This document shows positions 1 through 64,000 of a stretch of 64,000 bases of DNA, piece by piece (position 1 is the stretch's first letter; every line of letters begins with the position of its first letter). The stretch lies in assembly GCF_026210795.1 (NCBI RefSeq), contig NC_089429.1:4712001-4776000 (forward strand), read 5' to 3'. The notes beneath the pieces were generated by a model. It was not told where the DNA came from. It was given only the letters and a program-made list of their open reading frames with translations, and searched no databases. The translations under genes were made by a program, and so were the position numbers. Source of the DNA: Rhizophagus irregularis (taxonomy: Eukaryota).

Positions 1-1
1 A

Positions 2-1153
2 GGACCAAATGCAGGTACCTATGTAAATGGGTCTGAAGCACAAATCTATTCAAGAGATATAAATAATGCATTAGCAACTATTAGAGCAACATTTATTCCT
101 ACCCATGATTTAATAGGTGGAGATAAAGCTTGGGGAAGAGCTGGTGCTCGTCCGACAGATAGAGTTGCTCCAGCTACTGCAGATGCTGGTGTTGCTGCTG
201 CTAATAATCATCCTATAGTTTTTCCAGGTATTAAACCTAACCAGGCGCTTTATTGGCTTAGAACACAATTTCCAACTATTTTAGATGAAAAGAAACGTAT
301 CCGTTTTAACAGTCTTTATCAGGAAAATGAGCCAGTTGATGCATTTTATAGAACTGTAAAGAGGGCTGGAAAATTACTAAAACTAACTGATGATCTTATT
401 ATCGACCAGTTCTTTAGAGGTCTTTCGGCTGATAATATTTTTGAAGCAGAAAGGTTTAGTAATCTTAATCCTGATGACTTGGTTAAACATCTGAGAAATT
501 TAGAACGAAGAAGGGCTGAAATGCGCTTGGGGTTACAAGATAGAAATCGACGACTTCAAGCAGATTACAGTGATGTAACTCAACCTCCGTTAGGAAAACA
601 GGAACCTGTCGTACTGACATCAAAGTCATCTGGGGTTACTCAAGAACAATTACAAAAGTTACTTAAGGCTCAAGCTGAGGAACTTACCAAGAATTTTCAG
701 GTGCAATTTAAACAATTACAAGCTCGGCCAGTTCGTAATCCACCAGTCTATAGACAGCAGATTAAACCTGTTCGACCAAAACCACAGAGACGTGTTGTTC
801 AGGATCCTCAGGATCCTGATTGGGATGATGGTTATGTAGATCATGATGTTGGTGATGACCCTGATGCTCCTGAGTGGACTTTGGATGATCATCAAAATGC
901 TATTGATCTTATTATGGGATATAAACGTGGGACGTCTAAAATACTTACAAAACAACTTCAGAAGGCTAAAGATAAACGTGATGATCTGGATTTGGCCCGA
1001 GCAATGAGAAACCTCGATCTTAATGATGATACTATGGACATTGATACTGCGAGTTTTGGTGAAAAGGTAGAATTGAGAGAAAAAGATGGTGATGTCTATA
1101 TGGTTCGTGTTGGGTCAAAAAAAAGTAGGTTCGAGTATCTCAAAACTTCTTAA
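2..1153 (+). CDS. Gag-like capsid protein (5'-truncated by window edge)
   Basis: Frame is open from position 2 to TAA at 1153, upstream of the track's 479 start. It contains LYQENEPVDAFYRTVKRAGKLLKLTDDLIIDQFFRGL, matching the retrotransposon Gag CA C-terminal pattern (LxQ..V..Y/F...F..GL), then a coiled coil and an MDID motif. No CCHC knuckle is seen. Confidence 0.75.
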   Translation, partial: GPNAGTYVNGSEAQIYSRDINNALATIRATFIPTHDLIGGDKAWGRAGARPTDRVAPATADAGVAAANNHPIVFPGIKPNQALYWLRTQFPTILDEKKRIRFNSLYQENEPVDAFYRTVKRAGKLLKLTDDLIIDQFFRGLSADNIFEAERFSNLNPDDLVKHLRNLERRRAEMRLGLQDRNRRLQADYSDVTQPPLGKQEPVVLTSKSSGVTQEQLQKLLKAQAEELTKNFQVQFKQLQARPVRNPPVYRQQIKPVRPKPQRRVVQDPQDPDWDDGYVDHDVGDDPDAPEWTLDDHQNAIDLIMGYKRGTSKILTKQLQKAKDKRDDLDLARAMRNLDLNDDTMDIDTASFGEKVELREKDGDVYMVRVGSKKSRFEYLKTS

Positions 1154-1865
1154 GTCGTCCCCAAATAAGACAGCAGTTAGCTCTTCTAGTGTGCCATTGA
1201 AAGGCAAAGCAACCCCTGTTAAGATTCCTGTGAAAGTTACTGGTAGTAAGTTTACACCTGCAAAAGCTGTTACTAAGAATGACTTATTAAGCCTGTTAAG
1301 GTCTGCAGACTTTAGGAAATTACTCCGTGAGATTCTTCAGGAGGAGTTATTGTCTGCTAGAAAAGTCACAGAGATTCCGGAGGACCTAGTTGAGGAGGAA
1401 CAAGAAGAGGATATCAGGGTAGATGATCCTATGGATATTGACATAGCTCGTTTAGAGAATACTAAAGATCTTTTAGCACTGGATGGGGAGGTTAATGGGA
1501 TAGCAATTCAGTGTTTAGCAGACACTTGTGCTAATGCGTCTTTTATTCAGAGAGAAGCTGCTGAGGAATTAGGGTTGGATATTGACAAGAGTATTACATA
1601 TAACATATCTGGTGCTTCAGGAACAGGTAGGACATTCGGCATGGTAAAGGGAGTGACAATCAAACTTACCCCTGATTATGCTATCACTGAGGACCTTGCA
1701 GTCTTAAGTGGTTACAAGCATAGGGAAATTGGGTTAAGCCGAACGTGTCTGAAACGTTACAATTATGATGTCCATGAATCACGTGAACATATAGCCTTTA
1801 CCTGTGATGGGAAGAATGTTTTTATCCCGATAGTTCCTGATGCTAATCGAGGGGATAAAAAATAA
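1086..1865 (+). CDS. Retropepsin-like aspartic protease, probably expressed as a Gag-Pro frameshift fusion
   Basis: CLADTCANASFI (DTG-type active site), flap ISGASG and C-terminal IGLSRTCLK (ILG-equivalent). Overlaps the gag end in the +1 frame at an A8 run (1117-1124). Stops at 1865 with no RT/RNase H following. Confidence 0.8.
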   Translation: MVMSIWFVLGQKKVGSSISKLLKSSPNKTAVSSSSVPLKGKATPVKIPVKVTGSKFTPAKAVTKNDLLSLLRSADFRKLLREILQEELLSARKVTEIPEDLVEEEQEEDIRVDDPMDIDIARLENTKDLLALDGEVNGIAIQCLADTCANASFIQREAAEELGLDIDKSITYNISGASGTGRTFGMVKGVTIKLTPDYAITEDLAVLSGYKHREIGLSRTCLKRYNYDVHESREHIAFTCDGKNVFIPIVPDANRGDKK

Positions 1866-1890
1866 GACCCTTTAATTCTTCTATTTTTTT

Positions 1891-2982
1891 TTATTCCCAA
1901 AATTTGCGAATTAAGTCAGGAACATCCTCCTTCAACTGGTCAGCAGGTTCCCAAGTAGCCTCAGTGTCTGGATAGCGCTCCCACTTAACCAAATACTGGT
2001 CTTGACCTTTTCTAATGCGATGCCGAAGTATCTGCTCAGGAACAAATCTTTCAGGTTGTCCTCTTATTATAGAGTCAGGTGGAGGCTTTTCATTAATAGG
2101 AACTACTTGCAATTCCTTTCGGGTATATGCACATCTGGATACACCTAATCGACCATGTGGTCCGTTAAGGAGATATGTAGGAGGCTGTTCGGGTGAGAGT
2201 ATCATTTTTTTGATTACACGAATGTTTGGGTTCCATCTTATGTCTCCTGTACGGAATTTTCCGTGAAGTTTATTACCGAGTACTGAGATAGGTTCATCTA
2301 ACTTGACTCTGACACGTGCTCCTTCAGAGAGGAGATCCGTCTTTTTTGACACTTTGGGTGATCCTGTCGGAATGTCTGGGGGATTTCTCTGCCAGAGTTC
2401 ATTTACTTTACTCACTATATTATGGAAATCTTCTGACCATTCCACGGATGTCACCCCGGTTTTCAACTCCTGTGCTACCATTCATTTAAGAAGGGGTTCT
2501 TGGATGGCTTGGATAGCTCTTTCAGCATAAGATTGCTGTTTATGCCTTCCTGGCTCTCCGAACCTCATCATTACCCCTAGGCTGTTCAGGAAAAAATCAC
2601 GTACCTGGTCGTTAGTGAATTCTGATCCGGAGTCTGTCTCCAGTCTGTGTGTTGGTGGCTTAATACGATTTCTTCTGTAGATTTTGACAAACCCGTTTAG
2701 AACTCTATTTGCAGTCTTATCCTTTAGGGGTTCTGCATCAACTCTCTTTCCTGCAACTTCCACCACTACGAGAAAATAGTGGAATCCTTTGGGGTCAACT
2801 GGCATTTCTGCAAGATCTGCCTGATGTGTTGCATTTGGTTTCCATACAATTACCTTTGGGCGTTCTGTTGACTTTTCCTTTAGGGGCTTTTTGTATAGGT
2901 TGTAGTGCTCTTCACCTTTTAGAATTCGTGCTGGTACTCCGGAGAGATTGTAGTACTTATAGTAATTCTCTAAGTGTGACAT
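1891..2982 (-). pseudogene. Polinton/Maverick-type DDE (rve) integrase with C-terminal chromodomain, split by one in-frame TGA
   Basis: ORFs 2482-3018 and 1891-2481 are in the same frame and joined as LLK*MVAQ. Catalytic D (HQADL), D (ETDSGSEF) and E (SYAERAI); GARVRV...WNP...QPPTYLL...YTRKELQVV; chromodomain EQILRHR...YLVKWERYPDTEATWEP. No HHCC finger. Likely ATG at 2982. Confidence 0.85.
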
Positions 2983-3026
2983 ATTACAACAAATTAAAGG
3001 AATGGTTTTAGATTTCAAATCTTAAA

Positions 3027-3347
3027 ATGACACGTTTTTACTGCCTAAAGTGCAAGAAGGAAACTGAGACGGCTAGTGAAATACAAGATATGACTACAAA
3101 TGGGCGTTACCGGCTGCATGGTGACTGCACAATTTGTGGTATGCATAAGAATACTTTTACTGGAATAGACTGGATGATCAAGAAGAAGACTAAGGAGAAA
3201 AAGAAAGAAACCGCTGCTAAGAGACAGCAGACGGCTTACAATCGGCAATGCAAAAAACTTGGACAGAAAATCTTAGATTCTGATGACGCGTGTAAACAGT
3301 GTATTGATAAATGCCTTAAGGAGGCAAAAAAGAGGAAGACGGATTAG
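3027..3347 (+). CDS. Small Cys-rich Zn-ribbon protein (DUF5679-like) with basic tail
   Basis: FYCLKCKKET...TTNGRYRLHGDCTICGMHKNTF resembles DUF5679 (from memory). Lys-rich C-terminus with additional Cys residues. Confidence 0.6.
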   Translation: MTRFYCLKCKKETETASEIQDMTTNGRYRLHGDCTICGMHKNTFTGIDWMIKKKTKEKKKETAAKRQQTAYNRQCKKLGQKILDSDDACKQCIDKCLKEAKKRKTD

Positions 3348-3428
3348 TACTGTCTTCTAAACTTATCTTGATATGCTCTATTCTCAATACCCATTGTTCA
3401 ATTACTTATTTTTTCTGACGGGGAAAGT

Positions 3429-3498
3429 GGCCATAGTTCGGTGGTCATAGTTCGGCGGTCATAGTTCGGCGGTCATAGTTCAGTGGCATAGTTCGGTG
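3429..3498 (+). repeat. Five ~14-bp tandem repeats (GGTCATAGTTCGGC consensus) in the element terminus
   Basis: Read directly. Further GG(T/C)CATAGT copies near 3569 and 3674-3700 (x3), and one inverted near 3609. Confidence 0.9.
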
Positions 3499-5414
3499 TC
3501 CCAGGTATGTAGATAAAGGGTGGTCATAGCTTAAATCGGGTTTTGGAGCCTGAGGGGCTAACTAAGGTGGCCATAGTATTATCATAAGTTTTTCGAACTG
3601 TGGCCAGTACTATGACCGGATATTCTGTCTGATTTTGGCTTTATTCGCGTTTTTATCCACTTTTTAGTAGTCTGGTCATAGTGGTCATAGTGGTCATAGT
3701 AGTTTTATGTATAAGAAAAAATGGATAAAAAAAAGGAGTTGGAAAGTAGTGTGACCAGCCATGGCCACTGTGGCCATGGTGGTAGTATATATGGGGATTC
3801 CTGGGACCTGCAAGGTCCAAATAGGTACTGCGACGGGTCGTTAGACCCAGAGGTGGGTGGTGCTTGCACCTCCCACATCCAGCCCGACGACTAACAAAGG
3901 TACCTTAAAAATGAGATCAGCTTTAAAGTTTGGCTTTAACAACGTGAAAGAACCTAAAAAAAGAAAAAAACTCATTAATATCATTTATAACAGGTTATTA
4001 CATGCACTATTAACCTATATAACACCTACCGAAATGAAAAAAAACACAATTGGCGGTAAATCTTAGCTTTTACAACGAAAAAAAACCTAAAAAAAAAGAA
4101 AAAACACTTGTTAGTGTTGTTTCTAAAAGCTTCGCGTACACCAACAACCTGAATAACACCTACCGAGACTTCGCCAAAGTGGAAAGTAAGAGGTCTTCTT
4201 TAGAAAGGAAATCAAATTAAAGAACCTAAAAAAAAGAAAAAAATTGGTTAATATTGTTTACAAGAGGTTAATACATATACAAAAACTTTGAAGAGGCCGT
4301 TTAAATTAGTTCATAGTCTATATAACCGACACTTACCAATATTTTTTCCAAATGAGAAGAAGGAAGAGTAACGAAATTGACATTAAACTTCCGTTGTGAA
4401 AAGAATCTAAAGTGAAAGAATCTAAAGTAAAAAAAAAAATCGTTAATAGTGTTTTTAAGGTTATTAAACACGGTGTATTAAACTTCACCTACCGAGTCTT
4501 TAAAGAACGAAAAGTCTCTTTTCAAATGATATTAACGTCAAAATCCACAACGCAAAGGACCTGAAAAAAGAAAAAAAAACCTTTAGTGTAGTTTTCAAAA
4601 CAAGACAAAAAAGAAGAAAAAAGAAACCAACCATCGAATATAAACATGATAAACAATGTTTTTAATGAAAACGTAATTAGAAAAGAAATGTAAAGGTTTG
4701 TTTTTATTAAAGGGTAGGGACAAAGAAACCAAAACAGATCGAAGAATTTTTTAAAAAAAAATTTTTTAAGATCGTGTTACAATTGAAATTTGACGCGCCA
4801 CAAAAAAATTTTTCGCCAATAAAATTAGGAGGCGCATGCCCTTGCGACATATCGCGGGTGCGATAAAAAACAAAACCCTTTTTTTTTATTACTAATACTA
4901 ATAATTTACTTTTTAACACTACTAATTTGCTCACTAACTTCATACTTTTTTATTTAATACTAATAATTTACTTACACTAATAATTTACTTTCTTCTTTGA
5001 TACTACTAATTTACTTTCATGTTACTAACATACTTTATTTTATTTTATTTTCTTACAAATTTTTATATTTATGATTATATCAAATTTAGTATTTTATTTA
5101 TGAAATATTGTGTATATTTTTTATATTTTAAGTCAATAAAAAAAATTCATAATTTCACTTTATAAATTGCCTGTTATTACTGTAAAATTTAACCTATAAT
5201 TCCTAAAATATGGCCTAAAATTTGGCTCAAAAATCACAATAATTGTATAAATTCAGGTCAAAAATAGGATAATTATTGAATGAATTACCATGCAATAATT
5301 GTGTGATTTATTGCAATTTTTAGCACAATTATTGTATGGTCAAATATACAGAAATCGTAGTGAATTTAATTGAATGATTTTTCAACAAAAATCACACAGA
5401 CTTTTTTCATAGGG

Positions 5415-6230
5415 ACGTTACTCCCCTTATATTAGGCACTGAACGTAAAGTCAATTATATTTACTTTACGTTACTCCCCTTATATAAGGTACAGAATTTA
5501 AAAATCGGTTAAACTTAAAATTTTATTGCGAAGATATTTCCAAAAATTTTTTTGCAAACACATTTATTCAAAATAATCGATTTATTTAATTAAATTTTAT
5601 TTGCAAATATTAAATTTAAGTCACACATTTTCGATTTTAACGAAAAAAATCACTGTATTTATTTAATGTAGTGATACAAATAAAAAAAACAATAACAATA
5701 AATAAAAAAGATAAATAAATTACAATGATCAAGGAGAAAAATGCTAATAAAAAAAAATGAAATCATAATGGAAAGTAATAGAAGAAGAAAGGGAGTAAAA
5801 AAGAGTAATGAGAAGTGATAGGAAACAAAAAGGAAAAAGAAATGATGGGAGACGAAAGGAGGTGATGAGAGACAAAAAGAAATGATGGGAAGTAAACAGG
5901 AGAGAAAAAGAAATAATGGGAAATGAAAAGATGTAATAGAAATAATGGGAGACGAAGTAATATGAGGTGAGGCAAAAAATAAAAAAATGATCATGATAAG
6001 AGGTTGGGTAATGATAGGAAACCAAGTAAAAAACAAACCATAAAGTAAAAAAAAATGAAGTTAGTAAATAAGATAAAAACGAAATAAAATAAGAAACGAA
6101 ACTATACTGAAAATAAGATTCGATAAACAAATAAACATGACGCGATCATGTGGCAAACATAAGGAGTAACGTAAAGTATTTACCAAAAAAAATTTACGTT
6201 CCGTACCTTACTATATAAGAGAAGTAACGT
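5415..6230. mobile_element. Non-autonomous TIR element with low-complexity interior
   Basis: ACGTTACTCCCCTTATATTAGGCACTGAACGTAAA at 5415 is an imperfect inverted match to TTTACGTTCCGTACCTTACTATATAAGAGAAGTAACGT ending 6230. Inner subterminal copies near 5461-5490 and 6160-6178. Confidence 0.6.
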
Positions 6231-7160
6231 AATAGATCATGTGACTTTATGTTACTTACTTTGTCAATTTCCGTTACTTACTTTCTATATATTCATTAAA
6301 CATCATAGTGATGTGAAATTTCGGTTACGTGTTCTCCAAACCTTTCGTATTTTTTTAATTTTTAATATCCGTCAATAAAATACGATTTCCCTATATACGT
6401 ACAACTAAATATGTTAGAAAACCATATTGGTGCAATTTGCATCCATACTAATTCTTTAATATTAAACGATTAATTAATCGATTAAGAACTTTGGTTAATG
6501 ACATTAATCGGTCTTTAATCAGTTAAAGCATTTTTTTTTGGCCGATTCCAACCTCCAAATAAAAGTACATTTAATTCATAATTTTAAATTTCAATGATTA
6601 ACCGATAATTTTATTGAACCTTGTTTCTATGTTAAATTATTTAATATGCTTTATAATTTTGGTTTAAAATAAACTTCGCCTCCTCACTGCCTCTATCGGC
6701 GCTCTGTAATATCCGTATATTATCGGTTGATAATAAAACTAAACTTATCATACTGAATTCTAACTGAACTGAACTTAGAACTGTCATAACTGAACTTCCA
6801 ACAACGGTCCTTTTTATAATGTTAAAATTTTGGTACAATTCTGTCTTTTCGAACAGAATCGCCATTCGGCTCCCGGCGATCTGGGCACATTTGTTATACT
6901 GTCACCTATATTCAGCCACCTTTCTATCGTTAAGCTTCCGTTTGTTTATCTAATCACTAAATATCTAAAAATAACTAAAAATAACTATACTAAAAAAAAA
7001 GATAAAAATAGATTAAAAAATAAAAACAATAAAAAATAAAAAATATTTATCCCGTGACAATATACACGTAATGCATTTTTTGGTTTAGTACAACATAGTA
7101 CAGAATATACTGTACATAAATAGGATTGAAAAAAAAAGTATTACTTTTTCTAAAAAAATC

Positions 7161-8457
7161 GTGACATAGAAATTTTATGTGAAGATGAAAAGAAATTATA
7201 TGGTTGTAGAGCAATTTTAGCAGCAAGGTCCGAAGTATTTGATAGACTACTTTATAATGGGATGAAAGAAAGTTATGATAATCAAATTTCTTTTTCAAAG
7301 TTAATTCCGCCGGGATGGAAATTATATTAGAATATATTTATACGGGATCGATTAAAGAAAAATCTTTGACAAAAGATAATGCAATTGAAGCTTTTACGCT
7401 GCTGATTATTTTCAATTATCAGACCTTCAGGATTTTATTACAAAAACGGTTATGAATACTAATTTAGTTAAAAATTATTCACCGGAATTACTATTTAAAA
7501 TTACAGAAATAACTCAATTAGCGAAAGATAATGTTTTTCTTATTTATTGGTTGAAACAGTAGCAATTATGTCATTGTAATATTGAAATTTGGTCGATTGT
7601 CTATTACGGGTCTTAAATGTCTTTTGTCTATTACACATGAAAGAAATGCCTTTCGTGACCCCCGAATATGAAGTTTTTTGGTATAGTGCAATTAGCAGCA
7701 AAACAAGTTTCTAATGATGCATTTAAACTTTTTTGAAACGATTGCCAACCTTAGACCAATTGGAGGATTCATCAAAAAATTGGAACCTTTGGTCAAGTAT
7801 ATTGATTTCAGAAGAATTAAACCTCAGATATTAGCCAATTTTATTGAGCCACTAGAAATTGTTTCAAATAAAATAATTTTTAACTTTTATCGATATGTAG
7901 CGTTATCGAATAATTTAAATTTAAGTAACACTCGTGGAAAATCACAAATTAATGAAATCGGCTATGTTTGGGATAAAATCAGCATGTAGATCAAAACTTA
8001 TTATTGAGGATAATGGAAAAGTTGTACGTCAATCTTTATGAACGGCAAAATATCAGAGTTAAAATGTTATTTGAAAATAATGGTATTTTTGAATGGGATG
8101 TTATTATTGAGAAAGATTGCAATGCTTCTTGGGTAGGAGTATGTGCATCAGAAAATTTTGTCATGAATATTTTGCAGGAACTCAATCTACTTGATGGGTA
8201 TTAGACTATTAGGTTCCGATGGTAGTTATAGCCATTCAAGAAATAGAGTACTATACAATAATTATTGCTAATCATTCGGAGATGGAGCAAAAATTACAGT
8301 ACATATAGATATGAATAAGAGAACTTGTTTTTTTACAGTCAATGGTACAAAATATCCAGAAGTATCAGCTTGGAATAATCTATCATCAAAACTTTATCCA
8401 GTAGTATCATTAAAATATCCTGGTCGTATTCGAATTCAACCTCATCAAAAAAGTTAA
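7161..8457 (+). pseudogene. BTB/POZ-SPRY pseudogene
   Basis: Colinear with 10088-11494, but the start is deleted and there are multiple frameshifts and stops. Ends ...YPGRIRIQPHQKS*. Confidence 0.9.
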
Positions 8458-10013
8458 AATGTTTATTGCAAATTCAAATTTTATGACTTTATTATATGTG
8501 TATTTTTTTGATTATGAATTATACCATGTACTAATTAAATTATTAAGCAAGAAAAATAAAATTGTTTATATTCTCGTAATATCAAATTTATTTATGTGAT
8601 ATAGAAAGAATTGTTTCGAACTAGTGTTCCAATCCGTTTAAACGGATAAGGCGTTTTATACATCCTGTATATTTGAATATATAAAGATAAATTCAAATTA
8701 GCGTATCAGATGACTAACGTGCAGTATAATCTGGTAAATTATAAATTTGGCTCGAGTTAATATATATTCTTACCGCAGACTATAATTTCCGATTTATTTA
8801 CACGGATAAACGGATAAGCCGTTAATTCCTGTTCTGTAGCGTCCAATATCTATTAGCTCAGGTTAATTTATAATTTATCAGAATAAACTATAGGGTAGAC
8901 ATCTGATATACTTATTTGAATTTAGCTTGATAATGCAGATATTTGTAAAACCCATAGGGTAGATCGGTCCACAAATATTTTCTACGCCGCCGAAAATACA
9001 CGTGTATTGTCACAGGGTCAGATTTCCACATATTTCCACAATATTCGATGTGGATTTTAAGTGGAAAAAGTTTCCTGATGTTAGTTATTCTTCGATCTCC
9101 TTGATTTTGTACCAATTCAACTTTTAAAGTTGTTGAAGAGAAGTAATATTATTGATTATAGCTGCAGATTATTCAATTTTTTTTTATTTGCAAGACCTTT
9201 ATGACAGTGAATTGTTATAATATTATAAAGTACTAGTACTACGGTATATTATATTCTTTACTTATTTTGTGGAATAATTATGCTATTATGATACTATGAT
9301 GTGCAGAACATTTTAATTATGGACGAAATCTTATATAGAATAATTATTTATATTTAATGATTGTAAATTATATTCACTACGAGTAAAGTTCACAGCAACA
9401 TTTTATAATGTAATTTATTTATAAAAATAAAATTTATTCACCCAACTTTCAAGTGTACTTAGTGTTTTAAAGGATTGTATTATTTTTACGCCAACAGTTA
9501 ATGGTGGATTTAACATATAATTTCTCTTTTAATTGTTATAAAGAAAAAAGATGGTTCTTTAGGATTTTATTTATAATTGCGTAATACAGTTGTTTCTTCT
9601 AAGACATAAAAAAAATTTACTCTATAAAAGTATGCTTCTTAAAATGGTTTTGTAAAATAAGATTTATTTGAGGAGGCGAAGTTTATTTTAAACCAAAATT
9701 ATAAAGCATAAATAATTTAACATATGTATTAAATGTACTTTTATTTGGAGGTTGTAGCCGACCAAAAAAAAAAAGCTTTACCTCGTTAAAGCGATTAACG
9801 TCATTAACCAAAGTTAGTTCTTAATCGATTAATTAATCGTTTAATATTAAAAAATTAGTACGCAAATTGCACCAATATGGTTTCTCACATATTTAGTTGT
9901 ATATAGGGAAATAGTATTTTATTGATATTAAAAATACGAGAGGTTTGGAGAACACGTGACCGAAAATTGCAGCAGCTATAATTCATATGATATGCACGTA
10001 ATGCATTTTTTGG

Positions 10014-10034
10014 TTTAGTACAACATAGTACAGA
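10014..10034 (+). promoter_or_regulatory. Conserved upstream motif TTTAGTACAACATAGTACAGA of BTB-SPRY genes (representative copy)
   Basis: Variants at about 7084, 10014, 32060, 35834, 36551, 39861, 43189, 48917, 52163 and 63821, while the surrounding sequence diverges. Confidence 0.65.
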
Positions 10035-10087
10035 ATAAATGGGATTGAAAAAAAGTATTACTTTTTCTAAAAAAGATTTCTTGAAAA

Positions 10088-11494
10088 ATGACAAGAGGAT
10101 ATTCGTTAGAACAAGATTTAAGATTATTAATAAACAATCCAAAGTATAGTGATATAGAAATTTTATGTGAAGATGAAAAGAAATTATATGGTTGTAGAGC
10201 AATTTTAGCAGCAAGGTCCGAAGTATTTGATAGACTACTTTATAATGGGATGAAAGAAAGTTATGATAAACAAATTTCTTTTCCAAAGATTAATTCCGCC
10301 GGGATGGAAATTATATTAGAATATATTTATACGGGATCGATTAAAGAAGAATCTTTGACAAAAGATAATGCAATTGAAGCTTTTTACGCTGCTGATTATT
10401 TTCAATTATCAGACCTTCAGGATTTTATTACAAAAACGGTTATGAATACTAATTTAGTTAAAAATTATTCACCGGAATTATTATCTAAAGTTACGGAAAA
10501 AATTCCATTAGCGGAAGATAATATTTTTCTTAATTTATTGGTTGAAACAGTAGCAATTATGTCATTAAATAATATTGAATTTGGTCGATTGTCTATTACG
10601 GGTCTTAAATGTCTTTTATCTATTACACATGAAAAAGAAATGTCTTTTGTGACCCCGGAATATGAAGTTTTTCGGTATAGTGCAATTCTAGCAGCAAAAC
10701 AAGTTTCTAATGATGCGTTTAAAACTTTTTTGAAACGGTTGCCAACCTTAGACCAATTGGAGAATTCAATCCAAGTAGAAAATGAACTTATCCCCGATCA
10801 TCAAAAAATTGCTAAAGAATTAGAACCTTTGGTTAAATTTATTGATTTCAAAAGAATTAAAGGTTCAATATTAGTTGATCTCATCGAGCCGCTAAAAATT
10901 GTCCCAATTGAAATAATTTTAAATATTTATCGACAATCTATAAAATCAAATAATTTCAATTTAAGTAATACTCGTGGAAAACCACAAATTAATGAAATCG
11001 ATTATGTTTGGGATAAATCAGCATGTGGATCAAATTTTATTATTGAAGATAACGGAAAAATTGTGTGTGCACCAAATGATTGTAGTTACCAAAATGTTAG
11101 AGCCAAAATAGCATTTGAAAGTAATGGCATTTTTGAATGGGATGTAATTATTGAGAAAGCTTGTGGTAATACTTGGATTGGAGTATGTGCGTCAGAAAAT
11201 TTAAATTATGAAACCTTTGCAGGAATTCAACCTACTGGATGGGTATTGAGTTCTGGTAGTGAGCTTCGTAATCATAATAGCTATATAGTAAATTATTGTC
11301 CCACGTTTCATGAAGATGGTGCAAAAATTACAGTTCATTTAGATATGAATAAAAGAACTTGTGCTTTTACAATCAATGATGGTAAAAAGTATCGAGAAGT
11401 ATCAGAATGGAATAATCTACCATCAAAACTTTATCCAGTAGTATCATTTCGTTATCCTGGTCGTATTCGAATTCAACCTCATCGAAAAAATTAA
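10088..11494 (+). CDS. BTB/POZ + SPRY (B30.2) domain protein
   Basis: YSDIEILC...CRAILAARSEVF..LL (BTB), a BACK-like helical middle, and FEWDVIIEK...WIGVC...ITVHLDMNKRTCAF...LYPVVS (SPRY). Intronless, 468 aa. Confidence 0.93.
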   Translation: MTRGYSLEQDLRLLINNPKYSDIEILCEDEKKLYGCRAILAARSEVFDRLLYNGMKESYDKQISFPKINSAGMEIILEYIYTGSIKEESLTKDNAIEAFYAADYFQLSDLQDFITKTVMNTNLVKNYSPELLSKVTEKIPLAEDNIFLNLLVETVAIMSLNNIEFGRLSITGLKCLLSITHEKEMSFVTPEYEVFRYSAILAAKQVSNDAFKTFLKRLPTLDQLENSIQVENELIPDHQKIAKELEPLVKFIDFKRIKGSILVDLIEPLKIVPIEIILNIYRQSIKSNNFNLSNTRGKPQINEIDYVWDKSACGSNFIIEDNGKIVCAPNDCSYQNVRAKIAFESNGIFEWDVIIEKACGNTWIGVCASENLNYETFAGIQPTGWVLSSGSELRNHNSYIVNYCPTFHEDGAKITVHLDMNKRTCAFTINDGKKYREVSEWNNLPSKLYPVVSFRYPGRIRIQPHRKN

Positions 11495-13134
11495 AAGATT
11501 AGAATATTTTGTATAGTCTTATACTTTAATTCTTACTTAGATATACATACGTTGATTATGTTATGTATATTAATCAGATTATTAAGCCAAAAAAGATAAA
11601 ATTCGATTTTCGTCTTCATTTATCAATAGTGCGTTACATAGAAAGAATTGTATCAAACTTCATTAATTCTAGTTTTTGGTAACAAGGGAATATTTCATAA
11701 ATATTATTTAATTGTTAAAATCAAGAATGATAAACTATTTTATTGGAAATTTTTTTTTTTTTTCAAAAGTGTTGGTGCAAGATAAGCTACAAGAGCTTAA
11801 AAATATAATCACATTGCATTTTATCGCATTATAACCATAAGAATTTCGTAAGATTCGAATTATGTTTATTAAATAAAGCTGAAATAATCTTATTTAGTCG
11901 GTATATTTTAAATGACAAGACATTAGTACTCATTACAATATGAAGTTTATTGGATTGAGACTTATTGTTTCACTACTCTCTTCAAGAAATTTCTCACATT
12001 GAACAGATATTTTCAAATAAGCCGGCTGGATTTTCCATATAAAATTACATATAGCCTGCTATAAAATTTGTCCACGGACGAGTCGGACGATCGTATTCGC
12101 GCGTGACAGTTTAGTTTGGATGTAAAGAAAATTTATTGGCCTTATAAAAAAACTGAATATATACAAAACAATCATTTACTAATTTAAACGTAATTTTTAA
12201 CCACCTTATAATTTGTACATAATCTAAATGTAAAATATATGGAAAAATGAGACCAATTTGAACAATATATGTCATAATTTTATTTATTTTACGTTTAAAA
12301 ATATTACTAATTTAAAAATTTTATGTTTACAAATTGGTAAATTATTTGTAAATTATATCATCCAACAAATGCAAATTTATGTTTCTTAAATAATATACTG
12401 CGATTTCATTTATATAATAAATTAATATAAATGAAATCTAAGTATACAAAAGTATTAAAATACCGGCTAGATTATATATATATATTACATCATTTTTAAT
12501 AAGTTTAAACAGTTTGCTGCGGTGCATACTTTATTTCTATTCAATATAAAAAAAATATATATATATAAAAAAAAATTTTTCATTCATCAAATTTCTTGAA
12601 TCATCGTAAACTGGTTGTTCTTAATTATCAATTGGTTGTTTTTCAGTAAACACGTTAGAATATTAATTTGTTGGCTTTGAAAGTTTTAATAGTTATAATA
12701 TAAAATGTTATCAAAGTTGATTCAACGTACAATTGAAGTTTATTTTACTTTTGAAATCCCATCAAAGACCGTTAAGTAGTAGTCTTGAAACCTACAAAAT
12801 AGAAATTAAACTATTATTTAATGGCTTAATAAAAAGAGCATCAAATTTTGAAAAGTCTAATTCTTCTGAAATTATGTTTAAAGAAGTATTCAAATCTTAC
12901 AGAAAGAAAACAGGATCATTAGCGAATGTTTAATTAGAAAAAACTAAAAGGAGAAAGACTCCAAAAGTATGGTTTCAAAGAGGAAGTCATCCAAAGAAGC
13001 CAGAATTTACAAAAAAAATTAATAAAGATTTTCTAAAAAAAATCTTCAAAAAAACTCATAAGAATAATACTTTTGAGGTTATCTAAATCAATAAGGTTTT
13101 TCTTATCGAATCTTTGGTTTCCATTGGCTTGGCC

Positions 13135-13850
13135 TTAAGGACTTAACGAATATTCGAACTATTTCACCAACTGCTAAACGTGGAAGTGCATGGGAAGTGA
13201 AACTAAGATATCCAGAAAAATTACACCCATCACATTCAGACTTTCCTTTCTCCCCAGAAAGACGAATAGCAAAATGTGAAGAACTTAGCCGTTATCAGAA
13301 TAAATTAATTGAAAAATTGAGCAAGGTGGAGACAGAAAATTAGTGGCTACGTGGATAGGTATATTCTTAATTATAGAAATTTCCGACAATATCTTGAATT
13401 AGGACACGTACAGTATATCGTATCTTAGAATTTGACCAATCCCCCTAGCTCGAACCTTACATTATGGCCAATACATTACGATGACGTAATGCAAAAAAAT
13501 GCCTTTGAAAGAAATCGACGATGATAGTGATTATTCAGATGATCATCCTTAAAAATTACCATCTGATCAATAACCCGTCCAGACGGTACACTTGAGCTAA
13601 CTAATATGAAGGTCATTGGAGATAGAACGGCGAGTTCAAATAATCAGGTATGCCGGTAATCGTTCAAAATCATATGCAGTTGAAACTGAGGAATGTGACT
13701 AAAAACATACTAAAGGCGAAGGGTCTTAAGAAATCACGAGTGTTGTCTGTTGTACCTTTGATGACGTTGAAGACAAACTCAAACCGCGAATTTCTTACGA
13801 TGTGAACGATTTGTACCATACACTATCGGCAAACAAAGATACTAAATGAC
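13135..13850 (+). pseudogene. Relic of Polinton/Maverick-type protein-primed DNA polymerase B
   Basis: Manual translation across frameshifts gives, in the expected order: GSAWEVKLRYPEKLHPSHSDFPFSPE; DRYILNYRNFRQYLELG; VYRILEFDQSP*LEPYIMANTLR*RNAK-NAFE; DSDYSDDHP; NMKVIG; RSKSYA; KAKGLKK. Confidence 0.8.
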
Positions 13851-14586
13851 CAGGCTTCAACATGAACAATTAGTTATTGTCGAAGACCTGCATATAAACA
13901 AGCCGTGGAGAAATATGGGGATGCTATACCTGAAGAGATACTAGCAGGTTTGGATATATAAACGAATTAGAAAAGTTATTTCAACATACGACCATATTAT
14001 ATAGTAGGTAAAGGTAATTATTTTTTTCAAAACAAAACTTTACATTACCTCGTATACATGAAACCACTTAATAGATAACGGTTCAGTTTCAGCAAGCACT
14101 ATCACCGTATCACGTAGAAAAGCGCAGATCAAAATAACGGAAGAGGGGTTTCATGCAATCATACGAGGAGTAAGTTCATAGAAGGATATGCCGGTTATAT
14201 AAGCAGATTATGCCAAGAAGAGAAACCGGGTGAATATATAAGAAATACCGCCGTGATGCTATTTCCAGTATAACGTTAGATGGCGATACAGGAAATGGTA
14301 TGCTAATAAAAAAAATCTTTTGGAACCTATACAAATTATACTACGAGTTATCGAAGAAGGACGGCATATGGTCGATAATGACATTAGTAAAGCTATAGTC
14401 TATAGAGGTTGCGATCAAAGCTGCGGATATTTTAACATACTAAGTTGATATATTTTGTTCGTACTCGGAACAATTTGCTGAGCCACATGTACTCTCGTGC
14501 TACACAAATGAACAAATGATCACACATTCACACGACAAAGATCTGTGCAACAGCTGAATTTCTCAAATATAGTATTTAAGCCGAAA

Positions 14587-15959
14587 ATGTCTATTACTTT
14601 GTTCTATCTCGTCAAAGGTAATACAATCGCGAACGCGTTCTCTGAATAGGAACGAGCCCATTAGTGAACTCAAGGAAGCTATAAAGGCGAAAAGCACCCC
14701 GAGTTCGATAATTTTCCTGCAGACAAACTAAAGTGGAAGGTGGAAATTGCTGGCGAACACGACGATCAGTTGAGGAATCTCATACTCAAGGACAACGAAG
14801 AGCTCCTTGCCATAAGAAAATTTTCGAGATACTTCCCTCTGAAGAGTGTCTTCATGTCATAGTCGAGCCACTTGTGCTAACTGCCACTTCGAGCCGCGAA
14901 CAGGAATTGCTTGACCAAATCGCGCGTCGTTGGAGGAGCCACTTAACAAGTCTGTCCATGGTACGTATTTTTTTCCTGACCCAAGATCAGCGAAATTTTA
15001 GGTTATGAATTTTTTACTGACCCAGTTATTGCACGACGTCGTCGTTAGTCCGAAACGAAAGGTATAGACGATGAACATCGAACATGCAACTCTCGAAGAC
15101 CTCAAAACAAATGACGGAGCGGTACTCAACTTCATGAATGACGGAGCGAGATATTCACCTAGGAACGATGTCGCATTCCGAGATATGTTGCAGTCGCTCG
15201 TGACCTTAAGTTTACTGTGTTCATAGAGACTCCCTCAAAAGCTTTCTCAGATTTGTCATTCCCAAAGGTGTGTCAGCTTTATGGACTTGGCGATCCTTCA
15301 TTGTCAGTGTTCTCACTTGTGAGTATAAAGATCTGAAAAACGATTCGTTCCAGGTAATAATTAAATATCTTATAGTTGAACTGGAGGCTCGTCTAAAGGC
15401 AATCCCGATCAATGAAAGCGACGCACCGAAATCACAATACGTGTGTTCTTACCTTGTTGTAGGTGCAAATCTATACGAGCTTCGACCAGCAAAATATCGC
15501 AGGACCCAATGGACATGGATTGGTCGATTTCACAATAGACTTGCCCAAACCGCAAAACGGTTGGTGCGACATAAGTAAAGGACGAAGATTTTTTTAAGGG
15601 TATTGCTCAGAATGCCATACAACTTGAATCCGCTTTATCAAACCGTAAACGTAAGGCAAACGAGATGGAGGAGGATAGTATGTTTGTGAATAAGATATTG
15701 GGAATTGTCACAGATGCGGAAAAGTGTACTTTATGGAATGCTCACTCGACGATCAAGACAGGCAAAGATTCAAACTATTGAGGCCGGTATCCGTTGTATA
15801 TGATAGTGAGAACATGGGAGGTAATGTTGAAAGAGTTCTCGGACATATTTGGAGGAGGTGCAGAAGCTGGATTCAGCTCTTGACGTAGGTAATAAGAGGG
15901 AAATAAAACGGGTAAGGTCGTTGGTTAATCTTGCGGGAAAGACAGATACTGAGGCTTAG
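14587..15959 (+). pseudogene. Crinkler (CRN)-family gene with putative REase-like C-terminus, frameshifted
   Basis: Starts MSITLFYLVKGNTIANAF, then PEFDNFPADKLK-WKVEI and LHVIVEP (CRN N-terminal ubiquitin-like domain). C-terminal pieces KDEDFFKGIAQNAIQLESALSNRKRK and GIVTDA. Confidence 0.8.
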
Positions 15960-16109
15960 TATAAAAATTTCAGCGGACAATGTTCGCCAAAATCATGTAT
16001 AGATCTGTGTCTTGTATTTATTTTATCTGTGTTAAATAAAAAAATTTCGCTGACCTCGGGTCAGGATTACTTTTTTTCTTATCTACAGTGTACAAACAGT
16101 ACTTTCGAA

Positions 16110-17300
16110 ATGAAAGCCAAGGAGAACGCTAGACTTATGATAAGATTACTGTGCTTGAGGCTGGGAATATTGAGATTAAGGCCGAGAATACGAGATTAAG
16201 AGCCGAGCTTAAGGCTAAAATTGAGGAATTGGAAAGTAGAGTAGATGTCACCACTGAAAACGCCAAACTTAAAGAGTTGCGAAGTTGGAACAGAATTTCA
16301 GTCAATCACAAATTGAAATGGCTCACGATGAAGCTGTCTCCTCTTTTACCATCTTGCGTGAGTAAGAAGACAATAAAGGACAGAGAGACTGATGAATTTT
16401 TGGACTCAGAACATAAGAAAAAGTGATAAGGCAGCACAATAAGGGGAAGAGACTTCTGCGTGAATTATCTCCCCGGAAGACACCCTCGATTTCCCAGAAT
16501 ACTGTACAACTACTTACCATACGAACAGGACTTGATTCGAGAAATAACTATCGGTGTCAGATGCAACGACGTATCTCCTAACCGGGATCCTCCGAAAGGT
16601 ACTTTGCATGATTTCATATCCCAGTTCATGTGACTGAAATTTCGCTGACCTTTGGTCAGGAAAAATAGGATATCTTGCAAAACGTAGCTCATGTATATAA
16701 AAAAGCATATAATGCAGAAGACGATACGATAAAAGCTAATCAGACGGATTTTATTATAGGATTTGATAAAAGTATAGATGAAATCATGGTTAGAGATAGA
16801 GTGAGCATGAAAAAAGCTAAAGGTTGAATTTACGATTTTATTATTGCACAAAATTCTGGTGCTAAGCATGAAACTCTTTATAGGAAAATCGAAAGATCTA
16901 GGAATATTTACAGGCTATTCGAAAAAATAGGACTAGATAATGTCAGATATATTAAATCAAATAGTGCAAACTCTATTTCGAAATTCTCTAACGGAAATTC
17001 GAACTATTATCCGGAGAAAGATTCCAGTGAAATCAAATCAAGATGATCAGACTAATGCATCGGAAGCGCAAGCGAACACCTCGATTTCAGCTAAGGAAAG
17101 TGTCTCAACTGAATCCCGCTTGCCGGAGTTAAATCCAAAAGAACCATTTATTATTAAAATAAATCGGATATAGATACTCTTGTCCTTCATTTGCAACAAG
17201 AATTCATTAGAATTGGTTAATTATCAGAGATACTGAGCTAAATTTGATAGTCAATATGAGTGAAGCTGATAAAGTTGGGAGGCTAAAATGAGAATCCCTA
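16110..17300 (+). pseudogene. Degenerate coiled-coil protein gene, probably cargo of the same decayed element
   Basis: Coiled-coil segment AENTRLRAELKAKIEELE followed by broken coding-like frames (IERSRNIYRLFEKIGLD...SANSISKFS). No family assigned. Confidence 0.45.
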
Positions 17301-19155
17301 GAGATGATACGAAAAATAAGTTAAAAGGATACGTCCTCAAATATGATATGAAGTAGTTAGATCCGTGGTTATGTATTATAGGATGTACCATGTTATTTTT
17401 GGTATCAATAAAGATTTAAGTACTTATTGTGCGAATTATTTTATCAGTATGGAATTTCGCATATAACATTTTTTCTCGAATGTTCTTTATTTTCCAGTTA
17501 TCTCTAATATTCTAGGTAAAAGCCTACGAAGTAAATTATCTTACTAACGAATCTATTCTATTTTTGCTCGTTCCGAAATGACATAATTGTCATCAGGGAT
17601 CAGTTTAAGCTTGTTAACTTGGGCAAATAGACAATAATAGAAGCTCAGGGCATTCCTTCGAAAGACTAAAGCCAAGCCCACATGACACAACTTTGGTGGC
17701 TTCGCTAGGGTTAAATTGAAAAATTGACCTCAGATTTAATATTGATGCTCCGTTCTAGTAGTGGCGCGCGCGATTGTCAGGAGAATATTAATATTGGATA
17801 TCATTTTTTAAAGTAAGCCTTTCTGTTTACTTTGAAAGCCTCGACCCTCTCAACAGCTTATTGTATTTATTATCTTATTGTCTTTATTGTCATCATTTTT
17901 TTAAACTCGGTTAGTTGATCCGTGTAAAAAGGTATACAAACGTAACGAAAATTGATGCATGCTCATATTGATTTTGACTAATCTTATTCTCTTTATTCTC
18001 TTTGCAATAAATTATTACCTGTGTTTATTTGAATTCATCAAATCAACGAAACTGTTTACCGGGATGATTTTGTTTCCTTCATTGTAGATGTCGTCAATCA
18101 GCTTTTCTTATCGAGAAAATATCTGTATAATTATGCTGTTCATAATGAAAGAATAACTGTGGAGATCAACAAAATTAACTCCAATTATATTGCGGAAATC
18201 GCATTACCGCCATATTTTCGTAACAGAGGCGCAGAGAATTCTCAATACAGTAGGATTAATATTCATCGAGCAAATCGTTAATGATGAAGTTAGAAACTGC
18301 CCAAGGGCAAAATGAAACGGAATCGATTACTTCATCTGTCGACGGTTTAGGAACTTCGTTCCTAAAGAATAACTCTCATATCTATACGCAAACTGTAAAA
18401 AAATTTTATCGTAAGAATTATTCTCATAGTAAAACATTAGTATGTGGAAATAATGAGTAGTGGGAATGAATATCCAAAATTCCAAATCATGGTCTAGAGG
18501 CCGGCAGAAGTATGAATTTCTTTTCATGCCTTTATTCCTCTTTAAACGTGCACTACTAATTTAGTTATCCTATTACTTGATAATAGAAAATTAATAAAAT
18601 ATCGTTTTGATGTGATTGCCTTCATACGTTGACCGCTGCATAATTTTCACCTGTTAATTCCTATTAATATAAATCTTATACAACAAATTGTAATGTTATT
18701 AATAATCCACCTGGTCTATAAATCCGAAGGAGAAGTGTCTTTTGAATCTTTTTAACTGCGTGATTAAAACTTGGAGTGTATGAACAATTAAGTCCGCCTA
18801 GATTCCATCTAAAACTGGAGAGATTAGGAACTACGTTTCTAGAGAATAATGACAACATTCTATCGAAAATGTATGCGAAAAAAATTCTCCATGATCTACC
18901 AGTTCGTACAATTGTAATATGGATGGATATTTGGTTCTCTCGTGCGTTCATTGATAATATTTGTATATCTCACTTTGTGAGATAGAGTTGTTCTAGTACT
19001 TATACAGAATGTTAATTATACAATAAACTGCTTAAAAAGACATTAAATGACAAAAACAAGTAAATTTTAAGAAGAAGTAATTTAAGTGCATTTAAATAAT
19101 TGTAAAGATTAAACGGTATAACTCTTGACTGTTCTATTTCATCAGAACGATGCAT

Positions 19156-19421
19156 CGTGTCATCCTTGTGCAGGGGCCATGCTAATTTTTATTTTATTTT
19201 ATTTTATTTTATTTATTTTAAAAGAATGAGATTCGCACTGACTTTGTGTATAGTACAAACTAGAGGTATAAATACATAGTGAGAAAAACTAACTAAAAGA
19301 AAAAAAGCTATCATTAGAAAAACTACGTCGCTAAGATAACTCGCACATAAAGGGTTAAAAAAAACAAGGCGAAGAATAAAATAAAGAAGTAGGGGCCATG
19401 CCAATCTTCCCTGTGTCGTTC
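19156..19421 (-). ncRNA. U6: U6 snRNA core fragment (pseudogene) interrupted by an insertion
   Basis: Minus strand reads GAACGACACAGGGAAGATTGGCATGGCCCCT [insert] ATTAGCATGGCCCCTGCACAAGGATGACACG, matching the universal U6 core. ACAGAGA box is mutated; 5' stem-loop and 3' end are not recognisable. Confidence 0.85.
19187..19390 (-). mobile_element. Short A-tailed retroposed insertion (5'-truncated LINE or SINE-like) with 15-bp TSD
   Basis: Flanked by AGGGGCCATGCTAAT (19172-19186) and AGGGGCCATGCCAAT (19391-19405). Has a (TAAAA)n tail at its minus-strand 3' end. Confidence 0.75.
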
Positions 19422-19534
19422 TTGATTCATGAAAATCACGGGTTTCGACTTTCAGATGACATCATGATTACGTAAATATTTAATTTATATGTTTCCCTTA
19501 ACAGTTCTTAGCAGTAATAAAACTTCAACCGAGA

Positions 19535-20806
19535 ATGTCAGACGTTTTTTCCCTAGTTCCCAGCGAAATTGTAGTCAAGATCCTTAGTTTTCTACCTGCT
19601 AAAGATCTTTGTTCCGTTTCTTTGGTATATTAAGAAAACTACCACTAACATATGTTCCTACTATTGACAACTTATGCTCTGTTTCTTCTTTTTACTGATC
19701 ACAGGTTAACAAGAATCTTTGGTCGTTTATTCAAGATGATTACGTTTGGCATTCAATTTGTATTAATCAATTTCCTACAGATTACGTATCTGAAGAACTA
19801 AAGAAAATGATTGCAGAAGAAGATAACATTGAGGAACAGCATGTAAACGTTGTAAACAAAAAGCTTTATAAACGACTATGTAAAGTTTATTATATATATT
19901 TATATTTTTTTTTTTGCAATCCTAATTGATATTCGTACTGTACATAACAGCCAGGCATATTAGTTTTATGGCCAAAGAACGATGCATCACTTGGTTAGAC
20001 ATTCAACAGGGAGGTGGAAATAATCATCATTGGCGGACCCTCGAAGATTCACAGAGGTAGTAACTAGTGAGCCTTCATTTATCGAACATCTTTAAATATT
20101 TTCATTTTATTTACTTACGTTTATATTTGCAAACAGTGAATTTGGAAAAATTGTGTTTCTGGATCATGTTTGGTGGTTTGATGTATGCGCGAATTCTATC
20201 ATAACTTGTCGTATTTTAGGGCAGTCGCCATTCTAAAAAATTTTTTATAGGTTATGTCAACTCTAAAAGCTGTTCTGCCTGGCATCTATGATATTGTATG
20301 GCGATTAAAAGTTAGATCTCGAAATAATATTCATGATCTAAACTTTTCCGCTACTGTCGTAGAAAAAGTATGTATTGTATGTCTTACACGTTGACATATC
20401 CATAATGTTCTAATTTACGACTCATATAATTGAATTATATTAATAGGTTGAGAATGGAGATGAAGAGACAATCATTCGTGAATACTATCATACTCCACAA
20501 GTCAAGATGTTCTCAAAAATTGCCAGCAAAAACGATTGGGTTGAATATCGTGTGCCTTATAAGTTATTCGTACCTGAGCGAGAAGTGATCGGTGGTAAAC
20601 TAATATATCATGACGTTCGTCTTAAAATTTTTAACTACGAAGGTTTTTTAAAAACTGGATTGGTAAGTTTATTATTAAATTGGTTGAAATGGTTAGATAT
20701 TTTTAATAATAATTTTTTTTCTTATTTGCGTTCTCTTTGAAAGTGGATCGACTTTGTTAGATTAAGAGAACATGATGCGAGCAGAGTTTATGACGAGTTC
20801 GAATAG
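19535..20806 (+). CDS. F-box protein with PP2 (phloem protein 2)-like C-terminal domain, 7 exons
   Basis: Manual GT-AG splicing gives an open frame: MSDVFSLVPSEIVVKILSFLPAKDLCSVSL|VNKNLWSFIQDDYVWHSIC (F-box) ... CITWLD...HWRTLEDSQSEFGKIVFLDHVWWFDV...PGIYDIVWRLK...DWVEY...KTGLWIDFVRL. Confidence 0.8.
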
Positions 20807-23800
20807 ATTGTCTGAATATAGTGCACGTGTGATCTTTCCTACATCTTCGAGATTTCGGACTATTTAAAAGTATTATTCCTTTTTAGCATTCGTTAGTGAT
20901 TTTATTTATTATTTCATCTGTTTTATCATATATATAAAATAAAAATTTCTTATGCTTAATCCATGAAATATTCTGGTGTTCCATCAACTAAGTAAATCAA
21001 AATTATGTACGATATCATATAAAAATTTACCTACTATTAGAGATTTTTCTATAATAAACTATAGTTTAAATTCACTTTTCCTATTAAAAAAACGATTTAT
21101 TCTCAAACTTTTATAACTCTAGATTCTTCTTAACAATTTTGTTTCAAATTTTTGCGAAAGTACTCTAAATATTTGTCTCTTTTCATAAAATAGATACTTT
21201 TTTTGAAAAAAAAAAGTCATTAACATTTCGAAAACAACAAATTAAACCTTCTAAACAAAGAAAAAAAAAAAATTTCACGCAAAAATCGCTCATTTCATTT
21301 TCTAAAGGTTATAATTTATTTATTTAAAATCATTTGTATTGCTCAAATGTCAATATAACATGAGTTATTTAATTTTAAAAGTTTTCGAATAATTTGATGT
21401 GAAGAAGAATCAACCGAGAGTTATGGAAGTGGATCATGCTATAAAAGCCTATTCGCGTAGTGCTATGCAGATGCTAGGACCAGATTATACCAACTCATCG
21501 ATATATAATTATACATGATTTCGGTGCAAATTTATATCGATCGCTATTAAATAATGCTCTTTATGTGAACCCATTCAAGACTTAACATATTTTAATATAT
21601 AATATTTATCCCAAAGTTTCAAATATTCTATTTTTAAACAATTTTATACTTTTATTGACGCCATGCCAAATCCCATTTTCTGACGCACTTTCAACTATTT
21701 TAGTTTAATTTATATATTAAAATTTGTTTAATAAATTGGAGTTTTATAGAAAACCAGAGACAATTATTGATGTTTAAAACGTATACTTGTATTAATGTAT
21801 GATAAGATATGAAATGGAAATCACTGTAAGTACAAGTAATGTGTGATAGTTAATATGGCACAAAAACAGTATATTGAATCAAATAGAATGAGGACTTGAG
21901 AATGCAAAAATATAACAAATATTACAAATATTAGATAAATTTATTAAATATCAGATATATTTATTTGTAACCATAAAATTAATAATTACAATAATAAAAT
22001 AATGCAATTAATACATTAATTAAAACTTATCTATCTAGTAAATATATATATTAAAATGCTTTTAATAAAATAATTGTATATAATCAACAGCTATTTTATT
22101 AATGAAATGTGCACCTGATTCGGAAACTTGCAGTGAACGTGCCCTCTTAATCGGGACGTACTCAATCAGAGTTGCAAGTAACCTGGCAAAAAGCCCCATC
22201 ATCATTACTTTAAATTTCAATCTCTTACTATTTAAACGAAATCAATCAGAATATAATTGGATCTCCCGAATAGAATCACGTGATAAAATGTCAAGATCAG
22301 TTGTTTCACGTGCTGATTCGTGATATGTACTTTAGATCGCGGCAACATTATTCCATTAGATAAGGTAATATGCATAAGGATTCCGTCTGGAATTTAAAAA
22401 TTTGCTTCAGTAATCACGTATTTATTTCATAATTGACCTATAAACTGAAGAAGATAAATTTGTTAACATATGTACACTCGGTTAAGCAAGTATCAAGCAT
22501 TATTATATAACGACCAGAAGCCAATAATTATTAGGATTAAAGCACGTAGTGATAATACCCTCAGCATAGGGGTGTTTGGCGAAATTAATGGTAAAAGGCG
22601 TTCGAAAATAATGGTAAACCCTATTTCTCCTCACTAAACGCCGTAGGCCTCATCGAATATTATCATGTTTGCGTATTAACCTCAAAGGTGTTACCCGTGT
22701 ATCCTATAATTGAAGACAACCAGGTATGAACAGATAAAATAATAGACACTCACACTATTTAAGAGTAGACCAGAAATTACGAGATAGTACTCAAATAGTA
22801 TTCTTACGGAGAACCAAATTGTTGAAATCCAAAACTTTTGAGGTGCAGCAACATTGATCAGGACCTCGAAATAGAAAGGGGAGCCTAATACCAGTTTAAA
22901 AAAGAACATTTTTCAAAAAATGATTTGTTGTCTCGTGACTTTTAATACACTGTATATCGCATCGCTATGTAATTGTTAATTACCTATATTAGTTTAATCG
23001 TGGATAACTAAAGATAATAAGGTACTGCAACCGGCCACGATGATCAAACAGGTCATAAACATTACATCAAACATAATTACTGCATAGTCGTAGAAAACCA
23101 CTAACTAATAGTTGATGTGGCCACGGCCTAAGAGAACTTTTTTCCAGTTCTGTACAAGGAAAATCTACGCTTAACGCCTTTCTTACCGTAACAGCATCGG
23201 TCACGCATAGCATCATGCTGCTCCAGCAAAAATACCTAAAAAATAAGAGATGAAAGTGGGAAAAAAAGAAATGAGGGAAGAAAATGATGAGGAAAAGAAA
23301 GAAAGCGAAGAGAATATGTGCGGAAAACAAAAGTATATATTTTCCATATAAAATAAGAAAACTTAAGAAATTTTAGAAAAGGGGAAGAGTAAAAAACTGG
23401 GAAGCTCTATTTTGTAGCTTCACTGGAAATAATAAGAGTGAGAGAGAAGGGAAGGAACGGAGGAAGAGAGGAAAGAACGAGAAAAAAAAGAAAGGAAGTG
23501 AAGGAGAGAAGAGTGAATAAATGAAAAAAAAAAATAAATAAAATTTTGGAGAAGCCTTTATGTAAATTTGGTTGCTCAATTCCATATCTGAGATTGAGAA
23601 ATGAGAACTAAACATGTGCAGCTGATCAATAAAAGAATAAGTCAGCTAGTCATCAACCGGTTAGTATCCAAAATAACAGTACTACTTCAATTTCTTGAAT
23701 GATAAAATATATTTTTAATATAAAACAAAATTTTAAACTATTTAATTAATTATATTTTATTTATAGATAGGTGATGCGCAATTTCTTGGTGATAGTGTAC

Positions 23801-26800
23801 TGTTTCTAATTAGTTACGGATTCCAGTTAATTAATAATAAAATTGTTGAACTTTTGGATGCAGTTAAAAAAGGGGTAAAACGTAATAAATACTGTGAAGG
23901 GTCCTAGGAATGGAACTAAGACAAACTAGGGGCTAATTAGTTTCGTTATAAAGTCTACTCGTTATCACGAATTTTTGTATACAAATATAATTACATCACG
24001 CTGCGTGATAGACCCACGTGACCATCATTTCTCCTAGAAGTCCTACTAGGCTTCGCGGGCAAATAATACGATTTATGAATGATAAAATATGATTTGATTT
24101 GCTTTTTTTAAAATATATTTTTTTCTTTTAATCGAATTATAATCTTTGAATAATATTTTAATTTAAATTTTTATATAAATAAATTTTACTTTGCAACGAT
24201 TCGCACGATAATCTTATTGCGGTAGTGGATTTATCTATTTTACTCATCTCGAATGAATTTTTTTAATGGGTTTAATAATATATCAATATGTAGTATGTAC
24301 ATGTGTATCACAGTATATGTGATTAAAAGTTTTATTAGGAATAATTAGCCACAAAAGATCAGTAGAAATATTTTTTGTCTAAAAGCCTAAAGACGCGAAA
24401 ATTCAAATCATAATTTTTTTTTAAAATTATAATAAGACCAAAAAAAAAAATATTAATATTCCATAATTGTTAAAATTCAAATAAAAATTCACTTTGAAAA
24501 AGACAACTACTTTTACTCTTAAATAAAAAAGGGGCGTATCACTTTACTCATCTTGGTTCTCTTATCAATTCTCACTCTTATTACCATAACCGGATCGGTA
24601 ATTCCTTTCAACATTTCAATCCAAAGAATCTATTTAATACAAGTGCACAATGTTACTCAAGAATTCGGTGAAACTTCAACTCACTTATTTGAACCAATCT
24701 GTTTCTTACCTGAAGAAGTCGAAAAATCTTAATCTCGAATGGAAGTTCCCAAACACCATTTACATGTCGTTATCATCAAATATTTTAAATATGGCAAAAA
24801 TTGTGCTACAATTAAACCTTGTATTAAAAAATGTATTGCGGATTGTTCATGATTTATTCCTATGTATCACTTGCTCATGTACCGTACACACATATTTACA
24901 AGATTTTTTTATATACAAATATGTATATATTTCGTCGCGAATAAATATGTAATAATTTTAAAATTTATAAAATAGCACGTGAGACGTGAGTGACGTGTCA
25001 CTCAAAATTTTTAATAAATCATCAAATTTTCTTCTTAGCTGTTAACAAAAATTTATTATTCATAAATAATGAAACCTGTTTTAATAAAAGAAAAAACATT
25101 CTCATTTCGATATTTGTTATTACGGAATATAATAAATAAAATTCACCGGTTTCTTAAATAAATAAATAGATGATAGGATGATAGGATAATAGGATAATAA
25201 TCAATAAATTGTAAGAATCAAAAGTTCAGGGAGTTAGGATAGTCAGATATTTATTATGTGATATACAGTATATATATATATATATGCAAAATTTAACTTA
25301 TCGATTATTCAGCCAGAAACAAATATCAATAAAAAATTGATGGATTATTCAATAAACTGGCCGGGTATCTTGCGGATTGTCATTTGTTTTATATACAGCC
25401 AACTCTTTCTAATAACTAATTTAATATAACGAATCACATACGTCAAAATCCCACGATATTGAACCAACCAATTAAATTCTCGTTATAAAATTATAACGAA
25501 TTTGAAGCGCAGGACGGTTACTTCTTTTAAGAAGAGTTGACTGTAATTCGTTAATTATCCAAAATTCTATTCTTCTAATATTTTTTTTTTACTGATTTAC
25601 TATGTATGGGTTTGAAATTGATAAAATTTTCATATAATGTTTTATTATTTTCTTGATATTTTCTAGATATTTTCGGTGTATTTTCAATATATTTTACCTG
25701 AATATTGTCCCCCAAAAAATTGCTTTATGGTTTTTGTGTTTTGTATTTTAGTATTGTGTTTTGTGTATTTGTATTTTTCTTTTGTTCGGAAAATGTACAG
25801 GTAATATGTGAAAAATATACTGAAATGTCCAGATTTCACATGATGGTCAATATTAACTTCCCAAATGAAATTATGTAAAACCTTATTTAAATTAAACAAT
25901 TAGACAAAAGATTAGTTACATCTTAAAAGTGGTGAGGTTAGCTTGCAAAACTTGATGCATTTACGTTTAATTTCATAATATTTGATCAATACGGTAGTAT
26001 TTTTATTCTAATAATACATCCTCCTCATATTTTTGTGTTCTTCAAATTCTTTGTCAAGGCTTATTTTTTTAAACATCCGTTATATAATTAGGAAGTTTTT
26101 TTTTTTATTCTGATACAAAAATATTCAAGAGCGAAGCGTGTCATCATATCCGATAAGATTGATCAGAATAAGTCGTACAAGAATAATTTGAGCTTTTGTG
26201 TTTACTCCATTAAAACATGCAAAATCAGCTGGCCGCTATCATGATATTGAACTATTCAAGTTCTCTTTCGCAATGAGTTTGTTAGGATAAAGCATATTCA
26301 TGTTCCTTTGCCTTTATGAAAAATCCTTGAAGTAAAATTTACAAGTTTGTGATAAAATAATTTTTCTTAATATATAAAATTATGTACGTGAATATCCTAA
26401 TTTAAAGATTTTTTTCTTAAAAAAATAGGTAAAATAACCAGCTGTTTAACTATGGTTCTTCAATTTCATCTAAAGTAAAGATGCCGTAATCCAAAAAAAT
26501 TTTGGAGGAATAGTATTATGTAAGTTGATGCATTGTGATCACATATTCATCACAAGATTATGCAACGTAAGTTTCTGAACGTGATGATGATTACATCTTG
26601 TTTGATTTGTTTCATCAATAGTAACTTCATGTTCTTATGTTCATTACGTAATTCTAAATTAGTCCGGTAATAATTCTCCATTATAAAATATTTAGAAATT
26701 TAGAAATTTCGTACAGGCCATTGGCCAACGCGTTTTCTAGACCGTGTCCCAAATTTGGAAAGATTTTTATTTCTTAAAATGAAAAAATTTATGTTAGGAT

Positions 26801-29761
26801 TTGATTATTTTTTTTTTATGATGGTTACAATCTCATCTAGACATGTACAGTATTTATAATATTACCAGAGTATGTGGTGCGATGAAAATTTTCCAATAAT
26901 TGGAACTGAAGCTGCTGATACTTTAACTCGATCTTCACGCAATTGTGAGCACACTTGGACTTAGAGCAGGTTTATTTGTGATTTATAAGAGTAAATACGT
27001 TAAAAAGTATGAGGATAAGTCTATTAATTATCTAATTTAGAATTATTATTTTTTTTTTTTGAAAAGAGTCGCGAATTTGCATCAGGATCTGTTGCAGCTT
27101 TGACCATGTCTTTTTATAGCGATGTAAAATTCAATAGAGGCTTATAATCTTACATTTAATATATCTAACAGGGTATCTTGCGTCTGGTGCATCTGAGGTG
27201 AGGATATAAAGTAGATGGCATATTATTTGTATATGTTATTCTAACGCTATTAATCATCCATCCGCCCATCTGAAGAAAATTATTGAAAATTTCTCGAAAT
27301 AATTAAGTAATCATTTAAACATTTAGTTATTGATATGATTTTTTTCAAATTAAAATTCTCAAGTTCAATTATTTTAATTCTCATAATCATATTTAGGAAA
27401 ATCTAAATGGATTATTTACGTGATGGACATATCAACCCCTGAATTTCCTTTGATTTAATTATCAAGGGTTATTGTTGATCCTTTTATTTCTCAATAATTA
27501 GATATTAGACTTTTAGTATTAACTATTCAAATAGTTTCCCCCCATTTTACATTCTTATATTCTTTGTTATCCTATTTTATGATGATTTATTGAATTATAG
27601 GATTGTTATTATTAACATATTTTTATTTTATTTTATTTTATTTTTTATTTTATATTATATTACTCTTTTTTTTAGTTATTAGAAAATCTTTTATTTTTTT
27701 AAAATTATTAAAATTATTAATTTATTTTTAGTTTTAATTATTAAATATTTTTATATTTATAGAATTTTATCTTAATTTTGTGAAATGACTATAGATGTAT
27801 AGCTTGAAGAATTTACAAAAAAATTACTTTTTTTCAATACTGTATTAACTCAATCTTTGATTTACCTTTGATGTAACAATAGTTCAATTATTTGATAAAT
27901 TTTTTAATAACATTGTAATTATATTTATAAACTGCAATTTTTAAATATCCGGAAAAAATTCCAATTGATCCGTCCGGCATAAGTCAAAAAAATCTCTAAT
28001 ATTAAATTTTTATATGATATCGTACATAATTTTGATTTACTTAGTTAATGGAACACTCCAATGAAATATGGGCGATTTGTGAGTGGCGCAGAAATATTTA
28101 TTCAAACATGTGATACACACGTGCAGTTACAATTCTTGTACCCGTTATACGCTTTCCACGCTTTCCAGAACTCTAATACATTACAGTCTTCAATCGATAA
28201 AAATATTCTATTTTTGTAAGTACGAAAACGAAGATATAATCCCATTTAAAAATGAATCTAAAATTAACTGTGCCGAGACGTAAAAAAGAGCAGATGACCA
28301 AACCACTTGCAGAATCAACTTGCTGGTAGTTGAATTAGAGAGAAATTAGTTATTCCGTCTATAGTTGAGTTGAGTCCTCTCCATTTTATCTTATAGGTCT
28401 GTGGTCCCGTTACGTTACATTTCCATTGACTGATAGATACGGAAACCAAGTAATTAGTCTTTCTAATCTTGCTGGCAAGTTTTCGAATCCCTCCTCTTGG
28501 ATAACTTCCAATAATTTTTCGTATGAAACATCTGTTCTTAACTTTCCTTTTTTGAATAGAGTCTTATGATAATTTCGCATAAAATTTTGTAACAGTCAAA
28601 ATACAGCGAAAAAGTTCTGATAACAAAATCGAATTGATTTATCATTCCCATTTTAATAAAACCTATGTTTCTAGAGAACCTGATGCCCTTAAATTTTTTA
28701 TTCGCAGCTTATTGAACGTGATAAACCATGGAGACCTTCGGATTCACTACAAATCCAACACATTACTTAGAAGACAAATTCTAGGTCATATCAAAAACAT
28801 CAAATTCTTCTGGTGGTAAAGAAAAACCCGAGAGATTATAAAATTTCTCATCAAATTACATATTATTAATCAAGTTTTCATTTTGAAATATCAAAATTTT
28901 CATATTGTGATATTTTGTAATATAATTATTATTCGACCAACCATTTTTATTTCGTGTTAAGTTAAAAATATAATATATCTTATTGTTTTGCAACTCAACG
29001 AGGATAAAACATGAAAAATTAGCAAGAGAAAAAATGCTAGTGGCGTGACTCGTGAGTTTCAAGCGGGGCAAATAAGATTTATAACGTGAGTTAAGAACAT
29101 GAATGCATCTAGATTCACAGATTTCGTTAAGGACTGAAAGATATTTCTATCGTATTTTACTTTATTTCGTATATGGATAACAGAGTAGTAATGGATCGAT
29201 TCTTATCAATCATGCACACTAATATTCTGATCTTTTGAGAGCATGCGCATTAGCAATTTAGAGGTGAAATCTTAATCCATGATCGTTAAGTTGGATTGTC
29301 AATAAAGATCCTTGATTTTGCAATTATCATTGCGGTCCATTAGTGAATAAATAGATGCGTCAAAAATACGCAATAATTTCGGGACACTCGTTCCAATGAT
29401 TTATAAAATTTTGGGATATTATTTTTTTGCTTCATTTAGACCTGATCATCTTTTCTCATAATTATTCGAAAAAAGAAACATACTTACCCTGTTTACGAGA
29501 ATAGGACAGGAGGAGGTAAAACAAAAAAAATGTGAGATTTTATACCATTTTGCAAAGAGTAGGAGATCCAAAATTTATTTTTTATAAATAGGCTATAATG
29601 AAATATGCTAAGAATTAACTATTATCAAATAGAACAATGCAGAAAATATTAAATTTTTACATTATCTGCTTAATATAATCATTATAAACTTGAGCCAATA
29701 CGCTTTATAGCTCTTGCTTGTTCTTGGAAAATTAAACTTAATAAGATTGAGGAGCAAACGA

Positions 29762-30243
29762 TCAATCAAAAACACCTAACCGTTCAGAAACTTCGAATGT
29801 ATTGGCTCTGCGAAATTCAATAACAAAAACTCGTCCAACAGGAGCATCTTGTTTACCCGTCCTATAATTGCTAAAATTCAGAAATAATTGATGGATAGCA
29901 TCATCCATCGCTTGTAGTTGATTGAATGCGAAAACAGCATCTGATTGCGGTTGATGTGTGAGGTTTGGAAACGGAATGTTTGGATAACCAGCCGTCCCTC
30001 TGACCACTAAAAAAAAAATAAACTTAAAACTCTTGAAAGAGATAATATAATATTTATGATCATACCATTTCCAATATCTTGCTCTGTCATCTGACGATCC
30101 CTCAGACCCTGTTGGTTATATTCAATAACCAATAATGGATCAGAATAATCTTCATCGATACCTTGATGTCTTTTTTGAATGATGTCAGCCCATATATTAA
30201 GAACTCTTTTTGTTTCGTCGCTAAATTTATCTGGAAATTTCAT
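29762..30243 (-). CDS. Hypothetical 140-aa protein, two exons
   Basis: ORFs 30007-30243 and 29762-30007 join in frame through a 59-bp GTATGA...TTTTAG intron (30065-30007): ...QDIGN|VVRGTAGYP... Confidence 0.7.
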
Positions 30244-32155
30244 CTTCTCTTTTCTTTTTTGTAAGAGATTTTTTGTTTTGTGAGTATTAATTTTTTAAAG
30301 TATTGAATACAAAAAGAATACAATTTTACCTGATCCACTTGTATAATTAGTAACCTAAAGTGAATGTAATAATATGAAGAGCCCAAATTGAACTTGATAA
30401 GGTTCCAAAGAAGAAGTATGCAGTAAGAAACGTCAATAACAAAAAGAATATAATTGGTGAACAGCAGCAAAAAGTAAACAATATCCTATTTTTTTTAGTC
30501 ATTCTGGATATATTATTGAATAAAAAATTTTATTGTACAGTAAATCTGATCTGTTTTTTTGTAATATATACATAAGAATGAGCATTCTTACCCCTCCGTG
30601 GATGTCCAGTTTTATAAAAAAATATCGAGTGATGTGTTAAACTATAACGAAGATAATTAATTTGATTAATGTAATGATTAATCGAATAATAATGGTGGCT
30701 TAGTAGCAAAGCCAATTTTATCTCAGGATCTGATTAGCCGATCATCTCGTGATTTTGATGAGTTGATAATTAATTTGATTAAAGTAATGATTAATTGAAT
30801 AATAATGGTGGCTTAGTTGCGATCAAGGGAGATGGAATCTGATTAGCCGTGATTTGAGGGATCTCTGTGGTAGTGCCGTGTGATCATTAATTTCCCGTGA
30901 TACAAATTTTTTTGTGAATATATAATGATCTCGGAACTAATTTAACCAATTCATGATGTCAGGAAAATAAGTGTTGGGGAAATTTGAATCATGATATTCT
31001 CTTGTATAAGTTGATAAAGAATCGCTATAATTCGTTAAAAGCTTTATATATCGATAAATTCACTAAAAATCGCTTATTATTTACTAAAATGTCAGAGGTT
31101 ACTTCAAATAGCGTTATTAACATCAATATAATTATTCAATGGCGACTACCTAAGCCTATCAATAACCGCCCTTGGATATGATATGAATTATTATAGAGAA
31201 TATCTTGGAAATTACTCTATTATTAGTGATACTCTATGACAAACTATCAACAATGGGAAAGAGGAAGTCTCCAGTGCAATGGAGATTACGAGTTAAAACT
31301 ACTCTTCAATATTTATTATTATGAAAAGAATATAACATATACTATCGTTTCTGATTGTTTGCAGGATTTGGTGAAGGCAAGTTTAACGAATTATTTCATT
31401 CTTGTGACCGTAAATTCTGAGACCAGCGAAAAGTCATCCCGATTAATAAAAAATAAAAAACAGTGCGGACATGCTTTTTATCACCTGCCGATCATTTAGC
31501 GCTCAATAATTAACTTCAACTACTATAAAACTTGGCCATTAATTCTTGGATTTGGTTAAAAAAATTATATATAAAAGATTAAAATAAAATAAATTTATAA
31601 GTAAAATTTGAAGATACATTGATATCTGGAATTTTCGATTGGAGTAAAATTAATGGACATATGGATTATGTGGTAAAATCAAATAATCACACTAAAAAAA
31701 TTATGACAGTATATGAATATGCTTAGCAGAAGTTTAAAACTTTGTATAGATATTCTTTACATTTGTCGCTCATAATACAGGTTTTTTACTTGTAAAGAAT
31801 TCAACTAATTATAATATTTGCTTATTTAAAATTAAAAGGTAGTTACTTATGAAAGTTGGCCAATAATGATTTGATTTGTATAAAAATCTATTTATTTAAA
31901 ATTTGGTATAAAATAAATTTTTCAGTAATTTTCAGTAATATTTTGAAATATGAAATTTTTCAACGACGGATCATAGCAAATCACATGCTCAAAAATCACG
32001 TGCCGGGCTGAAGATGAAGGCGTTAGGCGTAACTAAAATTCATGTACAAGGTTTAGTGGTTTAGTACAACATAGTACAGAATATAGGTTCTTTTATAATC
32101 CAAAAATAGGATTGGGGTAATTTTTCAAAAAAAAAAAAAAATTTTTTTAAAAAAA

Positions 32156-33553
32156 ATGACAAGAGGATATTCATTAGAACAAGATTTAAGATTATTAATA
32201 AATAATCCAAAGTATAGTGACATAGAAATTTTATGTGAAGATGAAAAGAAATTACATGGTTGTAGAGCAATTTTAGCAGCAAGGTCCGAAGTATTTGATA
32301 GACTACTTTATAATGGAATGAAAGAAAGTTATGATAATCAAATATCTCTTCCAAAGGTCAATTCCGCTGGAATGGAAATTATATTAGAATATATTTATAC
32401 AGGTTCAGTTAAAGAAGAATCTTTAACAAAAAATAATACAATTGAAGCTTTTTACGCTGCTGATTATTTTCAGTTATTAGACCTTCAGGATTGTATTACA
32501 AAAATAGTTAAGAATACTAATTTAGTTAAAAATTTTTCGCCGGAATTATTATCTAAAGTTTCAGAAAAAATGCCATTAACAGAAGATAATAAACTTCTCA
32601 ATTTATTGGTTGAAGCAGTCTCAATTATTCCATTAAACAATATTGAACTTGGCAGATTGTCTATTACGGGTCTTAAATATCTTTTATCTATTACACATGA
32701 AAAAGAAATGTCTTTTGCAACTCGGGAGTATGAAGTTTTTCGGTATAGTGCAATGCTAGCAGCAAAACAAGTTTCTAATGATGCATATAAAACTCTTAAG
32801 GAACTACTGCCAACTTTAGAACAAGTAGAGAATTCAATCAAAGTAGGAAATAAGTTTATTACCGATCGGCAAAAAGTTGCTAAAGAATTAGAACCTTTGG
32901 TTAAATTTATTGATTTCAGAAGAATTAAAATTCAGATATTATCCGACTTTATTGAGCCATTAGAAATTATTATCCCAGATAAAATAATTTCTGATGCTTA
33001 TCGATATGTAGCATTATTAAATAATTTAAGTTTGTGTGATATTCGTGGAAAACCAATTTATGAACCCAGTTATGTTTTTGATGAGACAGCAAGTGGATCA
33101 AAACTTATTGTTGAAGATAATGGAAAAATTGTGCATGCACCAAATGGTGTCGGTCATCAAAATGTTAGAACTAAAATAGCATTAGAAAATAAAGGTATTT
33201 TTGAATGGGATGTAATTATTGAGAAAACTTGTACGTGGGGTTGGGTTGGAGTATGTGCGTCAAAAAATTTAAATTATGAAAGCTTTGCAGGATTTCAACC
33301 TACTGGATGGACATTAGGTTCCAATGGTGAGTGTTATAATTCTCATAAAGCAGTAAAGTACTGTCCTCCATTTGGTGATGGCACAATAATCACAGTCCAT
33401 TTAGATATGAATAAAAGAACCTGCGCTTTTACAGTCAATGTTACAAAGTATCAGGAAGTATCAGAATGGAATAATTTACCACCAAAACTTTATCCAGTCG
33501 TATCATTGTGTCATCCTGGTCGTTTTCGAATTCAACCTCATCAAAAAAATTAG
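32156..33553 (+). CDS. BTB/POZ + SPRY domain protein
   Basis: 465-aa intact paralogue with the same motifs as 10088-11494. Confidence 0.93.
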   Translation: MTRGYSLEQDLRLLINNPKYSDIEILCEDEKKLHGCRAILAARSEVFDRLLYNGMKESYDNQISLPKVNSAGMEIILEYIYTGSVKEESLTKNNTIEAFYAADYFQLLDLQDCITKIVKNTNLVKNFSPELLSKVSEKMPLTEDNKLLNLLVEAVSIIPLNNIELGRLSITGLKYLLSITHEKEMSFATREYEVFRYSAMLAAKQVSNDAYKTLKELLPTLEQVENSIKVGNKFITDRQKVAKELEPLVKFIDFRRIKIQILSDFIEPLEIIIPDKIISDAYRYVALLNNLSLCDIRGKPIYEPSYVFDETASGSKLIVEDNGKIVHAPNGVGHQNVRTKIALENKGIFEWDVIIEKTCTWGWVGVCASKNLNYESFAGFQPTGWTLGSNGECYNSHKAVKYCPPFGDGTIITVHLDMNKRTCAFTVNVTKYQEVSEWNNLPPKLYPVVSLCHPGRFRIQPHQKN

Positions 33554-35904
33554 AATATTTATTACAAATTTTATTTATTATATGTATAACTTTTTTTTTA
33601 ACTTTTTTGAATAAATTATTTATGAATTACACTCTGTACTAATTAAATTCAGTTGTTAAACAAAAAAGTAAAATTTTTATATTCTCGTAACATTAAACTT
33701 ATTTATACTAGTACTTGATGTAGAAAGAATTGTATCGAGCTTCATTTTTTATTGAGTGATTTAATTAATTGAAAGTAAGCTTATTTAGAATATTCAATAA
33801 ATATAATAAATGTATCGATTGTACTTTTAAAATCACGAAGATATTCATTTTATTAAATTGCTTTCGAAAGATCGATATGAATGGTTATAAGAATCTAAAA
33901 ATTTACACTTCGTTACGATCGTATCACGTAATAAATTATCAATCTTCTTGATTAAAATAATTATTTTCCTAATAAATAATGCAGTTAAGATATTTCTTTT
34001 TTCCATGTTTTTCTAAAATTTTTGATACATATTAAATAAGTCGTTGATTAAAGAAAAAAAAAATTTTCCAAAGAAAGATATTAATTAGAACTGAGTTTGA
34101 AGTTATTAACAAATATATTGTAGCGATATAGAAAATTTCATGTGAAGATGAAAAAGATATTATGAAATTAATGTGGTCGTAGAACATTTTAGCAGTGTTT
34201 GGTTGGGGTAATTTCTTTTCCAAGTATGAGTATGATTCCGCTAGAATGGATTATGCTGGTATATACTAACTATAAAGAATGATTGTTCGAATATTTATAC
34301 ATAATAAACAAAAACTATACGCCATTAACATTTTCATTTTTTGATCTCTTAGATTTTATACCAACACATTTAAAGTCATTGAGAAGAAGAATAATTAAAT
34401 AGCTAATATGATGCTGCAAGTTATTCTTTATGATGAAGACCCATTAAATACATTAAAAAAATTTTGAATTATTATATGATAAAGAAAATAAAATTATAAA
34501 TCAGTAACCTTAATATATTCTATTAAACTTTTAATTATTTAACCAAGTCATCATAATTCTTTGATTTATGTATGTTTAAACGTTTCTTAATACAGTATAC
34601 TAACGTATAATTAAACATACTAAATTTGATTAACGTTACCCCTGTAATTACAAAAGCGGGATGCAATTTTTCTATGGCATGCTATAATTTCTTTAGGTAG
34701 GTGTGCTTGAGTATTCTGTATTAATATTCTATAGTTAACTTAAAAATATAATATCGTTATTTGAAAGATAGTCATATCCTAAACTTGTTCGTTATTTCAA
34801 CCCATTTTTAATTTTCGGTGTTCGTAATTGTAAAGTACCGATTTTCTTTTGGTAAATGTTTTACAAATTTTAAAAAAGATTCTTTTTAATAAAGAAATAA
34901 ATGTATAAAATCGATTAATAGGATTCTATTCAAATATAAAACCAATAAACTCACCGTGTGACTTCATAACAGCTGTGGTTGTGACCGAAGACTAAGAAAT
35001 ATTTCATCTCACGGGAAGCTGTTAAAAAAATTGGCACTTGATTTAGAATAGATTTTGTTTAGAGATAAGTTACCAAGTTCTCTTGGCTAATAAAATTTGC
35101 CAAGTGTTCTATGACTCAAAATTTACCGTAACCTAAGTATTACCAATAATTTTATTATATTATATTTTAATAGAGTACATGAATAATACAGTGTAATTAA
35201 TCACTTAATAACTTTTCATTCGATAAAAATTATTAATTAAATAATTTAACCAATAAGAAGTTTTGATAGGTTTCATTTCGGTGATTTTGGAAATCTAGAA
35301 ATTCGGAAAAACAATTTCGCCAAGTTTCATAGGTTTCTTACAACACTAGTTACGCGTAAAATTCAGAATAACACAAGTATATTTTTATTTATTTAACATA
35401 ATTTGAAAATTTATTTTTATTAATACATTTTATTTTGTTGAATGTAGATTACATCACGTTATAAATTAATTTATATTGACGCTGGCGGCTTGCATTATTT
35501 TGTATATTCACTTACATAAGTAGTAATTAAGCATTACTTTCTCAAGATATCGACCATTTAAACTAAACTAGTAGTATTAAAGTGCAGAACAGAACGTCTG
35601 GGTCGACGCTCATTTAATAATAAAACATGTCGTACCCTTTCTAATATCGTTTGAAAGAGTTTCTAACGACATAGATAAAGTTTACTATTAAAATATAATA
35701 CTTTTTATTTTTTATAGTTGCATAAACCAAGAATTAATATTTTTTAGTTGCATGAAAATGACTTTAACGTTCAATCATTATGAAGGCGCAGTTAGAATTA
35801 TGATACAAGAATTATGATACATACCACTTTCAGTTTAGTACAACATATAGAATATATAAATTTAATTCAAAAATAGAATCATTAAAAAAATATTTCAATT
35901 TTAA

Positions 35905-36225
35905 ATGACGAGGATATTAGATATAAGCTTATTAATAAATAATCCAAAATATAGCGACGTAGAAATTTATGTAAAGATGAAAAGAAATTATATGGTTGTA
36001 AACAATTTAGCAGCAAGTTTCGAAGTATTTGTTAGATTATTTTATAACGGGATGAAAGGAAGTCAAAGATTAATTCCGTTAGAATGGAAATTACAATATT
36101 AGAATAAATACATTTATACGGGATCAGAACCTTTATCGAAAGCCTGATAATACAATTGAAGCTTTTTACGCTGCTGATTATTTTCAATTATCAGACTTCG
36201 GGATTTTATTACAAAGTCAATTAAA
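35905..36225 (+). pseudogene. BTB-SPRY 5' fragment
   Basis: MTR...LLINNPKYSDVEI, frameshifted, ending after EAFYAADYFQLSD. Preceded by the family promoter motif. Confidence 0.85.
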
Positions 36226-36664
36226 AAATTTAATTATGATTTAATCATATAAATAAACTTCATTCACCTTAACTTTTATGAATAATTTTTTTTTAAACGA
36301 TAATGGGAAAATGAATTGTAATTTCATTTTAATTTTTATAAAGAAAAGAAATTTACTTTGGGGTTTATAATAGTTTCATTATCTTATTGAGCCTTATTTT
36401 CATCGTTTTAGATTAATTATTTTTACTCATAGTTGAGATTTAAGCATTCTAACACAAAAATTCTTGTTTATGATAATCATAACCATATATATATTTTTTT
36501 AGTGAAATAAAGGCGCAATGATATACGTGAAACATATCCTTTTTCACAGATTAGTGCAACATAGCGGATATATAATTATTTGGTTCAATCCGAATACAGA
36601 ATTATTACAAAAAATATTTCTATTTCCAAAAAAATTATTTTTTTTTTAAAAAAAAAAAAAAAAA

Positions 36665-38062
36665 ATGGCAAGAGGATGTTCATTAAATCAAGATTTAAAA
36701 TTGCTAGTAAATAATCCAAAATATAGTGATATAGAAATATTATGTAAGGATGAAAAAAAATTATATGGTTGTAGAGCAATTTTGGCAGCAAGATCCGAAG
36801 TACTTGATGGACTACTTTATAATGGGATGAAGGAAACTTACGAAACCCAAATTTCTTTTCCAACGATCAATTCTTCTGGAATGGAAATTATTTTAGAATA
36901 TGTTTATACAGGTTCAGTTAGAGAAGAATCTTTAACAAAAGATAATACTGTTGAAGCTTTTTACGCTGCCGATTATTTTCAATTACCTGAACTTCAGGAT
37001 TTTATTATGAAAGTTCTCAAATGTACTTTGGAGACGAATTATTTAGAAAATTATTCACCAGAATTATTAACTAAAGTTTCAGAAAAAATGCCGTTAACAG
37101 AAGATAATATTCTTCTTAATTTATTGGTTGAAGCGGTAGCAATTATTCCTTTAAATGATATTGAATTTGGTCGATTATCTATTACGGGTCTTAAATATCT
37201 TTTATCTATTACTCATGAGAAAGAAATACCTTTTGCAACTCGGGAGTATGAAGTTTTTCGATATAGTGCAATCCTAGCAGCAAAACAAGTCTCTAATAAT
37301 ACTTATAGAATTCTTATGGAACGGTTACCAATCTTAGAACAAATAGATAATTCAATCACAACAGTAGGAAATAAAATTATTACAGATCGGGAAAAGGTTG
37401 CTAAAGAATTAGAACCTTTAGTTAAATTTATTGATTTCAGAAAAATTAAAGTTCAAATATTAGCCGATTTTATTGAACCATTAGAAATTATTTCAGATAA
37501 AATAATCTCTAATGTTTATCGATTCGTAGCATTATTAAATAATTTAGATTTATGTGATATTCGTGGAAAACTAACCGGTTATGTTTGGGATGAGACAGCA
37601 TGCGGATCAAAACTTGTTATTGAAGATAACGGAAAAACTATACATGCACTAAATAGTTGTGGTTACCAAAATGTTAGAGCTAAAATAGCATTAGAAAATA
37701 AAGGTATTTTTGATTGGGATGTAATTATTGAGAAAATTGCTGGTAATTCTTGTGTTGGAATATGTGTGTCAGAAAATTTAAATTATGAAACTTTTGCAGG
37801 ATATCAATCTACTGGATGGGTACTAAGTTCTAATGGTTATTGTTATAATTCTAATACAAGATTAAGTTATTGTCCATCATTTGGAAGTGGCACGAAAATT
37901 ACTGTCCATTTGGATATGAATAAAAGAACTTGTGCTTTCACAGTAAATGGTACAAAATATCCAGAAGTATTAGCTTGGAATAATTTACCGTCAAAACTTT
38001 ATCCAATAGTATCATTATGTTATCCTAGTCGCTTTCGAATTCAACTTCATCAAAAAAATTAA
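36665..38062 (+). CDS. BTB/POZ + SPRY domain protein
   Basis: 465-aa intact paralogue. Confidence 0.93.
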   Translation: MARGCSLNQDLKLLVNNPKYSDIEILCKDEKKLYGCRAILAARSEVLDGLLYNGMKETYETQISFPTINSSGMEIILEYVYTGSVREESLTKDNTVEAFYAADYFQLPELQDFIMKVLKCTLETNYLENYSPELLTKVSEKMPLTEDNILLNLLVEAVAIIPLNDIEFGRLSITGLKYLLSITHEKEIPFATREYEVFRYSAILAAKQVSNNTYRILMERLPILEQIDNSITTVGNKIITDREKVAKELEPLVKFIDFRKIKVQILADFIEPLEIISDKIISNVYRFVALLNNLDLCDIRGKLTGYVWDETACGSKLVIEDNGKTIHALNSCGYQNVRAKIALENKGIFDWDVIIEKIAGNSCVGICVSENLNYETFAGYQSTGWVLSSNGYCYNSNTRLSYCPSFGSGTKITVHLDMNKRTCAFTVNGTKYPEVLAWNNLPSKLYPIVSLCYPSRFRIQLHQKN

Positions 38063-39955
38063 GATGCTTATTATATTTATTATAAATTTTATAACTTTAT
38101 TATATGAATTATTTTTTCGAATAAACTAATTTATGAATTATAAATAAATATATGATCTATTATTTATATTACCTTGAAATATAGAAAGAATTGTATCGAA
38201 GTGGTAGAACTTCATATTTCTATTAAGTAATTTCATTTTTTGCATTTTTGGTGAAAATATTCAAGTAATATTATATTTAGATAAATCATGCATAAAACTT
38301 TCAGAAGATTGATGAGATGATTGTATCAAGATTCTGATAAGTTAAACTTCGTCACAATCGTTATAATCACAGTAAATTATTAGCGAAAAAAGAAAATCGT
38401 CTTAATATTATTATACAATGCAACTACTAATTAAAGGGTATATTTTGAGATCTAAATTACGTTTATTATATAATGCAGAAAACTAATGTAATCTCATTCA
38501 GTTAAACAATTCCTATTATGAGGCTGAATTCAATGGCACTCGTTCAATTTGAGGGTTAAGGACTTGCATGATGATCTAAATTTTTGATACATATTAAATA
38601 TGTCGTTGATTAAAGGAAAAAAAAATCCAATATTATTTATTTATTAGAAAAGGATTGAGTTTACTAATAAATGTGTTGTAGTGATATAAAAGTTCTGTGT
38701 GAAGACGAAAAGAAATTATGTAGTTGTAAAGCAATTTTAGAAGTATTTTGTTGACTACTTCATTTATAATAGAATTAAGAAAACCAAATTTCTTAAATTT
38801 CTTTTTCAAATTAAATATAATCTTGGAATGGACTATGCTGAAATACAAGTATTATTATGTGTAGCTCATCGTGAGATGAATGTTGCGTATGTACGTAGTT
38901 TAAAGGAGATTTTAAACGTTTCTTAATATAAATAATATTTGCCGTATAAAAAAACCCGCGTGCAATAATTATCAGCCAATTTCTTATTACATTTCGTTAG
39001 TAAGCATAAATTTTTTAAAAATACATATTTGACTGACGTTACCTGTTCACAAATAGCGTGATACAATTTTTTTCTCTGGTGAAATTCGATAATATCTTTA
39101 TCTAAAAGATAGTCATACATCTATTCTAAAATTGTTCGTTATTTAACCCCATTTTTATTTTTCAGTATATACTTGTATATTTGCAATTGTATTTTTAGAG
39201 AAAGTAACGATTTCTTTTTTGATAAATTGTTTTGCTATTTAACAGAATTAAAGAAACGAAAATGAAAAGAAATAACATTCGTAGAAGGAAAAGAAGTTTT
39301 ATTACATACATTAAATAGAAAAAAAAATTATAAAATCGATTGATAGAATTCTATTTAAAAATGACATCGATAAACATTTTTACTCACATCATAACAGCGG
39401 CATGAGGTGCTGAGTAACTATTAAATATTCTCCATGCTTTTATGTTACTTCACGAGTTCATTTTTACAGGATAAAACTGTAATTCTATATAAAGGAATAC
39501 AATTTATCTGTTTGTAGTTTTGATTAAACAATGTAATGTTTACTAATTAAAAAAATTTGTTCATTATTTTAAATAATTACTCTCATTACGCGTAATATTA
39601 AACATATCATAATTTTATTTTTAGTTTATAATAAGAATCATTCACCCAAGTTTTTGATATATTTAATGGCTTAAAAGTTTGCATTGGTTTCATAATAATA
39701 GAAAAATATTATTTAACAATTATTATCAGTAATCACGTCATTTTTATACAAGATAGTGACATAAACCAAGAATTTTTTTTACAATATGAAGGCGCAGTTA
39801 AAATTTCAATGATTCAATTGATGCATGAATTGCATGATGCACATGTCACAACATTCAGAGTTTAGTACAACGTAGTACAGAATATAATTCTTTATAATCC
39901 AAAATAGGATCGTGAAAGTGTATTACTTCTCTAAAAAAAAAATTTTTTAAAAAAA

Positions 39956-41356
39956 ATGACAAGAGGATATTCATTAGAACAAGATTTAAGATTATTGATA
40001 AATAATCCAAAGTATAGCGACGTAGAAATTTTATGCGAAGATGAAAAGAAATTATATGGTTGTAGAGCAATTTTAGCTGCAAGGTCCGAAGTATTTGATA
40101 GGTTACTTTATAATGGAATGAAAGAAACTTATGAAAATCAAATTTCTTTTCCAAAGATTAATTCCGCTGGAATGGAAATTATATTAGAATATATTTATAC
40201 GGGATCAGTTAAAGAAGAATATTTAACGAAAAATAATATAATCGAAGCTTTTTACGCTGCTGATTATTTTCAATTATCTGACCTGCAGGAATTTATTACA
40301 AAATCAGTTAAGAATACTAATTTGGCAAAAAATTATTCACCGGAATTATTATCTAAAATTTCAGAAAACCCATTAACAGAAGATAATATTTTTCTTAATT
40401 TATTGGTTGAAACAGTAGCAGTTATTCCATTAAATGATATTGAATTTGGTCGATTGTCTATTGCAGGTCTTAAAAATCTCTTATCTAATACACATGAAAA
40501 AGAAGTGCCTTTCGCAACCCCGGAATATGAAGTTTTTCGGTATAGTACAATTCTAGTAGCAAAACAAGTCTCTAATGATGTATACAAAATTTTTATCGAG
40601 CAGTTACCAACCTTAGGACAACTAGATAATTCAGTTCGAACAGAAAATAAATCTATTACTGATAATCAAAAAATTTCTGAAGAATTGATGCCTTTGATTA
40701 AATTTATTGATTTCAGAAGAATTAAAGCACAAATAATAGTTGATATCATTGAACCATTAGGAATTATTCCAATCGAAACAACTCTTAGCGTTTATCGATA
40801 TATGGCATTATCAAATAATTTAAATTTAAGTAATACTCGTGGAAAACCTATTAATCAATTCGGTCCCGGTTATGTTTGGGATGAGACAGCATGTGGATCA
40901 AAACTTATTATTGAAGATAACGGAAAAATTGTACATGCACCAAATGGTTGTGGTCACCAAAATATTAGAACTAAAATAGCATTAGAAAATAAAGGTATTT
41001 TTGAGTGGGATATGATTATTGAGAAAACTTGTGATTATGCCTGGGTTGGAGTATGTGCACCAGAAGACTTTAATTATGAAATTTGGGCAGGTGATCAATC
41101 TACCGGATGGGTATTAGGTTCTGGTGGTTATTGTTATAATTCTAATAAAGGAATAATGTACTGTTCTTCATTTAAAGGTGATGGCACAATAGTTACAGTC
41201 CATTTGGATATGAATAAAAGAACTTGCGCTTTCACAGTCAATGGTACAAAGTATCAGGAAGTATCAGCTTGGAATAATTTACCATCAAAACTTTATCCAG
41301 TAGTATCATTAAAAAATCCTGGTCGTTTTCGAATTGAACCTCATCAAAAAAATTAG
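39956..41356 (+). CDS. BTB/POZ + SPRY domain protein
   Basis: 466-aa intact paralogue. Confidence 0.93.
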   Translation: MTRGYSLEQDLRLLINNPKYSDVEILCEDEKKLYGCRAILAARSEVFDRLLYNGMKETYENQISFPKINSAGMEIILEYIYTGSVKEEYLTKNNIIEAFYAADYFQLSDLQEFITKSVKNTNLAKNYSPELLSKISENPLTEDNIFLNLLVETVAVIPLNDIEFGRLSIAGLKNLLSNTHEKEVPFATPEYEVFRYSTILVAKQVSNDVYKIFIEQLPTLGQLDNSVRTENKSITDNQKISEELMPLIKFIDFRRIKAQIIVDIIEPLGIIPIETTLSVYRYMALSNNLNLSNTRGKPINQFGPGYVWDETACGSKLIIEDNGKIVHAPNGCGHQNIRTKIALENKGIFEWDMIIEKTCDYAWVGVCAPEDFNYEIWAGDQSTGWVLGSGGYCYNSNKGIMYCSSFKGDGTIVTVHLDMNKRTCAFTVNGTKYQEVSAWNNLPSKLYPVVSLKNPGRFRIEPHQKN

Positions 41357-42542
41357 ATGTTTGTTACAAATTTTATTTTATTACATGTATAACTTTTTTG
41401 AATAAATTAATTTATGAATTATACTTTGTACTTACTAATTAAATTTCTAAGCGAGAAAGTAAAATTTTTATATTCTCGTAACACTAAATTTATTTATACT
41501 AGTACGTAATATAGAAAGAATTGTATCGTGATTCATTTTCTATTGAGTAATTTATTTAGTTGGTAGAAAAAGTAAGTTCATTCAGAGTATTTAATAAATA
41601 TAATAAATGTATCGATAGTACTTCTAAAATCATGAATAGTTAATCAAAAAAAATTGCTTTTGAAAGATCAATTTAATTGGTTATGAAAATCTATACTTCG
41701 TTACGATCGTATCACGCAATAAATTAGCAATTTTCTTGAAATAAGAAGGCCATCTTAAAAAAATCCATTTTAGACTATCTAAATTATTTTTATATAATGC
41801 AGGAAATTAATGAGGGATAATCTCATCCAATTGAACTAAATTATGAGGCTGAATTCAATAGTGCTCATGCAACTTTGGGTTTGGGTTTATTAAATAATTT
41901 ATTTTCAACAATAATTGTGAATACGCAGCTAGATATTTCTTTTTTTTCGTATGGATCTAAATTTGTAATATATATTAGATAAGTCATTAGATTTCATTCT
42001 CACATATACTGTATATGATTTATATCACTACAGTATATTTATTAGAAATCTTATTCTAATAAATATATTTTTTCAACTTTTTTTTTGCAATTTTGGCAAT
42101 ATATTAGTTAGCTACTTTATGATAGACGGAATATGGATTATAGTCATAAAAAATGATTATTCAAATATTCATACATAGGCAAAATCATACACTTTAATTC
42201 ATTACACCGATTCAACTTTAAAAATCTTAAATCTTTGAGCGAGACGGGTGATGGCAAGTGATCTAAATGACATCAAATGACTGGGTTAATTCTGGCTAAG
42301 ACATTACTATGACTCAAATGACAAATGACCTCGAATAACTGGTTATTCAAAGTCACTTGATTTTCTTAATCACTTGTCATTATTTATAATCATTTGTTAT
42401 TTTATTTTGTCATTTCAGTCGTTTGATTTTATCACATGATTAATCTCAAATGATGTGATCATTTGTCGAATCATTCGTGTCATAATGCTGCAGATTATTC
42501 AATTATTTTTAGTTTTAAAATTTGGCTTTTATTTAATTTGTG

Positions 42543-42544
<2 letters not shown>

Positions 42545-42575
<31 letters not shown>
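42545..42575. repeat. (TA)n microsatellite
   Basis: Read directly. Confidence 0.95.
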
Positions 42576-42576
<1 letters not shown>

Positions 42577-42582
42577 TGTATA

Positions 42583-42724
42583 CCGTACGGTTCCGAAATT
42601 ACGCAACCATTTTTTGCACTTAATTCTGGCCAAAGTCCTCATAGTTCCGGCCAAAATCGGCTTAATGCGGGCCAGGGTTGCTTATTTTCGGGGGGGGGGG
42701 TTGCTTAATTTCGGAACCGTACGG
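42583..42724. mobile_element. Tc1/mariner(pogo)-type MITE
   Basis: TIRs CCGTACGGTTCCGAAATTACGCAACC / GGTTGCTTAATTTCGGAACCGTACGG, flanked by TA on both sides. Confidence 0.85.
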
Positions 42725-43869
42725 TAATTATGTTATTATACTATAATGACAGCAGAATTTTTACTTATGAACAAAATTTATATTGACATTGTATAGAAAA
42801 GGCTAATTCTTTATATTTAATGGCCGTAATTCTACTTGATATGCATAAAGTTCACTGCAACATTTCATAATATTATTAATTTATAGACAAGGTTCGTTCA
42901 CCCAAACTTTTAAGTGTATTTAGTGGTTTGAACGGTTGTATTGATTTTACAAAAATGGGAAAATGCCATAATGAATTATAATTACACTTTTTAATAATAG
43001 TTATAAAGAAAAGAGTTAGTTCTTTTATAATTACAGAATACAATTGTTACTTCTAAAGACGGAAATATTATTGTTCTAGCACGAAAAAATCATGTTAAAA
43101 TCGAAGTTTTTTGCATGAATAAACTTATGTGGCCAAGTTTTAAATGTGCTTTGTCATCATTCATATAATGTATATGTGATGCACTCTGGTACAACATAGT
43201 GTAATATTTAAATATTGGTAGAATAGGATTGAAAGTATTATTTTTTCTAAATAAAAAACCTAAAAAAATGATAGGATTGGTCATCAGAACGTACACATGA
43301 CCGACAACAATCAAACCATAATAATATAAATTATTTATTTTAATAAATTTATTATTAAGGCCTAATAAATACATTATTAAAGAATAAAGAATGTCTATTA
43401 AAAAATTTATGTACAAATTCTATATCTGACGTTTTTTCTTTGTTACATAATATACCTCATTTTAAAACTACTGTTAATTTGTTAGTTATAATACAATAAG
43501 ACTAAAGATAATAGATTTTATAAAATCAATAAATTGATATAATTATAATTGCTGTTTAGATGTTTGTCAAGCAATATAAAATATTAGTCAAATAATATAT
43601 AGTATCATTGTATAATTAATATATTAATTACACAATATCATAAAATCATATGTATTATAAGCCACAATTATACATTATATTAGTCATTATTAGGCTATTT
43701 ATATTTCTTAGTTTTAGGTTAAATAACTTATAAATTAATTGATGTAATAAATGTGACTCATACATGATCTTAATTTTTTTTATGAATCATAATAAGTTAC
43801 TGATCAAATGTTATTAGTCACTATGTATTCAAAAGATTTTACAAGTATATATATACCCTTAAACCTTCT

Positions 43870-44050
43870 CAAACTTTCAAATTTTTTTCAAACGTAATTA
43901 AACTTATTACTTTCAAATATATTATTTTTTTCAAACGTAATTAAACTTATTACTTTCAAATATTTTTTTTAAACGTAATTAAACTTATTACTTTCAAATT
44001 TTTTTCAAATGTAATTAAACTTATTTTTTTTCAAACGTAATTAAATTTAT
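43870..44050 (+). repeat. Minisatellite, about five copies of TTTTTTCAAACGTAATTAAACTTATTACTTTCAAA
   Basis: Read directly; units vary in length. Confidence 0.85.
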
Positions 44051-44157
44051 TAAAAAAAATACAATGACCAGCAGACATCATAATAAGAAATCATTTTTAA
44101 GTCAAGCAAAATATGATATTCAAATGCGGGCAAGGGTTATCGAACATATAGAGAAGC

Positions 44158-44915
44158 CACTATGTATGGTAAGTACAAAGGGATGGTGCGCACTGCAGGG
44201 TTCACGATCGGGCTAGTTTCTTCCCAATTGCATCCAAGGTTACAGCCTGAACGGAGTCTTGCTTAGTTATTTTGTAGCTAATCTCTTTTTTAATTCTTTG
44301 AAATTTGTAGGACACGCTTAAGGAAATATTGGAGAAGATAACGAAGACACCATGTATGGTAAGTATGAAGGGATGGTGCGCACTGCAGGGTTTACGATCG
44401 GGCTAGTTTCTTCCCAATTGCATCCAAGGTTACAGCCTGAACGGAGTCTTACTTAGTTATTTTGTAGCTAATCTCTTTTTTAATTCTTTAAAATTTATAG
44501 GACACACTTAAGGAAAGATTGGAGACACTATGTATGGTAAGTATGAAGGGATGGTGCGCACTGCAGGGTTCACGATCGGGCTAGTTTCTTCCCAATTGCA
44601 TCCAAGGTTACAGCCTGAACGGAATCTTATTTAGTTATTTTTGTAGCTAATCTTTTTTAAATTCTTTAAAAATTTGTAGGACACGCTTAAGGAAAGATTG
44701 GAGAAGATAACGAAGACGCTGTGTATGCATGGTAAGTATGAAGGGATGGTGCGCACTGCAGGGTTCACGATCGGGCTAGTTTCTTCCCAATTGCATCCAA
44801 GGTTACAGCCTGAACGGAGTCTTACTTAGTTATTTTGTAACTAATCTCTTTTAATTCTTTAAAATTTGTAGGGAACGTTCAAGGAAAATAAGAAGAGAAG
44901 TATGTATGGTAAGAA
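44158..44915 (+). repeat. Four ~180-195-bp tandem units, each a micro-exon plus an intron-like sequence
   Basis: Each unit is GTAAGTA...GGGATGGTGCGCACTGCAGGG...CTAAT...TTT(G/A)TAG followed by a 36-52-nt variable segment. Confidence 0.9.
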
Positions 44916-45104
44916 TGAAGGGATAATGCAAACGTGGCAAAAGAATTCTACAGGATTTAACATTTATTAATTAAATTATGGTATTTAAAATTTAAATATT
45001 ATAAATTATGTAATAATTTATGGATATTTTATATTGTTAACGTCACGAGCACGTAGACCAAATCTTTTTATTGAAAAATTGTACGAGCATTGAATAATTA
45101 TTCA

Positions 45105-45483
45105 CACCAAAGTGTTAGAACTGAAATAGCATTAGAGAATAAGGGTATTTTTGAATGTGGATATATCTTAATATACTTTAATAACGAAAATGAAATGATA
45201 AACGTGATTTACAAATCGGGAATGGAAGATGGCATGGGGAAGGGCACGAACTTATAGGGCGTCAAAATATTTTAATTATGAAAAACATGCAGCAAAACAA
45301 CCTATTGGATGGGTATTAAGTTCTATAGGACATTGTTAAAAGGAGTAATGAATTACTGTCCTTCATTTGGTGATGGTACAAAATATCCAGAAGCTTGGAA
45401 TAATTTACCATTTAAACTTTATCCAGTAGTATCATTATATCGATCTGGTTGTATTCGAATTCAAACTCATCAAAAAAAATTAA
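45105..45483 (+). pseudogene. SPRY-only 3' remnant of a BTB-SPRY gene
   Basis: IALENKGIFE ... YCPSFGDG...WNNLPFKLYPVVSLYRSGCIRIQTHQK. The orphaned family promoter motif lies at 43189-43200. Confidence 0.85.
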
Positions 45484-46120
45484 CAAATTTTATGATTTTA
45501 TTATATATCTATATTTTTTTTTGAATAAACTATGAATTATCTATTTTATTTTCTCGTAACATCATTTATTATTACATGATATATAGAAAGAATTGTATCA
45601 AAATAATCGAATCTCATTCTCTATTAAATGATAAAAATAAAATAATTAATTTAATAAATGTATCTAAATCATGCATAATAAGCATCTTGCTTTCAGAAAG
45701 ATTGATATAATAATCTAAAAATTTAAATTTTAAGAAGTAAATTAGCAACTTTCTTGGAAAAGTAGACTGTCATTAAAGTATATTTTTGAGTTGCATTTCA
45801 TAAATTATGATGTTGGAGAGTAGATCTAATCTCACCCAGTTGAAAGTCAAATTATGAGACTAAATTCAATGATTTATTTGTTATTTCTTTCTTTCGTAGT
45901 GACCTAAATGTGTGATATACACTATATAGTAAATAAAACAATACATTTTTTTTTACAATAAAAAAAACTTGTCATTAGAGCAATTAGCCATATAGAAAAT
46001 TTATAAAGAACAATGTTAGTAAAGTAATTAATTGAACGAAGTAAATTTACGAAAACCATAAATAATTTGTCGATGAACCCCTTCCCTTCTGTCATATAAT
46101 TGTATTTTTACGAAATAGTA

Positions 46121-46502
46121 TTATCGCAATTTTCGAATTACTGAGAACAGTTTAAAGAGGAAAATAAAATAAAAAAAAATGTTTTTTTTCAAAAACCCAC
46201 GAAAACAGTAAATTTTATTGCATTTTTAGATAGAGAAGGTGCGATTATAACCTGAAAATGTTAATTTTACTTAATTTTTCGGTATGTTTGCATATAAGCG
46301 ACTTTTGAGATTTTGTGTAACCTAAAAAGTTCTCTATAAGTAAACTTACCTAAGAGTTGGATTTTTCATCCTAAAATCAAGGGTTTCATGTTATAATCGC
46401 ACCTTCTCCTTCCAAAAATACAATAAAATTTACTAAAAAAATCATTTTTTTTATTTTATTTTCCTATTTAAACTGTTTTCAGTAATTCGAAAATTGCGAT
46501 AA
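46121..46502. mobile_element. Foldback/MITE-like element with long imperfect inverted arms
   Basis: TTATCGCAATTTTCGAATTACTGA...GAGAAGGTGCGATTATAAC is inverted as GTTATAATCGCACCTTCTC...CAGTAATTCGAAAATTGCGATAA. Confidence 0.8.
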
Positions 46503-47053
46503 ATCGATATTCAAAGCACGTTTACATATGTAGGTATAAACGCTCAATTTCCATAAATAGGAATTAATTCACATTCTTTCATTTGCGTTTAGCAATGAAT
46601 ACTTATCAAAATTCGTAGTGAATACAAAATAAAAAAACATCGATCAACATTTTTGCTGATTATATATATTATTGTCTTATAATGTATCCAAAATTATTTC
46701 TTAATTGATCAACTTTTAAGGGATAGTAAAGTTTGTATTTTTAAAAAGCGTATCTAATTTTTCTTTATTTTTAAATATTCTATATTTAGTAAAATGATGT
46801 ACAAAATAATTAATTTCTCTTTTTTGCTTTTTTTTTATGTAAACGTGAAGATGATCGTTTTTTTACTAAGTAGATTTTTATAAAAAATTTTTACATATAT
46901 ATAAAGACAGAAAGCAAAAAAAAAAAAATCCTACCACTTTACTTTAATGCCATTCTTCTCTTTTCCCAATTTCTAGCACAATTTTTCTTTTATACGAAAT
47001 TGTTGCCCTATATAAAACCTATTACTCGAATATAATAATAGAAATAATAAAAC

Positions 47054-48346
47054 ATGGTTGCTTCAAGCTTCATTAAAATATTTTCTATCGTTGTGCTAGT
47101 TGCTCTCAAAGTCTCAGCTCAAAGAGAATGTCCTTCAATTCAAGTCGAAGATAATACCACCGAAAAAAAGAGGTTTATTGTTATTTTTGATAAAGAAGTT
47201 AAGAATGCTGCCGAAGATCATTATGAAATGATGAAAGAATGCTATAAAACACGTGTTCAAAGTATCATTAAAGCTGATGAAAGTAATGATAGTACTGTGT
47301 TTGATCAAAGTGCTATTAGGGATTTTTCTGTTGATGGATCTATACAAGGATATACCTCATATTTTACACCTGAATTTGCAAAAGCAGTTGGAAATATGAA
47401 AAATGTTAAACTTATTGAAGAGGAAAGAAAAGTTAAAGTAGATGTTCCTCAACGTTTTAGTAAACGTTATTTTATAAATAAACGTGCAGAAGACGATGAA
47501 GTAGGACCGAACCTTGATCGTATTGATCAAGCTAAACGTCCGCTGGACGGAAAATTTATTTACCCTGATTCAGCTGGAAAAGGTGTAAATATTTTCATCG
47601 TTGACAGTGGTATTTTACTTACACATGAACAATTTAATGGTCGTGCCAAATTTGGACGTTCTTTCTGTGGAAATTGCACAAGAAATGTTATATATCATCA
47701 TGGTACTTTTGTTGCTAGTGTTGCTGCTGGAAACAGTGTAGGAGTAGCAAGAAAAGCCAATATTATTGATGTTAGAGTTTTAGATGCTGAAGGTGAAGGT
47801 TCAACTGCCAATATGATTGAAGGTTTATGCTTTATAATTAAACAACACAAAAATGGTAAAAACAAGAATTCAGTTGTTAACATGTCTCTTGGAACAGATT
47901 CTGTATCACGAGCTTTAAATCATGTTGTCAAAGAAATTACTGATGCTGGTATTCACATGGCTGTTTCTGCTGGAAATGCATTTTCTGATGATGCATGTAA
48001 AATATCACCTGCATCTGCACCTTCAGCCATTACATCAGGTGCTACCGAAGGAACAAGTGATGCAGTCACAGATTTCTCAAACATTGGAAAATGTGTTGAC
48101 ATTTTTGCTCCAGGTCGTAATGTTTTAGGTGCTGGTATTGGCGATAATGATTCATATAGAGTATCTTCTGGTACCTCTTTTTCTTCTCCACTTGTTGCTG
48201 GTACATTAGCTCTTTTAATTTCCAAGAGTGGTAATAAACCACCAGCTGCATTAACAGAAGTTCTTATTAAATTATCAACGAAAGGAGTTATTACTGGTCT
48301 TAAAAAGGGTTCTCCAAACGCCCTTTTACGTATTCCAGCTCCATAA
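47054..48346 (+). CDS. Secreted subtilisin-like serine protease (S8, proteinase K type) with I9 propeptide
   Basis: Hydrophobic signal peptide; RFIVIF propeptide; triad IVDSG, HGTFVAS, SGTSFSSP; oxyanion SAGN; VDIFAPG. Confidence 0.95.
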   Translation: MVASSFIKIFSIVVLVALKVSAQRECPSIQVEDNTTEKKRFIVIFDKEVKNAAEDHYEMMKECYKTRVQSIIKADESNDSTVFDQSAIRDFSVDGSIQGYTSYFTPEFAKAVGNMKNVKLIEEERKVKVDVPQRFSKRYFINKRAEDDEVGPNLDRIDQAKRPLDGKFIYPDSAGKGVNIFIVDSGILLTHEQFNGRAKFGRSFCGNCTRNVIYHHGTFVASVAAGNSVGVARKANIIDVRVLDAEGEGSTANMIEGLCFIIKQHKNGKNKNSVVNMSLGTDSVSRALNHVVKEITDAGIHMAVSAGNAFSDDACKISPASAPSAITSGATEGTSDAVTDFSNIGKCVDIFAPGRNVLGAGIGDNDSYRVSSGTSFSSPLVAGTLALLISKSGNKPPAALTEVLIKLSTKGVITGLKKGSPNALLRIPAP

Positions 48347-49082
48347 ATAAATTATATAGATATTTAAATTAGAATTAATTATTTCTTAATTTCCTATGCA
48401 AAACGTGTCTTTTTCTTAATTGAAAATTAATATCCAGATACTACTCACGTAATGTAATGCAACTCAATAAAATTAATTGAAATTATTTTATGCAGTATGT
48501 TTTCTTTTTAATAATATTTTGATGCTCGTGTAATAATTTATTGATTTACTGTTTTCGACGACGAGAAGTCGATTCAATAGATTTGCATTTAATCACCCTT
48601 TGATTAAATTTACAAATAATAGATCATGACAAATTTTTATCGTTAAACTATATATTATAATGTAATATAATGTAATCAAAAATTTATAACACTTACATAT
48701 AAGTTCGTTAATGTCTCTTAAAAAATTACCCATATTAATATATAATCGTTTATTTTAAATTTTATAAAAAGAAATAAATCCTGCTTTTAATACAATAATA
48801 ACTAATTTTTTAATTATTATTTTCAAATGATTTATTACATTTATTACATTTGAATATGTTATCGTAAATCACTATTGAGGCACAGCTAAGAACATTCCTT
48901 TTTAGTTTTTACAGAGTTTAGTACAACATAGTACAAAATATATAAGTTTAGTATTTCAATCCAAAAATAGAAGATTCATTTAAATATTCTTCCGTTTCTA
49001 AAAAAAAAAAAAAAAAATCTTCTATCCCTAAGAAAAAAAATCTTCTATCCCTAAAAAAAAAATTTTTTTTAAAAAAAAAAAA

Positions 49083-50489
49083 ATGGCAAGAGGATATTCA
49101 TTAAGTCAAGATTTAAAATTGTTAGTAAATAATCCAAAGTATAGTGATATAGAAATATTATGTAAGGATGAAAAAAAATTATATGGTTGTAGAGCAATTT
49201 TAGCGGCAAGATCTGAAGTACTTGAAGGACTACTTTATAATGGGATGAAAGAGAGTTTTGAAGGAAAAATCTCTTTTCCTGCGATCGATTCTTCTGGAAT
49301 GAAAATTTTATTAGAATATATTTATGTTGGATCACTTAGAGAAGATTCTTTGACTAAAGAAAATATAGTTGAAGCTTATTATGCCGCAGATTATTTTCAA
49401 ATACAAAGTCTTCAAGAATTAATTATAAAAACCCTTAAAAATACGCTAGCAAGAAATTACGCAAAAAATTATTCGCCAGAATTATTATCTAAGGTTGCAG
49501 AAATCATGCCATTAACAGAAGATAATATTCTTCTTAATTTATTGGTTGAAGCAGTGGCAATTATGCCATTAAATAATATTGAATTTGATCGATTGTCTAT
49601 TGCAGGTCTTAAATATCTCTTGTCTATTACACATGAAAAAGAAAAGCTTTTCGCAACCTCGGAATATGAAGTTTTTCGGTATAGTGTAATTCTAGCAGCA
49701 AAACAAGTCTCTAATGATGCTTATAAAACATTTATAGAACGGCTACCAACTTTAGGACAAGTAGATAATCCAATCAAAGTAGAAAATAAATTTATTGCTG
49801 ATATACAAAAAATCGCCGAAGAATTGAAGACTTTGATTAAATTTATGGATTTCAGAAGGATTAAAGCGCAAATAATAGCTAATATTATTGAACCATTAGA
49901 AATTATTCCAGCCGAAATTATTCTCAGTGTTTATCGGAATATAGCTTTATTAAATAATTCACATTTAAGCAATACTCGTGGAATATCAATTAATGAATCA
50001 GATTATGTATGGGACAAATCAGCATCTGGATCAAAACTTATTATTGAGGATAATGGAATAATTGTACGATCTTTAATTAATAAAGGTCTACATCATAGTG
50101 TTAGAGGTAAAAAGGTATTAGAAAATAATGGTATTTTTGAATGGGATGTTATTATTGAGAAAGATTGTAAAGGTGTATGGGTTGGAGTATGTTCATCAGT
50201 AAACTTTGATTATGAAAATCCTGCAGGAAGGCAATTTACCGGATGGGTATTGGGTTCTAATGGTTATTGTCGCAATTCTGGAATTAGTAGCCTAGAAAAT
50301 TATTGTCCCCCGTTTCACGAAGATGGTGCAAGAATTACAGTTCATTTAGATATGGATAAAAGAACTTGTTCTTTTACGGTCAATGATACAAAATATCGGG
50401 AAGTATCAGAATGGAACAATTTACCATCAAAGCTTCATCCAGTAGTATCATTGGGTTATCGTAGTCGTTGCCGAATTCAGCCTCATTAA
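49083..50489 (+). CDS. BTB/POZ + SPRY domain protein
   Basis: 468-aa intact paralogue. Confidence 0.93.
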   Translation: MARGYSLSQDLKLLVNNPKYSDIEILCKDEKKLYGCRAILAARSEVLEGLLYNGMKESFEGKISFPAIDSSGMKILLEYIYVGSLREDSLTKENIVEAYYAADYFQIQSLQELIIKTLKNTLARNYAKNYSPELLSKVAEIMPLTEDNILLNLLVEAVAIMPLNNIEFDRLSIAGLKYLLSITHEKEKLFATSEYEVFRYSVILAAKQVSNDAYKTFIERLPTLGQVDNPIKVENKFIADIQKIAEELKTLIKFMDFRRIKAQIIANIIEPLEIIPAEIILSVYRNIALLNNSHLSNTRGISINESDYVWDKSASGSKLIIEDNGIIVRSLINKGLHHSVRGKKVLENNGIFEWDVIIEKDCKGVWVGVCSSVNFDYENPAGRQFTGWVLGSNGYCRNSGISSLENYCPPFHEDGARITVHLDMDKRTCSFTVNDTKYREVSEWNNLPSKLHPVVSLGYRSRCRIQPH

Positions 50490-52246
50490 AAAAATTAGAA
50501 TGTTTAGCATAAATTTTATAGCACATGTGAGTGACAGAAGCTGGACATGAATTAACTATACAAGTTACAATTTTTGTAAGTTTTTGTTTAATATAATATT
50601 TATTTAGGACATGTTTTGAAAGTTGGTAAGTTTAACTCCATAGGATTTAGTTTCAATTTTGTAAATTTTGTGATTATTTAACATGTCCAACTTCACCTAC
50701 TACCATGGATGTTTGACTTTATTTATATGTAAATTTAATTTTAATAATTAAAATATTTCTATATTCTCGTAAATCAAATTTATATTATTAATACTACGTG
50801 ACATAGAAGAATTGTATCGAACTACATTTTCTATTAAGTAACCCCAGTTTTTGTTAAAGATAAAAGAAACTGTTTAATAAATATGATAAATGTATCGAAA
50901 TATATAGACTTAATTATCTGATAAATCATGCATAACAAATAATTTTATTTTAAAAAAGAAAAAATCGACATCAGATGGTGACAAGAATCTAATTACAGCT
51001 TACAATTGTTATAATCAAGGTCTAAATTATGCTGTATATGTGATATAGAAAATTAATAGAGAGCGGATCTTATCCAGTCGAAAAAGTTAAATTATGAGGT
51101 GAATTCAAATTTATACTTACCGTCAGAATTAATTACGGTATATGAAGCTTATACCGTGATATATTAAATCGCCGTAATAGCGTAATTATTTAATGCCATA
51201 TATACAATAATTACACAAAGAAAGTAATATTTTTTTTGATTATGCCATAGATAATTTGTAATATAATGCTGATCTTGATGATTTGTTAAATGTTTAAATG
51301 GTAAAATTCATATTTCGTAATGCCGTAATTTCAATTCGGCAATTCCGACGGCATCTATAGTTGAATTTTAATGACCTATTCTCCAGCAAATAATTGTGAA
51401 GATATAAATGTGTGATATACACTATAATAAACAATTTAAAAAGATTCTGAATAAAGATGTCCATTAGAACAAGATTTTAAATTACTAATAAACATAGCGA
51501 TGTAGAATTTTATGTGAATACGAAAGTAAATTTGAGTCATAGAATAATATTAGCAAAAGTATTTAGTTGACTAGTACTCTGTAATTAAATGAAAGAAAGT
51601 TATTAAATCAAAATCAAATGGATAGTTACAAACGCGCTAGAAAGAATTACACAAATATTACCTTATCAGAATTATATTATGCTCATAATTCAGTATGGTA
51701 TGAACAGAAATTTTTAGTTATGATAATTTGATATTGAAATCTTTATTTCAACTCCGTGATATAAATTTCTTAAAAAAGGATGATAATTCTTTATTCGCTA
51801 AAGCATGAAATTTAATATTTTACTATTATAACTTATTTACATAAAAAAAGTTCATTCCCCGTAACTTTTATATGTATTTAGTATTTAAAGGCTTATATTT
51901 TTTTAATTATAATAGAAAAATGAATTGTAATTTCACACTTTTAATGGATATAAAAGTGATTTTTCTTTGGGTTTACAGTAGTTCCATGATTAAACTTATT
52001 GGAGCCTTATTTAAATTGTTAAATAAACTAACGCAAAAAAATTTTGTTCGTTCGTTGTTGTTTTAGCTATGAAATTTATCTTGAAGTTTATCATTGTAAA
52101 GGCGCAGCTTAAAATTTCAATGATGTAATGATGTACAGAAATATATTTTTTAAGTTTAGTGATTTAGTGCAACATAGTACAGATATAAATATTTGGAAAA
52201 ACAGAATACTCTTTTTTTTTGAAATTTTTTTTTTTTTTCTAAAAAA

Positions 52247-53653
52247 ATGGTAAGAGGATATTCATTAAGTCAAGATTTAAAATTGCTAGTAAATAATCCA
52301 AAGTATAGTGATATAGAAATATTATGTAAGGATGAAACAAAATTATATGGTTGTAGAGCAATTTTAGCATCAAGGTCTGAAGTACTTGAAGGACTACTTT
52401 ATAATGGGATGAAGGAGAGTTTCGAAAGACAAATTTCTTTTCCAACGATCAATTCTTCTGGAATGATAATTATATTAGAATATATTTATGTTGGGTCAAT
52501 TAAAATAAATTCTTTGACTAAAGATAATATAATTGAAGCTTATTATGCTGCAGATTATTTTCAATTATTGGACCTACAGGAATTTATAATGAAAACCATT
52601 AAAAATTTTTTTAAAAATAATTTCACGAAAAATTATTCACCAGAATTATTATCTAAAGTTGTAGAAATTATGCCTTTATCAGAGGATAATACTCTTCTTA
52701 ACTTATTAATCAAAGAAATAGCAACTATTTTATTATCTGATATTGAAATTGGTCGATTATCTATTACAGCTCTTCAATATCTTTTATTTTATACAAATGA
52801 AAAAGATATACCTTTTGCAACACCAGAGTATGAAGTTTTTCGATATAGTGCTATTTTTGCAGCTAAAAATGTTTCTGATGTAACATATAAAACTCTAATG
52901 GAAAAATTACCAACTTTAGAGCAAATTGATAACTTGATTCAAATAGAAAATAAACTTATTACAGATCATCAAAAAGTTGCTAAAGAATTGGAATCTTTGA
53001 TCGAATATATTGATTTCAGACGAATCAAAAGAAGTCAATTTGATTTCATTGAACCGTTAAAAATTATTCCAGCTGAAATAATTCAACACAATTCAGAATT
53101 AATTAATTCAGATTTAGATAATATTCGAGGAATACCAATTTATAGAATTAAAGAATCTGAACTTTTTTGGGATAAGTCAGCATGTGGATCAGGTCTTATT
53201 ATCGAGAATAATGGAAAAGTTGTACAAGCGTCTCGCTTTATTAACCACCAAAGTGTGAGAGGTACAATAGCATTTGAAAATAAGGGCATTTTTGAATGGG
53301 ATATTATTATTGAGAAGAATTGTTCATGGTCTTGGGTTGGAGTATGTGCAACTGATGACTTTTATTACGAATCCTTTGCAGGATCTCAAGCTACTGGTTG
53401 GGTATTGGGTTCCGGTGGTAATTGTAGTTCAGTTAGTGGATTTTATTATTGTCCGTCATTTCACGAAGATGGTGCAAAAATTACTGTTCATTTAGATATG
53501 AATGAAAGAACTTGCGCTTTTACAGTCAATGGTACAAAGTATCTTGAAGTATTAGAATGGAATAATTTACCATCAAAACTTTATCCGGTAGTATCATTAT
53601 GTTATCCTGGTCGTTTTCGAATTCAATCTCATCAAAAAAATGAAAATATTTAA
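52247..53653 (+). CDS. BTB/POZ + SPRY domain protein
   Basis: 468-aa intact paralogue. Confidence 0.93.
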   Translation: MVRGYSLSQDLKLLVNNPKYSDIEILCKDETKLYGCRAILASRSEVLEGLLYNGMKESFERQISFPTINSSGMIIILEYIYVGSIKINSLTKDNIIEAYYAADYFQLLDLQEFIMKTIKNFFKNNFTKNYSPELLSKVVEIMPLSEDNTLLNLLIKEIATILLSDIEIGRLSITALQYLLFYTNEKDIPFATPEYEVFRYSAIFAAKNVSDVTYKTLMEKLPTLEQIDNLIQIENKLITDHQKVAKELESLIEYIDFRRIKRSQFDFIEPLKIIPAEIIQHNSELINSDLDNIRGIPIYRIKESELFWDKSACGSGLIIENNGKVVQASRFINHQSVRGTIAFENKGIFEWDIIIEKNCSWSWVGVCATDDFYYESFAGSQATGWVLGSGGNCSSVSGFYYCPSFHEDGAKITVHLDMNERTCAFTVNGTKYLEVLEWNNLPSKLYPVVSLCYPGRFRIQSHQKNENI

Positions 53654-55364
53654 TACGAATTTTATGTTATTTATTATTTGTATTTATATACTAGTTAAAG
53701 AATGGTACCAGTAACGAAATTCGAGTTATGTCAATTTTTATGAATTATGTGATAATATGTGGTGTGGTGATCTATGTCCAACTAACCATCACCATATAGA
53801 ATGTCTGATAACTTCCAAAGTTTTGAATAGTAACTATAAGCAATAATTCCTTTTAACTACTGTATATATCTAAATATTAAATATATATATATTTTTAAAC
53901 CATAAGATTTCCTGATCTAATTTAGAAAATGAAAGTTACTAATGCCACTTAACCAGATCTGTTAGTTGTTGAAAAGTATGTGTTCTAATTGTACAAATAC
54001 ATCCATGTACGATTAAAATTTTATTTGTGATTTTTATACTGTTGTACGTTGAGCAATTCTGACGTTGATAAAATTTGGTCAATACTGTACGTATATCCTA
54101 AAGATAAGAAATTCTTCAATCAATTAATATAAACTAAATGTTAAAATTTTTATAATCATTCAAAGTTACGTACTAATCCATGTTTTCTTGATAATATCTC
54201 CTGATTCTGATCTTTTAATCGCACAAATCAATAATCACCAGATTGTATACAAAAAATAAAATTATTATTAATATTTTTATTTTTTCTGGAATCTTCTTGT
54301 TTTAATCTTTACATGATATTTCTTATCGGTTTGTTTTAACATATATATAAAGATATTGATTTTAGATCTATTGATAAGATATAATATATAAAAAAAAATT
54401 ATTTAAATTACAAACTAAGAAACCACGTAAATATTTTACTATTCTTAACCTTAGTGTTTAAATAATTTACTTATAAATATAATTTAAAAAAGAATACATA
54501 TAAATAATACGAATTAATAATTAAGGTTATTTAAACAATATTAAGAAAAATATTAAAGAAAACTAACCATAAGGAATCACCAATTCTTCCTGGTCTTCTG
54601 AATGAAGGTTTTGGGTTATTATATATTTCGTCATCATCCATAAGAGGACAAAAATATTTAGTTTAAAAATTGCAAAATTAAAAATTTATGGCAAATATTT
54701 TACTCAACATTAACTGATTCTTTCGTTTGTCGCATTATTTCTTTTTTATGATCATTTTGACTGTCAATACTTTTAAATAATTAATAAATAAATATCATTT
54801 GAAGAACAATTAGTTAATGTTTAGAATCATATTACTTAACGGTTTAAATACCTTAGATAATCGCATCATACCCAAATCAAAAAATGTGTTAGAAGACTCC
54901 AAAACGGGTTTTGCTCGTTATACCCGTTTATCTTTTTGTTAGATATGACCCTGGTATTACCCGGATAAAAACCTCAAACCAAGATATTTATCAAATATAA
55001 GAAGTTTTTTAGAAGTATTGCTAAACTCACCAGTAGTGACCATCAACACCACCTATTTCTGGCCAAAAATTATATTTTAGCCAGAATTAATAAAGAATCT
55101 CTTTAGGTCATAAATTATTCCGTCGTGGCGACTAGTAACGATCACCAAGTGACATTCATAATATATAAACATTAATTCTGGCCGGCATTAAAATTCTGGC
55201 CAGAGTTAACATCTTAATTCTGGCAAAATTTATGGAGCATATCCGAGGGTATTTATGTGTCAACATAAAACGGATACAAAACGAGTATTACCCCTTTTTA
55301 CCCGTTTGTCCAGTATACCCGGATTGTATCCGGTTAAGGCCGCTCTATTTTATATACTTTTTAC

Positions 55365-55510
55365 GGGGAGATAATGTGATTGTTATTCTCGGCACAGGAA
55401 AAATTAAACATCTGGAAGAAAATGTTGAGGCAGTAAAAGTTAATCTTAGTTATGAAGAATTCTGAAATTAGACAATTACTAATTCAATTGAAATTGTTAG
55501 TAATAGATAT
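55365..55510 (+). pseudogene. Aldo-keto reductase C-terminal fragment
   Basis: GDNVIVILGTGKIKHLEENVEAVKVNLSYEE...NSIEIVSNRY matches the AKR IPGT...LEEN motif. Frameshifted; 5' part absent. Confidence 0.7.
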
Positions 55511-56722
55511 AAATTTAGTATCGCTCTTACACTTACTAATATGATTTAAAAAAAAATTTTCGTTTAAAGGGAATGACGGATTATTTTTGGCTCACTTTTC
55601 GTTTAAAGATAATAATAGGTTATGTTACAAAATAATATATTATGATAATAATTAATCAGCAAAAGCCTTTTGTCTTAATAAAGATATAAATATGATGAAT
55701 TGAATTGAATCCAACTTTCATTACTAAATTAAATAAACAAATAGTATTACTAGAATATTGTAAGTTGTTAAAAATTCATCAATGATTAAATAATTTTTAC
55801 CTACTATACAACCTATCATATTGATCCTTCAATAATGTGATTGTTATTTGTTAATAATAATATCTATTGTTTTATATTTGCTCGGTATTTTACTCATGAA
55901 CTATCAGGATATTCTTCAAGAATTTTACGAAAATGGGGATTTTTCTTGCATTAAAAAGTAAATAGAAAGTGAGTATCGGAAAATTAGAGTTTGAAATAAG
56001 GATCATTTTATAGAGTCGCTCATCGAATAGATATGGCCATCATTAATGTCATCCAGATATACCCATGTATTATTGTCTTATACTATTAAATATTTGTCTC
56101 CAACTATAATAATTTTTTTTTCCTACAATAAAAAATTATTAAAAATAATCTCTGAATTCTTTTTTAAAAAAAAGTTTCATTGAGTAAAGAAAATTAGTTG
56201 AATTTTAATTTTTACAAGTTCATTATGTCATGAAAAAGGCAATAAATTTTGCCTAAAAAATATGTTATTGTATTATAATTTCGAAATATTTATATGCAAA
56301 TAAAACTTTATAATCAAAATTGAATTTTTGATTTTCGCTTTTTCATTCGAATCTTCAAATTGGCTCATTTAAACAATAATTTTCAATAAAAGACCAATCA
56401 TCATTACAAGTACGGCAATCGAAATTTTATTTTACTATGAATTTAAAGGTGTTTCCATTTTTTTGAGTTCTATGATGATTGTTAAAATTGGTTTCTTTCC
56501 AAAACATCTTCAAAATTAAATTTGCGGAAAATAACTTTAACGTCATTTGTACCTTTGTAGTTTTTACATCATTTTTTTTTGTCTATATTGTGTGATCAGA
56601 TGATCATCATTTGTTTACAATGTAGAAATTTTGGTGGTTGCACAACTTATTTGTTTAACCGTCTATGGAGAATTTTTTTTTTTTTTTTTTGCATTAAAAA
56701 TAATTTGTTTTTTTTTGCAAAA

Positions 56723-58981
56723 ATGTCTAATATTCGGAAAAAATTAATACAAGCAGTACTTAGTAGAGCATTTACATTAATTGAATATAATATTTACGTT
56801 AACTTTCATGAACAAACCGAATTTTATAAAAAATTCGTTCTTGCTGATAATTCTCTTACAGAAGAAGAAAAAACTGAAGCAATAAGAATAATTAATAAAG
56901 ATCATGACCGAAATAAAATTAAAAATAATAATGGAACAAGAAGGGTTTGTGAAAATTGTAACCAAAAGTGTTTAGCTACATTATATTGTGAATATTGTGT
57001 TCGAAATTATTTAAAATATAATTTTTCAAATTGGACTTCTGGAAATAATGTTATTGATAATTTAATAAAAAATTGTCAAATGGAAACACTTGTGCCAAAT
57101 ATTATTATTGAATGGATTCCATATAATAATTTAGAAAATATTAAATATCTGACAAAAGGTGGATTCTCAGAGATTTATACAGCTAAGTGGATTGATGGAA
57201 GATATAAAGAATGGAATTCTAAGGAAAAGCAATTAAAAAGATCTAAAACTTTTACAGTAATACTTAAAGAATTAAAAAATGTTGAAAATGCAAGTCAAAG
57301 TTGGTTTGAAGAGGTTTGTAAGTTAAAAATATTTAAAGAACTTAAAATTTAAAATTTAATTATTAATAATAAAATTTATTATTTTAAAGGCTAAATCACA
57401 TTTAACTTTAAGCAACAAACTTACATCTATTGTTCAATGTTTTGGTTTAACACAAAATCCATCAAATGGAAATTATTTACTTGTAATGAGGAAGTTTAAT
57501 ATGAATTTAAGAGAATATTTACAACAAAATCATAATCAACTTACATGGAATGAGAGAATTAAAATTACTTTTTTAATTATTAATAAACTTTATTATATTC
57601 ATAAAGAGAATTCAATTCATAGAGATTTGCATTCTGGAAATATATTATATTCAGAGTTTAATGATGGTTGGCGGATTAGTGATCTTGGATTTTGTGGTCC
57701 TGCAGACAAACCATCAACAAGTATATATGGAAATCTTCCCTATATTGCCCCTGAAGTTATTAACGGAAAAGGTTATACTTTTAGATCTGATATTTATAGT
57801 ATTGCAATGCTCATGTGGGAAATTTCATTTGGACAACCTCCATTTATGAATTATGAACATGATTATATTCTTGCAATTAATATCATTGATGGTATAAGAC
57901 CAAAAATTGTATCAGAAATTCCTTTGAAATATAAAAGTTTAATGGAGCAATGTTGGGATGCTAACCCACTAAAAAGACCTGATGCTAAGACACTTAATAA
58001 AAAAATTAATGAAATTAAATCATATTATCAAAATAATTCAAATGAATTACCTCAATTAATAACAAAGTTAGATAAAAAAACAAGCAATATTTTAAGTAGT
58101 AAACCATTTACAAGTAAGGTTCATAAATTTGAAAATCTACCTGAACCAAAAAATGCAACAGAAGGTATGCTTTTTTAATGTTTATTAACTATTTAATTTT
58201 TTTTTCTTTAATATTATAATTAATGATACACTTTTTTTTGATTAAATAATAATAGAAGAACAAAAAGGTAATATAGTAAATTTAATAATGTTATTGTAAA
58301 AATTCTTTAATTAATAAATAAATTGAGATAACCTTTTTTTTCAATAGCATTTTATATCAGTAGATCATATGATTTTAGTCTTTCTGATAATAGTAAGTAT
58401 CTATTAATTTTTATATAAGTAAAATATCATATTGATTGATTTTCATTATAGCTAGTAATCCTAGTAAATCAAGTAGAATTAATTTTAAAGGTACTAATTT
58501 ATTTTTATATTAAAGTTTTATAATAAATAAATACTAATTTATATCTTAATTACTATAGATAATGATAGTAAAGAATCATCCAGATTATTTAAAAAATTGA
58601 AAATGGAGAATGGTAAAAGCCTTAAATATTTAATTCTAATTTTCATTGAAGATAAGAATGAATATTTTATTAAATTTTGATTTATTTTATAATAGTAGAA
58701 GAACAAAATGATTATGAGAGAGAAACAATGCAACAACGATCAAATATTAGTATTAATGGTAAGTAAAATAAATTATTATTTATAATAATGATCGAGTATT
58801 ATTATTCTAATTTATATTATTTATATAATAGATGAAGTACAAGATAATCCAAATCTTCATTCAGAAGAAAAAGATAAAACTCCCAATGGTTTGTTTATAA
58901 TTTAAATATTTTTTTAATAAAATTTTAAAAAATAAAATATATTTATTTACTAATGTAATTATTTCTTTAGACGGATTTTAA
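56723..58981 (+). CDS. Tyrosine-kinase-like protein kinase (Glomeromycotina expanded type), multi-exon
   Basis: N-terminal CENC...CEYC; TKGGFSEIY, VILK, intron 57314-57389, HRDLHSGN, SDLG, GNLPYIAPE, SDIYS, CWDANPLKRP. Several 3' micro-exons whose boundaries and stop are approximate. Confidence 0.88.
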
Positions 58982-59289
58982 ATTAAATTTTTAATTAATT
59001 TGAAAACAAATTCATTTTTAAAATTTATTATCTTATTTTGAAATTATTTAAACACTAAGATTAGAGTAGTAAAAAAAAGATTCTTAGTTTGTAATTTAAA
59101 TAATTCAATCCTCTATTTTTTTTTGTAGGACTTTTCAATTATTAAATAAAGATAATTTAAATTATTATAAAATATTATGTGTAAAAGTAATTCTGTAACA
59201 ACACATTAGTATTTTACAATAAAAAATAATTTACAGCAAATCATTTATTTGATTATTATTTTACGTTACGAAATGTAAAATATTCAAGT

Positions 59290-59815
59290 GCTAATATTAC
59301 AAGTAATAAAAAAATATTTATTGTACTCCAGAATATGACGTTTTTTGATATTGTGTTATCCTTGTAGCAAAACAAGTTTCTAATGATGCACATAATGCCC
59401 TTATGAACGGCTACAAACCTTAGAAAAAATAAAACCAATAGAAAATCCAACACACTGTATAAAATGAAAATAAATTTATTACCTATCACCATAAAGTTAG
59501 TTGCTAAAGAATTAGGGCCTTTAGTTAAATTTATTGATTTCCGAAGAATTGAGGGACAAGTTTTGACCGACATCATTGACATCATTGACCCATAATTTTA
59601 AATGTTTATCGGCAAAAAGTAAGGTCAAGTAATTCCAGCATAAATTATATTCGAGGATTATTGAAAAATTGTATACTATGCTCTAAATAACCTTAATTAT
59701 TATTTACTATGGCATAATGTTAGGACGAAAATGATACTAGAAGGTAAAAGCATTTTTGAATGGGATGTTATTATGCTTGGGTTGGAGTATGTTCATCAGA
59801 ATTTTAATTATGAAC
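59290..59815 (+). pseudogene. BTB-SPRY internal remnant
   Basis: PEYDVF*..VAKQVSNDA, VAKELGPLVKFIDFRRI, IFEWDVI..AWVGVC, with stops and deletions. Confidence 0.8.
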
Positions 59816-60319
59816 AGTCGGAACCTGCAATGACAGAAGCACATTGTCACTGCTCATCTTGAATTGGCTTATGCGTACAGAAATTGGGCAACAAGAAAAG
59901 GAGACCTATAAAAAATTTATTAGAAAATTGATCACATATCGAAAATTTTTAGTACTTTTACTCAATTTCAACAAGGTAGTCACGGAGAGCAACATATCGT
60001 AAATGTTGAAGATGAAAAATAATAAACATCACAAATTTATTAATAAAATGACATATAATTTTCATTAATATGTATTTTACACATGAATATTACTCTGAAT
60101 ACAATAAACTAACGTATAAATATTACATTTTTTTTAAGTATTAATGCTGATCTCTTACACAGTCTTTTAAATTCTCTAATTTCAACGGCATATATAACCA
60201 TTAACAATGTAGACATATGAAAATATACATCTATACATACAATAAAGTATCGCGTCCCGCGATATGACCTATCTAAAAAATAACTATATTATTCTATCCT
60301 AAAAAAATACTAGTAGCAG

Positions 60320-60800
60320 TGATGTCCTGGTCTGATTGAAATGGAAACAATAAGGGTAGACTACCAATGTTCCGTTTAATAATTTTTTTTTGGCTCAATT
60401 TCGAATATTACTAATCGACCCATTTCTTTTCTTCATTGCTATTTTAGGCAGGTTCGGACTTGAAGCTTCAGAACAGAAGGTACTGATCGAAATGGAACAA
60501 TATGGGTACTAGGTAACAAATGTTCCGTCTAATAATTAATTTTTTTTTCTCCATTTCGAATATTACTAATTGACCCATTTTTTTTTCTTCATTGCTATTT
60601 TAGGTTCGGACTTGAAGCTTCAGAATAGAAGGTACCGATCGAAATGGAATAATACGGGTAGGTGACAAATGTTCTGTTTATTCACTTTAATCAATTGATA
60701 CCCTCCTTTTCCTTATTCGCCATTTTAGGTTTGGATCTGAAGCTTTGGAACGGAAGATACCGATTGAACGGGAAGAATCTTATACTGCATTATTTTAGTA
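60320..60800 (+). repeat. Three to four tandem micro-exon/intron-like units
   Basis: Repeated TTTTAG|GTTCGGACTTGAAGCTTCAGAA...GAAATGGAA...GG|GTA, with TACTAAT branch-like sites. Confidence 0.75.
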
Positions 60801-61577
60801 AGTGACGTAATTATTATTTATTTATTGCTAAATAAGAACTTGGATCAGAATAACGAAATTATGGTTTATTGAATTAACTAATTTATTATTAATTACTAAT
60901 GAATTGTTTTACTAAATAAAAACTTGGATAGATATTTAGCTCTCGAAATGAATGGTTGTAATGGATCAAGCATTATGATAGTTCAGACAGACTATTATTG
61001 TTAACTAATAGCAATTTTATCCCGAATTTTACTCAGTTTTAGGTGGATTTTAGACGGATTTTACCGATTTTACCAGATTTTATTTAAATAACCAACATGA
61101 CTCTTTCCAATTTTTTCCGATTTTTTCATTATTTTTGTATCAATTTTATAATAAAATAAACTTATTATTGTTCAACAATTTTTTTTGTAATTTTTTTTTA
61201 GATTGCTGATGAAAAATCTATAAAACTTTGTTATATAATAATCATAAAAAAAACCTATTAGTAACTTAAAAAAATCTTAGACAGTCTGGCGGCGACGAAA
61301 TCTAATCTAGTTTCAATATTAAAAAAAGTAAAATATATAGTTTAACGGAATTTTTTTATAAATAGGAACATTATTTATCAAAATTTTTTAACTATTTTGT
61401 TGACTAATTATAGTGTAAGAAATTTCAATAAATTTGTTAGAAAATTTTCATCTCAAATAATATACAGAGAAATGAGGAAATCCAATTATTCTGCTAACAT
61501 AATATATATATTTTTTGGTTTACTGATTTTATGACTTTTTGTTTATAAAAAGAATTCAGCATGTACTAGCAAAATTA

Positions 61578-61960
61578 AAAATCTACTTGAACGAAAAAAT
61601 GCAACAGAAGGTATTATTTACTGTTTATTGATTAAGATATGATGGCGTTATTAATTTTTTTTTCAATTTAAATGATTATACTCGTTATCGAAGAACAAGT
61701 AGGTTAGCTTTTTTATTGTTATTTTATTAACTATTATAATAATTTATAATCTATTTTTCTTATTTTTTTAAAAAAACAGCATTTCGTAGTAAAACGTATG
61801 ATTTTAGTATTCCTGATATAAATAGTAGGTATTTATTGAAATTTTCATTTGATGAAATATTTATTAATCAAATTTTCGTTTTTTAGTTGAAGATTTTAAT
61901 AATGCAAACGATATTGGAAATATTATTTTAAATTATTTAAACACTAAGACTAGTGTAGTA
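61578..61960 (+). pseudogene. Remnant of the 3' micro-exon tail of a TKL kinase gene
   Basis: AATCTACTTGAACGAAAAAATGCAACAGAAGGTA parallels 58134-58166. The later piece TTATTTAAACACTAAGA parallels 59044-59059. Confidence 0.65.
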
Positions 61961-62840
61961 AAATATTTTACGCGTTTCTTAGTTTGATAATTTAAATACT
62001 TTTTTTTATATATTATATATTATCAATAAATTTAAAACCAAATAATTATTTAAATCAGTCATTTTTCCAAAGTTGTGATATGATGAGGCAACAGTTATCG
62101 AAAAATTAAGAATATTGGTATTGTTGATTGTTTTTGATTATAATTTTTAATGTTATAGCCAAATTTCATTTTTAAAAACAAAATTTTATTTATTTTAGTG
62201 ACGGAATTATTATTGACTTTATTATTATTGCAATTTAAAATGTACAAGAACGATTATCGCCTTTTGCAAATTTAATAGATGAACCAAAGATCGCATTGCT
62301 ATTTTTCTGACATTTTTTGAAGTATCGCATGATTTTTTTCTTGAACTATCATATAGAATTGGAAAAGATTCCCCTTTTTAGCGTACCTCAATCGAATAAG
62401 TAATGTGATCTAATTTTATAATGTGGCATAACAAATCTTAACATTTATCTCGTAAACATTTTACTAATAGTCGTGCATTTTTTTGCATGAAATTTCATAA
62501 AATTCTAGTTTTATAGAAAAAGAGAGGATATTAATTATTAAGGATATTAAGAATATCTAATAATATAATAAATGTATCAAAATTAAAAATAATGAGATTG
62601 ATACGCAATAAAATTAGCAACCATTTTGATTAATTGTGCAGGTGCAGTTAGAGATGTCACTTTCCTTCATAAGGATCTAAATCTAAATATGTGATATAAA
62701 CTATAACAAAAAAAGATATTCATCAGTGAAGATTTGGGATAACATTTTATGCGAATATAAAAATAACTTTGTGGCTGTAGACCCGTAAAACGTACCCATC
62801 ATTAAAAATCGCAGCTAAGCATTCATATGATATACATGTG

Positions 62841-63800
62841 CCTTACGAAAAAAATTCTTTAAAATAAACTAATAATTTTGATATACTTAAAATATATTTA
62901 AATACACTTTAATACATTTTAAGTGTAAAAAATTTACACTTAAAAGTATACTTAAAATTTTTAAGTATAATTTAAGAGTATATAGTAAATCGGTACGGTA
63001 TGATTTAGTGTAAAGGTACGATCAATTTGTACGAATGGGCATGATGTTAATCATATTATTGGCTTAATATTGTTACGAATTACGATTGATAACAATTATG
63101 AAAATTTGACAAATAAATCGAATAGCAATACTTAAGGCTAAAAGATGTGCAACTTAAAAAAATTGAACAAGAAATGAACAAATAAATAAAATTATATTTA
63201 ATATGATTCTATAATTATTATGTTTCAGGAAAATTTTATAAATTTAGAATTTTAGATAGAAAGGTTTGCATGTTTAAAAAATAAGTACAAGTTCGTAAAA
63301 TCAAATAAATAAATTTACATAATAAAGTAAATTTGTCAATTTTTGTTGAAGTACAATTGGTTGGAATTATTATTCTTTTCAATATTTCAATTAATTGCTT
63401 CATCAAAATTATGTAAAAGTCAATATTTAAAATATTTATTACCTTTTAAGTTTATAGTCATCTTTAATTATTTCAGATGGACAAATCCAGCTATTAGTTA
63501 GATATAATTTGAACATCCCTTTTAATTAATAATCAGGCTTACGTTATTACTATCTTTATACATTTGGTTTCGTACCATACTTGTAGTAATATATATACGG
63601 CAAAACAGGTACGGTATGATCATCTCAGCAAATAAATTATTATACCGGTAATTATTAATATCATATCTGTAAACAAACAAGCATACCAGTTACACCATAT
63701 CATACCAAATAATAATTTAAGGGTGAAAATCACCGCCGGTGATATTTAATACTATTTTAAAGTATACAAGTACATTTTAAGTATATTTTATTTCATAGGG
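62841..63800. mobile_element. Non-autonomous CMC/EnSpm-like element (CCC...GGG-type ends) in a BTB-SPRY promoter
   Basis: Left end CCTTACGAAA...ATATACTTAAAAT versus right end ATTTTAAGTATATTTTTATTTCATAGGG. TG on both sides; the flanks rejoin into the family upstream sequence. Confidence 0.55.
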
Positions 63801-63923
63801 TGTGACATCATAATACAAGTGTACAACATTGTACAGAATATATAAATACTGGGTGGGCCCATTATAATCCAAAATAAGATTTATTATTACTTATTTTTTG
63901 AAAAAAAAAAAAATTCCGAAAAA

Positions 63924-64000
63924 ATGACAAGAGGGTATTCATTAGAACAAGATTTTGGATTATTAGTAAATAATCCAAAGTACAGTGATGTAGAAATTTT
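63924..64000 (+). CDS. BTB/POZ-SPRY gene, 5' end (runs off window)
   Basis: MTRGYSLEQDFGLLVNNPKYSDVEI. Confidence 0.85.
   Translation, partial: MTRGYSLEQDFGLLVNNPKYSDVEI

Follow-up and report, generated by a model that had tools for sequence, protein, structure and literature searches.

A Polinton/Maverick-type DNA element of Glomeromycota with a retro-element Gag and protease in the place of its capsid genes

The first 3.9 kb of the analyzed stretch of Rhizophagus irregularis DNA (64,000 nucleotides of contig NC_089429.1, positions 4,712,001 to 4,776,000; hereafter the window) are almost certainly the right-hand part of a damaged, high-copy Polinton/Maverick-type DNA element of Glomeromycota, in which a Gag and an aspartic protease replace the jelly-roll capsid and the cysteine protease. 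Because the jelly-roll shell is replaced by a retrovirus-type Gag and protease, the element likely packs DNA in a shell borrowed from retro-elements. The best explanation as a whole, which we hold to be probable, is a Glomeromycota Polinton/Maverick that bears a retro-element Gag-protease module and builds a Gag shell around its own linear DNA; the enclosure of that DNA by the element's Gag we judge to be somewhat probable. The original prediction had proposed a Polinton-like DNA element with a Gag capsid matured by a retropepsin, and at the level of predicted genes this central idea is supported. Its further suggestion of an undescribed class of integrating element is not supported if taken strictly: Glomeromycota Polintons/Mavericks, to which the host family belongs, are a known lineage, and a PolB element with Gag/retropepsin already appears in one figure legend (PMC8502044) and in one supplementary table (PMC13215967).

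All of the genes read earlier in this region were present at positions 1 to 3347. On the plus strand, gag (2..1128) is cut in its 5' part by the window edge and lacks ~100 codons relative to full-length homologues; the family stop is the TAG at 1126–1128, and in this copy the frame continues to 1153 (ORF 2–1153). An A-run slippery site (1117..1128, A-run at 1117–1124) lies immediately 5' of the family stop. The linker and retropepsin-type aspartic protease occupy a plus-strand ORF (1077..1865; core 1437–1862; Asp_protease_2, E 1e-8), with the catalytic Asp in a DTC motif at 1521–1529, which stops without an RT. Beyond a 25-nt spacer (1866..1890) between the convergent stops, the minus strand encodes a stand-alone Polinton/mavirus-type DDE integrase with a C-terminal chromodomain (1891..2982; rve E 1e-9; Chromo E 8e-18; chromodomain at ~1894–2046), and divergent from it is a DUF5679 Zn-ribbon gene (3030..3347, plus strand; E 4e-17), of a type listed as common among Polintons and mavirus-related elements (PMC11131425, PMC13215967). 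The window copy is damaged. Its integrase contains an in-frame TGA at 2482–2484 that is copy-specific (Arg in homologues; another base in nearly all contig depth, 4 of 4 runs), and its A-run is one A shorter than in many sister copies. In a single RNA run, of which a small share was used, 13 of 30 bins were covered at a depth of ~2, a coverage that is uninformative about expression.

A repeat-rich region (3427..3892), with a 14-bp unit repeated 5.2 times at 3427–3498 and a 9-bp unit repeated 3.1 times at 3673–3700, leads to the right end of the element. This end lies at 3891–3893 and reads ...CCCGACGAC(T), or (A)GTCGTCGGG from outside: sister copies diverge from the window sequence after 3891 (9 contigs, 3 runs) or after 3893 (2 contigs); position 3892 is also where a host repeat of 148 bp starts. 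The structured end finishing in CA that had been proposed at 3896, a CA/TGT terminus, was therefore rejected, as it falls in host DNA. Polinton/Maverick ends are long terminal inverted repeats with an AG-type terminus and a 6-bp target site duplication. Region 3427–3892 is probably the right terminal inverted repeat; it aligned with the ends of relatives in short pieces only, and neither an LTR nor a direct terminal repeat turned up. The window holds the right end only, with the other end and the target site duplication lying outside it.

We found the same layout in a set of 62 metagenome loci, with each count restricted to loci long enough for the gene in question. The protease followed the integrase in 31 of 34 loci (a different gene took its position in the other three), Gag was present in 18 of 18 (15 by tblastn and 3 by HMM), and DUF5679 in 36 of 39. 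The 26 proteases formed 12 clusters at 80% identity, and place and orientation were the same in all 12, down to 38% identity. The layout is more than chance, because it recurs in relatives as distant as 52% integrase identity. The spacer between the protease and integrase stops measured 14–74 nt in 30 of 32 relatives. A nested-insertion junction at 1866–1890, which had been named as a competing origin for an arrangement unique to this locus, was thus rejected, the spacer being a conserved short gap. As in the window, no RT was visible in relatives: none of the 6 long loci contained an RT domain or a YxDD ORF.

The predicted structure of Gag agreed with the expectation of a retroviral capsid. 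It has the retrotransposon/retroviral CA fold, with an insert of ~100 residues in the N-terminal domain and a coiled-coil/acidic C-terminal half. The protein matched the CA of PEG10 (E 0.0013) and Retrotrans_gag (0.92), the top 28 rows in VIA were all retroviral or retrotransposon CA covering both domains (Z 8–9, which is middling for a helical protein), and Foldseek E-values were just 0.01. No zinc knuckle was found in the family's Gag, and relatives with zinc knuckles are present in the same fungi; Entrophospora and Diversispora have such zinc-knuckle Gags. A slippery A-run stood at the gag/protease junction in 22 of 23 loci, with the protease in the −1 frame across the family and an early ATG in the protease frame in several lineages. 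No strong RNA structure was found 3' of the slippery site (70-nt folds of −3 to −15 kcal/mol), which leaves both ribosomal and transcriptional slippage as candidate mechanisms. Of 24 sequences, 22 have D-T/S-C/A as the protease motif and just two have DSG, so the catalytic activity of the predicted protease is uncertain. Estimates of omega (11 loci) were 0.13 for Gag CA, 0.11 for the protease and 0.09 for the integrase, which indicates that Gag is under purifying selection; simple counting gave a Gag dN/dS of 0.55. The trees of protease and integrase are congruent with each other (AU p 0.17 and 0.11), and both are in conflict with that of Gag CA (AU p < 0.005; Mantel rho 0.0, 13 loci). Aligned Gag sequences varied too much to be scanned for patterns.

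The integrase had been read as Polinton-like, and our comparisons pointed the same way. The window protein contains the motifs HQADL, AEPLK, QPPTY and ELQVV, rve proteins of Preplasmiviricota predominate among its nearest Atlas clusters (0.95–0.96), and an HHCC is lacking, since 30 of 31 homologous integrases have no Cys within their first 56 residues. IMG/VR held only two, weak, integrase relatives (among 75 stretches), both of them Polinton-like virus integrases, and no relative of pPolB, the ATPase or two Gags; prokaryote genomes yielded no relatives of the element. Matches of the integrase core in the PDB were weak and retroviral only (best E 0.004), and were uninformative for placement. 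We rejected an ordinary chromovirus (Ty3/Gypsy), as no RT or RNase H follows the protease, there is no HHCC, and the integrase lies on the strand opposite gag. Ginger transposons have an integrase-like transposase as their sole core gene and TGT termini; this candidate was also rejected, because the element is multi-gene with pPolB and the proposed TGT/CA end is host DNA.

Relatives provided the remainder of the element, with the full gene order pPolB, small ORFs, A32 ATPase, coiled-coil gene, gag and pro, followed by the convergent integrase-chromodomain gene and the divergent DUF5679. The longest relative (L013, 11 kb on one contig) contained all modules; beyond Gag it carries the coiled-coil gene, an A32-type packaging ATPase (Pox_A32, E 3e-9) and a phi29-fold protein-primed DNA polymerase. 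This polymerase had no match by sequence in the PDB and Pfam, and the fold search resolved its identity (phi29: Foldseek E 1e-10; Z 19.9, rmsd 4.1, 313 aligned). The pPolB is of the short type (626 aa; N-domain, OTU and palm), with conserved polymerase motifs and an OTU fold at residues 107–205 (rows of Z up to 7.1) that has conserved Cys/His; PF03175 was found on its homologues, and a DUF5906 (SF3/D5) helicase lies beside it in R. irregularis gene models. In all five loci that extend to this place, the ATPase, with Walker A intact and FED as Walker B, adjoins the coiled-coil gene; these loci belong to two lineages of relatives outside the window's own subfamily. Neither RT nor jelly-roll MCP/penton was found among the L013 ORFs (Pfam, NCBIfam, PHROGs), and an aspartic protease was present instead of an adenain-type cysteine protease; because the contig is without both ends, an MCP beyond the helicase is excluded by the literature only. 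For the window copy, whose pPolB would lie beyond the window, the link to the polymerase is drawn from accession order in R. irregularis and one 67%-identical relative. In R. irregularis, gag-pro and integrase have adjacent accession numbers (GBC39242/3), a 626-aa pPolB lies at a distance of 6 accessions from a gag-pro with 96% identity to the window Gag, and three pPolB-integrase pairs are 8–11 accessions apart.

From these genes we infer both particles and DNA packaging, by the following route. The element would be excised or copied out as linear dsDNA and replicated by the protein-primed polymerase (N-domain, OTU, polymerase), with the SF3/D5 helicase helping. Most of the product would be Gag itself, with a small share of Gag-protease arising by −1 slippage, whether ribosomal or transcriptional, on the A-run, in a retrovirus-like manner. 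Gag would then assemble and be trimmed by the protease, and DNA-protein complexes would be enclosed by co-assembly, or with help of the ATPase where it is kept; the ATPase may be dispensable for the element. The particle could shelter the DNA and carry it through the shared hyphal cytoplasm between nuclei, and perhaps between individuals at hyphal fusion, after which the integrase would insert the DNA, guided by the chromodomain.

Other roles for the Gag-protease must be weighed against this one. It is rather unlikely that the module is fixed cargo with a non-packaging role in a plasmid-like transposon, acting as a dominant-negative capsid against related retro-elements or competing Gag-Mavericks, or as a replication-body scaffold. 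Such a role would suit a CA region that changes fast and is swapped, the genes of L006 and L011 that encode a CA C-terminal domain by itself, the patchy ATPase, the atypical protease motif, and cargo genes near the terminus that vary among relatives. However, a restriction factor needs no protease joined via a −1 site as conserved as this one, and gag-pro occupies the element's core, next to the ATPase, and hardly ever co-occurs with MCP in the published table (1 of 57). We consider it very improbable that the Gag particle packages element RNA which a helper retro-element reverse-transcribes in trans, the DNA polymerase being a second route. Gag shells normally hold RNA, and zinc-knuckle relatives inhabit the same fungi, but the family's own Gag has no knuckle, its genes lie on both strands with gaps of 25–50 nt, direct terminal repeats were not seen, and the pPolB motifs are conserved.

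Two further explanations were weighed. An LTR retrotransposon nested by chance inside a Polinton, or its remnant carried without function, would fit a damaged copy, and LTR elements are occasionally seen nested in elements of this kind (5 rows with RT_LTR-retropepsin pairs in a table of PMC13215967). This is scarcely tenable and is largely refuted by the constant place and orientation in 12 protease clusters, the omega values of 0.11–0.13, the congruence of the protease and integrase trees, and the lack of an RT motif in 6 long loci. It is improbable, too, that the window copy belongs to a subfamily of short, non-autonomous derivatives, made up of gag-pro-int-DUF only, that borrow their polymerase from full elements. 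The left part lies beyond the window, and the window copy has no cargo gene from DUF5679 to the end, unlike L003, L046 and L047; against this stands the near-identical gag-pro a few accessions from pPolB.

Jelly-roll capsids are the defining trait of Polinton-like viruses, and Gag shells go with elements that use reverse transcription; a Gag-protease module that is conserved and under selection in the place of the jelly-roll module would amount to a capsid exchange between both groups. We are evenly divided on the broadest form of this idea, in which a dsDNA virus lineage of mycorrhizal fungi builds retropepsin-matured, retroviral-type Gag capsids without reverse transcription, a virophage/Polinton replicon having swapped its whole virion module with a retro-element, and more than one such family exists across Glomeromycota. 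If true, two virus realms would be joined by one virion-module exchange, and the element would provide a Gag shell that may package DNA as well as a candidate vehicle for DNA movement in the coenocytic symbiont of most land plants. Mavericks of R. irregularis are described as among its most recently expanded and often hypomethylated repeats (PMC8647823). The module also offers an answer to the 'capsid-less' Glomus Polintons, as these are portrayed in PMC4028283, PMC7805220 and PMC13215967.

The element likely belongs to the mavirus-related lineage, and most likely is that long-known Glomus Polinton/Maverick (pMVRE group 1), with Gag-protease in the capsid module's place; the match is drawn from published descriptions. 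The element is not filed within the virus classes Polintoviricetes/Maveriviricetes, whose features are a double jelly-roll MCP and penton, an adenain-type cysteine protease for maturation and an A32-type packaging ATPase. Polinton-1_GI, P_Gi1.1 and P_Gi1.2 of Glomus (Rhizophagus) intraradices have in common with it the host, high copy number, a length of ~11–12 kb, pPolB and integrase, the lack of MCP, penton and cysteine protease, and an ATPase in some (MCP, penton and protease absent, ATPase in one of three entries; PMC4028283 Table S1). They are described there and in PMC7805220 as having lost the capsid, with no Gag or retropepsin given, whereas the window family has both. Wei et al. 2026 (PMC13215967) places Rhizophagus elements in group 1, whose complete, TIR-bounded members (many ~13–16 kb) come from Rhizophagus clarus and also Diversispora, Gigaspora and Glomus; they carry pPolB, chromodomain, RVE, DUF5679 and DUF5906 like the family here, and of their short pPolB with a separate SF3 helicase, the polymerase type was found in our relatives and the helicase beside pPolB in R. 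irregularis gene models. Group 1 is characterized there as without viral structural protein and likely plasmids, in contrast to the Gag-protease found here, and the words 'gag', 'retropepsin' and 'protease' have 0 occurrences in the main text. In its Dataset 5, complete mavirus-related elements pair retropepsin with pPolB 57 times, with MCP once and with RT_LTR 5 times, and no Pox_A32-retropepsin_like pair is among the rows consulted. In Starrett et al. 2021 (PMC8502044), the legend of Fig. 5 has Gag/retropepsin on an unnamed PolB element, for which the section text gives no host name, discussion, conservation or mechanism test; this element is possibly of the family described here. Mavirus (PMC11161782) resembles this family in its short TP-vOTU-palm pPolB, separate SF3 helicase, RVE integrase and packaging ATPase, and differs in its jelly-roll capsid proteins, major and minor, and its cysteine protease, where the present element has Gag and an aspartic protease. 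With Ty3/Gypsy, PEG10/Arc and caulimoviruses the element shares the CA fold, the downstream retropepsin and the −1 frameshift; unlike Ty3/Gypsy it is without RT, RNase H, LTR and HHCC, and its integrase is of the Polinton type and on the opposite strand. To our knowledge, all known Gag-shelled elements replicate via RT, and normally they package RNA; dsDNA inside a Gag-type shell is known from caulimoviruses.

The opening 4 kb of the window had a GC content of 39–42%, against ~25% in the adjoining sequence. All four genes of the gag-protease/integrase/Zn-ribbon layout in the original prediction were found where it had placed them: gag (2–1128) and protease (1077–1865) on the forward strand, the convergent integrase-chromodomain gene (1891–2982), and the forward-strand gene DUF5679 (3030–3347). 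The best integrase homologues (93–95% identity) were named Rhizophagus irregularis proteins, and the best Gag homologues were also R. irregularis proteins (up to 92% in one search, 96% in another). Because these homologues were spread over many different contigs, we concluded that the element is high-copy. The window's copy is damaged. Its integrase has an in-frame TGA at 2482–2484 where homologues have Arg, and nearly all of the contig depth carried another base there in four of four runs; relative to many sister contigs, the A-run at 1117–1124 lacks one A. Comparison of sister contigs across runs placed the element end at 3891–3893: nine contigs (three runs) departed from the window's sequence after 3891 and two after 3893, and in element-free contigs a host repeat of 148 bp ran from 3892 on. 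The CA at 3895–3896, proposed originally as the terminus, is host DNA.

The flank at 3892–4200 is host repeat; other runs show this repeat as tandem units of 148 bp and 254 bp. Elsewhere in the window, about seven paralogous host genes of ~470 aa, apparently encoding BTB/POZ plus SPRY proteins, were clustered (7081–8480, 10085–11494, 32099–33553, 36650–38062, 39935–41356, 49032–50489, 52223–53653). A second block of raised GC (35–42%, 13001–17000) had no long ORFs and is probably another decayed mobile element. By eye, we labeled a subtilisin-like peptidase ORF (47051–48346) and protein-kinase-like ORFs (56561–58178); a nested inverted repeat of ~380 nt was seen at 46121–46502.

Metagenome contigs were scanned once with the integrase alignment, and 115 pattern matches yielded 62 loci of related elements. 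The convergent protease was present in 31 of the 34 loci that extend 200 nt or more beyond the integrase (L005, L018 and L019 had a different gene in that position), gag in all 18 having at least 1,100 nt past it (15 by tblastn, 3 by HMM), and DUF5679 in 36 of 39 having at least 200 nt before it (35 by tblastn, 1 by HMM). The loci represent more than one lineage, because 26 proteases split into 12 clusters at 80% identity, with the lowest identity at 38%. We concluded that the layout is a family trait; the predicted gene order recurs across metagenome relatives. The gap between the protease and integrase stops measured 14–74 nt in 30 of 32 loci, and therefore the spacer at 1866–1890 was ruled out as an insertion junction.

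A small minus-strand gene replaced DUF5679 in L006 (130–591) and L011 (133–417), in which an N-terminal Cys motif is joined to a solitary C-terminal domain of Gag CA (HMM E = 6e-5 and 9e-7, respectively), a makeup reminiscent of truncated-capsid restriction factors. Variable cargo genes, several of them F-box-like, lay between DUF5679 and the terminus in L003, L004, L009, L010, L019 and L035, and Pfam confirmed an F-box among cargo genes only at L013:6269–6793. One lineage carried an inverted copy of integrase residues 252–296 within its integrase gene (L035:6309–6443, L036:6051–6185, L060:204–338).

Both catalytic Asp residues were present in 31 of 31 aligned integrase homologues, with the Glu visible in the alignment, and the N-terminal Cys residues were absent from 30 of 31. 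The nearest Atlas clusters were stand-alone rve or rve-chromo proteins of 300–370 residues; five of the six listed sets were viral by majority or half, and Preplasmiviricota was commonest in four (0.94–0.96). The only two IMG/VR relatives were on Polinton-like contigs, where each immediately follows an ORF resembling a DNA polymerase.

Profile and fold comparisons identify Gag as a genuine capsid-fold protein. Matches in Pfam were weak (E = 0.0009–0.08), the family profile ranked PEG10 CA first in PDB (E = 0.0013), and the Atlas label was Retrotrans_gag (0.92). The structure prediction suggested as a check in the original prediction gave a model (mean pLDDT 67, CA helices mostly 70–90) that matched CA proteins. 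Among the Foldseek matches listed there were CA proteins only, with weak E-values (best 0.011), and the best 28 VIA matches were without exception CA of retroviral, retrotransposon or domesticated origin; several covered both domains. Values were Z 8.8 for MLV CA (185 aligned, rmsd 14.3) and Z 9.3 for the HERV-K C-domain (81 aligned, rmsd 3.2). The CA N-terminal domain has a ~100-residue insert, and no zinc knuckle was found in the family's Gag. In 22 of 23 loci (L033 could not be scored), an A-AAA-AAA/G heptamer lay 0–15 nt ahead of the stop codon of gag, and the protease frame was −1. This is a raw count in A-rich DNA, but the coincidence with the gag stop is exact. The protease's catalytic Asp was present in 24 of 24 sequences, followed by Gly in only 2.

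A full HMMER search for the wider Gag family returned 411 proteins at E ≤ 0.001. A second tier of Glomeromycota Gags, from Entrophospora, Diversispora, R. clarus and R. irregularis (P0493, P0494, P0498, P0509, P0516, P0521, P0600, P0604) had the same inserted CA in an in-frame coiled-coil fusion, often with zinc knuckle and retropepsin. Scans of 24 and 13 proteins detected no RT domain. The second-tier proteins may represent the retro-element donor or further Gag-bearing DNA elements. By eye, the Entrophospora gene model P0600 has a stretch resembling an integrase C-terminus, which the integrase profile did not confirm.

Past gag, the six loci reaching that far had a coiled-coil ORF of ~400 residues, which shares a few codons with the beginning of gag, read in a different frame (L013:3795–5057, L010:4553–5680, L061:2458–3639). 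Because second-tier proteins have the coiled coil fused to Gag, this ORF may be an N-terminal portion of Gag that became a separate gene. All five loci (two lineages) extending beyond it had an A32-type ATPase on the opposite strand. In L013 (11,021 nt; integrase 67% identical to the window's), the ATPase was followed by an F-box gene, three small ORFs and a 626-residue protein whose homologues carry PF03175. Its model (pLDDT 79) matched phi29 polymerase (Foldseek E = 1e-10; Z 19.9, rmsd 4.1, 313 aligned), and residues 107–205 were OTU-like, with many OTU matches, the best of them at Z 7.1 (rmsd 3.3, 89 aligned). The OTU Cys/His and three palm motifs were at least 90% conserved in 37 polymerase sequences. 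The N-domain would be a terminal protein. Six long loci yielded neither an RT domain nor a YxDD ORF, and no ORF of L013, a contig that includes neither end of the element, matched a capsid family in Pfam, NCBIfam or PHROGs. Of the genes that the original prediction proposed to seek, relatives supplied pPolB and the ATPase.

The pPolB link for the window's own subfamily is indirect, with accession order (isoforms included) standing in for genomic position. Gag-pro GBC39242.1 and integrase GBC39243.1 have adjacent numbers, and pPolB GET54082.1 comes six numbers after GET54076.1, which shares 96% identity with the window's Gag across 355 residues. Pairs of pPolB and integrase occurred on equally long contigs (CAB4420166/CAB4420174, GET54171/GET54180-82, GET50469/GET50459-61), and fused R. 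irregularis gene models had a DUF5906/D5 helicase upstream of pPolB.

Codon-model omega was 0.093 for integrase, 0.109 for protease and 0.132 for CA (11 of 13 loci; two near-identical loci excluded), and pairwise counting, which was near saturation, gave medians of 0.14, 0.25 and 0.55. Integrase and protease trees were mutually compatible (AU p = 0.11 and 0.17), and the CA tree was rejected against them both ways (p < 0.005), in a test limited by partial sequences and few sites. We read this as swapping of the CA region between members of the family.

In the accessible portions of published sources, Glomus Polintons of 11,954 and 11,019 bp are described without MCP, penton or protease (Krupovic 2014, PMC4028283), and again no MCP was detectable (Bellas 2021, PMC7805220). 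Complete Glomeromycota elements fall in mavirus-related group 1 and are called likely plasmids without structural proteins (Wei 2026, PMC13215967); among the 358 complete elements in that paper's Dataset 5, retropepsin_like occurs with pPolB in 57, with MCP in 1 and with RT_LTR in 5, and Retrotrans_gag with pPolB in 8. A 2026 preprint notes Rhizophagus A32 ATPases, and its accessible text has 'gag' 0 times (10.64898/2026.06.19.733378). A figure legend labels genes on a PolB element as Gag-like and retropepsin-like (Starrett 2021, PMC8502044); the figure and supplements may show this family. Accessible parts of PMC11952901, PMC8647823, PMC5751038, PMC11296320, PMC11131425 and 10.1101/2025.06.16.659975 report that Glomerales have expanded Mavericks, which are recent in R. 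irregularis, and that polintoviruses commonly carry DUF5679; none of these texts connects either to Gag. No paper devoted to a Gag-bearing Polinton was found in the literature outside subscription journals and Repbase. On these sources, it is a variant of a known element kind, glimpsed in print without discussion.

The relatives' gene content, order and folds support the original proposal of a Polinton-like DNA element with Gag and retropepsin. Beyond the observed gene content, order, folds, selection and slippery site, we infer a cycle running from replication to integration. A linear DNA form would undergo protein-primed replication; Gag, produced in excess over Gag-protease, would assemble, be trimmed and enclose the element DNA, which would spread via common cytoplasm and integrate under chromodomain guidance. 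Part of the family seems able to do without the ATPase, which favors enclosure of DNA-protein complexes by co-assembly rather than by pumping into a shell already built. The main rival, in which Gag-protease is fixed cargo that serves in defense or as a scaffold, we regard as rather unlikely. Chances seem evenly balanced that Gag particles carry the element DNA; if they do, the kind of element is categorically new. The L013 polymerase is of the same type as the short TP-vOTU-palm pPolB described for mavirus (accessible text of PMC11161782). By its genes, the DNA element with Gag and retropepsin would work like a Polinton/mavirus-type self-replicating element, and it can be filed with Polinton/Maverick transposons but not with jelly-roll virus classes or LTR retrotransposons.

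Follow-up and report, generated by a model that had tools for sequence, protein, structure and literature searches.

An A-tailed insert bracketed by a 15-bp duplication in a U6 snRNA core sequence of Rhizophagus irregularis

Anatomy of the insert

Does an A-tailed insert in the middle of a U6 small nuclear RNA sequence mark a retroelement that targets U6, or did it land there by chance? The question is raised by a locus within a 64,000-nucleotide stretch of the Rhizophagus irregularis genome (here called the window, to which all positions refer), where a 204-bp insert of 25% GC (19187 to 19390, minus strand) lies between two 15-mers of U6 sequence. The insert consists of a 170-nt body that is 50% T, followed by a 34-nt (TAAAA)n tail (19187 to 19220, minus strand) that is composed of 27 A and 7 T residues and includes six TAAAA units. 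The 15-mers, located at 19391 to 19405 and 19172 to 19186 on the minus strand, are identical at 14 of 15 positions with the mismatch at the fourth base, and the duplication is not extendable by one base on either side. An earlier annotation made from the letters alone (the first-pass annotation) had reported an A-tailed insert between repeats in the U6 core, which is confirmed by the length, the tail, and the non-extendable duplication; the target site duplication of 15 bp that it named is present at that length but is not perfect. The 15-mer had two matches in the window against 0.03 expected, and two or more matches were obtained in 0 of 100 shuffles. Two A-rich repeat runs like the tail occur in the window, and a 15-bp upstream repeat accompanies the insert tail only. 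The best repeat upstream of the second (TAAAA)n run (27620 to 27652, minus strand) is 11 nt, and that run has no similarity to the insert body. When the window was searched against itself, the body had no second copy and matches were restricted to the tail. The body contains no coding sequence, its folding was not significant (z of -0.30), and, in keeping with a fungal origin, a 21-nt motif of the insert had 0 matches in collections of viruses and prokaryotes.

Public sequencing runs indicated that the insert is not an artifact of assembly. In 14 of the 24 runs listed, from seven studies, 0.93 to 0.99 of the words of 18600 to 20000 were present, where an empty allele would supply at most ~0.82. 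Four of the 14 runs (three studies plus one more run of study P4) were not flagged as possible assembly sources. The list was ranked by word share and is therefore uninformative on polymorphism. We conclude that the insert is real, that it is found in independent runs, and that its anatomy is established.

The U6 host sequence and its surroundings

Rfam recognized U6 on both halves of the interrupted sequence (41.8 bits, E of 6.8e-9; 24.4 bits, E of 0.0013), each with a score below the gathering score of 44. Counted on the Rfam consensus, the two halves span model positions ~32 to 62 and ~48 to 78, and removal of the insert and one repeat leaves a contiguous 47-nt U6 core. The 5′ part of the core (model ~32 to 47), aligned by eye to 19406 to 19421 on the minus strand, contains the ACAGAGA box and has two transitions relative to the consensus, one of which is within the box. 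The duplication covers the catalytic AGC triad of U6. Its 5′ copy (19391 to 19405; model ~48 to 62) has one transition, at the A of the triad, giving the 5′ half three transitions in all, and its 3′ copy (19172 to 19186) equals the consensus with the triad intact. The 3′ part of the core (model ~63 to 78) follows at 19156 to 19171 on the minus strand, and the complete 3′ half (19156 to 19186) differs at 0 of 31 positions from L003 and at 1 of 31 from L001, two loci of the metagenome scan considered below. The placement of the insert in the U6 catalytic core by the first-pass annotation was thus borne out by Rfam on both halves, with the restriction that the core (model ~32 to 78) is all of U6 that is found there.

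Neither the U6 5′ stem-loop nor the U6 3′ end was recognizable at the locus by Rfam. A Pol III terminator is absent after the core, the first T4 run being 100 nt downstream, and no B box was found in 18700 to 19600. The flanks did not resemble the 5′ and 3′ parts of the U6 copies at L001 to L003 (P of 0.5 to 0.99), a comparison in which two real U6 3′ ends fail likewise (P of 0.83). The flanks are, however, imperfectly complementary to one another in a telestem-like manner (19416 to 19445, minus strand, and 19120 to 19155; shuffle P of 0.0065, post hoc), and the U6 telestem is imperfectly complementary too. The complementarity includes a 7-bp perfect stretch at the place of the U6 telestem. 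Such pairing could point to a divergent U6-like RNA instead of plain decay, and the host may be either a decayed or divergent U6 gene with internal deletions or a captured fragment. A hairpin upstream was not significant (z of -1.73; 13 of 200 shuffles were equally good), nor was the folding of the computed empty site (z of -0.62). A TATA-like hexamer ~30 nt before the hairpin was discounted, as 249 such hexamers occur in the window, and a sigma-70 scan was set aside as inapplicable to a fungus. We conclude that the host is not recognizable as a whole U6 gene and that the U6 piece is probably a dead remnant.

One way in which U6 could be truncated at both outer ends is if the entire unit arrived from elsewhere. 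A U6 5′ piece, an element end, a tail, and a U6 3′ piece might have been joined by template switching on RNA or cDNA, or might have been copied from an interrupted U6 gene and reinserted, in which case the 15-bp repeat would not have arisen by duplication at the locus. Consistent with such a moved or chimeric unit, platypus and opossum have 5′-truncated U6 joined to short ends of LINEs (PMC4476161), and a direct repeat that matches at 6 of 7 positions brackets the unit, by eye and near chance level. The two halves nonetheless overlap by exactly the 15 duplicated nucleotides and rejoin to a contiguous core, for which one insertion is the simpler explanation, and no convincing outer duplication was found. 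We therefore consider an origin elsewhere unlikely.

An F-box gene (19535 to 20740, plus strand; PF12937, E of 7e-7; exons assigned by eye, end approximate) is divergent from the U6 core, with its start codon ~115 bp away, which places the U6 locus in a promoter region. Six RNA runs had a word share of 0.12 to 0.16, a value in agreement with the F-box exons (0.164) and with the insert (0.127) alike. The word share was discarded as a sign of insert expression, as the F-box exons fit equally; those exons probably account for it. Elsewhere in the window, a tandem family of BTB-SPRY genes, all on the plus strand, occupies 7153 to 53684, with intact frames near 10085, 32099, 36650, 39935, 49032, and 52223, an inverted broken copy at 7153 to 8622, and fragments near 35776, 59295, and 63821; the clusters to which these genes belong are most frequent in Mucoromycota. 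GC-richer mobile-element remains lie at 1 to 3021, where a gag-like frame and an aspartyl protease on the plus strand face an integrase core and a chromodomain frame on the minus strand. A tandem array of ~190-bp units that are 87 to 91% alike (44153 to 44924), a subtilase with an inhibitor-I9-like prodomain (47051 to 48346), and a protein kinase gene (56561 to 58178) are also present.

Relatives of the insert and its route into U6

The insert body (19218 to 19390) was searched at 80% likeness in two DNA runs, X7 and X12, and two RNA runs, X15 and X19. The RNA runs yielded 0 contigs, which does not in itself prove absence of expression. In the DNA runs, 6 of 3,068,219 records (X7) and 8 of 2,413,961 records (X12) matched. 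The records searched leave some contigs out, and as the contigs of the insert locus itself are absent from them, U6-bearing contigs are taken to lie outside the search. The matches represent few diverged relatives (81 to 95%) at four other loci in both DNA runs, and they are not due to chance, as 1e-5 to 1e-13 would be expected in a genome-sized search. Most share the last ~77 nt of the insert (19221 to 19297, minus strand), a segment common to three other genomic loci at ~95%, 83%, and 85%, while the T-rich 93 nt of the 5′ part (19298 to 19390, minus strand) are not common to the relatives of the 3′ end. X12 contained a further 50-nt variant piece at a depth of 27.9 and another at 2.3 that is probably an error. 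We conclude that three relatives of the 3′ end of the insert are present in both DNA runs.

The four loci differ in extent and in what follows the match. Locus (a), chained from records 13-12-9 and 7-6-1 by 30-nt overlaps and hence presumably continuous, is ~95% identical over 19221 to 19297 and tailless, and its next 30 letters are not U6. Locus (b), 83% identical over 19222 to 19292, gives way at the same base to an A-rich tail, where its contig ends, and has 2.1 kb of contig upstream in X7 that is unlike the insert. Locus (c) is 85% identical over 19241 to 19280, and by eye its homology extends to the start of the tail on one side and to 19297 on the other; its contig runs ~590 letters further and probably lacks a U6 core, because that contig is among the matching records and both contigs of the insert locus are not. 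Locus (d) is 81% identical over 19295 to 19342. Among the three relatives with a 3′ end, an off-target 3′ flank is therefore shown directly for one, inferred for one, and unseen for one. Locus (a), being tailless, may alternatively be the source locus rather than an off-target insertion.

Two of the three 3′-end relatives leave the match at 19221 to 19222, one into an A-rich tail and the other into unrelated DNA, and thus the 3′ end of the family is fixed. Together with the tail and the duplication, a fixed family 3′ end makes target-primed reverse transcription very likely, whether the insert came by chance, by preference for U6, or as part of a moved unit; on this point the first-pass annotation, which had read tail and duplication as the signature of that process, was supported. 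In such an event, an element endonuclease would nick the bottom strand immediately 3′ of the region of the ACAGAGA box, and the freed 3′ end would prime reverse transcription on the tail of the RNA. Copying would stop after ~200 nt, the top strand would be cut 15 bp downstream, and fill-in would duplicate those 15 bp. The copy would have aged since, as 1 of the 15 duplicated bases differs and the closest relative is ~95% identical; the insertion is moderately old. In light of the T runs and the missing head, the body reads as the 3′ UTR of a LINE or as a SINE, the element being truncated in either case, or as a cellular RNA that was copied in trans. An intact Pol III SINE was rejected, as the insert has no Rfam head, no B box, and several T4+ runs; a SINE in truncated form may still apply.

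Upstream, loci (a) and (c) agree by eye at 12 of 14 letters, a stretch missing from the insert, which has therefore either lost internal sequence or acquired a foreign 5′ part. The insert looks patched in this respect, as might result if a staggered break had been repaired with a template from another locus, such as the 95% relative, and the tail had arisen by microsatellite slippage with no reverse transcriptase involved. That the closest relative is tailless also agrees with repair, but the independent 83% relative passes into an A-rich tail exactly where the insert does, and a long clean duplication with a tail is the signature of target-primed reverse transcription. Repair is accordingly a very improbable origin.

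Our main reading, to which we give a probability of roughly 0.5, is that the insert derives from a dispersed non-LTR retroposon of low copy number, of which it is the 5′-truncated 3′ end, or from an RNA that such an element copied in trans, and that it landed in a U6 remnant by chance. The tail, the non-extendable duplication, and the 3′ end fixed by relatives are those of an ordinary retro-insertion, the first 30 letters 3′ of the closest relative are not U6, and the host is without a terminator. The many T4+ runs in the insert orientation and the lack of a B box in 18700 to 19600 speak against a Pol III SINE. Copy number also favors chance. A 36-nt node (19262 to 19297) occurs at twice the single-copy depth (480 versus ~240 in X7; 54 versus ~25 in X12), which indicates two exact copies only, the insert and locus (a). 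A sibling would share a 31-mer with a chance of 0.94 at 95% identity, 0.48 at 90%, and 0.14 at 85%. The depth and these odds together argue against a young burst at U6 and leave room for older U6-flanked siblings: one of 85 to 90% identity would be missed by the 31-mer criterion in about half of cases or more, and U6-flanked siblings would lie outside the searched records. Moreover, a random hit in U6-derived DNA is itself rare, at 0.0007 to 0.03 per genome if a target of 100 to 500 bp, 1,000 to 10,000 insertions, and 150 Mb are assumed. The duplication sits on the most conserved stretch of U6, and the primer end on the bottom strand supplies about one T, as would suit a nuclease that reads sequence equally well; the L1 site, by comparison, is TTTT/A (PMC4476161). 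If the tailless 95% relative is the source locus, it is not an off-target insertion, and this too weighs against chance.

The improbability of a random hit is what makes preference for U6 a possible reading. The insert would then be an on-target copy of a non-LTR element of RLE type (NeSL/Utopia/HERO) or Tx1 type, whose nuclease reads the U6 core in any context and makes one cut at model position 47/48 and another 15 bp downstream, and which scatters off-target copies too. The insertion site is not L1-like, the 15-bp duplication is in the range of that of reptile Utopia (20 bp; PMC4640811), and L1-Tx1 and R2-Hero families are reported from R. irregularis (PMC11075540). The 83% relative has an A-rich tail and at least 2.1 kb of contig upstream, its flank being unseen. 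Tentatively, then, mycorrhizal fungi might have a non-LTR lineage whose cuts in U6, staggered by 15 bp, fall between the ACAGAGA box and the AGC triad; the insert would be one of its on-target copies, in truncated form, and the 83% relative with a tail would be a longer member. Against preference, no second U6-flanked copy was found among the records searched, which probably exclude U6-bearing contigs; the 3′ flank of the closest relative is not U6-like; and fungal U6 is low in copy number, with a mean of 2.3 per genome (cited in PMC5855946). The scan spans very many genomes, so that rare chance hits get flagged.

A metagenome collection was also scanned for an A-run joined to the U6 3′ half. 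Five loci (L001 to L005) were recovered; none was element-like, and none had a duplication or a reverse transcriptase, which likewise counts against preference. The pattern itself selects the start point of the U6 sequence, and thus the five loci are no evidence of recurrence. L002 (93.8 bits by Rfam) and L005 were rejected as ordinary U6 pseudogenes with a mutated box, and L004 as a 17-nt match only, with no Rfam match. At L001 and L003 the 3′ half of U6 is present, and the 3.7 and 4.8 kb upstream contain neither a 5′ half nor a duplication. Pfam searches found FKBP/PDZ and no reverse transcriptase in nine frames of L001, and CACTA transposase and Piwi pieces and no reverse transcriptase in 3 of the 24 open reading frames of at least 60 amino acids in L003. 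In L001, a complete U6 3′ half (52 to 115) follows an A7 run on a 67% GC contig with an FKBP-PDZ gene. In L003, a U6 3′ half without the ACAGAGA box (4777 to 4880) follows a 9-bp perfect hairpin, downstream of the Piwi fragments and the CACTA transposase. Phytophthora Utopia insertions are likewise without the U2 5′ half, with elements abutting the junction (PMC4640811), but at L001 and L003 no element abuts the junction and small deletions explain both loci equally well.

The first-pass annotation had proposed the footprint of a U6-targeting LINE or SINE. The retro-insertion part of that proposal is supported, and the targeting part is less probable than a chance insertion, given a closest relative outside U6, a host that is a remnant, and no reverse transcriptase parent found. 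It had also held that copies at unrelated targets would argue decisively against targeting. At least one such copy, the 95% relative, was found, but it does not refute targeting, as weakly specific Utopia families have many non-U2 copies (PMC4640811). We infer that U6 was probably not targeted and that a parent element probably exists. If chance placed the insert, nothing about the retro-insertion is unusual, and it would at most mark a small family of repeats that has not been catalogued. If U6 was preferred, the insert would reveal a new target for site-specific retrotransposons, with the first U6-targeting one in the literature searched, and an RLE or APE nuclease of new specificity, directed at a sequence whose conservation extends from fungi to humans. 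Such a nuclease would be aimed at a multicopy conserved site, and the persistence of an element whose target is an essential gene in nearly single copy would call for explanation. No U6-targeting retrotransposon was found in the literature searched; Repbase and the element table of Fell 2025, outside that search, may list one. PMC4640811 (2015) gives only Keno and Utopia (U2), Dada-U1, and Dada-U6 as snRNA-targeting elements, to which PMC4494074 (Fig. 3 legend) adds a Tx1 family at U5.

Comparison with known systems

The insert is most readily set beside 5′-truncated insertions of non-LTR elements and SINEs made by target-primed reverse transcription, for which L1-type hallmarks are described in PMC4476161. 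It is like them in its A-rich tail, long duplication, and short T-rich headless body, and it differs in its (TAAAA)n tail, in a site other than TTTT/A, and in that no parent element was found. Chimeras of U6 and LINE sequence (PMC4476161, PMC6789731) likewise have U6 directly 5′ of the end of a short tailed retroelement. In those chimeras, however, the duplication flanks the whole chimera (PMC4476161), whereas at the present locus the duplication is U6 sequence and U6 resumes after the tail.

Interruptions of U6 are also known in the form of spliceosomal introns, which in fungi cluster near the ISL and the ACAGA box (Canzler 2016, as cited in PMC5855946), as the insert does. Unlike the insert, such introns have canonical splice sites and no duplication (PMC5855946). 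An intron was rejected as an identity for the insert, which starts with A rather than GT and for which no canonical splice, judged by eye, restores the core.

Dada-U6 DNA transposons (PMC3706591, PMC8869645) likewise sit in U6, and by eye the duplication of the insert ends where the 6-bp duplication of Dada-U6 begins. Dada-U6 elements have that 6-bp duplication, no tail, and a DDE transposase, and membership was rejected on the grounds that the insert has a 15-bp duplication and a tail where those elements are tailless with duplications of 6 to 7 bp. Utopia (RLE, NeSL clade) and Keno (Tx1, APE) resemble the insert in hitting a conserved part of a spliceosomal snRNA (PMC4640811). They differ from it in that their target is U2, whereas the insert is in U6, as one copy only, in a remnant host, and with no protein.
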